From: Schmidtea polychroa
Taxonomy: Eukaryota
Assembly: GCA_044892525.1 (NCBI GenBank)
Contig: CM097885.1
Coordinates: forward strand, 434,001-498,000
Direction of reading: 5' to 3'
Length of the DNA stretch: 64,000 nt
Below, piece after piece: positions 1 through 64,000 of this stretch; positions within the stretch are counted from its first letter, which is position 1; each line of letters opens with the position of its first letter. A program made the translations under genes and the position numbers. The notes under the pieces are model-generated. The model was not told the origin of the DNA. It worked only from the letters and a program-made list of their open reading frames with translations, and made no database searches.

Positions 1-577
1 AGTAATCATTTTGCCTGCTACTTCCAGGCCTTTCTGGAAATCACTGTCAGATTTCTGTTGTATAGGTGTAAATGTGGAAGTGTAAATCGATTCCCTTTAT
101 CAGATGGTAAGGTGTCGTTTTTACGCTTAAGATTAGGCAAGTCAGAATTTGCAAGAGGTATTAGTCTTTTGGGTATTGCTGGAGAACTGTCAAGGTCTAC
201 TTTTTCAGCTAAGGAGCTGTTTTCAGCTACCCTTTCTTTATTAGAATTGAGTAAGGTTGAGGAGTCATCAAGAGGTGAAGGTCTAAGTGAGAGGTTATAA
301 ATTTTGGAGTCGTCATTAGATTCAGTCAGAAGAGGGTTGTTTTGAGGGAAAGATGTTGGAAGAGGATTGAGGCTATCAGTTAGAGATACATATTCAGTGT
401 TGATACGAGTAGGTCGAGTATTACGAAGAGGAGTAGTAGGTTCATTAGTGCTGGAGCTGCTTGATAGGATGACGTCATCGCAGTCAGAGTTAAAGAGATC
501 GCTTGGGTATTCAGGAGGTCTTTCTGAGGTGTCAATAACTTCCTCACCATCCGACATAGGGGACTCGATTGTGTCAT
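1..577 (-). pseudogene. Fragment of non-LTR retrotransposon ORF1 (family B), low-complexity S/D/N/P region, cut by the Polinton-like insertion
   Basis: Same as 12071-12647. The peptide DCDDVILSSSSS recurs in other array members as DCDDVQLSSS. Confidence 0.8.
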
Positions 578-597
578 AGTAGGTACAAGTGCGCTGC

Positions 598-755
598 ATG
601 ACTCATCATTACCCCCCCGCCCCCCGCCCCCGGTGAGTCATAAATGACGTCATCCATGACTCATCGCGCATGACTCACCGGCGATGACTCATCGCACATG
701 ACTCATCAAGGGTGACTCATTTCAAATTTAAATTTCCAAAGGTCAAATAAGGTCA
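598..755. promoter_or_regulatory. Subterminal cluster of AP-1-like TGA(C/G)TCA sites, one CRE (TGACGTCA) and a DR4 (AGGTCA-aata-AGGTCA, 740-755); also at ~12668-12825 and inverted at ~24615-24766
   Basis: Seven TGACTCA/TGAGTCA sites and one TGACGTCA within ~125 bp of the terminus, read directly. Function is inferred. Confidence 0.55.
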
Positions 756-769
756 AACCTTCACCCAAG

Positions 770-879
770 GGTATCATTAGAAAAGTATTTGAGAGGTCAG
801 TTTGATGGTCATACCCTCGAAGGTGTATGGTGGGTCCTTAACCTTCAAATGGTCAAAAACCTTCGAATGTTTTCAAACC

Positions 880-934
<55 letters not shown>

Positions 935-1700
935 TTCGAAAGGTATATGAGAGGAAAGTTTGATGGTCATACCCTCGAAGGTGTATGGTGGGTCCTTAAC
1001 CTTCAAAGGGTCAAAAACCTTCGAATTTTTTCAAACTTTGTAATATATATATATCATTCGAAAGGTATTTGGGAGGTCTATCTAATGGTCATACCCTCGA
1101 ATGTATATGGTGGGTCAATAACCTTCAAAGGATGTCCAAAATTAAATATTTTTCAAACCATATAATATATATATATATATATCATTCAAAAGGACTTTTG
1201 ATGGTGAGTTCGAAGATCCAAGGGTCGAAGGGTCCAAGGTTCAAAAATTTTAAAACCTTATAATATACATATCAAACGAAAGGTATTTGAGATGTAAGTA
1301 TCATGGTCATACTTTCAAAGGTTTATGAATGGTCCTTAACCTTGTAACCTTCAAAGGGTCCAAAACCTTTAAAAATTATACATATAGATATATACATGTC
1401 AAATAAAAGGTAATACAAAGGTGAGTATGATGGTCATACCATCAAAGGTCATACCCTCCAAGGGTCCAAGGATCAAATTTTTTAAAACCTTATAATATAC
1501 ATATCAAACAAAAGGTAATTCAAAGGTGAGTTCGAAGGTCAAAGGGTCGAAGGTTCAAATTTTAGAAACCTTATAATATACATATCAAACAAAAGGTAAT
1601 TCAAAGATGAGTATGATGGTCCAAGTTTGAAGGTCAAAGGATCCATGGTTTAAATTTTTCAAACCTTATAATATACATATCAAACAAACGGCAATACAAA
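770..1700. repeat. Degenerate subterminal tandem repeats (atatc..aaaggta...gatggtcataccctcgaagg...aaaccttataata) with a (TA)n tract
   Basis: Recurring units of ~85-140 bp. Repeated at ~12840-13765 and inverted at ~23655-24600. Confidence 0.85.
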
Positions 1701-2169
1701 AGTACTCATCGATGACTCATTTAATTTTTTTTGAACAAAGACAATGACTCATCATTTTTAGAACAAAGACATATGTTTTCAGAACAAAGACAATGGCGCG
1801 CCCATGGGATTTATTATTTATTACTATCAATAGTAATATTATTATTTATTATTATTATTTTCGAAGATATTTTCAAATTTATTATTAATATTATTATTAT
1901 GATTATTTATCAAGGTCATTTAAACAAAACCATGACTCATCCGCTGAGTCATCAAAGTCGTTCTATTTTTAGTAACAAAGACTACTATTTTTAGTAACAC
2001 ACAGACATCTATTTTTAGTAACATTTTTGATCCGATCATTGATCCGATGACTCACCAAGGTTGTTGTATTTTTAGTAACAAAAACATCTATTTTTAGTAA
2101 CGTTTTGGATCTATTTTTAGTAACATTTGTGAAGTACATATGACTCATCATTTCTTAAACAAAGATATT

Positions 2170-2256
2170 ATTATCATTATTATTATTTTCAAAGTTATTT
2201 TGAAAATTCTTATTATTACTATTATTATTCTTATTCTTCTTCTTCTTCTTCTTCTT

Positions 2257-2287
<31 letters not shown>

Positions 2288-2534
2288 TTTGCAAAGTTCT
2301 AATTATTATTTTATTTTAGAAGTTTCATTATTATTATTTACTTAAATATTCATAAAACTTAATTTCTACGTCAATTTCATGATTTTCAACATTTTCATCA
2401 TTTGCATGATTATTTTCAAATTTTCACGATTTTCAACATTTTCAAATATTTTTCAAAGTATTATTTTCAAAGATTTATTTTCAAATTATTTTCAAAGATT
2501 TAATCAAAATTATTATTAATACTATTATTATTAA

Positions 2535-2622
<88 letters not shown>

Positions 2623-3630
2623 ATTATTATTATTATTATTTGCGAAGTTCTTATTATTTTATTTTCGATGTTTTATTATTATTTACTTAAATATTCATAA
2701 AACACAATTTCTGCATCAATTTACGATTTTCAATATTTGATGATTATTTTCAGGAACATTGTCATAATTTTGAACATTTTCATCATTTTCAATATTTTCA
2801 CGATTTTCAACATTTTCACGATTTTCAACATTTTCATGATTATTATTTTTTCATTATTATTTTCAAAGAATTATTTTCAAAGAATTATTATTATTATTTT
2901 TTTTTTTATTATTATTATTTTTATTATTATTTGCAAACTTCTAATTATTATATTAATTTAGAAGTTTCATTATTATTATTTACTTAAATATTCATAAAAC
3001 TTAATTTCTACGTCAATTACATGATTTTCAGCATTTTCATCATTTGCATGAATTTTAACAATTTTCTACATTTTCAATATTTTCACGATTTTCAACATTT
3101 TCATGATTATTTCAGGAACTTTTCATCGAATATTTTTCAAAGTATTATTTTCAAAGAATTATTTTCAAATTATTTTCAAATTTTTTATCAATATTATTAT
3201 TATTATTATTATTATTTGCAAAGTTCTTATTATTTTATTTTCGATGTTTTATTATTATTTACTTAAATATTCATAAAACTTAATTTCTGCATCAATTTAC
3301 GATTTTCAATATTTGATGATTATTTTCAGGAACATTTTCATAATGTTTAACGTTTTCATCCTTTTCAATATTTTCATCATTTTCAATATTTTCAGGAACA
3401 TTTTCATAATTTTCAACGTCTTCATCATTTTCAACATTTTCATCATTTTCTATATTTTCATGATTTTAACATTTTCATAATTTTCACGATTTTCAATATT
3501 TTCATCATTATTTTCTTCAAAATTCTTAGTTTATTTATAAAATATTATTATTATCATTTTCAAAATTATTTTCAAATTTCTTATTATTTATTTCAAAGTA
3601 TATTATTATTTTTATTATTATTATTATATA
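2170..3630. repeat. (ATT)n microsatellites and attttcaN low-complexity repeats inside the element arm
   Basis: Seen directly. Copies at ~14230-15690 and inverted at ~21760-23190. Confidence 0.9.
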
Positions 3631-4034
3631 TACTCCTAGTCTACCCGACAAAATATTTTGTCCCCCTATGGGTACTGCTCACACTCAACAGGTTGCAAGG
3701 GTACTAGTCATGCTTATTATTATTGTTATACAATATGATGTTACTTAGACATTTGAAGGTTCAACCATGGTTACAATTTCTACATTTTGAAAACTCTAAT
3801 TTGATTGGCTATCTCAATTTTTATAAATGTAAAAACAAAAGTAATTTAGTTATTAAGAAATTTATTTATTACTGATGATTTCTACAAATAAAACTGTTGA
3901 ATATGTAAATCACAAAACACATTTGGTAACTTTATTATTTTGTCAATATTTTTTATATATGTCATTTATAGCAAGGAAGTCCTACTAGAAATAAGGAAAA
4001 ATTAAGTCCAACCTATTCTGAAGATAAGCGTTCA

Positions 4035-4525
4035 TTGAAATTTTTTAACAACACAGTTGAAGATTTTATAAATAATCATGATACTTACAATGATAAGCAA
4101 ATCATAAATATTTTAAAGATTTTCAAACATTCCTCTATTCAATATTTGATTGATTTATTTAATTATGATAAATGCATTTTGAAGTTATCTAGTTATTTAA
4201 TGTATTTAGAAAAAACAGTGGTAAACAACGATTCACTGAATGAATACTTTTGGAGTTGTATGTATTTAAGGTTGAAACCGGGATATAGTAGATTGATTTA
4301 TGAATGGATAGCAAAAGCCGACTTGATTGAAAATAAGCTAACGGAAAACTGAACGATGTTAAGAAAAGGTATTTAACTTGTTCAATTTGTAAAGAAAATC
4401 AAGTTTCGGTTTTGTATTTACCGTGTGGTCACGTAATTGTTTGTTCTAAGTGTCACGAGAAGAATGTTCGCAATTGTCAAGCCTGTTTAATACTGATTAA
4501 TGAATATCATACTATATACATGTAA
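4035..4525 (+). pseudogene. C3HC4 RING-finger protein (IAP/MDM2-type C-terminal RING), frameshifted near 4348
   Basis: After ORF 4035-4352 a shifted frame reads KLNDVKKRYLTCSICKENQVSVLYLPCGHVIVCSKCHEKNVRNCQACLILINEYHTIYM*. Upstream are a reverse CCAAT (tgattggc, ~3802) and TATA-like tttataaa (~3820); AATAAA lies at ~4538. Confidence 0.8.
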
Positions 4526-5816
4526 GTTCTCAATACAAATAAATACAATATCAAAGTCAAATGAATTATTAACATACATAATGACGGTACTATAATGTAG
4601 GAAATTTTCAAACATTGAATAATATGAAATCAGCTTGGTAATTAATTATATTGGGCGCAACTACCAAATGTTGATGATATGATGAAGGGAATGGTATTTA
4701 TAATATTATTTTAAGATTATTCAAAATGAAATATAACCATGAGTTCATCAAAATGGAAAAAGATCTTCGCAAGAACCATGAAGATGCTGGATGTATTGGT
4801 TATTATTTTTTCGGAAATAAATGTTTTAATTTGTTTTTATAAATTTATTGTTTTATTGTAATACTTTTTGATTAAAACATATTCATTTTGTTTTAATATT
4901 TGTATTAATTTTTTTATATAGTGGTTATTATAAATATTGAAATTTACAATTATATATACAATTATATTTACAATTATTATAAATCATAATGACTAAATGA
5001 TGCTTTTCTTCTGTCCATTGATTTTCCTCTGATATTACTGCTATAATCATCTTCGACAAAATGTAAAGATAATATTTCTAGTGTCTTTGTTAATCATGCC
5101 CATTTATTGCAAAGTCTTTGTTAATTATGCATTTGTATTGCAAATTTATTAGTCATACAATTATATTATTTTTTCATGCCCTGACATAATATTATTATTT
5201 TTAATTTTATTATTTTGTTTAACAATACCATATAGCAAATTTTTAGGCAATTTGATAAATAGTACATGGTTATTTTAAATATATAGCAATTTCTTAAGTA
5301 AAATATATTTCCAGATAAATTTAAAAATTTAGTTAGAAATCCATGGTTTTTGGCTGTACCATTTAATTAAAATATTCTTGGATTCATACCATTTCTTTTA
5401 TATAGTTGATAGTAATACCAATTATCTCAATTATTTAACTAGAATTGTTAATTTTATCTCTGTGTTATTAAAATTATCGTTCGACTTTACTCTTCTTACC
5501 ATTTTAGAATAAGATTTTTTATCAAAATTTGTGTTAATTTGACTGATTCAATTTGATGGAGTTATTGTTAATTCGTTTTATTATATATACTATGAGTTTA
5601 TCCGACAAGATATTTTCTCCCTCTATGGGTACTGTTCACAATTGGTACTGCTCGCAAGGGTACTGGTCGTAAAGGTACTGGTGTGTTTTAATGATTTTAT
5701 TTAGGCAAATTTTTGGTTATTAATTAGCATTAAATTCATTGGTAATTTTTAGAGTTAGCGGGATTTTACTAACATTATTACTAACCTTTTTGTGAATAAT
5801 TGAAAGAATATTTAAA

Positions 5817-7377
5817 GATATTACGTAGTATGAAGTCTATAGATAAACAGAAGAGGGTCATAGACAGGGGACAGCCCTGTTTTACACCCTTAACAATTGG
5901 TACAGAAGAGGATTTTTCCCCCTCGCAGTCAAATATAGTATTTACGTTGCTATACATATCCTGTAGTAGCAAGATGGTTTTTGAGTCAAGACCCATTTGG
6001 GAGAGGGTGTGCCAAATTAGATCATGAGGGAGCGATCCAAAAGCGTCAGAGATATCTAACCATATAATGTGGAGGTCAGTTTTTTTACGAAAGGAGGATT
6101 CCTTAAGAAGATGTAGGATAAAGTTATGCTCAGAACAACCATCTGGAGCACCAATGGCTTTTTGGTTGCATGTCAATAAATTACCGTCTTTGATCCACGA
6201 TAAAAGGCGGTTATTTAGGAGGGAAGAGAAGATGCGATATGCAGTGTTCATTAAGGAGATGGGGCGCCAAGAGCTGGCCTCGTGACTGATTTTAGCTTTA
6301 CCATTTTTCAGTAGGAGTTTCGTACGGAAAGTTTTCCAGGATGATAAGATGTTGTTACAGAGCGATAGAATGAAGCTGAAGTCAGGTGAGATTTTTTCCA
6401 ATCAGCCAAAGTGATTCCATCGAGTCCTGGAGCAGTGTTTTGAAGTTGTGAGAAAATGAATTTGATATCATTCAAGGCAAAAGGAGTAAATGAGAGTTTT
6501 TCCGGTAAAGATGGAAGGTTTTTAATAAGATCCGTATTGCAGTGTGCGGAAGTACCTGCGAAAATTCTCACAATATTAGACATAGTTCGTTTGCTACACT
6601 CAACTTTATTATTTAAGATCTTTGTTATCTCCTCTTTAGGTTTAGTTTTATATTTAAAACGTTTAATGCAGAGCAGTTCATTTTTTGTCCTAGTTTTCTT
6701 ATGGACAATGTCTGCTGGTTTTTTAATTTTATATTTATCAGGAGAAATAAATGAATTTATTTTTTGCATTTCATTAAGGGCTGTTTCACAGTCCATATTA
6801 TTATTATTTAAATTAATTATTATGCTTTTAATAAGTGGGGAATATTTTTTAATATTATCTTTAGGTATTTTATGAGAAATATAGTTTTCGATAACAGTTC
6901 TGATATATTTTTGCATGATATCAATTTTAGGAGTAGTTAATTTTGTATTTCTTATTAGGCATTTGATGAAGTGGCACACAAAAAAGGCAGATTCGTTTGA
7001 GGAAGAGCAACGGGGGTACTCATATTTAGTGAGTCTAATTGTGATTGGTGAGACGATTTTTTGAAGATCAAGAATGGTATTAAGTATGCTATTTGCTAGA
7101 GATAAGTGTATGGAGTGGCTATCATCAAGTAAAGGATCTATTATAACAGCAAGATGTCTCCGCTATTATCGAGATAGAAGAAAAACCAGTTGTCTTTGCC
7201 GTTTGACATTGGCATAATGATTTCGTTCCACTCAGCGAAATCTTTGAAAGGGAAGGAAGAAAAGAAAGTTATGTAATTGTGTTGGATTAGAGCGTTACCA
7301 ACAAAGGGGTCAACGAAGATGGTGGATTTTTTGATGGCGAAGGAGTAAACGAATGCCTTTATTGTGTGCTGGGACCA
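5817..7377 (-). pseudogene. ORF2 (Ulp1-like domain plus N-terminal half of RT), frameshifted and truncated
   Basis: ORFs 6308-6979 and 5781-6401 carry RT motifs in different frames. Confidence 0.88.
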
Positions 7378-8664
7378 TCAGGCTGACTCCTTATCAACAT
7401 TATTAGTGAATAAGCAATCATCTGGTATATCCCTACTAAATTCAATATTAATCATATCTTCATCTGAAGAAGTTAGTTTTGCTTCCTGGGTGTTTACAGG
7501 CACCTCCGGGGTGTTTACAGGTATCTCGAGGTTAACTGCAATCACCTCCTGGGTGTTTAGAATATTGTTTAAAATATTATCATTAATATCCATGGATACA
7601 GGCATTTCGGCGGTATGATTTTGTGATGTTAGTGGGATATTATTAGTGTTAGGTGGTATTGGGTGTCTTTGGGCTATATGATTTATAATGTCATCTATTG
7701 GGACCCAGCTCTTACATGCGCAGTATATATCTGCATTTTTATCAAAGATTCTATTCCTATGCATTTTAGACATGTGCTCCCAAACACATGCCAATGGAGT
7801 GTCCCAATTCCACGTCGTAAAGCATTTTTTGTAATTTTTATTGTTACTGTTACACGTTAGGCGATTATTTTTATCAATTTTAATATATATCATTTTAAGG
7901 GTATCTTTGTCGTTTTGCAGCTCGTGCACATACTGCTCGACATGTCTATATATGCCCCTGTGTGTAACCGGATATATAACGTAGCGTTCGTCATCACCTT
8001 TGCATTGGCCGCAGTCTATGATGGAGTTTTCAGTGATAGTGATGTTGTGTCTTTCGAGTGCGTGCTGGGCCATTTTTTCCCTATTGTAAATGGATATCGC
8101 TCCACAAAAAGGTGTGCGTAAGTGGTGTTTGCATCTACATTTCCCTCTGGAGTTGAAATAGTAGAGATTAGGGTCTTGCATATAAAGTGATTTCAGGCTA
8201 GGTGGTATTAAGGTTTGGGTTGGTTTTGGGATTTCGCCTGTGTCAATGGATATTTTTATTCCAACAAGGGATTTGGGTTTATTGCAGTTACAACATTTAG
8301 AGTTGTTAGCATTATTATTATTAATATTATCAGTGTCATCTGCTCTATTATCATTTTCATTAGTTATGGGTAAGTGGTCGATCAGAGCGATGGTGTTATT
8401 GGGATCATTGGAGAGTAAGGAGGAGTTGGGTTGAAGATTTTCGTTAAGGAGTGATGTTTCGTTTAAAGGGGAAAGTTTAAGAGAAATAGGGTTTATGAAG
8501 AGATCCTCAGCGTCATCAGTTACAGAGTGTCTCTGTACTGAACCCTCTATGATATCTTGAGAGTCGTTTAGGTTTACTAAGTCTATGGAGATGTGGGAGC
8601 TAGTTGTTTGGATGATAGAAGTGTCGTTTAACGGAGAAGGTTTGAAGGATATGGGAATTATCAT
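7378..8664 (-). CDS. Retrotransposon ORF1 C-terminal part with ~4 C2H2-like zinc fingers; ends in the conserved TGA
   Basis: 428-aa ORF with C..C...HALERH, CGQC..HVEQYVH, C..C..HMSKMH and CAC..HIAQRH. Homologous to 38560-39606. Confidence 0.75.
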   Translation of the reverse strand: MIIPISFKPSPLNDTSIIQTTSSHISIDLVNLNDSQDIIEGSVQRHSVTDDAEDLFINPISLKLSPLNETSLLNENLQPNSSLLSNDPNNTIALIDHLPITNENDNRADDTDNINNNNANNSKCCNCNKPKSLVGIKISIDTGEIPKPTQTLIPPSLKSLYMQDPNLYYFNSRGKCRCKHHLRTPFCGAISIYNREKMAQHALERHNITITENSIIDCGQCKGDDERYVIYPVTHRGIYRHVEQYVHELQNDKDTLKMIYIKIDKNNRLTCNSNNKNYKKCFTTWNWDTPLACVWEHMSKMHRNRIFDKNADIYCACKSWVPIDDIINHIAQRHPIPPNTNNIPLTSQNHTAEMPVSMDINDNILNNILNTQEVIAVNLEIPVNTPEVPVNTQEAKLTSSDEDMINIEFSRDIPDDCLFTNNVDKESA

Positions 8665-9619
8665 AGAGTCATTATCAAAGTAAGAGTATTTTTTTGAGAT
8701 GTTGGATTCATCTTTTATGGGAGTTTATGTAATATTTGGGATATAGAGATTAGCGGGATTAGTATTGGATGAGTCACTGCTGGATAGTTGGACATCATCG
8801 CAGTCTTCGTCAAGATCACAAGTGTTAGTTTTATTGGATTAAGTAAGAAAGAGTATTATTATCCATAGTGTCTGTCGAATCTTTATGGACTGAAGCGAAA
8901 GGAGTTGTAGTAGAGCTTAAAGGTAATGGCCTTGACAAGGTGTTTGTTGTCAAAAATTCTCTTGATAATCGAGCAGATGAGACAATAGGTGTATTTTTAT
9001 GAAAATTTTTATTATAATTATTTTTTGATAATTTAATATTAGAGTTAGTAAATTTAAAGGATTTTAATATTTTATTTAGGCTAGAAGGTTTAGTTATATT
9101 GATCTTTTTAGGTAAATTGGGGATAGCATGGTTATGGTCTAACGAGGTGATGATTAGTTTTGAATAATGGGATCGGGTGGGGTGAGAGATCAAAGGCTTT
9201 TTAATAGTATCATCGTGGGTGAATTTGTGAATATTTAGAGGAATGATCGGTTTAGAAAAGTGAGATCTTAAAGGATGGAGAACTATCGGTTTTATGATAA
9301 CGGGTTTATTGGAAGTGAAGGTGCTATCGGGTTTAATAATGATGGAAGAAAGGCTACCTCGTAGGGTATTTTTGGTATAGTCAATAGTTGAGGTACGGAT
9401 GATATTGGATAAAGGGTCAGTTTGTTCATTATTAGAGAGAAGCGTATTATTGTATTTTGATAAAGAGCTATCATGATTTGTTTTAGGAGTGATGGGGGCA
9501 GAGTTAGAAGATACTGGAAAAGAGCTAACAGTTAAGTCTTTAAATGTAACTGTCTTAGATGATCCGAGTCGGCCGTAGGCCGGCGAGGTGTGTCTTTTCT
9601 CGTGTTCCGAAGGAAAGGT

Positions 9620-12600
9620 GAGGTCAGATGAGTTTAGAGCACGCGATAGGTGTACAATGCTTTGTATTACATATTCGTCTATTGCAGCGGTAAGTCCAAG
9701 TCCGCCCATTTTTATAGAGGCGTATATGAAGTTGTTGTTAAATTGTAAGAGATTATCCCCTAGAGAGGTTTTTATCATTTTTCTAATCTTATTGTCAAAA
9801 CCTTTTTGGGGGACACGATCTTTTATGAAGATATCTTTATGAGAGTCTAGTATTTTATGGAGGATTTCACAATTACGGAAGGGAAAGATCAATCGAGAGT
9901 GTATGAATATCTTGAAGGCATTAATCTTCTGAGATGGGTGAAGATGTGAGTTTAGGATTTTTTCGGTATCGTTAATAGCGAGTTCAAGTCTTTCATCAAT
10001 ATTGTGCCTTTTCTTATAAGCAGATATCTGTAGAAGTTCGAGTCGTCTACTTAATGAGTTGAAGGATAAGATTATGTTCAGCGCATCCATCGGGAGTGCC
10101 GATTGCTTTCTGGTTTTTCGAGATAAGGTTACCCTCTTTGATCCATCCAAGAAGTCTGTTATTAAGAAGTGAGGAGAAAACGCGGTATGCTGTATTCATG
10201 ATGGAGATCGGTCTCCATGAACTTACCGGCTTTGAGGATGAGTTTTGTCCTGAAGGTTTTCCAAGTAGATGGACAGAGGGAGTTCCTTTGGATGTTATTA
10301 CATATAGAGAGAAGAAGTTCAAGATCTGGTGATATCTTTTTCCAATTGGCAAGTGTGATAAGATCTAATACTGGGGCGGTATTGTCAAGATTGGAGACAA
10401 TGTATTTGATCTCATCAATATCAAAGGGAGTAGAAGAGTAGTTTTCTGAGAAGAAGCAAAGGAGGTTAATAGAAGGCGGATTTGAGGGGATCAATTCTCC
10501 TGCGAAGAGTTTGAGAATATTGGTCATAGTGGGTTTTTGGAAGGTAAATTCATTGTTCAAGATCTTGGGGTCAAATTTGTATCTGTTCCTTTTAATAATT
10601 AATAATTCTTTGTCTAGTTTTTTTGTCTTATGAATAATGTCGGCTGGTTTTTTATTTATGTATTTTAGGGCGTTAATATTTTCATTAATCTTTATAATTT
10701 CACCAAGGACTGTATCACAGTCAGTTGTATCAGTATTTAAGTTAATTATGAGACTATTGATAAATGGTCGATATTTTCGCACATCAACATTAGCCATTCT
10801 GTTATTAATAATTTTTTTAATTATACTTTTTATCTTATCAGTCATACTCTGGATGTTTGGGGAGGTAATCGTATCATGTTTCATCAAGCATTCAATCATA
10901 TGGCATACAAAGAAGGCTGATTCATAAGGAACGCTGCATCTGGGGTATTCAAGATACTGAAGGTTGATGTCTAAAGGAGAGACAATTTTTTGTAAGTCAA
11001 GAATGGTTTCAAGGATATTATAAGCAAGTATTTGATGGGTAGAGGGACATTCATCAGTGATAGGGTCAATAAGAGTTGCGAGTTTACGGCGCTTGTCAAG
11101 AAAGAAGAAGAACCAATTGTCCTTGGAGTGGCACATTGGCATTATGATCTCATTCCAGTCAGCAAATTCTTTAAAGGGAAAGGATTCGAAGAAGGTTTTG
11201 AAGTTGTGCTGAATGAGTGCGTTTCCAATATAGGGGTCAATGAAGATAGAAGCAGGTCTTATGGCGAAAGAGAAGATGAAGGCCTTGATTGTATGCTGTG
11301 ACCATCATGCAGCTTCTTTATCAATATTGTTTGAGAAAAGGATATTATCAGGTAAGTCCCTGGTAATAATTTCATTATTTAGCGGAGATAGGATTGCCTC
11401 TTGGGTATCCAGGATGTCTGTAAAAACATTATTTATATTATTATTAGTTACCTTAGAAGAATTGTTGTTTTCAGGGATTATTCTCTATATGATTTTTTGT
11501 ATCAGCGTAATTTATCCACTCTCCACAGAAACAGTAAATTCTACGATTAATATCGAATTTGAGGTTTTTATGATTTTTAAAGATATGGGACATAATAGTA
11601 TCTAGGGGAGTATCAATGTTAAATGAGTCAAAGCATTTGTTGCAGTTTTTGTTCCAGAATTTGCAAGCAAGGAGATTTGAGGGTATAATTTGAAGTGAGA
11701 CAATTTTTAAGAAGTCCTTACTTACACTACAATGGTGTTGGAACTGAGAGTTGTGGTTAAGAAGGTTCCTAAGTGTGATAAGATTAAGTGTGGACCTGCT
11801 TCCCTCTCCTTTGGGTCTACATTGCAGGCAATCAATAAGTGAGTCGTATGTGATGGTCATGTTATGGGTGTCTTGTGCATGTGAGATGATTTTGTCATGG
11901 TCTATAGCAGATATAGTGCCGCAAAAATCCGTGTGATGAACACCTCGGCATTGTAGTTTGCCTCTCGAGTCAGAAAAGTAGAGTATGTCGTCATTTAAGC
12001 TATTTGTTTTAAGGTCTTTAGGGATTTTGGACTTTCTTGGTTTGATTAGATCGTTCGGGGGGACATAAAGAGTAATCATTTTGCCTGCTACTTCCAGGCC
12101 TTTCTGGAAATCACTGTCAGATTTCTGTTGTATAGGTGTAAATGTGGAAGTGTAAATCGATTCCCTTTATCAGATGGTAAGGTGTCGTTTTTACGCTTAA
12201 GATTAGGCAAGTCAGAATTTGCAAGAGGTATTAGTCTTTTGGGTATTGCTGGAGAACTGTCAAGGTCTACTTTTTCAGCTAAGGAGCTGTTTTCAGCTAC
12301 CCTTTCTTTATTAGAATTGAGTAAGGTTGAGGAGTCATCAAGAGGTGAAGGTCTAAGTGAGAGGTTATAAATTTTGGAGTCGTCATTAGATTCAGTCAGA
12401 AGAGGGTTGTTTTGAGGGAAAGATGTTGGAAGAGGATTGAGGCTATCAGTTAGAGATACATATTCAGTGTTGATACGAGTAGGTCGAGTATTACGAAGAG
12501 GAGTAGTAGGTTCATTAGTGCTGGAGCTGCTTGATAGGATGACGTCATCGCAGTCAGAGTTAAAGAGATCGCTTGGGTATTCAGGAGGTCTTTCTGAGGT

Positions 12601-12647
12601 GTCAATAACTTCCTCACCATCCGACATAGGGGACTCGATTGTGTCAT
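9620..12647 (-). mobile_element. NeSL/R5-like non-LTR retrotransposon family B copy 1, 3' portion (zinc fingers, Ulp1-like, RT with internal deletion near 10045, thumb)
   Basis: ORFs 11471-12079, 10162-11142 and 10047-10352 (SWRPISIMNT, GCAEHN), then HPSQKINAFKIFIHSRL..GGLGL. Continues at 24787 across the Polinton. Confidence 0.85.
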
Positions 12648-12949
12648 AGTAGGTACAAGTGCGCTGCATGACTCATCATTACCCCCCCGCCCCCCGCCCC
12701 CGGTGAGTCATAAATGACGTCATCCATGACTCATCGCGCATGACTCACCGGCGATGACTCATCGCACATGACTCATCAAGGGTGACTCATTTCAAATTTA
12801 AATTTCCAAAGGTCAAATAAGGTCAAACCTTCACCCAAGGGTATCATTAGAAAAGTATTTGAGAGGTCAGTTTGATGGTCATACCCTCGAAGGTGTATGG
12901 TGGGTCCTTAACCTTCAAATGGTCAAAAACCTTCGAATGTTTTCAAACC

Positions 12950-12998
<49 letters not shown>

Positions 12999-14320
12999 TT
13001 CGAAAGGTATATGAGAGGAAAGTTTGATGGTCATACCCTCGAAGGTGTATGGTGGGTCCTTAACCTTCAAAGGGTCAAAAACCTTCGAATTTTTTCAAAC
13101 TTTGTAATATATATATATCATTCGAAAGGTATTTGGGAGGTCTATCTAATGGTCATACCCTCGAATGTATATGGTGGGTCAATAACCTTCAAAGGATGTC
13201 CAAAATTAAATATTTTTCAAACCATATAATATATATATATATATATCATTCAAAAGGACTTTTGATGGTGAGTTCGAAGATCCAAGGGTCGAAGGGTCCA
13301 AGGTTCAAAAATTTTAAAACCTTATAATATACATATCAAACGAAAGGTATTTGAGATGTAAGTATCATGGTCATACTTTCAAAGGTTTATGAATGGTCCT
13401 TAACCTTGTAACCTTCAAAGGGTCCAAAACCTTTAAAAATTATACATATAGATATATACATGTCAAATAAAAGGTAATACAAAGGTGAGTATGATGGTCA
13501 TACCATCAAAGGTCATACCCTCCAAGGGTCCAAGGATCAAATTTTTTAAAACCTTATAATATACATATCAAACAAAAGGTAATTCAAAGGTGAGTTCGAA
13601 GGTCAAAGGGTCGAAGGTTCAAATTTTAGAAACCTTATAATATACATATCAAACAAAAGGTAATTCAAAGATGAGTATGATGGTCCAAGTTTGAAGGTCA
13701 AAGGATCCATGGTTTAAATTTTTCAAACCTTATAATATACATATCAAACAAACGGCAATACAAAAGTACTCATCGATGACTCATTTAATTTTTTTTGAAC
13801 AAAGACAATGACTCATCATTTTTAGAACAAAGACATATGTTTTCAGAACAAAGACAATGGCGCGCCCATGGGATTTATTATTTATTACTATCAATAGTAA
13901 TATTATTATTTATTATTATTATTTTCGAAGATATTTTCAAATTTATTATTAATATTATTATTATGATTATTTATCAAGGTCATTTAAACAAAACCATGAC
14001 TCATCCGCTGAGTCATCAAAGTCGTTCTATTTTTAGTAACAAAGACTACTATTTTTAGTAACACACAGACATCTATTTTTAGTAACATTTTTGATCCGAT
14101 CATTGATCCGATGACTCACCAAGGTTGTTGTATTTTTAGTAACAAAAACATCTATTTTTAGTAACGTTTTGGATCTATTTTTAGTAACATTTGTGAAGTA
14201 CATATGACTCATCATTTCTTAAACAAAGATATTATTATCATTATTATTATTTTCAAAGTTATTTTGAAAATTCTTATTATTACTATTATTATTCTTATTC
14301 TTCTTCTTCTTCTTCTTCTT

Positions 14321-14351
<31 letters not shown>

Positions 14352-14598
14352 TTTGCAAAGTTCTAATTATTATTTTATTTTAGAAGTTTCATTATTATTA
14401 TTTACTTAAATATTCATAAAACTTAATTTCTACGTCAATTTCATGATTTTCAACATTTTCATCATTTGCATGATTATTTTCAAATTTTCACGATTTTCAA
14501 CATTTTCAAATATTTTTCAAAGTATTATTTTCAAAGATTTATTTTCAAATTATTTTCAAAGATTTAATCAAAATTATTATTAATACTATTATTATTAA

Positions 14599-14683
<85 letters not shown>

Positions 14684-17505
14684 ATTATTATTATTATTAT
14701 TTGCGAAGTTCTTATTATTTTATTTTCGATGTTTTATTATTATTTACTTAAATATTCATAAAACACAATTTCTGCATCAATTTACGATTTTCAATATTTG
14801 ATGATTATTTTCAGGAACATTGTCATAATTTTGAACATTTTCATCATTTTCAATATTTTCACGATTTTCAACATTTTCACGATTTTCAACATTTTCATGA
14901 TTATTATTTTTTCATTATTATTTTCAAAGAATTATTTTCAAAGAATTATTATTATTATTTTTTTTTTTATTATTATTATTTTTATTATTATTTGCAAACT
15001 TCTAATTATTATATTAATTTAGAAGTTTCATTATTATTATTTACTTAAATATTCATAAAACTTAATTTCTACGTCAATTACATGATTTTCAGCATTTTCA
15101 TCATTTGCATGAATTTTAACAATTTTCTACATTTTCAATATTTTCACGATTTTCAACATTTTCATGATTATTTCAGGAACTTTTCATCGAATATTTTTCA
15201 AAGTATTATTTTCAAAGAATTATTTTCAAATTATTTTCAAATTTTTTATCAATATTATTATTATTATTATTATTATTTGCAAAGTTCTTATTATTTTATT
15301 TTCGATGTTTTATTATTATTTACTTAAATATTCATAAAACTTAATTTCTGCATCAATTTACGATTTTCAATATTTGATGATTATTTTCAGGAACATTTTC
15401 ATAATGTTTAACGTTTTCATCCTTTTCAATATTTTCATCATTTTCAATATTTTCAGGAACATTTTCATAATTTTCAACGTCTTCATCATTTTCAACATTT
15501 TCATCATTTTCTATATTTTCATGATTTTAACATTTTCATAATTTTCACGATTTTCAATATTTTCATCATTATTTTCTTCAAAATTCTTAGTTTATTTATA
15601 AAATATTATTATTATCATTTTCAAAATTATTTTCAAATTTCTTATTATTTATTTCAAAGTATATTATTATTTTTATTATTATTATTATATATACTCCTAG
15701 TCTACCCGACAAAATATTTTGTCCCCCTATGGGTACTGCTCACACTCAACAGGTTGCAAGGGTACTAGTCATGCTTATTATTATTGTTATACAATATGAT
15801 GTTACTTAGACATTTGAAGGTTCAACCATGGTTACAATTTCTACATTTTGAAAACTCTAATTTGATTGGCTATCTCAATTTTTATAAATGTAAAAACAAA
15901 AGTAATTTAGTTATTAAGAAATTTATTTATTACTGATGATTTCTACAAATAAAACTGTTGAATATGTAAATCACAAAACACATTTGGTAACTTTATTATT
16001 TTGTCAATATTTTTTATATATGTCATTTATAGCAAGGAAGTCCTACTAGAAATAAGGAAAAATTAAGTCCAACCTATTCTGAAGATAAGCGTTCATTGAA
16101 ATTTTTTAACAACACAGTTGAAGATTTTATAAATAATCATGATACTTACAATGATAAGCAAATCATAAATATTTTAAAGATTTTCAAACATTCCTCTATT
16201 CAATATTTGATTGATTTATTTAATTATGATAAATGCATTTTGAAGTTATCTAGTTATTTAATGTATTTAGAAAAAACAGTGGTAAACAACGATTCACTGA
16301 ATGAATACTTTTGGAGTTGTATGTATTTAAGGTTGAAACCGGGATATAGTAGATTGATTTATGAATGGATAGCAAAAGCCGACTTGATTGAAAATAAGCT
16401 AACGGAAAACTGAACGATGTTAAGAAAAGGTATTTAACTTGTTCAATTTGTAAAGAAAATCAAGTTTCGGTTTTGTATTTACCGTGTGGTCACGTAATTG
16501 TTTGTTCTAAGTGTCACGAGAAGAATGTTCGCAATTGTCAAGCCTGTTTAATACTGATTAATGAATATCATACTATATACATGTAAGTTCTCAATACAAA
16601 TAAATACAATATCAAAGTCAAATGAATTATTAACATACATAATGACGGTACTATAATGTAGGAAATTTTCAAACATTGAATAATATGAAATCAGCTTGGT
16701 AATTAATTATATTGGGCGCAACTACCAAATGTTGATGATATGATGAAGGGAATGGTATTTATAATATTATTTTAAGATTATTCAAAATGAAATATAACCA
16801 TGAGTTCATCAAAATGGAAAAAGATCTTCGCAAGAACCATGAAGATGCTGGATGTATTGGTTATTATTTTTTCGGAAATAAATGTTTTAATTTGTTTTTA
16901 TAAATTTATTGTTTTATTGTAATACTTTTTGATTAAAACATATTCATTTTGTTTTAATATTTGTATTAATTTTTTTATATAGTGGTTATTATAAATATTG
17001 AAATTTACAATTATATATACAATTATATTTACAATTATTATAAATCATAATGACTAAATGATGCTTTTCTTCTGTCCATTGATTTTCCTCTGATATTACT
17101 GCTATAATCATCTTCGACAAAATGTAAAGATAATATTTCTAGTGTCTTTGTTAATCATGCCCATTTATTGCAAAGTCTTTGTTAATTATGCATTTGTATT
17201 GCAAATTTATTAGTCATACAATTATATTATTTTTTCATGCCCTGACATAATATTATTATTTTTAATTTTATTATTTTGTTTAACAATACCATATAGCAAA
17301 TTTTTAGGCAATTTGATAAATAGTACATGGTTATTTTAAATATATAGCAATTTCTTAAGTAAAATATATTTCCAGATAAATTTAAAAATTTAGTTAGAAA
17401 TCCATGGTTTTTGGCTGTACCATTTAATTAAAATATTCTTGGATTCATACCATTTCTTTTATATAGTTGATAGTAATACCAATTATCTCAATTATTTAAC
17501 TAGAA
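12648..17505 (+). repeat. Left inverted arm of element 1
   Basis: Reverse complement of 19944-24786. The match ends at ...tttaactagaa (17505). Confidence 0.95.
16096..16586 (+). pseudogene. RING-finger gene, copy 2 (same frameshift)
   Basis: Identical to 4035-4525. Confidence 0.8.
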
Positions 17506-19943
17506 TTGTTAATTTTATCTCTGTGTTATTAAAATTATCGTTCGACTTTACTCTTCTTACCATTTTAGAATAAGATTTTTTATCAAAATTTGTGTTAATT
17601 TGACTGATTCAATTTGATGGAGTTATTGTTAATTCGTTTTATTATATATACTATGAGTTTATCCGACAAGATATTTTCTCCCTCTATGGGTACTGTTCAC
17701 AATTGGTACTGCTCGCAAGGGTACTGGTCGTAAAGGTACTGGTGTGTTTTAATGATTTTATTTAGGCAAATTTTTGGTTATTAATTAGCATTAAATTCAT
17801 TGGTAATTTTTAGAGTTAGCGGGATTTTACTAACATTATTACTAACCTTTTTGTGAATAATTGAAAGAATATTTAAAAATTTAAGGTTTTAGTGTTAATT
17901 CTAAGACAAATTTAATTAATTTCTTGATAATTTACTATATTTTATTGACTTGTTTTTAAATTTAATTTTAAATAAAAATTATTTTTAATGACAGTTAGGT
18001 TAATAATTAGAGTTTTTACAATAATCAAGTGATTATTATTTAATTTTTATGATGACTTTGTAATTATATTGACAAAATAATTCTTTCATATATTTTCTAC
18101 GAATATTGATGAACTTTTAAATATTGAAAATCTAAAGTTGAAACCAGCTAATTTTATCATGATGATATATTTGAAATCTACTTGAAAATTATTGTAAAAT
18201 ATACTGAAATTTGTGATTTTGAAAGATATAATTGCTATAATTGGCTGAATCGATGAAGAATTATGATCAATATATTTCATTTCTAGTTAGGTATTTGATG
18301 GTAAATGTGGTGAAATATTTGTAGAAAATATTGATTTTAGTGATTTTTTAGTGGCTCTTACTACATGAATTTAGATACTAAATTATTTCAATGGAAGGAT
18401 GTCTGTAACAATTAAATAAAATTCATATTTTGAAGAATTTTCTATGGATTTTAAGAGAATTGATATATTAAAGTCGGTTGGATTTAGTGAAGGTTCAGTT
18501 AAGATGGTAATATATGATTTTTAAAGGGGGTATTTAATGGGGTAGAAATATTTAGTGAGGGATCGGTTAAGGCGGAAATGTTTGAAATCTCTATTTAAAT
18601 CGACAATGTTTCTTATTGGTAAAATATCAAAGGGACATAGTCAGTATTTAGCTATGAATTAATAATCGTTCCTGTGAAATTATATCGTTTTATTAGGTTG
18701 TGATGAATGTTATGGCACAGTAATATTAGGTTTTAGAACCAGTTTTTATTAATTATCCACTGTTTTATTAAGTCGTTTAGGGTTAATGATCTATTTACTT
18801 GGTTTTGACAATGAAATATTTGAAATCTTTAGAATTAATTGGGATTGATATCAAAGGTTATTGCTTTAAATTATTTTATTTAAGAAGTTATTTTATTCAT
18901 TGTGGGGATATCTGTGACAAAACTTGAGAAATATTGACTTAAAAGTTGGAAATCTACAACAGCTAAAGAAAATTGATCTTTATTGAAAATATTTTATGAT
19001 TTTAATTAGATTTCTAGAAATTAAATCGGTTGAATATTAAGGGTAAAGGGAAGGAATATTGTTATCGGATGGATAAATCTTTCAATGATATTTTTCTAAA
19101 TTACCTTTGTTAAATATTATTTTAAATGACTAAAAAAGAGAAAATTAACCAATATTCATAAATTGATCGCACAAAATATCCCTGTTTTGGTAAAAGTTAC
19201 TCAAAATCCCTATTTAAAAATGTTAAGCATGTATAAGATATATTACACCCAATGATCATCTCATTAAATTTGAAAAGAATTGTAACCCTATATTTCTAAC
19301 TAATAAGCACCTTAATTGGTAAATTGATAACAAATGATCATGTTTCTATTATGACTCCTTTTGCCTCAAACAAAGATAGAAATTTACTCCAAATGATAAA
19401 GATTTTCTACCAAAATTATCAATGAATATATTAATAACCATGCATTTCTCACGAAGTTATATTAACTATTGTAATGAACATTAGATGAATAAATTACCTA
19501 TGAAATACTAAATATTCATATCTTACCTTTTGCTAAATTTTAAATGACTAAACATGACAACGTTAACCAATAAATTAGACGCTCGAAATGAGAATTCGGT
19601 AAGTTACATTCAAAATATTCAAATTATTCACGAATTTCTGATATCTATGATCATCCATTTCTCACTAAATTACCTAAGAATTTTTAACTAATATACATGT
19701 GCTTTAATTAATATACCCTTGCGACATGTTGAATGTAAGCAGTACCCTTACGACAAATACACATAAGGGAACAAAATATATTGTCGGATAAATTCAGACT
19801 TTATATAAAAACTTACAATATGCTATGGTTTTTATTGAGTAATTTGTTGTATATTGCATTGATACATCAAAATATCAGATAATATTTATAAATTAACTAA
19901 AAAATACACAAAAATACTATATTAACTAAGAATTCAGTTATGT
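17506..19943. other. Central spacer of element 1: decayed coding-like module bounded by convergent palindromic motifs; homologous (inverted) to ~61410-63521
   Basis: Colinear inverted similarity, e.g. ccagtttttattaattatccac (~18740) vs gtggataattaataaaaactgg (~62383). Confidence 0.8.
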
Positions 19944-22173
19944 TTCTAGTTAAATAATTGAGATAATTGGTATTACTATCAACTATATAAAAGAAATGTT
20001 ATGAATCCAAGAATATTTTAATTAAATGGTACAGCCAAAAACCATGGATTTCTAACTAAATTTTTAAATTTATCTGGAAATATATTTTACTTAAGAAATT
20101 GCTATATATTTAAAATAACCATGTACTATTTATCAAATTGCCTAAAAATTTGCTATATGGTATTGTTAAAAAAAAAATAATAAAATTAAAAATAATAATA
20201 TTATGTCAGGGCATGAAAAAATAATATAATTGTATGACTAATAAATTTGCAATACAAATGCATAATTAACAAAGACTTTGCAATAAATGGGCATGATTAA
20301 CAAAGACACTAGAAATATTATCTTTACATTTTGTCGAAGATGATTATAGCAGTAATATCAGAGGAAAATCAATGGACAGAAGAAAAGCATCATTTAGTCA
20401 TTATGATTTATAATAATTGTAAATATAATTGTATATATAATTGTAAATTTCAATATTTATAATAACCACTATATAAAAAAATTAATACAAATATTAAAAC
20501 AAAATGAATATGTTTTAATCAAAAAGTATTACAATAAAACAATAAATTTATAAAAACAAATTAAAACATTTATTTCCGAAAAAATAATAACCAATACATC
20601 CAGCATCTTCATGGTTCTTGCGAAGATCTTTTTCCATTTTGATGAACTCATGGTTATATTTCATTTTGAATAATCTTAAAATAATATTATAAATACCATT
20701 CCCTTCATCATATCATCAACATTTGGTAGTTGCGCCCAATATAATTAATTACCAAGCTGATTTCATATTATTCAATGTTTGAAAATTTCCTACATTATAG
20801 TACCGTCATTATGTATGTTAATAATTCATTTGACTTTGATATTGTATTTATTTGTATTGAGAACTTACATGTATATAGTATGATATTCATTAATCAGTAT
20901 TAAACAGGCTTGACAATTGCGAACATTCTTCTCGTGACACTTAGAACAAACAATTACGTGACCACACGGTAAATACAAAACCGAAACTTGATTTTCTTTA
21001 CAAATTGAACAAGTTAAATACCTTTTCTTAACATCGTTCAGTTTTCCGTTAGCTTATTTTCAATCAAGTCGGCTTTTGCTATCCATTCATAAATCAATCT
21101 ACTATATCCCGGTTTCAACCTTAAATACATACAACTCCAAAAGTATTCATTCAGTGAATCGTTGTTTACCACTGTTTTTTCTAAATACATTAAATAACTA
21201 GATAACTTCAAAATGCATTTATCATAATTAAATAAATCAATCAAATATTGAATAGAGGAATGTTTGAAAATCTTTAAAATATTTATGATTTGCTTATCAT
21301 TGTAAGTATCATGATTATTTATAAAATCTTCAACTGTGTTGTTAAAAAATTTCAATGAACGCTTATCTTCAGAATAGGTTGGACTTAATTTTTCCTTATT
21401 TCTAGTAGGACTTCCTTGCTATAAATGACATATATAAAAAATATTGACAAAATAATAAAGTTACCAAATGTGTTTTGTGATTTACATATTCAACAGTTTT
21501 ATTTGTAGAAATCATCAGTAATAAATAAATTTCTTAATAACTAAATTACTTTTGTTTTTACATTTATAAAAATTGAGATAGCCAATCAAATTAGAGTTTT
21601 CAAAATGTAGAAATTGTAACCATGGTTGAACCTTCAAATGTCTAAGTAACATCATATTGTATAACAATAATAATAAGCATGACTAGTACCCTTGCAACCT
21701 GTTGAGTGTGAGCAGTACCCATAGGGGGACAAAATATTTTGTCGGGTAGACTAGGAGTATATATAATAATAATAATAAAAATAATAATATACTTTGAAAT
21801 AAATAATAAGAAATTTGAAAATAATTTTGAAAATGATAATAATAATATTTTATAAATAAACTAAGAATTTTGAAGAAAATAATGATGAAAATATTGAAAA
21901 TCGTGAAAATTATGAAAATGTTAAAATCATGAAAATATAGAAAATGATGAAAATGTTGAAAATGATGAAGACGTTGAAAATTATGAAAATGTTCCTGAAA
22001 ATATTGAAAATGATGAAAATATTGAAAAGGATGAAAACGTTAAACATTATGAAAATGTTCCTGAAAATAATCATCAAATATTGAAAATCGTAAATTGATG
22101 CAGAAATTAAGTTTTATGAATATTTAAGTAAATAATAATAAAACATCGAAAATAAAATAATAAGAACTTTGCA

Positions 22174-22204
<31 letters not shown>

Positions 22205-22772
22205 TTGATAAAAAATTTGAAAATAATTTGAAAATAATTCTTTGAAAATAATACTTTGAAAAATATTCGATGAAAAGTTCCTGAAATAATCATGAAAATG
22301 TTGAAAATCGTGAAAATATTGAAAATGTAGAAAATTGTTAAAATTCATGCAAATGATGAAAATGCTGAAAATCATGTAATTGACGTAGAAATTAAGTTTT
22401 ATGAATATTTAAGTAAATAATAATAATGAAACTTCTAAATTAATATAATAATTAGAAGTTTGCAAATAATAATAAAAATAATAATAATAAAAAAAAAATA
22501 ATAATAATAATTCTTTGAAAATAATTCTTTGAAAATAATAATGAAAAAATAATAATCATGAAAATGTTGAAAATCGTGAAAATGTTGAAAATCGTGAAAA
22601 TATTGAAAATGATGAAAATGTTCAAAATTATGACAATGTTCCTGAAAATAATCATCAAATATTGAAAATCGTAAATTGATGCAGAAATTGTGTTTTATGA
22701 ATATTTAAGGAAATAATAATAAAACATCGAAAATAAAATAATAAGAACTTCGCAAATAATAATAATAATAAT

Positions 22773-22821
<49 letters not shown>

Positions 22822-23069
22822 TTAATAATAATAGTATTAATAATAATTTTGATTAAATCTTTGAAAATAATTTGAAAATAAATCTTTGAAAATAATACTT
22901 TGAAAAATATTTGAAAATGTTGAAAATCGTGAAAATTTTGAAAATAATCTTGCAAATGATGAAAATGTTGAAAATCATGAAATTGACGTAGAAATTAAGT
23001 TTTATGAATATTTAAGTAAATAATAATAATGAAACTTCTAAAATAAAATAATAATTAGAACTTTGCAAA

Positions 23070-23114
<45 letters not shown>

Positions 23115-24416
23115 GAATAAGAATAAGAATAATAATAGTAATAATAAGAATTTTCAAAATAACTTTGAAAATAATAATAATGATAATAATATCTTTGTTT
23201 AAGAAATGATGAGTCATATGTACTTCACAAATGTTACTAAAAATAGATCCAAAACGTTACTAAAAATAGATGTTTTTGTTACTAAAAATACAACAACCTT
23301 GGTGAGTCATCGGATCAATGATCGGATCAAAAATGTTACTAAAAATAGATGTCTGTGTGTTACTAAAAATAGTAGTCTTTGTTACTAAAAATAGAACGAC
23401 TTTGATGACTCAGCGGATGAGTCATGGTTTTGTTTAAATGACCTTGATAAATAATCATAATAATAATATTAATAATAAATTTGAAAATATCTTCGAAAAT
23501 AATAATAATAAATAATAATATTACTATTGATAGTAATAAATAATAAATCCCATGGGCGCGCCATTGTCTTTGTTCTGAAAACATATGTCTTTGTTCTAAA
23601 AATGATGAGTCATTGTCTTTGTTCAAAAAAAATTAAATGAGTCATCGATGAGTACTTTTGTATTGCCGTTTGTTTGATATGTATATTATAAGGTTTGAAA
23701 AATTTAAACCATGGATCCTTTGACCTTCAAACTTGGACCATCATACTCATCTTTGAATTACCTTTTGTTTGATATGTATATTATAAGGTTTCTAAAATTT
23801 GAACCTTCGACCCTTTGACCTTCGAACTCACCTTTGAATTACCTTTTGTTTGATATGTATATTATAAGGTTTTAAAAAATTTGATCCTTGGACCCTTGGA
23901 GGGTATGACCTTTGATGGTATGACCATCATACTCATCTTTGAATTACCTTTTATTTGACATGTATATATCTATATGTATAATTTTTAAAGGTTTTGGACC
24001 CTTTGAAGGTTTGAAGGTTAAGGACCATTCATAAACCTTTGAAAGTATGACCATGATACTTACATCTCAAATACCTTTCGTTTGATATGTATATTATAAG
24101 GTTTTAAAATTTTTGAACCTTGGACCCTTCGACCCTTGGACCTTCGAACTCACCATCAAAAGTCCTTTTGAATGATATATATATATTATATGGTTTGAAA
24201 AATATTTAATTTTGGACATCCTTTGAAGGTTATTGACCCACCATATACATTCGAGGGTATGACCATTAGATAGACCTCCCAAATACCTTTCGAATGATAT
24301 ATATATATTACAAAGTTTGAAAAAATTCGAAGGTTTTTGACCCTTTGAAGGTTAAGGACCCACCATACACCTTCGAGGGTATGACCATCAAACTTTCCTC
24401 TCATATACCTTTCGAA

Positions 24417-24487
<71 letters not shown>

Positions 24488-24786
24488 GGTTTGAAAACAT
24501 TCGGAGGTTTTTGACCCTTTGAAGGTTAAGGACCCACCATACACATTCGAGGGTATGACCATCAAACTGACCTCTCAAATACCTTTCTAATGATACCCTT
24601 GGGTGAAGGTTTGACCTTATTTGACCTTTGGAAATTTAAATTTGAAATGAGTCACCCTTGATGAGTCATGTGCGATGAGTCATCGCCGGTGAGTCATGCG
24701 CGATGAGTCATGGATGACGTCATTTATGACTCACTGGGGGCGGGGGGTGGGGTAATGATGAGTCATGCAGCGCACTTGTACCTACT
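19944..24786 (-). repeat. Right inverted arm of element 1
   Basis: Mirror ORFs in the track (21038-21355, 23363-23626). Differs from the left arm by a few substitutions and microsatellite lengths. Confidence 0.95.
20865..21355 (-). pseudogene. RING-finger gene, copy 3 (inverted arm)
   Basis: Reverse complement of 16096-16586. Confidence 0.8.
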
Positions 24787-27067
24787 TGTCATCAAAGTAA
24801 CAGCTATAGTGGGATGTGTCGATACTGATCTTCGAGTAGGAGGAGTCACTGTCAGGGTCATAAGATAGTTCAGGTAAACTAGAGCATGATGGAGTATCTT
24901 CTGGGGTGTAGGGAGAGGAGGTATTATTCATGTTATTAGATTTAATATATCTAACCTTTTTAAGGAGTTTTTCATTGGGTCTGATAACCTTAGGATAGGA
25001 AAGATTCGGAATAGGTTTGGAGAAATGTGGCCTACTACATGTGATTTGATTACGGTAGATTGGATTTGGCATTTTAGTATCAGGGAGATGATAGACTATC
25101 GATAGTTGCAGGACTACAGGTAAAATGTTTTTTAGGAAGAGGGTTAGGGTTGGTGCTGGGTTTACTGGGGTGCTTTGGTCTGCTATTATTTTCCTTAGAT
25201 ACTAGGGATTTACTTGTGGTATAATCAGGGTCCACGGTGTCCATAAGAGAGGCATATCTATTATTTGCCATATTATTGATATTAGTTTAAGCTGGGAGAA
25301 TGGGTGAAATCCCGGATGGTGCAATGCCTGCAGGTGATGTAGACCTCTCAGTAATAATGATATTGGTTTCATTTGAGTCAAGACAATTTGTATTATTTTT
25401 GGGTAAGTTTTCTGTATCTACATCAACTGCAGGGGTCGCCTTCTCAAATAATACTGAGGTCAATTGCCGGTAATTAATATATAGTATATAGAACAAATTT
25501 CTAATAATAAAGGAGTTTACTTTTTTATTGTTATTTTTTAATTGGGTATGGATATCTTTAAAGAGGTATTTATTAAGGTTTATTAAAATGGGATTATAGT
25601 GATTAATGAAATACCTATTATTGTGGTAGGGTATAAGCCTCAGATCAAAAGGTGGTTTGTCGCTATTGGACGGTTCAAGGATATCTATCAGTTTACAGTA
25701 ATTGCTATTAAGGTCTTTGAAGAAAGAGATATAGGTAGTTTTTAGCATTTGTGGGTTTGAGGAGTTCATATGGAGAAATTGTTTTTTAATTTCCCTAATG
25801 AAATTGGTTCCGATTTCATTAATGTTATTAAGGTATTCGGGGTCAGAGTTCTTATGAGAGGCTGTAGGGTAATCATTAGTATTAAAATTTTCACTGAAGG
25901 ATACAGACTTATGATGGGCGAGTCGGCCGTAGGCCGGCGAGCTGCGTGTTTTCTCGTGTTCCTTCGAGATAAAGTGTTGAAAAATGAGTGATATTTAAAC
26001 AACGAGACATCTTTGTTTAATATCGATAATTTATTTAAATTAATAAAATTGGATATATTTATAATAATAACATTAACTAGCTCACTAGAAAATCCATTAA
26101 AAGGGACTTCTGTAGAGCTTTTAAAATCTAAAATTAATTTTTTAATAATATATTTAATTTTATTTTTAAAAAATTTATCATATTTATTGTTATTTTGGTA
26201 GACAGAAGTATATTTGTCATTAGATTTATTATTCAAATTATAATTAACATTATTGGATTCATAGTTATCATTATAAGTATATGTATAATTATTATTAATC
26301 GGGTTTTCATTATTTAAGTTAAATTCAAAGCTATTTAAATTACAATTAGAATTAATTAATCTATAGTCATTATCATAAATTAATTTGCTATTCTTATTAT
26401 TTAGATTAGAGATATTGCCACTTAAATTACAATTAGGGTTATTTAATATATAGTTACAATTTAAATTATAATCATCATTAGTTAAATTACTATTCTCATT
26501 AATTAAATTAAAATCGTTGCAATTTACTTTACAATTTGAATAATTCAAGTTATAATCGCTATAGAAATTTTGATTATAATTACCTTTATTTCTATTATTT
26601 ATAATGTGAATCCTACGAGCTGGGCAGAAGGATTTCCACGAGGCATTGAATAGGTCTTTGGGTGTTTCGTCTGTAGTCCTAGCTTCTTTATTTCCATTAT
26701 TAAGAGTGTGAATCCTACGATCAGGGCATAAGGATTTCCACGAGGCTTTAGATAGGTCTTTGGATGTTTCGTCCGTAGTCTCAGCTTCACTGTAAAGAGG
26801 TCTGGCAGGATGGGCATTACTGTTCAGGTCTGAGGAAGCATTCGCATATTTGTTCGAGATCTTCCTAGCAGGACAAAGTCTGCTGTTCATCATTTCACGA
26901 GTGTTCGGTGTCATGGTTTTAGGAGCGTTTCTTCCAAGTCCGTCAGGAGGAGCTGTAGTAGGATTATGGATTCCAGTTCTAGAAGGGAAATTAGATTTTG
27001 TAACATAAGGGTTTTTCTTATCAGTATCTCCAGGATTGGAGCTTCTTCCATCCATAGCTGCTTCATT

Positions 27068-27149
27068 GGTGTAGACGGCCGATTTCTGCCCAGTGCTATT
27101 AATGATATATAGCAGTATTTCTGCTAAGCACTGGGTAACGGCGGGTAAC
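27068..27149 (+). other. Degenerate 28S rRNA H68-H69-like segment (antisense to the retroelement)
   Basis: ggtgtagacg..gatttctgcccagtgct...aagcactgggtaacggcgggtaac resembles canonical LSU GGTGTTGACG..GATTTCTGCCCAGTGCT...AAGCGCGGGTAAACGGCGGGAGTAAC (recalled sequence). Confidence 0.8.
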
Positions 27150-27199
27150 AAGTAATTGAAAGGATTTAGATTTTGAAGATGCATTATAAAAATTTTTTC

Positions 27200-27256
27200 T
27201 GCTATGAATGTTATATAGGAGTGATTCTCTTAAGCACTGGGAAACGGCTGGAGTAA
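27200..27256 (+). other. Second, partial 28S-like segment
   Basis: tgctatgaatgt...attc...aagcactgggaaacggctggagtaa. Confidence 0.7.
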
Positions 27257-27317
27257 TCTTGTGACAATTTAAATAATTAGTGTACATTAAAGAAAAATTT
27301 TTGAGGTAAAAAGGGGT

Positions 27318-27680
27318 GCAGTTAAGGCTAGAGATTATCAAGATTAGTATTTGATGAGGCACTGCTCGATAGTTGGACATCATCGCAGTCTTCATCATCA
27401 AGATCACAGGTATTAGTTTTATTGGTAGGAGGGTTTAAGTAAAAAGGAGTATTATTATCCATAGTGTCCGACGAAGCTTTAAGGACTGGAGTGATAGGAG
27501 TTGTAGCTGGACTCCTTCTCCTGGTAGTATTCCTCACTATATCTGCGTATGTTTTTGATGTAGCTTCCTTTGCATTCATTCTGTTTATTTCGTCTAAGTA
27601 CCTAGGATATAGATAAATATTGGAACTGGGGCATAATTTATTCATAATCCGAAGGCTTCAATGGTTATACGTCAGCTGCT
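27318..27680 (-). mobile_element. Short internally deleted retroelement fragment (family A-type 5' ORF1 piece joined to 3'UTR word agccttaactgc)
   Basis: ORF MNKLCPSSNIYLYPRYLDEIN.. is near-identical to ~35050-35397 and ~36810-37060. Confidence 0.7.
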
Positions 27681-28423
27681 TCTGAAAGAGTAATTCCCGT
27701 CATCGGGGCTCGTATTAGCTGTATAGTTTATTAATCTTTCCGGCATTATTCTATTCGGTATCCTTTGGGCAATCTATTTCGTGCTCGCGTGTATTGTATG
27801 GTTTATTGGCATCAGTGTTTTCATCTTTCCGGCATTATTCTATTCGGCATCCTTTGGGCAATCTATTCGGGGCTCGCATGTATTGTAAAGTTTCCTCCAC
27901 TTTTAATCTTTCCGTCATATTTCATCGTATTATATGTAAGTTTATCATCATTAAAGACATAACGCCATCATTTATTAGTGGAAAGTCAAGACAAGTCACA
28001 TAAAAACAGTAAAAATTTTAAACTAGAAAAGCCATCACGATGCAGAAGTAAAAAATAAAAATTAAAAAAACCATCACAAGGCACAGTTAATAAAAGGTTA
28101 GTAAAAAGCCATCACAAGGCACAGTAAGTAATATGGGTAAAAAGACCACATGGTTATCACAAACATAACAGTATAAATGAGTACACAAGTAATCGTAGTA
28201 ATAATTATAGTAATTATAGTACTTAGTAAATAGTAATAATTATAGTAATTATATTAGTTATAGTAATAATAGTACCATCCCGAGGTATAATAAGAATAGG
28301 ATCATTATGCTAAAAACAAATATAGTAGTAGATGTTAGTAGATATAGTCGGTATCAAATTACAGTATATATAGATAATTATATACAATAGGATATTATAC
28401 AGGCAAATAGCAAAAAATTCATT

Positions 28424-30177
28424 CTATATTGTGTTAAGTATATAGTCCATGTAAATTTTATAGCTAGCTATTACTGCTGTTTTTATGCATTTTTTTGCAA
28501 GTGCGTGTATTTCCTTATCAGTGAGGCTTATCTGGGTAAGGTGTTTGTCGTTTTCAGTGTCCCACGTGCCCAGAGTTCCTACTATTAAAGCGGATAAGGT
28601 CGTTTTGGTTTTATTAATTTTACCGGTCTCTAGGGCAAGGCTCATATACTTATCACGGTTATTATTGCGTGCGAGTTCAAAATTCTCAAGCTGGTCATAA
28701 GGGACTTTTATATCTAATAAATGAATTTTATAATTAGGTCAGGTCTAAGTGTGGTGTTTACTCCTGGTGGCGCTCTCTCTACATCAACCTCGAATTGTTT
28801 GGATATTAATTATTCTAGTGTTGTATCCAATACATGATTGTGTTTATTTCTCCTTGCATTTTGGGTGTGTGTGCAGTGATTAAAGATATGTGCATGTGTT
28901 TCCCAGTCTATCTTACATAGTCTACATAATATATTTTGATTTTCCTTGTGTCTATTTATACTATAATTTAGACTGAGACGGGCTTTAATTATTGGTTGTC
29001 AGTTAATGTATGCTCTTTGATAAGGTATGCTGCTAAGTTATTATTTCCTATTGTTTTTGCAATATGTCCCTGATGAACCATATTGTGCCATTGCTCAGCA
29101 TACCATTTGCTAGTAATTGTGTGTAGTGCAGATGATGTAGAGCTCATATTTTCGTTATTTATATAATTTATTTCGTTATTATAATTAATTTCAAGATTAA
29201 AAAGTCCCTTAATTATTATTATTTTACAGGTAATGTTAAATTTTTCGCGTATTCTTTTGGCGGAATCCCTAAATTTAGAAAAAATAGTAATGGTGCCACT
29301 AATATCACCAGTAATGTCAGTGTTTAACCAATCAAGTGCTTTATTAATATTAATATCTTTGTTGTGATGTCTAAACTTAACAGTTTCAATTAATTCATGT
29401 ACTATAAAATCTCTCATTTTAGTATCTGTGGAGTTTAATATTTTAATTAAGTGTGTAATGCTTTGTATTAAATATTCGTCGATAGTTGGTGTGATTCCTA
29501 AGCCTCCTCGAGAGCAACTCGCATAAATGAAATCATTATTCATATTCTGGTGTATGTCTTGTAGTGCGTTCTTAATCAGTCTTTTAATTTTCTGGTCAAA
29601 GCCAAGTTGTTTATCGAGTTGTTGAACTACTCGAGTTCTATTGCAATCCAGCACCATATGGTTTATTTTACATGTGCGAAACGGAAAAATAAATCGCGAG
29701 TGTATAAAAGTCTTATATGGATGGAGTTGTTGTGCTGGATGTAAGTTTGAGGTGAATATCTTTTCAGATTCGGCCAATGCCTTATTTAATATGTCATCTA
29801 TGCTATGCTTACTCTTTTCACCGAATCCTACTCCTAAGTATCTATATATATTATCTTTATCAATTATGGGTATTATTTCATTATAGATCGTTAGTGGTAT
29901 GTCAGAATGATTTTTATGGATCTGGAAGTAACCGCATTTACTAGGTCGAAATTTTAATTTGGTCTTATAAGTCAGTTTAGTTATATGTTCTAATATCATC
30001 CTAATGTTTTCTCTTGACTCAGATATTAGAACAATGTCGTCAGCATACGCCAATATGCTGACATTGTATTGTTTATATATTAGTGGGAATTTATCAAGTA
30101 TGTCTCTAAGAATAAAGTCTATTGCTAGGCAAAATAATGTCATTGACATAGGGCAACCCTGCTTAACTCCGTTATAT
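28424..30177 (-). pseudogene. RT C-terminal half plus CCHC/RLE endonuclease, disrupted
   Basis: LAYADDIVLI, CRLCKIDWETHAHIFNHC, RPDL, DIKVPYD, IVGTLGTW. Confidence 0.9.
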
Positions 30178-32013
30178 GGGATCCGGATAAAACACCGAAA
30201 CAAAAAACTCGAAATTCAAACTTCGAAAACAAAAACACCGAAAAATATAATTTCGAAATGCAAAAACATAAAAAATAAAATATCGAAAACATAAACATCG
30301 AAAGCATTTTTATTATTTAAAAAAAAAATTGTATGTAATTGATGTAACAATTTTAACATTTGTTGACTTTTAAAACTATTAGGCCGCTTGAAGTTCTAAA
30401 TTATGGGCTAAACCTCTTAAATAATCTAAAGTGTTTCGAGTTCCATATGACTCTACTATAGACTTGATTCTTCTGGCAGTTTCGATATAAATTCTTTTTG
30501 ATGGTGGTGGATTAATTCCTGACGTTAATTGTTCCAATTTCAATCGAGTCAGGCCTTCTTCTTTCTTTAAAATTTCAAGAAAACGCCAGAAATTTGGGTT
30601 ACTTGATGCCATCAATGAACTAAAAGATCGATGCCATCCTTCAATCGAGTTATTTGTTTTAGGAAGATCATCGATTGATGCTTCGTAACAATTCCAAAGC
30701 GATATCGGAACTCTTGGTGATCTTCTTCCTGTTGCAGATCTTGTTGGTCTTCCAATCCACTGATCCTCGATATAATCGATAAGTGGACAAAGCAATTGTT
30801 CGTTTTCTCTGAAGAAATCAGAGTCTAAAAGTACATTGAAACACTCAATGACATCTTCTTCTGGCACAAAAGCTAAAGCTGCAAGTTGTCGCAAATATAA
30901 AGAAAAATCAGGATCCTGTATATCCTTATATTTGTCGCTAATTGGACTGTTTCTTTGTATTTCTCTCCATATACATTGAGAAAAATGGAAGAAACAACCA
31001 CGAATTCTTGTATCGGGGAAGCAATCTTTAATTGAATTAATAATTGCTTGTTCAAAATCCGATAACACAGATACTGGTGATAGAGCAGGCTTTATTTGCT
31101 TTAATTGGCGAAAAACTTTAGTATAAGTTTCTTGTCTTTTGTTAGGCAAAAGAGCATAAACCAAAGGTATCACTGTTTTATCGATAATACAATGTACCGT
31201 AAACATCTGAAAAAATAAACTTGGAGCATTTTTAAATGTTCCATCAACGTATAAATGCGGAGATGATACTAATGTATCAATTAATCGACTTGTGCTGAAC
31301 ATCACAATTCTATCTGCGCCATCATTTGAATCGTAGATTACAAAATCATCTCCAATTGCAGTTTTTCTTAAGTTTTCGGGTATAAATAAATCCGAAAGTG
31401 ATGTCGGCGAAGGCAATATCCCTGATGCTTGATTTCTTTGTCTTCTGATAGTTCTTTTGATCGAATCTATCTTCGGCAACTTGCTACAAACAGCTTGAGA
31501 CAATGTTGACGTTGCCGCTGCAATAATTTGAAGCGGTGTTTCGGTGGAAGTTTTTGAACTTTCTTTTATTTCAGAATAAAGCTCTTTAGCTTTAATAACG
31601 GCAACTTTTGGAACATGATTATGTTCTCCTATTTCTTTTTCCACTTGATTATCAACAGTGTGGCATCTTCCTTTGCACTTAAATGTCAAATATTCCACAC
31701 ATTTCCAATAAGTTTTTTCGTTATGTTGCCTATCTTTTTGATAAAGAAAACTATTATATAAAAGTTGATTAACACCTTTTTGACTTTTAATAAATTTAAT
31801 CTCCATTTTTATAATTGGAATCAATATTTAGCTAATTTAATAATTTAACTATGAAGAAATGAAAGGAAACGGAAACAATTTAAAGGGACTTTTTATTAAT
31901 TTTTCGATATTTTGTTTTCGATATTTTTGTTTTCGAAATTTTTTCTATTCGATATTTTATTTTCGGTGTTTTTGTTTTAGTTTTTTTAATTTTCGGTATT
32001 TTGTCCGGGATTC
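30178..32013 (-). mobile_element. Mutator-like (MULE) DNA transposon with ~125-bp imperfect TIRs built of cgaaa repeats, 9-bp TSD ccgttatat
   Basis: ccgttatat(30169-77)|GGGATCCGGATAAAACACCGAAA...TTTCGGTATTTTGTCCGGGATTC|ccgttatat(32014-22). Excision restores RT EIEIYNGVKQG. Confidence 0.93.
30379..31806 (-). CDS. FLYWCH zinc finger plus MULE (DDE) transposase, uninterrupted ORF (ATG at 31806; the track extends to 31824)
   Basis: YWKCVEY..CKGRC..EHNH; YVDGTFK; LSDFEQAIINSIK..FP..IRGCFFHFSQC; KTNNSIEGWH. Confidence 0.93.
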   Translation of the reverse strand: MEIKFIKSQKGVNQLLYNSFLYQKDRQHNEKTYWKCVEYLTFKCKGRCHTVDNQVEKEIGEHNHVPKVAVIKAKELYSEIKESSKTSTETPLQIIAAATSTLSQAVCSKLPKIDSIKRTIRRQRNQASGILPSPTSLSDLFIPENLRKTAIGDDFVIYDSNDGADRIVMFSTSRLIDTLVSSPHLYVDGTFKNAPSLFFQMFTVHCIIDKTVIPLVYALLPNKRQETYTKVFRQLKQIKPALSPVSVLSDFEQAIINSIKDCFPDTRIRGCFFHFSQCIWREIQRNSPISDKYKDIQDPDFSLYLRQLAALAFVPEEDVIECFNVLLDSDFFRENEQLLCPLIDYIEDQWIGRPTRSATGRRSPRVPISLWNCYEASIDDLPKTNNSIEGWHRSFSSLMASSNPNFWRFLEILKKEEGLTRLKLEQLTSGINPPPSKRIYIETARRIKSIVESYGTRNTLDYLRGLAHNLELQAA

Positions 32014-34497
32014 CCGTTATATATTTCTATTTCATTTGTAAGTTGCCCTTCACATTCAAAGTATGTTTTGCAATTATGATATAGGTCCTTAAACATATTA
32101 AGTGTATCATTATTAATGCCTAGTTCTGTTAGTGTTTGCCATATAAGTTGATGCGGCACACTTCCGAATGCATCAGCGAGGTCTAACCAGAATATGTTAA
32201 TGTCGCCATTATTGCGAATTGCTCTCTCTTTAATAAGTGGTTAGTATTACATATTTTGTTTTTGTGCTTTGTGCTAATATGTTTATCAATCTCGTCTTGT
32301 GTGGATCTTACTGTAAGTTTATTTATGCATGGTTTCCTAAGTGATTTATTATTGCAGTTTATGGTACCTTCCTCATTTATTGTTAAGGTATGTTCCTTAA
32401 GCTTAATGTTAATCATTTCTCTAGATAAAGGTACCGCTAAGTCTTTATGAGTTTCATTAATGTGTTCAGTGATAGTGTTCAATAAAAAGTTACATTTAAT
32501 GTTTGTGTTACGTTGTGAACATAAAACGCATTGGAAGGTGTCATATTTGTTGATTTCGGTTGTGTGTACTTCTAATCTATTTTGTTAGTTGGTCTTCGAA
32601 TTTAGTTGCACCTATCTTACCTTTAGAATTGGGGTTGTAACATATTAGGTAACCATCACCTCTTAGTTTAAAAATTGGTTCCCTTAGTGTGCGTAGAGCA
32701 AATTTATTGGGTTTTAGGACTGAGGTGTTTATTTTTTCAATTTCGTTTGATTCTAGTATTGGTTGGAGATCAGTTTTATTTATAATGGGGCTAGCATTAG
32801 TACACGTAGTGTTGATGTCATCTTTTGGGGTGGGGATTAATATGTTATTATGTGTTATTGTGGTTGTTTTTCCTAGTAGATCAAGTTTATTTACGATTTT
32901 AAAAGCTTCGAATGTTTGCGTATTCATGTATGATGGTTTAGTGTCATGGATATTAGAGTCGTTACTTGAAGTGTTCGATTGTGTGGGTGTGTTTTCAAAA
33001 AGATCTATACTCGAGTCTATTTGTGGGTGAATATTGCTCTTACTGTAGATCATAGGGCTGGGGTTTACAGAGTTCGTAAGCGGGCTATATGATATAGTTT
33101 CAGTCGTTGTTTGTGGTAGCATTTTAGTATTTATATTTCCATCAGAAAGTTCAGAGGATTCAGAGTCAGAGATTTGGATATCGTCAATGTCTGGCACCAC
33201 AGTATTCGTTGGGTGTTCAGTTACGTCGTCATTAATTATATCAGATAGTATAGGAGATTCAGAGTCAGAAGTGTTTTGATTAATTATGTTAGTTTTAGAG
33301 TTATCATTAAGGTCGAGTTCATTATTTGCATCAGGAAGTATGTCAGATTCAGAGTCAGAGGGGTTACTGCAGTCAAGGTCTACATTACGGCTATGAAGGA
33401 TATCTTTGTCAATATCAGGAGTTTCACGAATGTCAAGATTAGTAATATTAATTTCAGGGTCAGATTCATCGTTTTTATCACTGTCAGAGGGTATACCAGG
33501 TATTTGGTTGGAAAACTTATAGCAGGCAGTATCTTTATTCACGTCATCTTGATCATCAATGTCAATTAGGTTTGTAGTTAGGTCATTTGGGGCTGCAATT
33601 TTCCCTAACTGGTTCAAGGGTATTTTATTAATATGGTCATATGTCCATGGAAGATTCAGAAAAATGTGGCCTTTTGGATGTATTTATGTTGCGTTTTGGT
33701 AATATATTTTTTGAGATAGTGCTTATTTGGGTTGAGATTTGAGAGCTTAGGTTTAGTGGTCAAAGTTGTAGTTGATTTATTTTTGTAGATGAGGTGAGTG
33801 GGTATTTCTATTTAGGGGTATTTCTATTTAAGTAGTCATATTTAAACAAACTAATTATTTTTAAAAAAATGGAATCGCCATTTTGTTTAATGAAATTTAA
33901 TAAATCGTTTTTTAAATTATTTCGAAATATATTTTTTATTTCTGGTTGGTATTTTTCTTGATTAATTTTTATAATTTCATCTATCCTATCTATTAAAAAA
34001 TAATCATAATTTTCAATTTGTTTGGGGTCTAGGTCATAGATCTCTTTATTATTCAAAACATTGTTATTGTTATTTTTATTATAATTACTAATAATGATAT
34101 CTTCACTACACTTATTATAATCGCAATTCTGATCATAATTACCGTTATTTATCTTTTTCGAGGAAGGGCATATTGTTGTATATTTTTTTTCATAGTATCG
34201 AATCGGGTTAACTTTGTTTTTAATGGCTTTTTCGTCATTTAATCTTTCATTAATCGGGTTCCGAGAGGGGCATTCCGTCTCATTGTCGGTGTGGTGTTTT
34301 GGTTTACCGTAATCAGGAGTCGGTTTCTTTTTATCAGTAATATATCTGCAAATACCATTATTTATTTTCTTAAAATCATTAAATAATTGGTTATCGAATG
34401 GGGCTCTGATTTTTTCAAATCTTTCGCAGATAGTCCTGATATTCCGATCTCCATTCGAATCGTTGATCTCATAATTAGATCCAAATAAAAAGCCAGT

Positions 34498-34562
34498 TTT
34501 CTGCCCAGTGCTATGAATGTTATCTAGAAGTGATTCTTCTAAGCACTGGGAAACGGCGGGAG
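34498..34562 (+). other. 28S rRNA H68-H69-like segment in the leader of family C copy 1
   Basis: Ungapped 65-nt hand alignment, 50/65 identical, to recalled canonical LSU TTTCTGCCCAGTGCTCTGAATGT...GGGTAAACGGCGGGAG. Confidence 0.85.
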
Positions 34563-34666
34563 CATTAGTACAAAATTCAAGTTTTTTAAATTGCATAAAC
34601 ATTTTCATTGAATTCTGAGGAGGCATTCCAAACAGATCGGGACAGATTTCGCAGTTATAATAATTG

Positions 34667-35451
34667 TTAGGAGAGGCAGTTAAGGCTTCTGTCTGATTAG
34701 TTTATATGCAATTATGAGCACTAAAATTTTTCGTTTAAATCTATCCTTAATAGGATAGAGTTTATAATAAATAGGGTTTATGAAAGAATGGTCAACGTCA
34801 TCGGTTACAGAGTTTCTTTGTAAAGAAGCCTCTATGATATCATGAGAGTAGTTATGGCTTACTGAGTCTAAGGAGATGTGAGAGTTAGTTGTTTCGACGA
34901 TAGAAGTATCGTTTAATGGAGAAGGTTTGAAGGATATGGGATTTATCATAGAGTCATTATCCATATTAGAGTGTGAAAGGTGGTTAGAGTATTTTTTTGA
35001 GATGTTGGACTCATCTTTAATGGGAGTTGAAGTAATATTTGGGAGATAGAGATTATCAAGATAAGTATTTGATGAGGCACTGCTCGATAGTTGGACATCA
35101 TCGCAGTCTTCATCATCAAGATCACAGGAATTAGTTTTATTGGTAGGATGGTTTAAGTAAAAAGGAGTATTATTATCCATAGTGTCCGACGAAGCTTTAA
35201 GGACTGGAGTGATAGGAGTTGTAGCTGGACTCCTTCTCGTGGTAGTATTCCTCACTATATCTGCGTATGTTTTTGATGTAGCTTCTTTTGCATTCATTCT
35301 GTTTATTTCGTCTAAGTACCTAGGATATAGATAAATATTGGAACTGGGGCATAATTTATTCATAATCCGAAGGCTTCAATGGTTATACGTCAGCTGCCTC
35401 CTGGCTTCTCTGATAAAGTTCTCTTTTTCTCCTTGGAATTGCCACCCATTT
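34667..35451 (-). mobile_element. Short internally deleted family A-type element (5' ORF1 piece fused to a 3'UTR piece)
   Basis: ORF 34680-35363 is homologous to 8500-8890 and 39400-39600. 34667-34728 matches 3'UTR 40077-40138. Confidence 0.75.
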
Positions 35452-37345
35452 ATCAAAATTTTATTTAATAAAAGCCTGCTCCTAAGAGACAGGTTAGTCC
35501 TTTTAACGGGACGAGTTTCGGCGCAATGCCAGAAGCTTCCGCATTCATTGTTTTAAATCATCTGTCATCCAAGCCTTGTACTGGTTTAGGGATCAAGGCT
35601 GATTTCTTTTCATCGTATAGTTCAGCGTCCATTTTATTGATTTTGTTCAGGATCAGTAGTAGGTATCGGCGTTATCATTTTTTCATTGTTGTATTTATGT
35701 TATGGGCTCTAAAAAAAGGGTTAAAGATTCGGAGTAAGAAGACTCCATATTTGGTAGCGGTACAATATAATTGTAATAAGGATTGGACGGATTAGGGAAA
35801 GGAGGTTTAAAGGAATAGGTGGTTATAATAAATATTTTAACAACTAAAAAGATATTTATCAGTTAGGCGGAGCCCTTACAAGGACTCCTACATTGACCCA
35901 CTGATAATACACTTATTTGCGATCACCTTCCTCTTCCTAGCGTCTCTTGGTTTAATTTTGGCTAATATTTCGGAGATGCATTTTTTTTGCATGTTCCACA
36001 AAAGCAGGTATGCATTCAAGAGTAATTTGAGCAGTTAAAGTATTAGGATATTCGCAGTTAAAATTGAGGATTCCATCCGTAAGTGCGTTAATATTGGCCT
36101 TAAGTTCAGAGAGAATTACGGTTTTAGTCTCTTCAGGTAGATTAAGATCTGGATTTTTTAATTCAAATAATATCCTGAGGTTGGTATTGACTTCGTCTTT
36201 GATATATAGTGTTATAGAAAGGTTTAGGATACTATTGCATATTCTTTCCACGAGTTTATCAGCGTCCAATTCGCAGTGAAAATCGGAATGTGGGACGTTT
36301 ACAGCTTTCTCACTAGTCGGGTCTCCATTTTGAGTTTGTTCAGGATCGATTTTATCAGCGTCCATCTCGCAGTGAAGGTCGGAATGTGTGGGGTTTATAG
36401 ATTCTTCACTAGTCGGATTTTCATTTTGATTTTCTTCATGATCAGTATTACCTAGAACTGTTATCGGTGGTTGTGCATAATTATAGGCGAAGTTCGGAAG
36501 TTTTTTGTAATTATTGGCGTGTTTACGAGGAGCAAATCTTTCTTTAAATTTTAAAATTAGAAAAAGTCTTTGATGATATATAGGTTAGTAGGAATGTTTT
36601 TTATAATTTTATGGATATCTATAAAAAAACTTTTACTTAAGTTGTAGAGTTGACAATGGTTAGTAGGTTTGTAAAGTTTGGTATTATTAGGAAAAGAAGG
36701 TATGGGTTCGCTAGAAGGGTTAGCGCTTTGACATTTTCTGGGAGTCGGCCGAAGGCCGATGAGCTGTGATTGGATATTTCGGTTTCAGGGCTTACATTTG
36801 CTGTTTAGTGTTGGTTTAAGTAAAAAGGAGTATTATTATCCATAGTGTCCGACGAAGCTTTAAGGACTGGAGTGATAGGAGTTGTAGCTGGACTCCTTCT
36901 CCTGGTAGTATTCCTCACTATATCTGCGTATGTTTTTGATGTAGCTTCTTTTGCATTCATTCTGTTTATTTCGTCTAAGTACCTAATGATATAGATAAAT
37001 ATTGGAACTGGGGCATAATTTATTCATAATCCGAAGGCTTCAATGGTTATACGTCAGCTGCCTCCTGGCTTCTCTGATAAAATTCTCTTTTTCTCCTTGG
37101 AATTGCCGCCTATTTCTGCGCAGTGCTAGGAATCTTATATTGGAGTGATTCTCCGAAGCACTGGTAAACGGCGGGAGTTATATTGTAACGATTGTTTTTG
37201 GAATCTTGCATGTAATATTTTTACGGAAAAGAGGTGCTAGGAAGTGATTCTCCTAAGCGCTGGGAAACGGCGGGAGTAATCTGGTAATAAATTGAGTTTC
37301 TGAATAACATTAAAGAAATATTTTCACGGTTAAAAAGGGGACCTC
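35452..37345 (-). mobile_element. Chimeric non-autonomous retroelement: double 28S-like leader, A-type 5' piece, B-type ORF1 piece, 3'UTR and structured 3' end; no RT
   Basis: 28S-like motifs at 37112-37178 and 37234-37279. 36810-37110 matches 35150-35450. cggagtaagaagactc is shared with 40151. The 3' end is shared with 43601-43690. Confidence 0.7.
37112..37279 (+). other. Tandem pair of 28S-like segments (full 37112-37178, partial 37234-37279)
   Basis: atttctgcgcagtgct...aagcactggtaaacggcgggagt and aagcgctgggaaacggcgggagtaa. Confidence 0.8.
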
Positions 37346-37349
37346 CATC

Positions 37350-39762
37350 AGGCATTGGATCATCCTCCTGCAGCAGAATTATCTTTTTCATTTTCCTTAA
37401 CTTTTAATTTTTCTATTTCTTTAAGCTTTTTATAGAAAACTTTATTATCCTTTTCTATATTTGAAAATTTTCCATTATTAAAAGCGAAAATATCATTAAT
37501 ACCGCAATTTTGATTATTAATTACCGTTATTTTAGCTTTCGGATAATTTTGAAATAATAAATATGGCATTTTCATGCTTTTCCTTGTCATCGGGCGAGAT
37601 TTTTTTCCAATCGGCCAGTGTGATTCCATCAAGTCCTGGAGCAGTGTTTTGGAGTTGTGAGAAGATTTATTATTTAGGATCTTCGTTATCTCCTCTTTAG
37701 GTTTTGTTTTATATTTGAATCTTTTAATACAAAGCAGTTCATTTTTAGTCCAGGTTTTTTTATGGACAATGTCTGCTGGTTTTTTAATTTTCTATTTTTT
37801 CAATTTCATTAAGGGCTGTTTCACGGTCCATATTGTCGTTATTTAAATTAGTTATTAAACCTTTAATAAGTGGGAGGTATTTTTTAATATTATCGTCAGG
37901 TATTTTGTAGGTAAAATAGTTTTCCTCAACAGTTCTGATATTTTTTTGCATAATAGTAATTTTAGGAATGGTTAGTTTAGTATTCTTTATCAGGCATTGG
38001 ATGAGGTGGCACACAAAAAAGGCAACTGGGATATTCATATTTTGTGAGTGTAATTGCGAGTGGTGAAACGATTTTTTGCAGATCAAGAATGGTATTCAGT
38101 ATGCTATTAGCGAGAGATAAGTGTTTGGAGTGGCTAGCGTCAAGTAAAGGATCTATTATAACAGCTAATTGTCTCCGCTTATCAAGATAAAAGAAAAACC
38201 AGTTGTCTTTGCCATTTGACATTGGCATAATAATTTCGTTCCACTCTGCGAAGTCTTTGAAGGGGAAGGAGGAGAAGAAGGTTTTGTAATTATGCTGGAT
38301 TAGAAAGTTATCAACATAAGGGTCAACAAAGATGGTAGATTTTTTCATGGCGAAAGAGTAAACGAATGCCTTTATTGTGTGCTGGGACCATCAAGCTGAT
38401 TCCTCATACACGTTATTTGTGAATAAGCAATCATTTGGTATTTCTCTACTATAGTTAAAATCAAAACCATTTAGACATTCTTCATCTGATGAAGTTTGTT
38501 TCCCTTCCTTTGTGTTTCAAGGTTATCTGCAATCACCTCCTGGGTGTTTAATACATTATTCATAATATTATAGTCATAATAATATTGTTAGTATTTGGTG
38601 GTATTGGGTGGCGTTGAGCTATATGATTGATAATGCCATCTATTGGGATCCAGCTCCTACATGCACAGTATATATCGGCATTTTTATCAATAATTCTATT
38701 TCTATGTTTTTTTGACATGTGCTCCCATACACATGCCAATGGAGTGTCCCAATTCCACGTCGTAAAGCATTTTTTGTAGTTCTTATTGTGGCTATTACAT
38801 GTGAGGTGATTATTTTTGTCGATTTTAATAAATATCATTTTGAGGGTATCTTTATCATTTTGTATTTCATGCACATATTGTTCGACATGTCTGTAAATGT
38901 CTTTGTGCGTAACCGGATATATTACATAGCGTTCGTCATCACCTTTGCATTGGCCGCAGTCTATGATGGAGTGTTCTGTGATAATTATGTTGTGTCTTTC
39001 AAGTGCGTGCTTATCCAATTTTTCCCTATTGTAAATGGAAATCGCTCCACAAAAAGGTGTGCGTAAGTGGTGTCTGCATCTACATTTCCCTCTGGAGTTG
39101 AAGTAGTAGAGGTTAGGATCTTGCATGTATAGTGATTTCAGACTAGGTGGTATTAATGTTTGGGTTGGTTTTGGGATTTCGCTTGTCTCCATGGATATTT
39201 TTATTCCAACAAGGGATTTAGGTTTATTACAACTACAACATTTAGAGTTGGTAGCATTATTTTTATTTTTAGCGTTATCTGCTCCATTATCAAATGCATT
39301 AATTACGGGTAAGTTGTCTATCAGAGCGATGGCGTTTTTGGGATCATTAGAGAATAAGGATGAGTTGGACTGAAGGTTTTCGTTAAGGATAGATTTTTCG
39401 TTTAAAGGGGAGAGTTTATAAGAAATAGGGTTTATGAAAGAATGCTCAACGTCATCGGTTACAGAGTTTCTTTGTATAGAAGCCTCTATGATATCATGAG
39501 AGTAGTTATGGCTTACTGAGTCTATGGAGATGTGAGAGTTAGTTGTTTCGACGATAGAAGTATCGTTTAATGGAGAAGGTTTGAAGGATATGGGATTTTT
39601 TTCCATTCATTCTGTTTATCTGGTCGAGTTGCCTAAAATAAAGGTAAATATTGGAGCTATTAAAGATAATTTTATCATAGTCTGGAGGCTTCAATAGTAC
39701 AGCGTTTTTTGCCTCCTGGCTTTTGTGATAAACCTCTCTTCTTCTCCATTGAGAACCCACCG
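37350..39762 (-). mobile_element. Family A copy 2 (ORF1 zinc fingers, conserved TGA, Ulp1-like domain, truncated at APGLDG)
   Basis: ORFs 38560-39606, 37977-38348 and 37784-38086 are homologous to 6300-8664. Confidence 0.85.
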
Positions 39763-39774
39763 AAAAAAGAAAAA

Positions 39775-42700
39775 ATCAAATTTTATTTTATGCAATTAAC
39801 GGGGCACATGGCCAAGAAGGGGAGATGTAATCTGCAGCTTTTAGTTCAATAGACTGGATGTTAGAGTGTAATACTCCTACATCAAAACGTGGTTTTTCCT
39901 GAAAACTTCAGTCCGGTTTGGAGTCTGGGATCCATTCTGAAGCTCCTGGCATTGGCTCATTCACATTTACAGGTAATCATCATTGAGCAGAGTAGGGATA
40001 ATCATGGCTAATCACAGACTTGATCAACCATGGCTCGTATAGATGCATCTGGCATTCATTCATTCAGGTTAGTTTATTAGGAGAGGCAGTTAAGGCTTCT
40101 GTCTGATTAGTTTATATGCAATTATGAACACTAAAAATTAATTTAATAGATCGGAGTAAGAAGACTCTATTTGTGATTTTTGTAGCGATCAAATATTATA
40201 AATTATATTATATTAAGGATTGAAAGGATGGGTCCAAGGAAGAGGAGGTTTTTAAAGAATAGGTGGTCCGGTGAGTATATGGTTATTGTTGCTATCCCAG
40301 GATCCTAGAGTACCGATTACTAGGGCTGAGATAGTAGTTTTAGTTTTATAGTATTTTTCAATATCTATGGCCAGGTACGTGTATTTAATATAGTTATTCT
40401 TAACTGCATTTTTAAAATTTTCTTTTTGTTCATACGGGACTTTTATATACAGTAGATGAATGTTTTTATTTTATTAGAAGATATGGTTTAAGAGTTGAAT
40501 TTACTCCATGAGGTGAAATTTCGATATCTAGGTGAAAGTTGAAATAAGAGAGACATTCGCAGACCGCTTCGAGGACACGGGAGTGTTTATTTCTGCGCGC
40601 ATTAATTTTCGCAGGGCAATGGTTGAATATGTGGGCCTGTGTTTCGGGGTCTGAGTTGCATTGCCTACAGAGGATAGATTTTCTACATTTAAGTCGATGA
40701 GGTGTGAAATTTCAGCAGGTTGTTGCGAGCCCTAACAAGGAAGAAGTATTGGGCGTCGTTAAGTATATCAGATTTGAGGAGGAAGTCAGCAATGCTGCTA
40801 TCAGTGATGGATTTGGCAATATAACCCTGATATGTTAGGATCGTCCATTTTTCTGCGTGTATAAAGCCTATGATGCAGTGCAGTTCAGAGGAGATGTCCT
40901 TCATGTTATGTTCATTAAAGTAATTAATTTCAAGTTGGTATTGGTCTTCCATAAGCGCGATTTTTGCGTGTATGCCATATTTCCTACGAAGCAGATCGAA
41001 AGATTTTTTGAATTTCGAAAAGATAGAATGAGTTGGAAAGGCTTTAGAGATGTTACCATTAATCCAGGACATTACCTTGGCCACGTGCTAAAGCAAGTTC
41101 TGAGAGGATAAGATTACGAAAGGCTTTGTATGATATATTCGACTATTGCAGCGGTAAGTCCGAGTCCGCCCATTTTTATAGAGGCGTATAGGAAGTTATT
41201 GTTAAATTGCAAGAGTTTATCCCCCAAAGAGGTTTTTATCATTTTTCTTATCTTATTGTCAAAACCTTTTTGGGGGACACAGTCTTTTATGATGGTATCT
41301 TTAAGAGTATCTAGTATATTATGGAGAATTTCACAATTACGGAAGAGAAAGATCAATCGGGAATGTATGAATATTTGAAGGCATTAATCTTCTGAGATGG
41401 GTGAAGATGTGAGTTTAGGATTTTTTCGGTATCGTTAATAGCGAATTCAAGTCTTTCATCAATATTGTGTCTTTTCTTATAAGCAAAGTCTACTCCTAGA
41501 TATCATCTACTTTTGGAATGGTCTCATTATATAGTTTAATTGGTTGGTGGTTATTACTGTCATTTAAGTGGAAATAACCAGATTTCGAGGGTTTAAATTT
41601 TAGATATATTTTGAATATTTTGAATATTTTGAATAACCAGATTTCGAGGGTTTAAATTTTAGATTGGCTAGTGAGGCAAGACGGATAGTTTCAAGGAGAG
41701 CAGAGGTGATTGATAGGTAAGAGTCTGAGATCAATACGATGTCATCCGCGTATGCTAGGATACCAATATTCATATCACCAAATATGAAGGGGTGAGAGAT
41801 TAGGATATTTTTATTAATATAGTCGATAGAGAGGCAGAAAAGAGTCATGGAGAGTGGACATCCTTGTTTCACTCCTTTTAGGATGGGAATTGAGGGCGAT
41901 TTTTCTCCTTCGCAGTCGAAGATTGTTTATCAGCCCAATGGTGTTAGGGTGTAACCCTATTGTAGAAAGAGTATGCCAGATGAGGTCGTGTGGTAGAGAG
42001 CCGAAGGCATCAGTGATATCCAGCCAGACAATATGAAGGTCGGATTTGTTTCGTATGGAGGCATCCTTAATGAGTTGAAGGATAAGATTATGTTCAGCGC
42101 ATCCATCGGGGGTGCCGATTGCTTTCTGATTATGAAGTTATTAAGAAGTGAAGTATTCATGATGGAGATCGGTCTCCATGAGCTGGCCTCGTGGCTTATC
42201 TCATTCTTACCGGCTTTGAGGATGAGTTTTGTCCTGAAGGTTTTCCAAGTAGATGGGCAGAGGGAGTTCCTTTGGATGTTATTACATATAGAGAGAAGAA
42301 GTTCGAAATCTGGTGATATCTTTTTCCAATTGGCAAGTGTGATAAGATCTAAGCCTGGAGCGGTATTGTCAAGATTGGAGAAAATGTATTTGATCTCATC
42401 AGTATCAAATGGAGTAGGGGAGTAATTTTCTGGGAAGGAGCAAAGGAGGTTAATAGAAAGCGGATTTGAGGTGACTAATTCCCCTGCAAACAGTTTGAGA
42501 ATATTGGTCATAGTGGGTTTTTGAAAATTACATTCGTTTTTCAAGATCTTAGATATCTCCTCCTTTGGGTCAAATTTGTATCTGTTCCTTTTAATAACTA
42601 ATAATTCGTTGTCTAGTTTTTTTCTCTTATGAATGATGTCAGCCGGTTTTTTATTATTGTATTTTAAGGCATTAATATTAACACGAGAAAAATTTTTTCG

Positions 42701-43600
42701 AGAAAGACTGTGGTAAAAAGAATGATATTTAAACAAAGAAAAATCTTTGTATAAAATCGATAATTTATTCAGGTTAATAAAGTTAGAAATATTTATAATG
42801 ATAATATTAACTAACTCACTAGAAAATCCATTAAAAGGGACTTCTGTAGAGTTTTTAAAATCCATAATTATTTTTTTAATAATATATTTAATTTTATTTT
42901 TAATAAATTTATCGTATTTATTATTATTTTGGTTATTGTAATAATTATTTGTGTTTTCATTTAAATTATCATTATCAAAAGTATATTTGCCAGTAGATTT
43001 ATTATTTAAATTATAATTACTTAATTCACAATTATCGTTATAAGTAGATTTATAATTGTTATTAATCAGGTCAGAGTTTTTATCATTTAGGTTATAATTA
43101 CCATAACTTAATTCGCAGTTTTTAATATTTAAATTATAATTACTGTTATTTAATTTACAATTAGAATTATTTAATTTATAATCATTATAGAAATTTTGAT
43201 CATTTAAATTAAAAATCATTAAATTATTATTTAGGATTATTATTTATTTTTATTATTTAGGATGTGAATCCTACGAGCAGGGCAAAAGGCTTTCCACGAG
43301 GTAGTAAATAAGTCATTGGATGTTGCGTCTGGAGTCTTTGCTCCGCTGTAAGAAGGTCTGGCAGGATGGCATATGAATCTCATTGGCATTTGGTGTCATA
43401 AGTCTTGTCGGTTTAGGTTTAGAAAAGCTTCTTCTTTGTCTGTCTGAAGGAGCAGTAGCAGATTTATGGAGTCCGGTTTCATTAGTTCTAGAAGGGAGAT
43501 TAGAGTGTGTTAAATATAGGTTTTTCTCATGGTTATCTCCCGGATTGGAGCTTCTTCCATCTATAATCGTATCATTGATCTTGGAATCATCGGCCGATTT
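39775..43600 (-). mobile_element. Family B copy 2 (large internal deletion; RT, CCHC, RLE remnants and 3'UTR)
   Basis: APGLDLIT, SWRPISI, KQGCPLS, AYADD, GGLGL, CRQCNSDPETQAHIFNHC, IVIGTLGSW. Ends aataaaatttgat at ~39775. Confidence 0.85.
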
Positions 43601-43739
43601 ATCAAAATTTTATTTAAGTAAAGCCTGCCTCCGAAGAGACAGGTTGGTCCTTTTTACGGGACGAGTTTCGGCCAGCAGCCAAAGCTAAACAACCGAATTT
43701 TTTTATAGTTTCCCGTCCAAGGCTGATTTCCTCCTGATT

Positions 43740-44108
43740 TCGTAGGTTTCTTTTTCGTAGGTTTCTTTTTCATAGGTTTTTTTTTCGTAATTATTAGGTT
43801 TATTAGGCATTTCTTTTTTGTAGGTTTCTTTTTCATAGGTTTCTTATTCGTAGGTTTCTTATTCGTAGGTTTCTTATTCGTAGGTTGCTTATTCTTAGGT
43901 TTCTTTATCGTAGGTTTCTCTATCGTAGGTTTCTTTATCGTAGGTTTCTTATTCGTAAGTTTCTTTCTTAGGTAGTTTCTTTTTCGTAATTATTAGGTTT
44001 ATTAGGCATTTCTTTTTTGTAGGTTTCTTTTTCATAGGTTTCTTATTCGTAGGTTTCTTATTTGTAGGTTTCTTATTTGTAGGTTTCTTTATCGTAGGTT
44101 TTTTTTTC
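43740..44108. repeat. 15-bp minisatellite (ttcgtaggtttcttN), possibly one arm of a MULE-type non-autonomous element inserted in the 3'UTR
   Basis: About 20 tandem units with a duplicated internal block. No partner TIR was seen. Confidence 0.75.
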
Positions 44109-44643
44109 CATACAATAAAAGTTCTCAACACAAACACAGTAAGACAAGCCAATAAAAAGTGGTAATAAGTAAAATATCATCACAAACTAATAAAAAGTGG
44201 TAAAAAAGTAAAATGCCATCACGATACTCATAAATCAAAACAGGCCATCACAAGGCTAAAAAAGTTCGTACGATAAATATAAAAAAGATCACAGCAGACG
44301 CCAACATACGATCATAATAAACAAGAGAAGATCACAATCTCCAAAAAAGAGGGCCTCAATACGGCTCATAGAAGCAAATTAAGTCATTACAAGGCTATCA
44401 GAGGGAAAAGGTCCAATGAACGCTATCATCAAATTTTTATCATTATGTGATATGATTCCAAAATATTAAATGAAAACCAAGTTATTATAGTATAGATATA
44501 TTATAGTACATTATAGTATAGATAAAGCAGTCAATGTATAAATATATTCTAATTTACATATTAAATATTAGGGCAGTATTAAAACCTTATGGTGTAATAT
44601 GGTACAGTATAAATACATTACAGAATAAGTATAGTAAATAATA

Positions 44644-45588
44644 TTAGTTATCAATTAATGTGTTTAAAATGTGGTCCATATAGATATTGTAGCTCGCTGT
44701 GATCGCTGTTATAATGCATTTCCTAGCTAATATGTTAATTTCCCTATCAGTCAATCCTATATCTCTTAAGGGTTTATCATTGTTGATATCCCAGGTTCCT
44801 AAAGTTCCTACAACAAGTGCATATAGTGTAGTTTTATTTGCAGTGCCAGTTTCAATAGCCAAATTTCTATATTTCTCAAAATTGTTATCTCTAGCGTTAT
44901 TAAAATTTTCTATTGTGTCATACGGTACCTTAATGTCAAGTAGGTGTATTTTTTTGTTTCTATTTGAGGTTATAATTAAGTCAGGTCTTAGTGTAGTTAT
45001 TGTTCCTGGTGGTGCTCTTTCTGTGTCGACTTTAAAGTTTTTGGAAGTTAGATATTTATGCGTTATTTCTAATACTCTATTGTGCTTATTTCTCCTAGCA
45101 TTTTGTGTTTTGGTGCAGTGGTTGAAAATATGTGCCTGCGTTTCCCAGTCTTTGCTGCATAATCTGCAGAGTATGTTTTGGTTCTCTTTGTGCCTATTTA
45201 TTGTATAATTAAGACTGAGCATGTTATTGCGTGCTTTAATTATGAAGTAATATTGATTGTCGGTAAGAACAGTTGATTTTATTGGGTATGCAGATAAGTT
45301 ATTGTTTCCTATTGTTTTTGATATGTGTCCCTGGTTGATCATGTCATACCATTTTTCAGCATACCATCTACTTGTTATATTATGTAATGTTGAGGATGTG
45401 TCTTCTATGTTATTCTTATCTATATAATTAATCTCATTGTTGTATTTTATTTCTAGGTTAAAAAAGCCTTTAATAAGTATTATTTTGCATTGAATATTGA
45501 ATTTTTCGCGGATTCTCTTATATGATTCCCTACAAGATTTACCACTTATGTCCCCCCTTACAGTCTGCATTAAGCCAGTCGAGGGCAT
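44644..45588 (-). pseudogene. CCHC zinc knuckle plus restriction-like (PD..D-x-K) endonuclease domain, frameshifted from RT
   Basis: CRLCSKDWETQAHIFNHC, RNKHNRV, LRPDLII, LLDIKVPYD, KYRNL, VVGTLGTW. Confidence 0.92.
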
Positions 45589-47812
45589 TATTAATGTTGA
45601 TTTCCTTATTAAATGACCTGATTTTGACTATCTCTATAAGTTCACTTAATAGAAAATTTTTCATCTTAATGTCGTCAGAGTTAAATATTCTAATAAATTG
45701 AGTGATACTTTGGATTAGGTATTCATCAATGGATGGTGTGATACCTAATCCTCCTAAAGAGCAGTTCGCATAAATAAAGCTATTATTAAGATTTTGGTGT
45801 ATGTCCTTTAGTTCATTTTTAATTATTCGTTTAATTTTTTGGTCATAGCCTAGTTGTTTATCTCTATTTTGTACTATTTTATTCCTATTGCAGTCTAGTA
45901 TCATATGATTGATTGTGCATGTTCGCAAAGGAAAAATAAATCGGGAGTGTATAAAAGTTTTATATGCATGTAGTTTCTGTGCTGGATGTAGGTCAGAGGT
46001 AAAGATCATATTTGCGTCTTCTAGTGCCTTAGATAAAATGTCGTCAATGCTGTGTTTTCCTTTTTCACCAAAACCTACGCCTAGGTATCTATAAATTTTA
46101 TCGCTATCTATAATCGGGATCTTTTCATCGTATATTGTTATTGGGATATCAGAATGATTTTTTTGTAGTTGGAAATATCCGCATTGGTTTGGTCTGAATT
46201 TTAGCTTAGATCTATCGGTTAATTTGATTATATGTTCTAGTATCATCTTAATGTTATCCCTGGAGTCTGATATTAGAACAATATCATCAGCATACGCCAA
46301 TATGCTGACATTATATTCACTAATTATTAAAGGGAATTTATTTAATATATCCTTAAGTATGAAATCTATTGCCAGACAAAAAAGTGTCATGGACATTGGG
46401 CATCCTTGCTTAACTCCGTTATGTATTTCTATTTCGCTAGTGAGCTGCCCTTCACAGTCATATTGTGTTTTACAGTTGTTATATAGGTCTTTAAATACGT
46501 TTAATGTGTTGTTGTTAATACCTAGATCTATCAATGTTTGCCAAATTAGTTTATGTGGGATGCTTCCAAAGGCGTCCGCTAAGTCAAGCCATATGATGTT
46601 AATATCTTTATTATTGCGAATTGCTCTTTCTTTTACTAGTGTGAGGGTTATATTATGTTCAGAACAACCATCAGGTATACCTATTGCTTTTTGGTTGATA
46701 CTGATGAGGCCCCTTAATTTTACCCATTCAAGAAGTCTATTGTTTATTATAGCTGAAAAGATTCTATAGGATGTATCTAAGATAGCAAGAGGTCTCCATG
46801 AAGATATATCATAGCTTAATTTCTCTTTATGTGGTTTAATTATTAGTTTGGTTTTAAAAAATTTCCAATTATCTGGAGTTTTTATGTTACGGATTAAGTT
46901 ATTGAAAAGGGCGCATAAGAATGTGAGGTCAGGGTCATTTATTCGCAAGTCTCTGTAGGTTATTTTGTCGGTGCCTGGTGCTGAATTTAGGTTTAATTTC
47001 TTAATATTATTATTAATTTCATTGATTGTTATTATCTTATTAGTTAGTTGTTCTATGTCATTGTTATTTTCAATAAGTGGTAAATCTTCAATAATAATTA
47101 AATTTTTTTTTAAATTGTTAGTAATTTTTTTGCTAGCTGGTGGTTGTACTTGGGTAACATTATTAAATATTTTATTAATAGTTATTTTAGGCTTTTCAAT
47201 ATAGTTATTTCTTATTTCATATACAAGATCAGCTTTTTTAATGTTTTTTCTTATATTAATAATAAAATTAGGTTTAGGGTATTTGTTTGGAAAAAGAGCA
47301 TTATGTATCTTAGATATCTCATTTAATCCTAGTGTTGGGGTAATATCATTGTTATCTATTTGTATGGTGAGATTAGTGAGGAAATTTCTATATTTATTAA
47401 TGTTGTCATCAGGTAGTCTGTCAAATAATATTTTACTAATAATTTCTCTTAATTGTGATCTTATTTGGTTTATCGTTGGTATGGTAAAAATTTCTCTATT
47501 GTTATTTAGACAGAGTGCAAAATGGCAAATATAGAAACTGGACTCTTGTATGCTGCAAGTTGGGTATTGTAGTTCAGTTATTGTTATAGATGTTGGAGAT
47601 ATTATATTTTGTAAGTTTAGGATTGTACTTAATATGCTATCGGCAATTAATTTGTGTTTAAGAGTGCTGTGTCCACACGTCGGATCTATCAGAGTAGCTA
47701 TTTTTTTTATTTTGTTGAGGTAAAAAAGTGACCATGTGCTATCCTCAATTTTAATGGGAAAGAAAATTTCGTTCCATTCAGGGTATTGGTGGAAAGGGAA
47801 TGTTTCAAACAA
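45539..47812 (-). CDS. Ulp1-like domain plus complete non-LTR reverse transcriptase (757 aa open)
   Basis: APGTDKIT, SWRPLAI, GCSEHN, WLDLADAFGSIPH, GVKQGCPMS, AYADD, YRYLG, GGLG. Confidence 0.93.
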   Translation of the reverse strand: MFETFPFHQYPEWNEIFFPIKIEDSTWSLFYLNKIKKIATLIDPTCGHSTLKHKLIADSILSTILNLQNIISPTSITITELQYPTCSIQESSFYICHFALCLNNNREIFTIPTINQIRSQLREIISKILFDRLPDDNINKYRNFLTNLTIQIDNNDITPTLGLNEISKIHNALFPNKYPKPNFIINIRKNIKKADLVYEIRNNYIEKPKITINKIFNNVTQVQPPASKKITNNLKKNLIIIEDLPLIENNNDIEQLTNKIITINEINNNIKKLNLNSAPGTDKITYRDLRINDPDLTFLCALFNNLIRNIKTPDNWKFFKTKLIIKPHKEKLSYDISSWRPLAILDTSYRIFSAIINNRLLEWVKLRGLISINQKAIGIPDGCSEHNITLTLVKERAIRNNKDINIIWLDLADAFGSIPHKLIWQTLIDLGINNNTLNVFKDLYNNCKTQYDCEGQLTSEIEIHNGVKQGCPMSMTLFCLAIDFILKDILNKFPLIISEYNVSILAYADDIVLISDSRDNIKMILEHIIKLTDRSKLKFRPNQCGYFQLQKNHSDIPITIYDEKIPIIDSDKIYRYLGVGFGEKGKHSIDDILSKALEDANMIFTSDLHPAQKLHAYKTFIHSRFIFPLRTCTINHMILDCNRNKIVQNRDKQLGYDQKIKRIIKNELKDIHQNLNNSFIYANCSLGGLGITPSIDEYLIQSITQFIRIFNSDDIKMKNFLLSELIEIVKIRSFNKEININNALDWLNADCKGGHKW

Positions 47813-47922
47813 GGTTTTAAATTTTTTTTAATAAGAGCAATGCCTATGAAGCTATTTATTATAATGGTTGTATATTTTTTGACAAAAACAAGTAGGTACA
47901 GTTTAATTGTATGTTGATTTAG

Positions 47923-49407
47923 TCAATCTAAATTTAGGTCAGAGTTTACTAGTGGTATGTCATCAGGAATTATATTGTTATCTTTCTCTACTGGTATGAC
48001 ACCTATGTGCTTATTGAAATGGTCTAGTTTGGTGTGTGTTTCTATTGTCATGCCGCAGTAACACGTAATTTGGTTGGTATTGCATATTTTGGTTTTGTGC
48101 TTTGTTTTAATATGTTTGTCAATCTCATCTTGCGTTGATCTGATGGTAAGTTTGTTTATACATGGTTTTCTTAGTGTTTTATTGTTGCAGTTTATGGTAC
48201 CTTCTTCATTTATTGTCAAGGTATGTTCTTTAAGCTTAATGTTATTCATTTCTCTAGATAAAGGTACCACTAAGTCTTTATGGGTTTGGTTTATGTGTTC
48301 GTTAATAGTATTCAGTAAAAAGTTACATTTAATATTTGTATTTCGTTGTGAGCATAAAACGCAGTGGAAGGTGTCATACTTGTTTATTTCAGTTGTGTGT
48401 ACTTCTAGTCTATGTTTTAATTGGTCTTCTAATCTAGTTGCGCCTATCTTACCTTTACAGTTAGGGTAAAAACATGTTAGATAGCCATCGCTTCTTAATT
48501 TAAAAATTGGTTCTCTTAGTGTGCGTAATGTTACTTTATTGGGCTTTAGAACTGGGGTGTTTATTTTTTCAGTTTCGTTTGTTTCTAGTATTGGTTGGAG
48601 ATCAGTTTTATTTATAATGGGGGTAGCATTAGTACACGTAGTGTTGATGTCATCTTTTGGGGTGGGGATTATTATGTTATTATGTGTTATTGTGGTTGTT
48701 TTTCCTACTATATCTAGGTTATTTACGATTTTAAAAGCTTCGTATGTTTGCGTATTCATGTATGAGGGTTTAGTGTCATAGATATTAGTATTGTTACTTA
48801 TTATGCTTATTTGCATGTTTGTAAGTGTGTTTTCAAAAAGATCTATACTTGAGTCTATTTGTGCTTGAATATTTGTTTTATTAGAGCTAGGGTTGATTGT
48901 GTTCACAAGTGGGCTATATGAGATAGTTTCAGTCGTTGTTTGTAAAAAAGGTTCAGAGGTTATAGAGGGTTCAGAGTCAGAGATTTGGATATCATCAATA
49001 TCCGGCTCAGCAGTTTTCGTTGAGGATTCAGTTTTGTCATAAATTATTTCATTAGGTGGTATAGTAGGTTCCGCGTTGGAAGTAATTTGGTGATTTATGG
49101 CAGTATTCGGGTTATCATAATGGACAAGATCGTCAGGTACTATATCAGAATCAGAGTCGGATGGGTTATTGCAATCAAGATCTACGTTATGATTATGGTA
49201 TGAATCAGGATTACCATTAAGGTCAAGATCAACATTAACTATTTCGGTATCGGACTCGTCGGTGTTATTGCTAATAGAAGGTAAGCAAGATAATTCATTA
49301 GAAAAGTTATAGCATATAAGGTCTTCATTCACATCATCATGATCATCTAAGTCAATTAGGTTAGTTGTTTGGTCATTTAGCGCAATGATATTCCCTAGCT
49401 GGTTCAA
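47923..49407 (-). CDS. ORF1 (acidic low-complexity region plus C2H2-like zinc fingers), ends in TGA-CTA
   Basis: CFYPNC..HRLEVH, CVLC..HINQTH, C..C..HIKTKH, CYC..HFNKH. Confidence 0.78.
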   Translation of the reverse strand: MNQLGNIIALNDQTTNLIDLDDHDDVNEDLICYNFSNELSCLPSISNNTDESDTEIVNVDLDLNGNPDSYHNHNVDLDCNNPSDSDSDIVPDDLVHYDNPNTAINHQITSNAEPTIPPNEIIYDKTESSTKTAEPDIDDIQISDSEPSITSEPFLQTTTETISYSPLVNTINPSSNKTNIQAQIDSSIDLFENTLTNMQISIISNNTNIYDTKPSYMNTQTYEAFKIVNNLDIVGKTTTITHNNIIIPTPKDDINTTCTNATPIINKTDLQPILETNETEKINTPVLKPNKVTLRTLREPIFKLRSDGYLTCFYPNCKGKIGATRLEDQLKHRLEVHTTEINKYDTFHCVLCSQRNTNIKCNFLLNTINEHINQTHKDLVVPLSREMNNIKLKEHTLTINEEGTINCNNKTLRKPCINKLTIRSTQDEIDKHIKTKHKTKICNTNQITCYCGMTIETHTKLDHFNKHIGVIPVEKDNNIIPDDIPLVNSDLNLD

Positions 49408-49939
49408 GGGTCTTTTATTAATATGGTCATATGTCGATGGGATAGATTCAGAAAAATGTGGTCTTCTGGAAGTATTTACATTGTATTTAGGTATGATTTT
49501 TTTGGAGATAGTGCTTATTTCGGTTAGTTGGGTTGGGATTTGAGAGCTTAGTTTAAGGTTCGGTGTAGGATTATTGGTCGTAGTTTGTCTATTCTGATAG
49601 AGAAGGTGTGGAGCGTTATCTAAGTTGGTTTTGTTATGAAGTGCTTCGTATCTATTTTTAGTTTCGGATTTGTTGTTACATTAAAAAAGGGTTTAGTAGT
49701 GCTCGGTTTATCTTTTGGTTTGGGGTTGTTATCAATATACACTTTTTATATATTGGTTTGTCATCATTTGATACTAAATTTGATATGGTGGATTGGTTAG
49801 TGCGAGCTAAAAACTTTTTTCTCGGTTTTGGTATTGGTTTTGTGGCGGGCGTCTGTTGGTGTGGGGATTCTATCGGCGTGGTTGTATTAGGGAGTTGTGG
49901 TAAATCGGTATTTGGTTGTGGCGTTATCGGTTTGTTTAA

Positions 49940-50668
49940 CGGTTTGTTCCACTTTACTAACTGTGCCTTCACGGCTTCGTGCTAGGCCAGTGAGCTAATC
50001 CTCTCATCCCTGCATTCTTCAATTCTTTTAAACCAATCACGTTTCGCAAATAGTATCATCACCGACTGGGATGGTACACACAGCCCCCCCCCCGCCCCCA
50101 TTGTTTACTCTTAATAAATGATGAATATATGTCGTCAGCTGACATTGCAGGGAACTCTTCCCCATCAGCACTTACCGTTTTCTTAGTGACCATCCATTTT
50201 TTCTGCTTATTGTCCGATCATGCTATAATGGAGGCACTCTTACTTGAATTTACACAAAGACCATTTGAGACCAGTTCATTTAAAATTGTTGTTAGCAGTA
50301 GTTCTAAATCCGCTTTGGTTTCACTTACTATAACTAAGTCATCGGCGTACGCCAAAATGGGATAGGTTATTCCTCTCAACTTGTAGCCAATAACAGTTTC
50401 ATATACTTTCTGGATGGCGAGATCAATGATATTGTTGAACAGAGCGGGTGAAAGCGGGTTACCCTGTTTCACTCCTTTGTTTAAAGTTCCCCCAATGCCA
50501 TCGACAGTTGTTGTAGCATTACTATAGCTCTCTTTAACATACCTTTATAGCAATTCGGGATAACCTGCTTGTTTCGCTGCTCTCAAGATACTATCATGAT
50601 TAACAGAATCGAAGGCCTTTTTCATATCGACAAAGGCAATTGCAACATTCTTAAATTTAGTTCGCGCA
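49940..50668 (-). pseudogene. RT fragment of a different RLE clade (R2-like), internally deleted, cut by Polinton 2
   Basis: IAFVDMKKAFDSVNH, GVKQGNPLSPALFN, LAYADDLVI, GLCVNSSKS, GGLCVPS. Confidence 0.8.
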
Positions 50669-53600
50669 AGTAGATAGTTAGGGGCCCGCGGGAGCAATGG
50701 GGGGAAGGGGTAAAAATGTTGCAAACTTTTGATTGCATAATTTTTTCCGTAGACCTTTTTTGATTACATAATTGTTGCCGTACGCTCCAATGTATTTTTC
50801 AGACTATAGTGAGGGGGTCTCCTTGGTCCTCAGAATTTCAATAGAAAAGGTGGTTTACAATAAAAACGCATAGTATATTTTTAAAATAAAGCAAATTATG
50901 GGTCTAAAATTTAAAAATAAAGTAAATGATGGGTCTAAAAAATTAAATTTAAGTAAATCAAGGTTCAGATTTTTTTTGAATTAAAGTAAATTATGGGCCT
51001 AAAAATTGAATTACAGTAAATTATGGGCTAAGATTTTTGAATTAAAGTTATCAATGGGCTCAAAAATCTAAATTAAGGTTCAAAATTTTAAATTAAAGTA
51101 AATAATGGTTCAAAATTTAAAATTAAAGTTAATTAAGGGCTCAACTAAGTAAATTAGGGTTCAAATTTTTAAATTAATGTAAATATTGGTTCTAAAAAAT
51201 TAAAATAAAGTAAATCAAGGTCCAAAATTTTAAATTAAAGTAATGAATGGGCACAAATAACTAAATTAAGGTTCTAAAAAATTAAATTAAAGTTAATTAA
51301 GGTCCAAATTTTAAAATTAAGTAATCAATGGTAAAAAATTAAAGTTAAATAAGTAAATTAAAGTAAGATTTTTAAATTTATTAACAATTGAAATTTTTTA
51401 ATGAAAGTTTTTATGAAATAATTTTTTATGAATAATTTTTAATAGAAATTTTAATGAAATATTTTTCAATGGTAATTTTTAATGGAAATGTTTATGAAAT
51501 AATAATAAAAATAATAATAATAATAAAAATAATAATAATAATATATCAACCAAATACTATACAACACATAAAAAATTAACTAAACACATAAAAATAACTA
51601 GACACATAACAAAACATATAAACATTAACTAGACACATAAAAAACATTAAAATTTACCAAACAAATAACAAAATACCGTCATCGATATCGATATCATCTT
51701 CTCCAAAATCTTCTCCAACATCTTCAATAAGTTCTTCCTCATCTTCTCCAACATTTTCATCAAATTCATCTCCAACAATTTCTCCAACATTTTCTCCAAC
51801 AATTTCTCCAACATTTTCTCCAATATTTAATTCACTTAATCTTACATGCCCATTTTTTCAGCAGCTTCAGGGAAATCATCCAACTTCTCATTTAGCTCAG
51901 AAGAAATTACATGATCAACTTCAAGAGTGTATCCATAAGACAAAGAATCAAGATTTAAATTCCTACATTCATCCATTATTAAATCAAATCCATCAAGAAC
52001 CCAACCAAATTCACCACAAGGTAATGATTGACTTAAAGTCCAACCATAAAGATTATTAATATCTATATAAAGTAACTCGGTGTTCTCATCGGTTTTTACG
52101 TAATGCTAATTCACAAAGGTAATACCGCCTCTTATTCCACCCTCATAAAAGCTAAACATTTCGTTTTCAGTTATGAGCTCAATTGGTTCATTTAAAGACA
52201 CTAATGCAGAAGACCAAGACATGCCTGGAATTCCGAAATAATTCAATGGTTCTAATCTATTGTGAGCAATAGATTTCAACCGAAACTGATGAAAGAAATC
52301 AGCCAAAAGAAAACAATCAAGTTTTAAGTAGACCATCATATATTCTAATAAAGTTAGGCAATTAGTTTCTACCCAAATCTCCTGAGCTTTTTCATACTAA
52401 AGCTCAGTAACACCCTCCCAGATTGGTGGTAATTCATAAGTAGTTTGGAGAATATCTAAAGATGTAGCGAAATTATAAGGGAAGATTCCTTTTTCAGAAA
52501 CTATAGTGCCAGAAAAAACAGAATTAGTAAAAGGCAAAGAATTCAAAGTTTTGACTGCTTTAGCTAAAGAATCATTAACAAATTGATAAGAATCAATGAA
52601 TTGATAAGAATCAATTCTTTTGCCCAAATGCGCAATCAAAGAAATAAATTTTTCAGTCGTTATTGGGATGCAACCTAAAGTCCAATTTTTAAATTTATTT
52701 AATCCGTATTTAAGTATATGATGCATATCGTATCCCTTCAAGTTGTGAAATACGATAGGCAAAATTTTATTTATTTTCTTATTTTTGTTACATGTGCTAC
52801 AAGCTGCACCCAAGTATTTCCCAGTAAAATGATCGTGATCTCTAACAGGATCAACGATAGATTTCATACAAAGATAACAAACAGATGCACTAACAAATTG
52901 ACGTTGTTCAATTTTCGTTAATTTAATCATAGGTTTGCTACCCATTTTATAATAAAAAGGAAGAACCTTATTTAATGCTATATCCTTATAGCACTTAAAA
53001 AACTCTCGACGCAATCTAAACCTATGAACTGTTGATAAGATTTAGATCCATCAAAGTTATTTACAAGTAAAAGACCAGCAGATATTGGCATGTGTCGTTG
53101 GAAATGAACATTATCAGAAGGTAAAATAGCCTCAAAATCGGCATAAACTACAAAAGGAGGAGTTACTGTTTTCGACCAGTCAGTAAACTGCAATAATTTA
53201 TTTTGAGGGAAAGTGTAAAGAGTTGTTCCTAATTGATTACGTTTACATAATATTTCATGTTTTTCCAGTGCGTGTTTATACCTAAACCCATTCAAACACC
53301 GATGACACCATAATGAACGTATGCGTGTAGGACAACTAGTGTTGATATCACAGTTCAGTAACCTATTTAAATTACTTATAGCAACGTAATGGAAATTGTT
53401 TCCTTTATTTAAAAGTAGTAAATTAATTACAGTTCCATTTAAAACTATGGAACGATGTATAATATCTAAATGTGGATGTTTTAATACATAATTATCAGTT
53501 AATTGTTTGCTATTATCATATGAAAAAACATTAATTATTAAACCCGAATTTTTAGATTCAAATTTCCTAATGTCTTTTAATTTCATAGGTAATTCTAACG

Positions 53601-53851
53601 GGTCGTATACTAAGTCAGATAAATTATAACTCGATGTCCTATCTCTAGCATAACTACTAACTTCATCATATTTTAAAATAGCTAAAATGCTATATAAAAA
53701 ACATGAATCATCAGTGTTTTTTATATTAATTAAACGATATTTATTTTTTAGATAAGTAGGTGTTTCAATGAAACTCCTACCACTTAATCTACTTAACCTA
53801 CTTATGTTTGTTATGGTGAAATGTATTTCAGTAATATTTTTATATTTCAAC
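50669..53851. mobile_element. Polinton/Maverick element 2, left portion with decayed pPolB
   Basis: Abrupt start AGTAGATAGTTAGGGG inside the RT fragment, ~31-bp subterminal repeats (50880-51370) and a pPolB gene. Confidence 0.85.
51845..53850 (-). pseudogene. Protein-primed family B DNA polymerase (Polinton type with endonuclease VII-like insert); stops, frameshift and loss of the C-terminal palm motifs
   Basis: INIKNTDDSCFLYSILA, VVYADFEA, CYLC..VRDHDHFTGKYLGAAC..CN, FHNLKGYD, FIDSY, KGIFPY, YLKLDC.LLAD.F..FR, IRGG, YIDINNLYG. Confidence 0.9.
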
Positions 53852-54409
53852 AGTAGGTAGATAGTAGCCTACGGGATCAATGACCCCCCCCGGGTGGGGG
53901 GGGGGTTCTGCTGCCGTAATTTTTTTGCTGCAACTTTTGATTACGCAATTTTTCAGACTATAGTGAGGGGGTCTCGATGGTCCTGGGATTTCCAATACAA
54001 AAAAATTTTTTCAATACAAAAACGATGGTCCTGGGATTTTCAATACAAAAAAAAATTTTTCAATACAAAAATCCGACTACCACTAAAAAAGCATGGATTA
54101 TTCACACTATAGTAGGGGGTCTCGATGGTCCTGGGATTTTCAATACAAAAAAAATTTTTCTATACAAAAACGATGGTCCTGATACAAATAAAATTTTCTA
54201 TACAAAAATCCGACTACCAATAAAAAAGCCTGGATTATTCACGCTATAGTGAAGGGGTCTCGATGGTCCTGGGATTTTCAATACAAAAAATTTTTTTCTA
54301 TACAAAAATCCTACTATCAATAAAAAAGCCAAGGATTTTTCAGACTATAGTGAGGTGAGTCTCCTTGGTCCTGAGAAATAGGTGGTCTACACTAAAAACG
54401 TGGTAAATT

Positions 54410-54830
54410 TTTCAATTAAAGTAAATAATGGTCCTAAAAAATTAAATTACAGTAAATTATGGTCCCAATTTTTCAATTAAAGTAAATAATGGTCCTAAAA
54501 AATTAAATTACAGTAAATTATGGCTCAAATTTTTGAATTACAGTAAATTATGGCTAAAATTTTAGAATTACAGTAAATTATGGTCCAAAAATTTAAATTA
54601 AAGTAAATTATGGGTCTAAAAAATTAAATTAAAGTAAATAATGGTTCTAAAAATTAAATTAAAGTAAATAATGGTTCTAAAAATTAAATTAAAGTAAATA
54701 ATGGTTCTAAAAATTAAATTAAAGTAAATAATGGTTCTAAAAATTAAATTAAAGTAAATAATGGTTCTAAAAATTAAATTAAAGTAAATAATGGTTCTAA
54801 AAATTAAATTAAAGTAAATTATGGTCTAAA
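54410..54830. repeat. 30-31-bp tandem repeat (aaagtaaataatggttctaaaaattaaatt)
   Basis: Several perfect consecutive units at ~54631-54820. Confidence 0.93.
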
Positions 54831-55209
54831 TAAGTTAATTAAGGTCCAAATTTTAAAATTAAGTAATCAATGGTAAAAAATTTTAAATAAGTAAATTAAA
54901 GTAATAATTTTTAAATTAAGTAATCAATGGTAAAAAATTTTAAATAAGTAAATTAAAGTAAGATTTTAAAAATTTAATTACAAAAAGTTGAAGGTGTTTG
55001 AGAATTGAAATTTTTTAATGAAAATTTTAATGAAATATTTTTTAAGTAATTTTTAATGGACATTTTTATGAAATAATTTTTTAAGTAATTTTTAATGGAA
55101 ATTTTTATGAAATATTTTTCAATGATAATTTTAGATGGAAATTTTTAAGATAACTTTTAATGAAAATTTTTATGAAATATTTTTCAAAGTCAAATTTTAA
55201 TAATAATTC

Positions 55210-57091
55210 AACAACAAATCAACAACTTAGTACCAACAACCAGTAACTTACGAACATGTATTACCAACCAGATACCTACAACCAGTTACCTGTTACCAAG
55301 TACATACAACAAAACAACCAACCAACTAGGTACCAAGTACTTACAACTAACTACCAAGTACATACAACCACCTACCAATTACCTAGCTACAACCTACAAC
55401 TAGATACCAAGTACTCACAACCAACAACAACCAACCAACTAGGTACTAGATACCAAGTACTCGCAACCGACAACAACCAAGTACTAAGCATTATTAACCA
55501 ACATCAACCAGGTACTAAGCATTAATTACCAACTACTAAGTACCTACAACCACCTACCCATTAACTAGCTACAACCAGTTACCTGCTACTAAGTACCTAC
55601 AACCAACTAGCTACCACCTACCAAGTACTAACAACCAACTAGCTACCACCTACCAAGTACTAACAACCAGTTACCAACTACTAAGCATTAATTAACTACA
55701 ACCAGCTAACAGCAACCAACCAACTACCAAGTACTAACAACCAAAAACAAACAACCAACTAGCTACTACCTACCAAGTACTAACAACCAGAGACCTACAA
55801 CTACCAAGTACTAACAACCAGTTACCTGCTACTAAGTACATACAACCACCTACCCATTAAATAGCTACCAAGTACTAACAACTAGGTCTCAAACAACTAA
55901 ATACTAACAACCAGTTACCAACTACTAAGCATTAATTACCTACAACTAGTTACTAACAACTAGATACCAAGTACTTACAACCAACATCAACCAGGTACTA
56001 AGCATCATCAACTAACTACTAAGTACCTACAACCTACAACTAGATACTAACAACCAGTTACCTGCTACCAAGTACCTACAACTAGTTACTAACAACCAAC
56101 CAACTAGGTACTAGATACCAAGTACTTACAACCGACAATAACCAGGTACTAAGCATCATCAACCAACTACTAAGTACCTACAACTAGTTACTAACAACCA
56201 GTTACCTGATACCAAATACTTACAACCAACTACTAAGTACTAACAACCAAAAACAACCAACTAGGTACTAGATACCAAGTACTTACAACAAACATCAACC
56301 AAGTACTTACTACCAACTACCAAGTACTTACAACTAGTTACTAACAACTAGTTACCTGCTACCAAGTACTTACAATTAGTTACTAACAACTAGTTACCTG
56401 CTACCAAGTACTTACAATTAGTTACTAACAACCAGTTACCTGATACCAAGTACCTACAACCAACTACTAAGTACTAACAACAAAAAACAACGAAGTACCT
56501 ACAACAAATTACCAGATACTAAGTACCTACAACCACCTAACAAGTACTAACAACCAAAAACAAGCAACCAAACAGGTATCAGATACCACCTACTAAGTAC
56601 CAACAACCACCTAGTTACCAGATACCTACAACTAGATACTAACAACTAGGTCTCAAACAACTAAATACTAACAACCAGGTACTAAGCATTAATTACCAAC
56701 TACTAAGTACCTACAACCTACAACTAGATACTAACAACCAGTTACCTGATACCAAGGACTAACAACCGTCAACAACCAGGTACTAAGCCTTATCAACCTA
56801 CAACTAGTTACTAACAACCAGTTACCAACTACTAAGCATTAATTACCTACAACTAGTTACTAACAACTAGATACCAAGTACATACAACCAGACACTAAGC
56901 ATTATCAACCAAGTACTAACAACTAAATACTAAACACTAACAACCGACAATAACCAGGTACTAAGCATCATCAACCAACTACTAAGTACCTACAACTAGA
57001 TACTAACAACCAGTTACCCATTAACTAGCTACAACCAGCACTCAACTAGCTACCAACTACTAAGTACCTACAACCAACTAGCTACCACCTA
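55210..57091. repeat. Complex C/A-rich strand-asymmetric satellite-like array (caacc/actac/aagtac/tactaac words)
   Basis: Seen directly. Confidence 0.9.
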
Positions 57092-58385
57092 AGTAGTATG
57101 ATTGGTCACCGCCAGACCAGGTCACCGCCAGACCAGGTCACCGCCAGGCCACATATACCCTCTCCCCCCCCGGTCTGAAAAATTTTATTTTTTTTTTAGA
57201 ACGATGCCTAATATTTTTAGAACTATTACGTAATTTTTTTTAAATTAATTGGTCCAGCGGTGACCTACTTTTTTTCATCCCAAAAATTAATGTTCCCGCC
57301 AACAGATTTTATTGGACGATACCCCATCTTAAAGCTCAGTCCAAGACCTTTCGAATGAGCTATAGGTATCTTATATATCTTTAATAGTTTTAATGTTATT
57401 AACAATTGATGACCACCATCTTTTCAACGTTAAATTATTATTATTATTCAAAATATTATTAATTGGTCCAGCGGTGACCTACTTCTTTTCATCCCAAAAA
57501 TTAATGTTTCCATCATCTGAATTTATTGAACGATACCTCATCTTAAAGCTCGGTCCAAGACCTTTCGAATGAGCTATTGAAGGTATCAACATCATTAATA
57601 TTAACAAGGAGAATGACTCACCCAACGATGCCTAATATTTTTAGAATGATTATGTCACATTTTTAGAACGATGCCTAATATTTTTATCATACGATGACTC
57701 ATCACATTTTTAGAACAAAGACAATGACTCATCATATTTTTAGAACGATGCCTAATATTTTTAGAACGATGCCTTATATTTTTAGAACGATGCCTAATAT
57801 TTTTAGAATGATGCCTAATATTTTTAGAATGAGTACGTCATAATTTTAGAATGATGCCTAATATTTTTAGAATGAGTACGTCATAATTTTAGAACGATGC
57901 CTAATATTTTTAGAACGATGCCTAATATTTTTAGAATGATGCCTAATATTTTTAGAATGATTGCGTCATATTTTTAGAACGATGCCTCTTATTTTTCGAA
58001 CTAATAATTTTGTTTTAATTATCGATTACATAATAATTTAATTTTGTTTAAATCGTAGATTATATAATTTTGTTTTAATCATTGATTATATAATTTTTTG
58101 TTTTATTTATCGAATACGTAATAATATAATTTGTTTAAATCGTTGATTACATATTATTATTTTTTAATTTTCAATATTTTCTTTTAAAATATTAACGCAC
58201 GCGTGGAAGTTGTTATTATTATATATAATCTATCCGACAAAATATTCTGTCCCCCTATGGGTACTGCTCACAAGGGTACTGATCACCAGGGTACTGCTCA
58301 CAATCAACAACTCGCTAGTGTATTATTAGTATTATTAATAATGACTAAGATATTTTCAAAGAATTATTATTACAACTCCCAAGAA

Positions 58386-58469
<84 letters not shown>

Positions 58470-58739
58470 CATGTATTTTTAGAACGATGACTCATTCGAT
58501 GACTCATACGATGACTCATAAATTATTATTTTTTTCAAAAATATTATTAAGTGGTCTGGCGGGCTCCTGGTTTTCGTTTGCTCAAAACTTAATGTTCCCA
58601 CCAACAGATTTTATTGATCTATAGCTCATTTTAAGGCCCAGTGCGAGATCTATCTACTGATATATAAATATTATTATCATCATTATTATTGGGAATGATA
58701 TTAACGTCCGCGCGAAAGATGTTATTTTCAAAGTTTTAT

Positions 58740-58799
<60 letters not shown>

Positions 58800-58801
<2 letters not shown>

Positions 58802-59381
58802 GTTAATGAAAAATCTAAAATATGGTTTACACACACAACCCCTCAACCATTATTATTATTATCAATATTAAAAACCTAAAATATTTTCTACACACACACA
58901 CATGCACAACTCATTAACCATTGTTATTATCATTATTAGTGAAAACATAAAATATTTTTTACACACACACACAACCCATTAACCATTATTATTATTATTA
59001 TCAATATTAAAAACCTAAAATATTTTTACACACACACAACTCATTAACCATTATTATTATCAATATTAGTGAAAACCTAAAATATTTTTACACACACACA
59101 TACAACTCATTAAACTTATTATTATTATTATTATTATTGCAAATATTAGTCAAAAACCTAAAATATTATTTACACTCACACAACCCACTAACAATTATTA
59201 TTATCAATATTAGTGAAAACCTAAAATATTTTCTACACACACACACACACACACAACCCATTAACCATTATTATTATTGCAAATATTAGTCAAAAACATA
59301 AAAACACTCATAAACCATTATTATTATCAATATTAGTGAAAACCTCAAATATTTTTTACACACATATACAACCCATTAAAC

Positions 59382-59429
<48 letters not shown>

Positions 59430-59470
59430 ATTATTATTATTATTAGTGAAAAAACCTTAAATAATTTTTA
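58800..59470. repeat. ~60-bp tandem repeat with (AC)n and (ATT)n cores
   Basis: Recurring gaaaacctaaaatatttt-acacaca-caacccattaaccattatt. Confidence 0.85.
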
Positions 59471-61409
59471 CATACTAAGTTATGGGGTAGAGTATTATTA
59501 TGTTTGCAGTATTCTGTGTTTGCCTTTACAGGAAGTTGTCAATAAGGAGCGATAATTTTACACACACATCCTATATACACATACCTTGTTTAACATGGGT
59601 GTATATACTCCTAGTCTATCCGACAAAATATTCTGTCCCCCTATGGGTATTGCTCACAAAGGTACTACTCACACTCAACATATCGCAAGGGTATATTAAT
59701 TATGGTTAGTAAATAAAACCTATCACACACACTTTTATATTTAAACGATAAAAAATCAAGACAAGAGAGGACAAGGCAAAGTTTATGCATTTAGTATTGC
59801 CAGGCCTAATGAGCAGTGATCAAATATCTGTGCCTGAAAGACACGGTGGATATTTGTTCGCGTCCACAAGGGTCGTCTGTGCCTCCCCCAAGTGGGGTCA
59901 GAAGAACCTGGGCATTATAGTTTTCTGTATGGAACATTACGCCTAGCATGGGTAGTCAACTACCAGCACATTCGAAACGTATAATTTCAAAATACATGCG
60001 TCATTGGCACTATAACTAAATTAATTAATGTTTTCACTAACACAAATATATATTTACAGAGGCCTCCCACTAGTTGGATTACAACCGCCCACCACGACGA
60101 TCAGCTTGTAAATATATATTAATTAAGGGATAAAGAGGACCCACCCAACCCTATTATATTTAATTTACAAATTTTTCTCGCTCTTCTGCTGGTATTCTAT
60201 CTCAAAATTATCATCTCCATCGGGCCATTTGGAATACATCTTGCGAATTGGACATATTTCTTAGTTTCTGATGTGGCGTCAACTATCATTGCTAAAATTT
60301 ATATTGATTTAAAAGCAATTAACTTACATTATCTAGCATTTTATCGTCACAGGCTTGATAAATTAGGCAACTGTTATTTGTGGTATACTTTTTCAATGTC
60401 ATTTCCCAGCATAAAACACAGATACCTAAATATAATATATATATTTTAAAGAATTAATTCATGTCTTACATTAATAATAATATTCTTCAGGTAGTACTTT
60501 ACAATATCTAATTGCTAAAACATCGGTTTTTCCCATTTTTCTTGACAATCGTTGAAAGTTTACATAATTTAAGTAAACATTCATGTTGAAGGACACCCAC
60601 AATCAGCTAATTCATTTAAGAAATCCGGAACTATAACTCCTTTAGTGTTTCACCATTTTGTCTGGTTCATTTTTTTCTATAATTCATGTTTTAATAAGAA
60701 ATTTCTAAATCCAGAACATAAGTCATTTAGTGTTTCACCATTTTGTCTGGTTCATCTTCTTCATAATCATATAATTCATTTTCTTCATTACTAAGTAAAA
60801 TAATTAAAATATTGTAGTAAATTCTTTATTTGCTTACTTTATGGATACTAAAACGAAAGAAATAAAGTTATATCAAAAGTATATTTAAATAAATTAAATT
60901 TAAATAATTTAATTTAGTTATTTAAAAATATTTAAACAATTTAGTTATTTAAGCATATTTAAACATTAACATTATTATATAGTATAATTTTATATAATAT
61001 TATAATTTTATGTACACTTATATATCCTTCATTTAATTTTTTAAATTCAAAATTTATAATGAAGATTCTTTGAATTAAAAAATATTCTGTTAGTATTTCC
61101 AGGCAGTAAACAACGAATTCAATAATGAAAATCTTATTTTTCATGTTGTTAGGGTTGTGGCCAGAATTTAATCGCCATCTAATCGTTTGTTCTCAATTTC
61201 GCTCATTTTTGTTCAAAACATTCAGGTGAGTTGTTATCTGGAAAGTTTCTTTGAGCTCAGTTTTGTTAAAACACTCACGGTATTCTTGAGGGACGTGTCA
61301 CTGGGAATAAATTAACAATGGGTGGTCTTGCATACATGTTGTTGGTTTGAACTGTTGATTTATTTTAGAAATATGTATATTAAAAACATTTAAGGTATCA
61401 TTCAGTAAA

Positions 61410-63521
61410 ATAATATAGTATTTTTGAGTATTTTTAGTTGATTTATAAATAACAGTATTTTGATATATCAATAAAGACCATATACTCCTAGTTTATCCGA
61501 CAAAATATTCTGTCCCCCTATGGGTATTGCTAGCAAGGGTACTGGTCACATTCAACATGTCGCAAGGCTATATTAATCATTTAGAAATTCTTAGGTAATT
61601 TAGTGAGATGATCAGAAATTCGTGAATATTTTAAATGTAACTTTACACTTATGTCGAGCGACTAATTTATTGGTTAACTTTGTAGTCATTTAAAGCAAAA
61701 ATTAATTTATTCATCTAATGTTCGTTACAATAGTTAATAATATGAGAAAAACATGGTCATTATTCATTGATAATTTTAAATTCTTTATCATTTGGAGTAA
61801 ATTTGTTTGAGGCAAAAATAATTAAAGGAGTCATAATAGAAATATGGTTATCATTTATCCAATTAAGGGGCCTATTATTTAGAAATATATATTATAAAGT
61901 AACAATTATTTTCTAATTTAATTAGATGATCATTAGACGTAATATATCTTTGCGAGAAATTTAAGATGTTTGAGTAACCAAAACATGGACATTTTGTGCG
62001 ATAAATTTATGAATATTGCTTAATTTTGTTATTTTTAGTCATTTAAAATAATATTTAGCAAAGGTAATTTAGCAAAATATCATTTATCCACCCGATAACA
62101 ATATTCCTTCAATAGATTAACTGATATTCAACCTATTTAATTTCTGGAAATATAATTAAAATCATAAATTTCCTTCATGAAAGTTAAATTTTCTTTAGTT
62201 GTCGATGTCTAACTCTTTTAAGTCAATATTTTTGTTACCGTTATCTTCATAATGAATGTCCGTCTTTAAAATGTTAAATAAAATAATTTAAAGCAATAAC
62301 CTTTGATATCAATTATCTCTAAATATTTCAAATATTGCATTGTCAAAACCAAGTAAATTAGTCATTACCCATTAATAAAACCGTGGATAATTAATAAAAA
62401 CTGGTTCTGAAACATAAATTACTGTGCAATAACATTCATCACAACCTCTAAAACGATATAATTTCACAGGAACTATTCATAGCTGACTATTTCCCTTGAA
62501 AATTTGATATTTTACCAATAAGAATATATAAATATTCAAAACATTAACCGATCCCTCACCAAATATCTTTACCCCTTAAAACACCTTAAATCGTATATAT
62601 TACCATCTTAACCTTCACTAAATCCAACCGAATATAATTTCATCCACTTGTGCCCTTTAATAAATCTTAAAATCTATAGAAAATTCTTCAAAATATGAAT
62701 TTTATTTAATTGTCACAGACATTCTTCCATTGAAATAATTTAGTAGCTAAATTCAAAGAGTCCACTAAAAGATCAAAATTCATTAAAATAAATATTTAAC
62801 CACATGTGTCATCAAATACCTAACTAGAGATGATAATATCTCATTGATTGATCATAATTATAACCATTATAACATGATATATCTTTCAAACTAAATTTAG
62901 GTATATTTTACAATAATTTTCAAGTAGATTTTAAATATATCATCATCGTGAAAAAATTAGATTGTTTCAACTTTAGATTTTCAATATTTTAAAGTTCATC
63001 AATGTGTAAATATTCTTAGAAAAATATATGAAAAAATTATTTAGTCAAATTATCATTACAAAGTCATCATCATCATCAAAATTAATAAAATATAGCAAAT
63101 TATCAAGAAATTAATTAAATTTATCTTAGAATTAACACTAAACCTTAAATATTCTTTCAATTAACATGAAATTCACAAAAAAATGTTAGTAAAATCCCGC
63201 TAACTCTAAAAAATTACCAATGAATTTAATGCCAAATAATAACCAAATATTTGCCTAAATAAAATCATTAAAACACACCAGTACCTTTACGACCAGTACC
63301 CTTACGACCAATACCCTTACGACCAATACCCTTACAAGCAGTACCCATAGAGGGAGAAAATATTTTGTCGGATAAACTCCGAGTATATATATAATAAAAC
63401 GAAATAACAATAACTCCATCAGTCAAATTATCACAAATTTTAATAAAAAATCTTATTCTAAAGTGGTAAGCAGCGTAAAATCGAAAGATAATTTTAATAA
63501 CACAGAGATAAAATTAACAAT
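61410..63521 (-). repeat. Diverged inverted homolog of the element 1 spacer (17505-19925)
   Basis: Colinear similarity along the whole length, including both flanking palindromic motifs. Confidence 0.85.
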
Positions 63522-64000
63522 ATTATTCTCAGGTGGTGAGAATCATCATTATTTTATGATTAATTAATAATGAAATTCAAAAAGGTGAAAATAAGGGTTT
63601 GAATTATTCATTAATGGAACGTAAATGTAAATATACCGAGAAGTGTCATAGATAAGATGGAAATATATTAATTGCATTTATTTAAAATTATTTCATGAAA
63701 TTCATAAAAATTTATAAAAATGATCACTTTAATAAAAAAAAATATTTAATTCAATGTTCAAAGAAATAGTTGTTGGGAGGATTAGTGGAAAATGGGGGGC
63801 TATAAGTGATGAGTATTTATAAATTATTTCTAATATATGAGTGACTAACGAATAATAATAATGTGATAAACAATTATTTTGATAAAGTATTTAATCCAAA
63901 AATGACAAACATACATAACAAATGGTATTTGACTAAGCAATTATGATAACTTTATATTTTAAATTTTGATTAACTCCTTTAATATTGAATTAATAATTAT

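Follow-up and report, generated by a model that had tools for sequence, protein, structure and literature searches.

R5 of Girardia tigrina, which Burke, Singh and Eickbush are said to have described in 2003, is reportedly a planarian 28S-specific element that occurs in a minority family of 28S genes and is of the same clade as the planarian elements analyzed here. In Schmidtea mediterranea, LIN24_SM and LIN26_SM (R5/LIN cluster, NeSL clade) insert antisense into 28S at ...GGGCAGAAATC/ACRTTG (a slash marks the bond), with 3' junctions shown as (T)n/ACRTTG.. (Kojima & Jurka 2015, PMC4640811, S6 Fig). The elements of the present study share with them the bond (..GGGCAGAAATC/ACRTTGYGTCAAAGCC), the antisense orientation, the poly(T) tail and a AAAATAAAATTT-type 3' end, and the 28S reference in that figure is a variant type that we also found here. 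In the published description that we compared, LIN24_SM and LIN26_SM are presented by their 3' boundaries only, and a 28S-derived 5' module, its conservation and its reuse as a target are not described (PMC4640811).

Two other systems carry target sequence with the element. Some R2 elements have RNAs that retain 9–36 nt of upstream 28S, or carry 22–24-bp 28S duplications at the 5' junction, and the retained piece, thought to anneal in second-strand synthesis, is sense and originates when an HDV-like ribozyme cleaves the rRNA co-transcript (Eickbush, Burke & Eickbush 2013, PMC3774820). The likeness is that a site-specific element with a restriction-like endonuclease (RLE) carries upstream target sequence at its 5' end. 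Unlike the R2 piece, the planarian piece of 71 nt has antisense orientation, sits inside the element after a leader carrying the start codon, is apparently translated (it is in frame) and persists in dispersed families; its orientation and the absence of any ribozyme family from Rfam scans of the DNA analyzed here do not fit carry-over from an rRNA co-transcript with a 5' HDV-like ribozyme. Fish R2 families also hold an internal copy of rDNA beside their own site, which is sense and lies in the 3' UTR; these families replace >100 bp of 28S on insertion and stay in rDNA (Kojima, Seto & Fujiwara 2016, PMC5035012), whereas the planarian copy is 5' and antisense.

A 28S segment at the 5' ends of elements in the window

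The host 28S was located in the Schmidtea polychroa genome with Rfam LSU_rRNA_eukarya (3017.9 bits, L031:1501–5209) and compared with the whole 64-kb stretch under analysis (hereafter, the window). BLASTN returned five matches at E ≤ 1, all plus/plus and mapping to 28S nt 2479–2548, and these are precisely the five motifs (27068–27149, 27200–27256, 34498–34562, 37112–37178 and 37235–37279) that the first-pass annotation had described as antisense copies of 28S near the R2 target. Its description held: the alignment of the 34498 copy is identical to the count made by hand, the + strand is 28S-sense while element bodies and ORFs are on the - strand, and the source segment is a stem-loop terminating 17 nt before the R2 site. 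All five motifs were present, with one start to be corrected (the second partial motif begins at 37235, not 37234). Aligned with one another they have 27 invariant columns and a mean column identity of 68%, and a profile from three copies recovered the true 28S at E 1.6e-12. The suggested Rfam check gave no LSU match in the window at gathering score or at E ≤ 10, because a 70-nt piece is too small for the LSU model to report; in scans of the window and four loci neither LSU nor a ribozyme family was matched.

The full motif comprises 71 nt, equivalent to host 28S nt 2479–2549. Judged by sequence, its source is the variant 28S rDNA type rather than the main type, all 24 distinct full copies being nearer the variant (45–56/58) than the main type (36–45/58). 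The copies also share derived states (A50, G55, no extra T) that neither rDNA type has; these argue for a single old capture and against constant re-copying from rDNA. These 24 copies, also used for conservation and covariation, were taken from the best-scoring matches of two queries among ~800 first-look candidates in this 781-Mb AT-rich genome.

Table 1. Motif-bearing features of the window (positions counted from its first nucleotide), with BLASTN matches to host 28S
Feature	Position	Strand	BLASTN match to 28S	Remarks
Element 1, 5' 2.4 kb	24787..27199	-		7.6-kb family; full copies L035–L037
Element 1, full motif	27081..27151	-	27081–27145, 73.8% over 65, E 1e-4	encodes about residues 11–33 of ORF1 (..PAVTQCLAEILLYIINSTGQKS..)
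Element 1, 5' leader	27152..27199	-		ORF1 ATG at 27184–27182
Front of a different element (5' end CCCCTTTTTACC..), the insertion target	27200..27316	-	27232–27256, 84% over 25, E 0.7	leader + motif nt 2549–2492
Second family, full motif	34496..34566	-	34498–34562, 50/65, E 2e-7	in frame within ORF 33808–34701 (..APAVSQCLEESLLDNIHSTGQKT..)
Third family, full motif	37111..37181	-	37112–37178, 74.6% over 67, E 9e-6	stop codon directly after motif in this copy
Third family, complete 5' leader (CCTCTTTTCCGTAAAAATATT..ATG..)	37182..37234	-
Second targeted element front	37235..37340	-	37255–37279, 92% over 25, E 0.001	leader + partial motif, likewise cut after ..TAGCA

By sequence, the elements are R2-like non-LTR retrotransposons of the R2 supergroup with a reverse transcriptase (RT), an RLE and a poly(T) tail. 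ORF2 of the full copy L036 matched RVT_1 (3.2e-27) and zf-RVT, the best solved (PDB) relatives are R2 proteins (2.9e-49 vs 1e-18 for L1), and a C-terminal CCHC + PD..D..K region (CRQC..H..C, KPDL..D.KV..K..) aligns to the R2 endonuclease at 1.6e-12; Exo_endo_phos (APE endonuclease) had no match in any ORF examined. At the 3' end the sequence is ..AATAAAA(T)TTGA(T)n. Elements related to those of the window insert antisense into 28S at GAAATC/ACRTYG and have a poly(T) 3' tail, and on insertion site, orientation and tail we assign the elements to the R5/LIN type; the window copies themselves are located outside rDNA.

The proposed position of the motif, at the 5' ends of at least three different families, was confirmed by the comparison of genomic copies, in which homology ends 50–70 nt past the motif. 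The motif is thus linked to element 5' ends, lying within the start of ORF1 behind a 50–70-nt leader that holds the ORF1 start codon. A recognizable leader precedes it in nearly all of 20 loci and in the separately compared 5'-flank loci, and such DNA copies with the motif behind a shared leader suggest that the motif is inside element RNA. Four sequencing runs that were compared consist of contigs with many genomic junctions and so behave as DNA. We rejected the possibility that the leader is diverged 28S beyond nt 2549, as 23 of 24 leaders reached z ≤ 2.3 against shuffles and the sole exception (L102, z 4.6) truly continues into 28S.

Relative to its sister copies, element 1 lacks the first ~5–10 nt of the family's 5' end; at 24787 some 13 kb of other repeats interrupt it, and it probably resumes at 11459–9613. 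The leader of the second family extends to about 34605 (relatives L084–L086 and L091).

Conservation, hairpin and reading frame of the motif

Over 276 pairs of copies, the motif is 86% identical, its flanks are 57% and 62% identical, and shuffled sequence gives 56%. Motif identity exceeds that of both flanks in 274 of the pairs, and it remains 84% in the 90 pairs with flanks at the random level. A neutral rDNA fragment or rRNA pseudogene would decay at the flank rate and show no fixed link to the element, which is not the pattern observed, in keeping with the earlier suggestion that the motif is maintained. We therefore consider it improbable that the motif is a functionless, 5'-transduced rDNA flank whose apparent conservation stems from young families or from 5'-end exchange by template switching. 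Target-derived duplications known to be propagated at R2 5' junctions (PMC3774820) and the pads that 28S fragments form in unrelated subtelomeric repeats speak for such a relic; against it stand the excess of motif over flank identity in the same pairs (84–86% vs 57–62%, the latter at shuffle level), compensatory changes in an inner stem, and a reading frame that, in 18 of 24 copies, is uninterrupted and preceded by an ATG at constant spacing.

Folds in the element sense have z-scores of -3.7 to -4.4. The covariation claimed for the hairpin was upheld for one strongly varying inner-stem pair (33–43), which among the 24 copies is GC in 9, CG in 7, AU in 6 and another combination in 2, probably reflecting just two events on the tree. 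The outer stem CAGTGCT/AGCACTG, also cited in that claim, is almost invariant and therefore offers no covariation evidence. The comparisons show conservation of the motif at the level of nucleotides, and folding predicts a stable hairpin, part of which was inherited from the corresponding rRNA helix in the variant 28S. In the folds, GC-rich bases that follow the motif also paired with CGGCGGG as a closing helix; in a fixed register, this helix is paired at 4/4 positions in only 5 of the 24 copies and at 3/4 in 8.

As had been noticed for two copies in the window, the motif is part of an ORF (Table 1). In 18 of the 24 distinct copies it is stop-free and in frame with an ATG 30–39 nt upstream (66 nt in one), and BLASTP of two otherwise unrelated ORF1s aligned the motif peptide alone. 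Both observations would be expected if the motif were kept for a needed N-terminal ORF1 peptide (PAV[ST]QCL..STGQK). However, codon-position entropies of 0.20, 0.35 and 0.23 (positions 1, 2 and 3) indicate that third positions are not the free ones, the second being most variable and the third about as fixed as the first. The amino acids of the hairpin are also free to vary (A/E/G/R, I/L/S), whereas its base pairs are preserved, and the rDNA-resident family starts after the motif, making constraint on the peptide a quite improbable reason for retention.

Insertion into rDNA and at the motif edge

The insertion bond of LIN24_SM and LIN26_SM is the exact edge of the motif. The motif thus corresponds to the 28S segment on the 5' side of the insertion nick, which, read in the orientation of the element, directly precedes the bond. 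In this genome we found 15 poly(T)/28S junctions with at least four different 3' UTR types. A 5.3-kb member is seamlessly inserted in variant rDNA units (28S..GGGCAGAAATC/element..(T)n/ACATCGTG..), beginning after the motif, and in L104, L105 and L110 the 5' junction is seamless and preceded by genuine variant 28S. L104 and L105 may represent one event amplified within an array. Patterns of uninserted variant 28S taken from the published figure matched nothing in the genome; uninserted variant sites do exist, with 1-nt indels.

The coincidence of the motif edge with a DNA insertion site, to the nucleotide, bears on an earlier proposal that leader RNA pairs with ribosomal H68/H69. Element-sense RNA is indeed complementary to the main 28S at 47–56 of 71 positions, 16 of them in one unbroken run, and pairing with 28S or with rRNA fragments could in principle affect translation or silencing. 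Nevertheless, the motif follows the variant rDNA type, not the main 28S, its edge is explained by the reading of a DNA target and not by a regulator, and the motif is predicted to be folded on itself. We regard an antisense regulator as very improbable, and the proposal was not supported.

The insertion site also accounts for the arrangement in the window that had been read as a leader made of a full motif, a partial motif and a tail. This layout is indeed present twice (the partial motifs begin at 27200 and 37235, and their tails finish at 27316 and 37340), but it is a nested insertion and not a designed leader: a full-length element inserted into another element's motif with a 13-nt target deletion. 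The target at 27200..27316 is cut after ..CATAGCA and has therefore lost 13 motif nt; intact relatives are L094 and L097–L100. The 13-nt loss in both window events equals that at L045, a truncated copy in real variant rDNA.

A total of eight nested insertion events were found exactly at the edge of motif copies, which supports the idea of a portable landing pad put forward in the first-pass annotation. Their 3' junctions, (T)n/GGC.., involve three families (L066, L067, L068 and L069), with 63 nt at the 3' end of L068 being the same as in the rDNA-resident family, and 5' junctions lie at 27199/27200 and 37234/37235 in the window and in L084, L095 and L070. These events show that the integration machinery of the clade still uses the motif as a target and hits the homologous bond exactly, whatever sequence follows. 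They amount to a natural swap experiment, in which the same bond is nicked whether 28S or an unrelated stretch of element lies beyond the 71 nt; this would place the recognition determinants on one side of the nick. Those for the first nick may all lie within the 71 nt.

The joins also bear on whether the motif acts only as a homology arm, in which the 28S-sense end of the first cDNA strand anneals to the upstream rDNA target and primes a precise second strand, with landing-pad use as a by-product. We consider this possible but rather unlikely. Such a mechanism has been published for R2 RNAs that retain upstream 28S (PMC3774820), the 5' junctions of the rDNA-resident full-length copies (L104, L105 and L110) are leaderless and seamless, and the same family is also present elsewhere with the leader and the 28S piece (L044 and L106). 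Seamless joins are, however, also expected from plain precise insertion of a motif-free element. Outside rDNA, where most of the abundant motif-bearing families are located, a 28S arm has no annealing partner, and the nested joins show a 13-nt deletion, filler or a blunt end with the whole leader kept, and in no case a seamless homologous join.

Approximately 20 independent 5' flanks of motif-bearing families are mutually unrelated, and most copies occupy sites other than motifs or rDNA; having the pad thus does not confer site specificity on the families that carry it. An apparent target preference at these flanks (..TCATATCTC) was rejected, as it is the element's own variable first ~10 nt. 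A 13-mer junction pattern (AACATTCATAGCA + non-C) gave 36 matches, and none of the 20 fetched (out of 33 that were not window duplicates) was motif-related, a result uninformative either way because the pattern is too short for an AT-rich 781-Mb genome.

Retention of the target sequence

Given these patterns, the motif is probably a captured segment of variant 28S (nt 2479–2549) beside the R5/LIN nick that has been retained in the elements and is still a target. An rDNA-resident ancestor may have been the first to capture the 28S piece, together with its own 5' end, either through a transcript that began in the target upstream or as the 5' junction formed. Insertion at the motif parts the carrier's leader from its ORF1, which is a cost to the carrier and no benefit. 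The motif would be kept through binding by the element's own protein, as a DNA target and/or as the 5' end of cDNA or RNA during integration.

We tentatively go one step further, to a reading that we think possible though short of probable: the 71-nt mimic would be a selected, structured cis-element that alone recruits the endonuclease and RT of the clade, by which an rDNA-specific lineage left rDNA and seeded pads with each insertion. If so, target recognition by this RLE clade requires sequence on only one side of the nick, and a self-propagating safe harbor would explain the nested copies, tandem arrays and subtelomeric clusters of 28S-fragment pads. It would also provide a concrete path from strict rDNA specificity to a dispersed, high-copy lifestyle, with the target travelling with the element. 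Site-specific R2-like elements are under development as tools for targeted gene insertion, for which target reading and exit from rDNA are live questions.

For genome annotation, the motif accounts for ~800 rRNA-like matches in a planarian genome, which belong neither to rRNA genes nor to pseudogenes of the ordinary kind. Separately from the element families, fragments of 28S were also observed as pads in unrelated subtelomeric repeats (L102 and L107–L109).

Identity of the motifs and their carrier elements

The host 28S gene was located by a search of the 781-Mb assembly with the Rfam model LSU_rRNA_eukarya, which gave four identical matches of 3017.9 bits each, and L031:1501-5209 was used as the reference. 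Comparison of this gene with the whole window (BLASTN, E ≤ 1) returned five matches, which are exactly the five motifs located in the first-pass annotation; all are plus/plus, fall within 28S nt 2479-2548 and are mutually alignable. The top match had 50/65 identities, the count previously made by hand for the 34498 copy. A profile built from three motif copies recovered the true 28S (E = 1.6e-12); for the cmscan check for LSU in the window, no match was reported. The motif lies in the region that we take to be H68/H69 and ends 17 nt upstream of TAGCCAAATGCC, which is the R2 site because an R2-type 3' junction is seen there in an rDNA unit. Of the two rDNA types of the host, the variant 28S is nearer to the motif than the main 28S in 24/24 distinct full copies (45-56/58 vs 36-45/58 comparable positions).

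All ORFs near the motifs are on the - strand, so the motif, 28S-sense on the + strand, is antisense to its carriers as proposed. Homology of element 1 (the 27068 family) to other genomic copies enters from the left and ends at ~27199, in line with the claimed linkage to element 5' ends. Full copies of this family (L035-L037) are ~7.6 kb long and encode an ORF1 of ~800 aa and an ORF2 with an RVT_1 domain (3e-27); the nearest solved relatives of ORF2 are R2 proteins (3e-49, vs 1e-18 for L1), and its C-terminus can be aligned to the R2 CCHC and PD..D..K endonuclease (1.6e-12). The 3' end reads ..AATAAAACTTGA, then 15-21 T. The motif is 50-70 nt from the element 5' end and, as already noted for two copies, inside an ORF, at the start of ORF1. 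Of 24 distinct copies, 18 have an in-frame ATG upstream, at a distance of 30-39 nt (66 nt in one copy), with no interruption of the frame across the motif. The three window families are indeed different elements: their leaders and downstream sequences do not align mutually, and the only ORF1 similarity between the 27068 and 34498 elements is the motif-encoded peptide.

Features of the window (positions in the window; motif strand is 28S sense)
Feature	Position	Strand	Remarks
Full motif	27068-27149	+	
Partial motif	27200-27256	+	
Full motif	34498-34562	+	second family
Full motif	37112-37178	+	third family
Partial motif	37235-37279	+	
Element 1, 5' part	24787-27199	-	
FLYWCH zinc finger (6.8e-15) and MULE transposase (1.1e-17) ORF	30379-31827	-	482 aa
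Separate reverse-transcriptase fragment	28989-30215	-	RVT_1, 7.7e-16
~5-6-kb repeat, three copies	1-5847, 12071-17910, 19944-24786		99.6% identical direct, 98% inverted
3-nt-periodic simple repeat	2508-2640, 14572-14744, 22712-22848, 58321-58810, 59383-59450		

Insertion at the motif edge in rDNA and in elements

The planarian families LIN9_SM, LIN24_SM and LIN26_SM target 28S and cluster with R5 (Kojima & Jurka 2015, PMC4640811). In S6 Fig of that paper, LIN24_SM and LIN26_SM end 3' in a poly(T) run that abuts ACRTTGYGTCAAAGCC, and the uninserted reference, in antisense 28S, reads ..AGCACTGGGCAGAAATC|ACGTTG..; the bond drawn there, 28S 2478/2479, coincides exactly with the motif's left edge. 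The host genome has 15 poly(T)|28S junctions at this bond, one in the main rDNA array (L044) and the others in the variant 28S type; their 3' UTRs are of at least four types, and their tails range from 10 to 65 T. A 5.3-kb element is placed seamlessly in variant rDNA units on contigs C396 and C235, where genuine variant 28S of at least 170 nt runs up to ..GGGCAGAAATC, followed by the element start AATGAGTT.., and the 3' junction (T)n|ACATCGTG lies 5.0-5.4 kb beyond; another family occupies the same bond at L110. The motif is therefore the 28S segment directly 5' (in element orientation) of the insertion nick.

We then looked for cases in which poly(T) directly adjoins the family-specific sequence after the motif, with reversed patterns as the control. 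Exact matches were found for the 27068 family (one), the L020 family (one) and the L028 family (two), and the reversed patterns gave zero; in all four a canonical element 3' end is joined precisely at GAAATC|GGC... The 3' end at L068 is that of the rDNA-resident family, identical over 63 nt, and additional 5' junctions at the motif edge are present at L084, L095 and L070. A single 4.6-kb insertion accounts for both L009 and L066, its two ends, and a 1.8-kb one likewise for L070 and L068. Including the two window cases, there are eight independent insertions at the motif edge, beyond chance since motif copies cover ~7e-5 of the genome, and the suggested portable rDNA-mimic landing pad is supported. 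The sequence past the bond is different each time (ACATTG in 28S; GGCCGT, GGCTGA and GGCAGA in elements), from which we infer that the motif side holds the first-nick determinants. Pads consisting of 60-85-nt 28S fragments are found in other, mostly subtelomeric, repeats too (L102, L107-L109), with different elements inserted at the same bond.

The two window cases bear on the layout of full motif, partial motif and tail ending aaaaagggg, described earlier as shared by two leaders. The layout is present twice, but it is not one leader, as the tail and partial motif belong to a second element. Both partial motifs start at TGCTA (28S 2492); on the + strand, the neighbouring element's 5' end, complete or nearly so, comes before each of them. 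The tail belongs to a further family with intact copies (L094, L097-L100) and is its 5' end (CCCCTTTTTACC.. on the - strand). The layout thus consists of an element inserted into another element's motif, with 13 nt lost (CTGGGCAGAAATC). The same 5' junction, ..ATTCAATAGCA|, and an equal 13-nt loss are seen for a 110-nt truncated copy in genuine variant rDNA (L045), whose insert is found again in L074 and L081.

Many variant-28S pads and motif copies are near the ends of large contigs (C1:17 kb, C1:269-270.6 Mb, C2:188.4-189.3 Mb, C3:0.3-0.65 Mb), and at L083 (G000:C861:16187-16497) a truncated rDNA-site insertion adjoins (CCTAAC)n telomere-like repeats. A variant 28S copy at G000:C238:27856-27890 reads ..AATAGCACTG|TGTCAAAGCC.., with ~16 nt across the insertion bond missing, which may be a repair footprint. 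The main-array unit at L044 (G000:C3:144554400-144558500) has, in place of 28S nt 2479-2565, a composite of an antisense poly(T) element at 2478/2479 and a fragment 88% identical to 28S nt 1921-2420, with a 3' end that meets the R2 site exactly.

Conservation, folding and retention of the motif

Among 24 distinct motif copies (276 pairs), mean identity was 86% for the motif, 57% for the following 42 nt and 62% for the 60-nt leader, with 56% for shuffled leaders. Motif identity exceeded both flanks in 274/276 pairs and was still 84% in the 90 pairs with both flanks below 60%, so the motif is maintained and not decaying, as the first-pass annotation held. Entropy at codon positions 1, 2 and 3 was 0.20, 0.35 and 0.23; because third positions are not the free ones, the pattern is unlike that of a sequence kept by its protein product.

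The motif adopts a two-stem hairpin fold (z = -3.7 to -4.4 in element sense, -2.9 to -4.4 in 28S sense; -2.5 for the authentic 28S piece), and 96.4% of cells pair on the named structure. The reported covariation holds for the inner pair 33-43 (GC 9, CG 7, AU 6, other 2 in the 24 copies), while the outer 9-bp stem is nearly invariant and hence silent on it; support for a structure is real but limited, and probably reflects two compensated events. The homologous helix is present in the variant 28S too, where pair 33-43 is an A.A mismatch. Element copies have in common states that neither rDNA type shows, which favours one old capture followed by constraint over repeated re-copying from rDNA; L044, L106 and L102 seem to be younger captures of a variant-like kind. 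In L088 and L093 the motif is an inverted duplication with overlapping arms. In most families the 3-7 nt past the motif are GC-rich (GGCCG, GGCGGC, CGGTGGG; e.g., window 27076-27080 and 37104-37110), complementary to the motif's CGGCGGG end, and close the whole motif into one domain in predicted folds; this pairing is uneven among families and absent from true 28S.

About 20 independent full-length 5' flanks of motif-bearing families are unrelated mutually and to the motif, indicating that most of their insertions are at other sites. Moreover, when an element inserts at the motif edge, ORF1 of the carrier is separated from its leader and start codon. Both observations weigh against the landing pad as an advantage to its carrier. 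Most likely the motif is kept in carriers through binding by the element's own protein, which would recognise it in the target DNA and/or at the 5' end of the cDNA or RNA, as in the annealing model described for R2 (PMC3774820). In the R2 accounts consulted, R2 RNAs keep 9-36 nt of upstream 28S and 28S duplications of 22-24 bp occur at 5' junctions (PMC3774820), and fish R2 has 28S-derived sequence in the 3' UTR (PMC5035012). Target-derived sequence at the ends of R2-group site-specific elements is thus already known from these sources, and PMC4640811 gives for the planarian LIN families the insertion site, the orientation and the poly(T) tail. A 71-nt antisense target module fixed in the 5' end/ORF1 of dispersed families, its nucleotide-level conservation and its reuse as an insertion site are undescribed in the portions of the literature searched; the R5 paper and Repbase entries lie outside this comparison and may bear on this. 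The original observation is confirmed, and its interpretation is partly supported.

Other repeats in the window and genome

The FLYWCH/MULE ORF is a Mutator-like DNA transposon gene between retrotransposon copies. The separate reverse-transcriptase fragment has a 70%-identical relative 16 kb away (28427-30175 vs 44656-46422). Copies of the ~5-6-kb repeat hold internal tandem repeats, and one pair interrupts element 1 at 24787. The 3-nt-periodic repeat is up to 95-98% identical to L031:5853-6029, the rDNA spacer repeat directly after the 28S gene. A motif-bearing element forms head-to-tail arrays, with a period of 6916 bp and an integrase-like ORF in the unit, at G000:C2:97324974-97348634 (L028-L030, L039, L043) and at L014/L015.

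What the first reader, a model, noticed from the sequence alone, without database searches (positions are those of the whole stretch)
35440..43620. Self-targeting: elements end exactly where the 28S-like motif of a previous element began (ATTT^CTGCCCAG), building a head-to-tail array
Seen on the + strand as paired empty and filled sites. Family B: cggccgattt|ctgcccagtg (27085) vs cggccgattt|atcaaaattttatttaa (43600). A-type body: gccgcctattt|ctgcgcagtg (37115) vs gccacccattt|atcaaaattttatttaa (35451). A third junction at ~39762-39775 has the same AATAAAATTTGAT terminus (element sense) abutting an A-type start, with ~12 extra nt. So two independent junctions replace the 28S-like motif at the same nucleotide, about 82 nt upstream of where R2 would cut. 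Inference: the RLE endonuclease recognises the rDNA-like motif carried by relatives. Several families would then share one safe-harbour array outside rDNA, each newcomer inheriting the old leader. This would explain about 9 co-oriented units over 44 kb.
Basis: partly seen in the sequence, partly recalled or inferred. Interest (0 to 1): 0.85.

Follow-up and report, generated by a model that had tools for sequence, protein, structure and literature searches.

The report
Retrotransposons that insert into relatives' leaders
Jumping genes of a flatworm-type genome that are known to aim at one spot of the 28S ribosomal RNA gene carry a worn copy of that spot at their own front end, so relatives keep landing there and pile up head to tail in a megabase-sized array.

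Summary
All elements are on the minus strand. They are non-LTR retrotransposons with a restriction-like endonuclease, of the NeSL/R5-LIN kind.

Upstream of their bodies sits a ~75-nt segment, 67-71% identical to this genome's own 28S and antisense to the element. Two kinds of 3' end (…TTTTGAT+AAAT, and …TTTGA+variable T-run) abut relatives' body starts at or within 5 nt of that segment's edge, at many independent loci.

Three loci outside the window show the predicted structure directly: old leader, then a 5'-truncated newcomer, then the old body, with 2-9 nt lost. One of them holds three stacked leader remnants. A T-tailed 3' end sits at the homologous place in a 28S sequence within the terminal rDNA array.

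Targeting of this antisense 28S site by planarian LIN24_SM/LIN26_SM is already published (Kojima and Jurka 2015). I found no description of the portable target in the leader, or of its use by several families.

Caveats:
- More than half of the sampled 3' ends have unrelated flanks.
- The 39776 junction is one event copied at least 14 times.
- The window's A-type "empty/filled" pair flanks a single insert.
- The AAAT is ambiguous.
- No RNA or biochemical data.

A new variant of a known kind; interest moderate.

The parts
25287..27085 (-). B-type element, 5' part of the body. In element sense it starts AAATCGGCCGTC at 27085. It is cut off near 24.8-25.2 kb by an inverted segmental duplication.
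   Evidence: ORFs 25287-25769 and 25766-27184. The first 200 nt are 97-100% identical at 8 other places on C1, C2 and C3.
27086..27328 (+). B-type leader. It holds the complete 28S-derived motif m1 (27086-27152) and a truncated older motif m2 (27194-27262, lacking CTGCCCAG). This is the 'empty' target site at 27085/27086.
   Evidence: The same leader is found next to the same body at 7 of 8 fetched B-type places.
27329..27679 (-). Fragment of an A-type body (about nt 55-405), lying between the C2 3' end and the B leader.
   Evidence: 98.6% identical to 35047-35397. C1:1287 kb keeps this A piece up to its first base, where the leader motif follows (L073), with no C2-type element at this point.
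27680..34500 (-). C2 element: ORF1 with zinc-finger-like motifs, RT and RLE. It is interrupted at 30176-32013 by a FLYWCH/MULE DNA transposon, and its 3' end differs from that of C1.
   Evidence: tblastn with P0001-P0003, Pfam MULE and FLYWCH, sequence.
34501..34575 (+). 28S-derived leader motif directly upstream (element sense) of the C2 body.
   Evidence: 60/85 identical to the real 28S.
34576..35451 (-). A-type body (starts AAATGGGTGGCAATTCC at 35451). This is the 'filled' site.
35452..36811 (-). Non-autonomous C-type element ('C-short', 1360 nt). Over its last 71 nt (35452-35522) it is 91% like C1's 3' end. It ends ...AAATAAAATTTTGAT.
   Evidence: Related copies at other loci (L007, L023, L024). 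The 5' end of the family lies near 36804-36811.
36812..37115 (-). Second copy of A-type body nt 1-304, upstream of C-short. Either a 304-nt target duplication or a product of recombination; unresolved.
   Evidence: 98.0% identical to 35149-35451. The same junction occurs again at C1:784.6 kb and in the 138-kb duplicate.
37116..37340 (+). A-type leader: complete motif m1 (37116-37183) and truncated older motif m2 (37216-37285).
   Evidence: 14 of 19 A-type body starts examined carry this motif.
37341..39762 (-). A'-type element, 5' portion only (ORF1 38560-39606, start of ORF2 37787-38279). Its body starts CGGTGGGTTCTC at 39762.
39763..39775 (-). T-rich tail (TTTTTTCTTTTTT) of the element upstream.
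   Evidence: Tail and flank are identical in all 13 fetched C1 array places, which with the window makes 14 identical copies.
39776..43600 (-). B/D-type element (RT 41117-42649, RLE 40273-41009, several frame breaks). Its 3' end is ...AAAATAAAATTTGA+T-run. Its body starts AAATCGGCCGATG at 43600, which is a 'filled' site.
43601..49929 (-). C1 element, full length for its family: ORF1 47923-49407, RT 45539-47812, CCHC+RLE 44644-45588 (one frame break between RT and RLE). The 3' UTR carries short tandem repeats at 43738-44112. The 3' end is ...TTAAATAAAATTTTGAT.
   Evidence: The 5' end is fixed by 8 dispersed copies whose match stops at query position 447-450, which is window 49926-49929.

Best explanation
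The window is part of a co-oriented array of at least 1 Mb near one end of contig C1. The array consists of non-LTR retrotransposons with a C-terminal restriction-like endonuclease, of the NeSL clade (planarian R5/LIN lineage).

This lineage targets one site of the 28S gene in antisense orientation. The site reads ...CACTGGGCAG^AAATC^ACATTG in element sense, 82 nt from the R2 site. Full-length copies of several families (A, B, C2) carry at their 5' end a ~125-240-nt leader. The leader contains a diverged, ~75-nt copy of the 28S segment that lies upstream of that site, followed by AAAT and then the body. Every such copy therefore recreates a landing site.

Relatives insert there by target-primed reverse transcription. 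These are autonomous C- and B/D-type elements and a 1.4-kb non-autonomous C-type. The strand that reads like 28S is nicked at GATTT^CTGCCC or up to 5 nt to its left. The element's 3' end joins the resident's body, and the 5' junction removes 2-9 nt of the leader. The newcomer thereby sits behind the resident's leader and separates it from the resident's body. Repeated hits on one leader stack elements head to tail and leave truncated leader remnants. Segmental duplication, deletion and unequal exchange then amplify and scramble the array.

**Shown here**
- Positions and independence of the junctions.
- Leader-insert-body structures.
- A D-type insertion at the homologous site of 28S sequence inside the rDNA array.
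- The leader lies next to the body at dispersed places as well as in the array.

**Inferred**
- The endonuclease or zinc fingers read the motif.
- The exact nick position.
- The leader arose by capture of upstream 28S flank.
- Newcomers profit from the captured leader.
For: **Protein and family**
- RT: Pfam RVT_1, E 5.9e-29.
- RT and CCHC/RLE match solved R2 proteins, E 7e-44 and 6e-12.
- 5 of the 7 best database relatives carry a Ulp1 protease domain, as NeSL-type elements do.

**The motif is 28S-derived**
-.

**Census of body starts**
- A-type, 19 examined: 14 preceded by the motif, 2 by a C-type end, 3 by a D-type end.
- B-type, 10 examined: 8 preceded by the motif, 1 by a C-type end, 1 by a D-type end.
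- All junctions lie within 5 nt of the same point, except L085, which lacks the first ~11 nt of the body.

**C-type 3' ends**
- 12 of 31 junctions abut bodies of seven different kinds on C1, C2, C3 and C4.
- Two C subfamilies each hit the same B subtype separately: L003 versus L004, and L005 versus L006.

**Direct structures**
- L030: ...GCACTGGGC | 733-nt C-type | AAATCGGCCG-body.
- L005: ...CATAGC | 147-nt C-type | AAACCGGCTG-body.
- L021: three leader remnants each ending TAGCAC, then C#1, then a 320-nt C#2, then an A' body.
- The window's own m2 motifs end at ...TAGCA (B) and ...TAGCAC (A), the point where L021's remnants end.

**28S in the rDNA array**
- GCAATGT + A19 + a D-type 3' end at C3:144554492, between intact rDNA units.
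- Downstream sequence differs between 28S (CACATTG) and the bodies (CGGCCG, GGGTGG, CGGTGG, an arbitrary truncated element in L021). Only the upstream motif is shared.

**The leader lies with the body outside the array**
- B body plus at least 87-110 nt of leader are 97-100% identical at 5 dispersed places on three contigs.

**Published**
- LIN24_SM and LIN26_SM join by a variable T-run to antisense 28S at ...AAATC^AC(A/G)TTG (PMC4640811: section 10, and parts 1-2 of 3 of S6 Fig).
Against: **Specificity is loose**
- 17 of 31 C-type junctions have flanks unlike any body held here, and 2 more are unclear.
- 11 of 30 fetched D-type junctions have unrelated flanks.
- The C-type sample is biased towards B-type flanks, because the query carried 40 nt of B flank.

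**The window itself gives no clean case**
- C1's upstream flank is an A-body-like piece, not a B leader.
- C-short is preceded by 304 nt of repeated A body.
- The A' copy lacks its 3' part.

**Some junctions are copies**
- The 39776 junction and a second composite junction (6 copies on C21, C2, C3) were copied as blocks.

**Other gaps**
- No C-type end was found in true 28S with exact flank patterns.
- AAAT or a one-base variant follows 31 of 31 C-type ends (AAAT itself in 23), so the exact nick cannot be read from the C-type junctions.
- No RNA evidence that the leader is transcribed.
- No intact copy was identified in the window, and there is no biochemistry.
Confidence: 0.75

Rival explanations
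1. The motif is not part of any element. It is the worn upstream half of old 28S targets, and the array is a decayed, amplified rDNA-derived array. This would be like the Drosophila R1 array: a few double insertions into one rDNA unit, followed by unequal exchange.
For: - 32 of 38 exact motif copies sit in one array, all in one orientation.
- The 39776 junction occurs in 14 identical copies.
- There is a 138-kb duplicate, and ~10-kb periodic copies.
- The R1 precedent of 0.5-1.3 Mb (10.1101/158386, passages read).
Against: - B-type leader plus body are 97-100% identical at 5 dispersed places on three contigs.
- L005 (C2) and L030 (C4) carry leader and body far from the array.
- Only ~75 nt resemble 28S, at 67-71% identity, and no other rRNA sequence is in the window.
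- The junctions involve at least seven body types and two tail types.
Confidence: 0.12
2. The head-to-tail junctions are made in one retrotransposition event. The reverse transcriptase reaches the processed 5' end of one RNA (at AAAT) and jumps onto the 3' end of another element's RNA, so no endonuclease targets the leader.
For: - The downstream partner always starts at the same nucleotide, as an RNA 5' end would.
- In the window the elements upstream of the junctions at 43600 and 39775 are complete at their 5' ends.
- Extra nucleotides occur at junctions.
- End-to-end template jumping of R2 reverse transcriptase is known (recalled, not read here).
Against: - In L005 and L030 the upstream partner is 5'-truncated and is directly preceded by the resident's leader, which is an insertion footprint.
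- L021 shows serial hits at one leader.
- The same position is used in 28S sequence of the rDNA array, where no element RNA 5' end exists.
Confidence: 0.08
3. The junction coincidences reflect microhomology, not protein recognition. The C-type RNA ends in AAAU and simply anneals at breaks that expose ATTT, and the start of a body happens to offer this.
For: AAAT or a one-base variant follows 31 of 31 C-type ends, whatever the flank.
Against: - ATTT is extremely common in a 30% G+C genome, yet 12 of 31 sampled ends sit at one particular ATTT.
- D-type elements, with T-run tails and no AAAT, use the same point within 5 nt.
Confidence: 0.05

Closest known systems
LIN24_SM and LIN26_SM of Schmidtea mediterranea (R5/LIN lineage, NeSL clade; Kojima and Jurka 2015, PMC4640811, section 10 and S6 Fig)
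   Same: - RLE-bearing non-LTR elements of a planarian.
- 3' end ...AAAATAAAATTT.. followed by a T-run of variable length.
- Joined to antisense 28S at ...GGGCAGAAATC^ACATTG, the position found here in 28S of the rDNA array (L129) and in the leaders.
- LIN26_SM also shows insertions in other transposons and in unrelated DNA.
   Different: - The text I read (section 10; parts 1-2 of 3 of S6 Fig, which show 3' boundaries only for these two families) says nothing of a 28S-derived leader carried by the elements, of insertion into relatives, or of arrays.
- The last 58 nt printed for LIN26_SM share only the AAAATAAAATTT box with the window's elements, so these are other families of the lineage.
- The C-type end (GAT+AAAT, no T-run) is not shown there.
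Tandem R1 array of Drosophila melanogaster (Kidd and Glover 1980; Roiha 1981; McGurk and Barbash, 10.1101/158386, passages read)
   Same: - An rDNA-specific non-LTR element forms a 0.5-1.3 Mb head-to-tail array outside the functional rDNA.
- A short rDNA piece lies between the units.
- The array began by repeated insertion at one site and grew by unequal exchange.
   Different: - There the 33-nt spacer is an identical target duplication of true rDNA, and one family is involved.
- Here the 28S piece is ~75 nt, only 67-71% like 28S, antisense, and found with the element at dispersed sites.
- Here it is hit by several autonomous and non-autonomous families, with small deletions rather than a fixed duplication.
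R2 elements (solved R2 proteins 9nl2, 9nl3, 9dou, 8gh6) and this genome's own R2 copies
   Same: - RT followed by a CCHC motif and a PD..D/ExK-type endonuclease.
- Targeting of 28S.
- Small target deletions.
   Different: - R2 inserts in the sense orientation at CAGG^TAGCC. This genome has such poly(A)-tailed copies in its rDNA, with no DNA or six-frame protein similarity to the window's elements at E 1e-3 apart from one 25-nt 28S-flank match.
- The elements here are antisense, 82 nt away, have a separate ORF1, and carry other tails.
R2 lineages with 28S-derived sequence inside the element (fish R2 3' UTRs, R2Hm-B; Kojima et al. 2016, PMC5035012, abstract and passages read)
   Same: A site-specific element carries a copy of part of its own target.
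   Different: There the copy is at the 3' end, in sense, and is thought to shift the apparent junction. It is not reported there as a landing site for other elements.
R5 of Girardia tigrina (Burke, Singh and Eickbush 2003; title seen in reference lists only, content recalled)
   Same: A planarian RLE element inserted in 28S genes. It is grouped with the LIN families at 96% bootstrap in PMC4640811 section 10.
   Different: The paper is not held, so I could compare neither its site and orientation nor any leader.
Elements that target other mobile elements or themselves (Tx1L in Tx1D of Xenopus; GilM/GilT tandem arrays of Giardia; Cnl1 of Cryptococcus; all recalled, not read here)
   Same: Site-specific non-LTR elements whose target lies in another or the same element, giving nested or tandem arrays, often near chromosome ends.
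   Different: As far as I recall, none of them uses a target derived from an rRNA gene that the element carries in its own 5' leader.

Membership tests
Non-LTR retrotransposons with restriction-like endonuclease (R2/NeSL/R4/HERO/CRE group) | Reverse transcriptase domain of non-LTR type | tested here: met
   Pfam RVT_1 E 5.9e-29 for window 45539-47812 and 8.8e-16 for 28989-30203. Solved R2 proteins E 7.2e-44.
Non-LTR retrotransposons with restriction-like endonuclease (R2/NeSL/R4/HERO/CRE group) | CCHC motif and PD..D/ExK nuclease downstream of RT, and no AP endonuclease | tested here: met
   P0002 aligns to the C-terminal part of R2 proteins, residues 111-291, E 6.4e-12. CRLC..H..C and RPDLI..LLDIK are visible. 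No AP-endonuclease (PF03372) hit in the 15 ORFs scanned.
Non-LTR retrotransposons with restriction-like endonuclease (R2/NeSL/R4/HERO/CRE group) | N-terminal zinc fingers for DNA binding | tested here: inconclusive
   C..C...H...H-like spacings can be seen in ORF1 (P0003), but Pfam gave no hit.
NeSL clade, planarian R5/LIN lineage | RT groups with NeSL/Utopia/LIN families in a phylogeny | tested here: inconclusive
   No tree was built and no Repbase sequences were at hand. 5 of the 7 best relatives of P0001 (33-37% identity) carry Ulp1 protease PF02902, as NeSL-type elements do. No protease domain was found in the window's copies.
NeSL clade, planarian R5/LIN lineage | Insertion in antisense 28S at ...GGGCAGAAATC^ACATTG, the LIN24/26_SM site | tested here: met
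   For the T-tailed (D) type: L129 at C3:144554492, compared with S6 Fig. For the C type, no insertion in true 28S was found.
NeSL clade, planarian R5/LIN lineage | 3' tail of T residues of variable length | tested here: met
   D type: T-runs of 7-27 at 11 dispersed copies. The C type has GAT+AAAT instead.
R2 proper | Sense insertion at the canonical 28S site (..AGG^TAGCC) | tested here: not met
   The site used lies 82 nt upstream in 28S coordinates and on the other strand. True R2 copies occupy the canonical site in this genome.
R1-type tandem array made by double insertion | Units separated by an exact target-site duplication of true rDNA | tested here: not met
   The inter-unit 28S piece is 67-71% identical to 28S. 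The clean cases show deletions of 2-9 nt, not duplications. The piece also occurs with the element at dispersed sites.

The most novel reading that the evidence does not exclude
The 28S-derived leader is a portable landing pad and also the element's start region. Relatives compete for it: each newcomer, including gene-less hitch-hikers, cuts the resident off from its leader and takes it over. This 'leader theft' would have let one branch (the C type, never seen in true 28S here) leave the ribosomal genes altogether. It would then live only on its relatives and build a private, self-renewing safe harbour near chromosome ends.
Probability: 0.3. Interest if true: 0.7.

Novelty: new variant of a known kind. 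Interest (0 to 1): 0.5.

Why it matters
Site-specific retrotransposons are thought to survive by hiding in multicopy genes such as rDNA. Here the hiding place has been copied into the element itself. The family therefore makes new target sites every time it moves, and other families, including non-autonomous ones, exploit them.

That gives a concrete, sequence-level route from rDNA specificity to element-on-element parasitism, and on to megabase arrays outside rDNA.

It also defines a short (~75 nt) DNA segment that appears sufficient to attract insertion whatever lies downstream. This is of interest for the current effort to use R2-like proteins for targeted gene insertion, because recognition and cleavage requirements could be read from natural variants: true 28S versus at least three diverged leader types.

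Tried and rejected
**RNA evidence**
- The look-up of sequencing runs: no RNA holder listed.
There is therefore no read evidence of any kind.

**Access to the genome**
I could not read the 5' flanks of the full-length C-type inserts at L003, L008, L015 and L016, the second 28S hit at C3:143922708, or the hit at C4:66234992.

**Searches that gave nothing useful**
- Rfam scan of the window: nothing.
- Search for target duplications within L001-L030: mostly uninformative, because the loci hold only 1.6 kb upstream.
- L019 and L024, where a 5' end is visible, show no obvious short duplication.

**Secondary structure of the motif**
- 85% of cells pair, but only 2 pairs change on both sides, and 118 of 500 shuffles do as well.
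- Too weak to claim a conserved RNA fold.

**Read-through of the TGA ending C1 ORF1**
- It does not continue into the RT frame.

**Ideas dropped**
- That the elements are R2 relatives inserted in sense: the orientation and site are wrong.
- That the T-run is a poly(A) tail of a + strand element: the constant end and the ORFs are on the - strand.
- A general rule of long (300-700 nt) target duplications: L005 and L030 show small deletions instead.

**Literature**
- The R5 paper is not held.


Full report
**Setting**

The window is G000:C1:434001-498000 of a 781-Mb, AT-rich genome with four very large contigs. All retroelement reading frames in the window lie on the minus strand.

The best-preserved element, C1 (43601-49929), has three parts:
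- An ORF1 with zinc-finger-like motifs.
- A reverse transcriptase (Pfam RVT_1, E 5.9e-29; solved R2 proteins, E 7e-44).
- A CCHC plus PD..D/ExK nuclease (R2 proteins, E 6e-12).

Five of the seven best database relatives carry a Ulp1 protease domain, as NeSL-type elements do.

**The observation**

Read on the + strand:
- ...CGGCCGATTT is followed at 27086 by CTGCCCAGTGCT, and at 43601 by ATCAAAATTTTATTTAA.
- ...ATTT is followed at 37116 by CTGCGCAGTGCT, and at 35452 by ATCAAAATTTTATTTAA.
- At 39763-39775 a 13-nt T-rich run separates ...AAAATAAAATTTGA from an A-like body.

The motif is not chance (6 matches against 0.71 expected). Its 22-nt core occurs five times, always on the + strand.

The genome's own 28S reads GATTT^CTGCCCAGTGCCATGAATGTCAATGTGAAGAAATTCAAACAAGCGCTGGTTAACGGCGGGAGTAAC. 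The leader copies are 67-71% identical to it over 83 nt.

It is therefore antisense to them.

**Is the targeting real, or one event copied?**

I sampled the genome in three ways.

*(a) C-type 3' ends.* The best 30 of the 40 scored places (of 128 candidates) became loci and gave 31 junctions.
- 12 abut the first bases of a relative's body: L001, L002, L003, L004, L005, L006, L012, L016, the second junction of L021, L026, L028 and L030.
- These cover A, A', four B subtypes and a C2-type body, on C1, C2, C3 and C4.
- L001 is the window's own junction and L002 its copy in a 138-kb segmental duplicate.
- L003/L004 and L005/L006 are hits by two different C subfamilies (…catgaaat… versus …tattaaat…) on the same B subtypes, so they are separate events.
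- 17 flanks resemble nothing held here, and 2 are unclear (L015, and the first junction of L021).
- The sample leans towards B-type flanks, because my query carried 40 nt of B flank.

*(b) Body starts.*
- For the A type I fetched 17 of the 40 listed places. I left out the window itself, its duplicate, matches that stop short of the body start, and 15 weak 74-76% matches.
- With the two window copies, 14 of 19 A-type starts are preceded by the motif, 2 by a C-type end (window 35451; L088 at C1:78.7 Mb) and 3 by a T-tailed end (L075; L087 and L089).
- For the B type I fetched 8 of the 63 listed places: the matches of at least 97% identity, apart from the window's own place.
- With the two window copies, 8 of 10 B-type starts have the motif, 1 a C-type end (window 43600) and 1 a T-tailed end (L096, T20).

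*(c) T-tailed (D-type) 3' ends.* I fetched 30 of the 40 listed places.
- 13 carry exactly the window's junction, tail included. That junction is therefore one event copied with the array: 14 copies counting the window.
- 6 carry a second identical composite junction, on C21, C3 and C2.
- 11 are dispersed, with T-runs of 7-27 and unrelated flanks (two share a flank).

Even so, at least ten separate C-type events and five D-type events at one point of a handful of short sequences in 781 Mb cannot be chance.

**Direct footprints**

Three loci outside the window show what the model predicts.
- L030 (C4:2.77 Mb): ...CCCAGTGCTTAGCAGAACTACTGCTATATTACATTCATAGCACTGGGC | 733 nt of a 5'-truncated C-type element ending TTTTGAT | AAATCGGCCG... 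B-type body.
- L005 (C2:131.8 Mb): leader ending ...CATTCATAGC | 147 nt of C-type 3' end | AAACCGGCTG... body.
- L021 (C1:1.49 Mb): three leader remnants in a row, each ending at TAGCAC. Then come a C-type element, a 320-nt C-type remnant and an A' body.

In L021 the second hit landed between the leader and an arbitrary truncated sequence. What lies downstream therefore seems not to matter.

The target loses 2-9 nt, and no long duplication is made.

The window's own second motifs (27194-27262 and 37216-37285) end at ...TAGCA and ...TAGCAC, where L021's remnants end. They are best read as scars of earlier insertions of leader-bearing elements.

**True 28S**

- 40 of 40 scored 28S places are intact across the site, but that list favours intact copies.
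- Two interrupted units hold ordinary poly(A)-tailed, 5'-truncated R2 copies at the canonical site, in sense. They have no DNA or six-frame protein similarity to the window's elements at E 1e-3, apart from one 25-nt match of 28S flank to a leader motif.
- Exact-flank patterns found no insertion at GATTT^CTGCCC. They gave only a one-base length variant and a 24-nt 28S fragment ending at that point.
- Five bases to the left, a pattern found two places on C3. The one I could read, inside the terminal rDNA array, is GCAATGT + A19 + TCAAATTTTATTTTAATAAATTCC.... This is a D-type 3' end, of the subfamily seen at L075.

The T-tailed type thus uses the same position in 28S sequence of the rDNA array and in relatives' leaders. 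The only sequence those targets share is the motif on the upstream (element-sense) side.

**What is already known**

- Kojima and Jurka (2015, PMC4640811) state that the planarian families LIN9_SM, LIN24_SM and LIN26_SM target 28S genes and belong with R5 in the NeSL clade (section 10).
- Their S6 Fig (parts 1-2 of 3 read) prints LIN24_SM and LIN26_SM 3' ends joined through T-runs of varying length to antisense 28S at ...AAATC^AC(A/G)TTG. It also shows LIN26_SM copies in other transposons and in unrelated DNA.
- The site, the orientation, the T-tail and the loose specificity are therefore published.
- Only three held papers name these families. In what I read of two of them nothing is said of a 28S-derived leader, of insertion into relatives, or of arrays. 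The third (PMC7650587) I saw only in the listing.
- The nearest analogue for the array is the Drosophila R1 array: 0.5-1.3 Mb, with a 33-nt rDNA duplication between units (10.1101/158386, passages).
- Element-borne copies of 28S are known in R2 3' UTRs (PMC5035012, abstract and passages).

**Mechanism proposed**

Steps 1-4 are supported by junction anatomy. Steps 5-6 are inference.

1. A full-length RNA includes the leader.
   - B leader plus body occur together, 97-100% identical, at five dispersed places.
   - RNA evidence is lacking.
2. Each copy therefore offers ...GCACTGGGCAG|AAAT|body.
3. The strand reading like 28S is nicked at or up to 5 nt left of GATTT^CTGCCC.
   - C-type RNA ends in AAAU, which can pair with the ATTT primer.
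   - This explains why AAAT or a one-base variant follows 31 of 31 C-type ends (AAAT itself in 23), and why the exact nick cannot be read from them.
   - D-type junctions replace (G)ATTT by an A-run.
4. The 5' junction trims the leader by 2-9 nt.
5. The zinc fingers or the nuclease read the motif.
6. The newcomer gains the resident's leader and the resident is cut off from it.

**The array**

- A-type leaders, D-type ends and 32 of 38 exact motif copies lie in C1:0.33-1.49 Mb. With two exceptions near 1.37 Mb they are all in one orientation.
- Much of the array is duplication: the 138-kb copy, ~10-kb periodic copies and the 14-fold junction.
- The window is a mosaic, and simple insertion cannot fully explain it:
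  - C-short is preceded by a repeated 304 nt of A body. The same junction is also found at C1:784.6 kb.
  - C1's 5' flank is an A-body-like piece without a leader.
  - The A' copy lacks its 3' part.
  - C2 carries a MULE transposon.
- None of the autonomous copies in the window (C1, C2, the B/D-type element) has uninterrupted reading frames.

**Verdict**

The underlying 28S specificity is known biology. Specificity is partial, and duplication contributes as much as insertion to the 44-kb run. The portable, 28S-derived landing site shared by several families is a new variant of a known kind.

Noticed in passing
window 30176-32013 (ORF 30379-31824, - strand): A FLYWCH zinc finger plus MULE transposase gene sits inside the reverse transcriptase of the C2 element. 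This is a DNA transposon nested in the retrotransposon (Pfam E 1e-17 and 6.8e-15; gap in C1/C2 homology).
   Followed up: partly
loci L112-L116, L121-L126; L129: B/D-type elements end in a run of T, in element sense, of very variable length (7-27). This is the opposite of a poly(A) tail. The same is printed for LIN24_SM/LIN26_SM in S6 Fig of PMC4640811. How such a tail is made is open: RNA uridylation, or untemplated A addition to the primer.
   Followed up: partly
G000:C265 and G000:C425 (L065-L072): Ordinary 5'-truncated, poly(A)-tailed R2 copies (about 0.63 and 1.58 kb) sit in sense at the canonical site of 28S genes, with 2-nt and about 30-nt target deletions. R2 and the antisense LIN-type elements therefore share the rDNA of this genome.
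   Followed up: partly
window 1-5823, 12071-17883 and 19944-24786: A ~5.8-kb block is present twice in direct orientation (99.8%) and once inverted (98%). It cuts off the A-type copy at 5823 and the B-type copy near 25 kb. The block contains AT-rich internal repeats.
   Followed up: no
G000:C3:690-842 kb: Dozens of ~120-140-nt pieces about 76-79% like the first 170 nt of the B-type body are spaced at ~120 nt and ~3-8 kb. This looks like a satellite or higher-order repeat derived from the front of a B-type element.
   Followed up: no
G000:C2:189.24-189.33 Mb (of 189.69), C3:0.32 Mb, C21, C1:0.33-1.49 Mb: The arrays and composite junctions lie near contig ends. In each, the elements' 3' ends point towards the nearer end: + strand matches at low coordinates, - strand matches at high coordinates. 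The rDNA array also lies at the very end of C3.
   Followed up: no
L098 = G000:C4:60740155-60740754: An isolated ~24-nt fragment of the 28S left flank (...AACGGCTTTGACGCAATGTGATTT) ends exactly at the target point and is followed by unrelated sequence. It may be a relic of an insertion into 28S-derived DNA.
   Followed up: partly
window 27111-27125, 34526-34540, 37142-37154 (alignment A2 columns 31-45): The inner part of the leader motif forms a small hairpin whose stem differs between families but stays paired: AGCAG/CTGCT, AGAAG/CTTCT, GGAG/CTCC. With 8 sequences the support is weak (2 pairs change on both sides).
   Followed up: partly
window 45539-45588 and 47923-47925: In C1 the RT and nuclease frames overlap by 50 nt in different frames, while in C2 the same region is one continuous frame. 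C1 ORF1 ends in TGA, but reading through it does not lead into the RT frame.
   Followed up: partly
window 43738-44112: The 3' UTR of C1 holds ~25 copies of a 15-16-nt tandem repeat (…TTTCGTAGGTTTCTTT…), seen as a ladder of self-matches.
   Followed up: no
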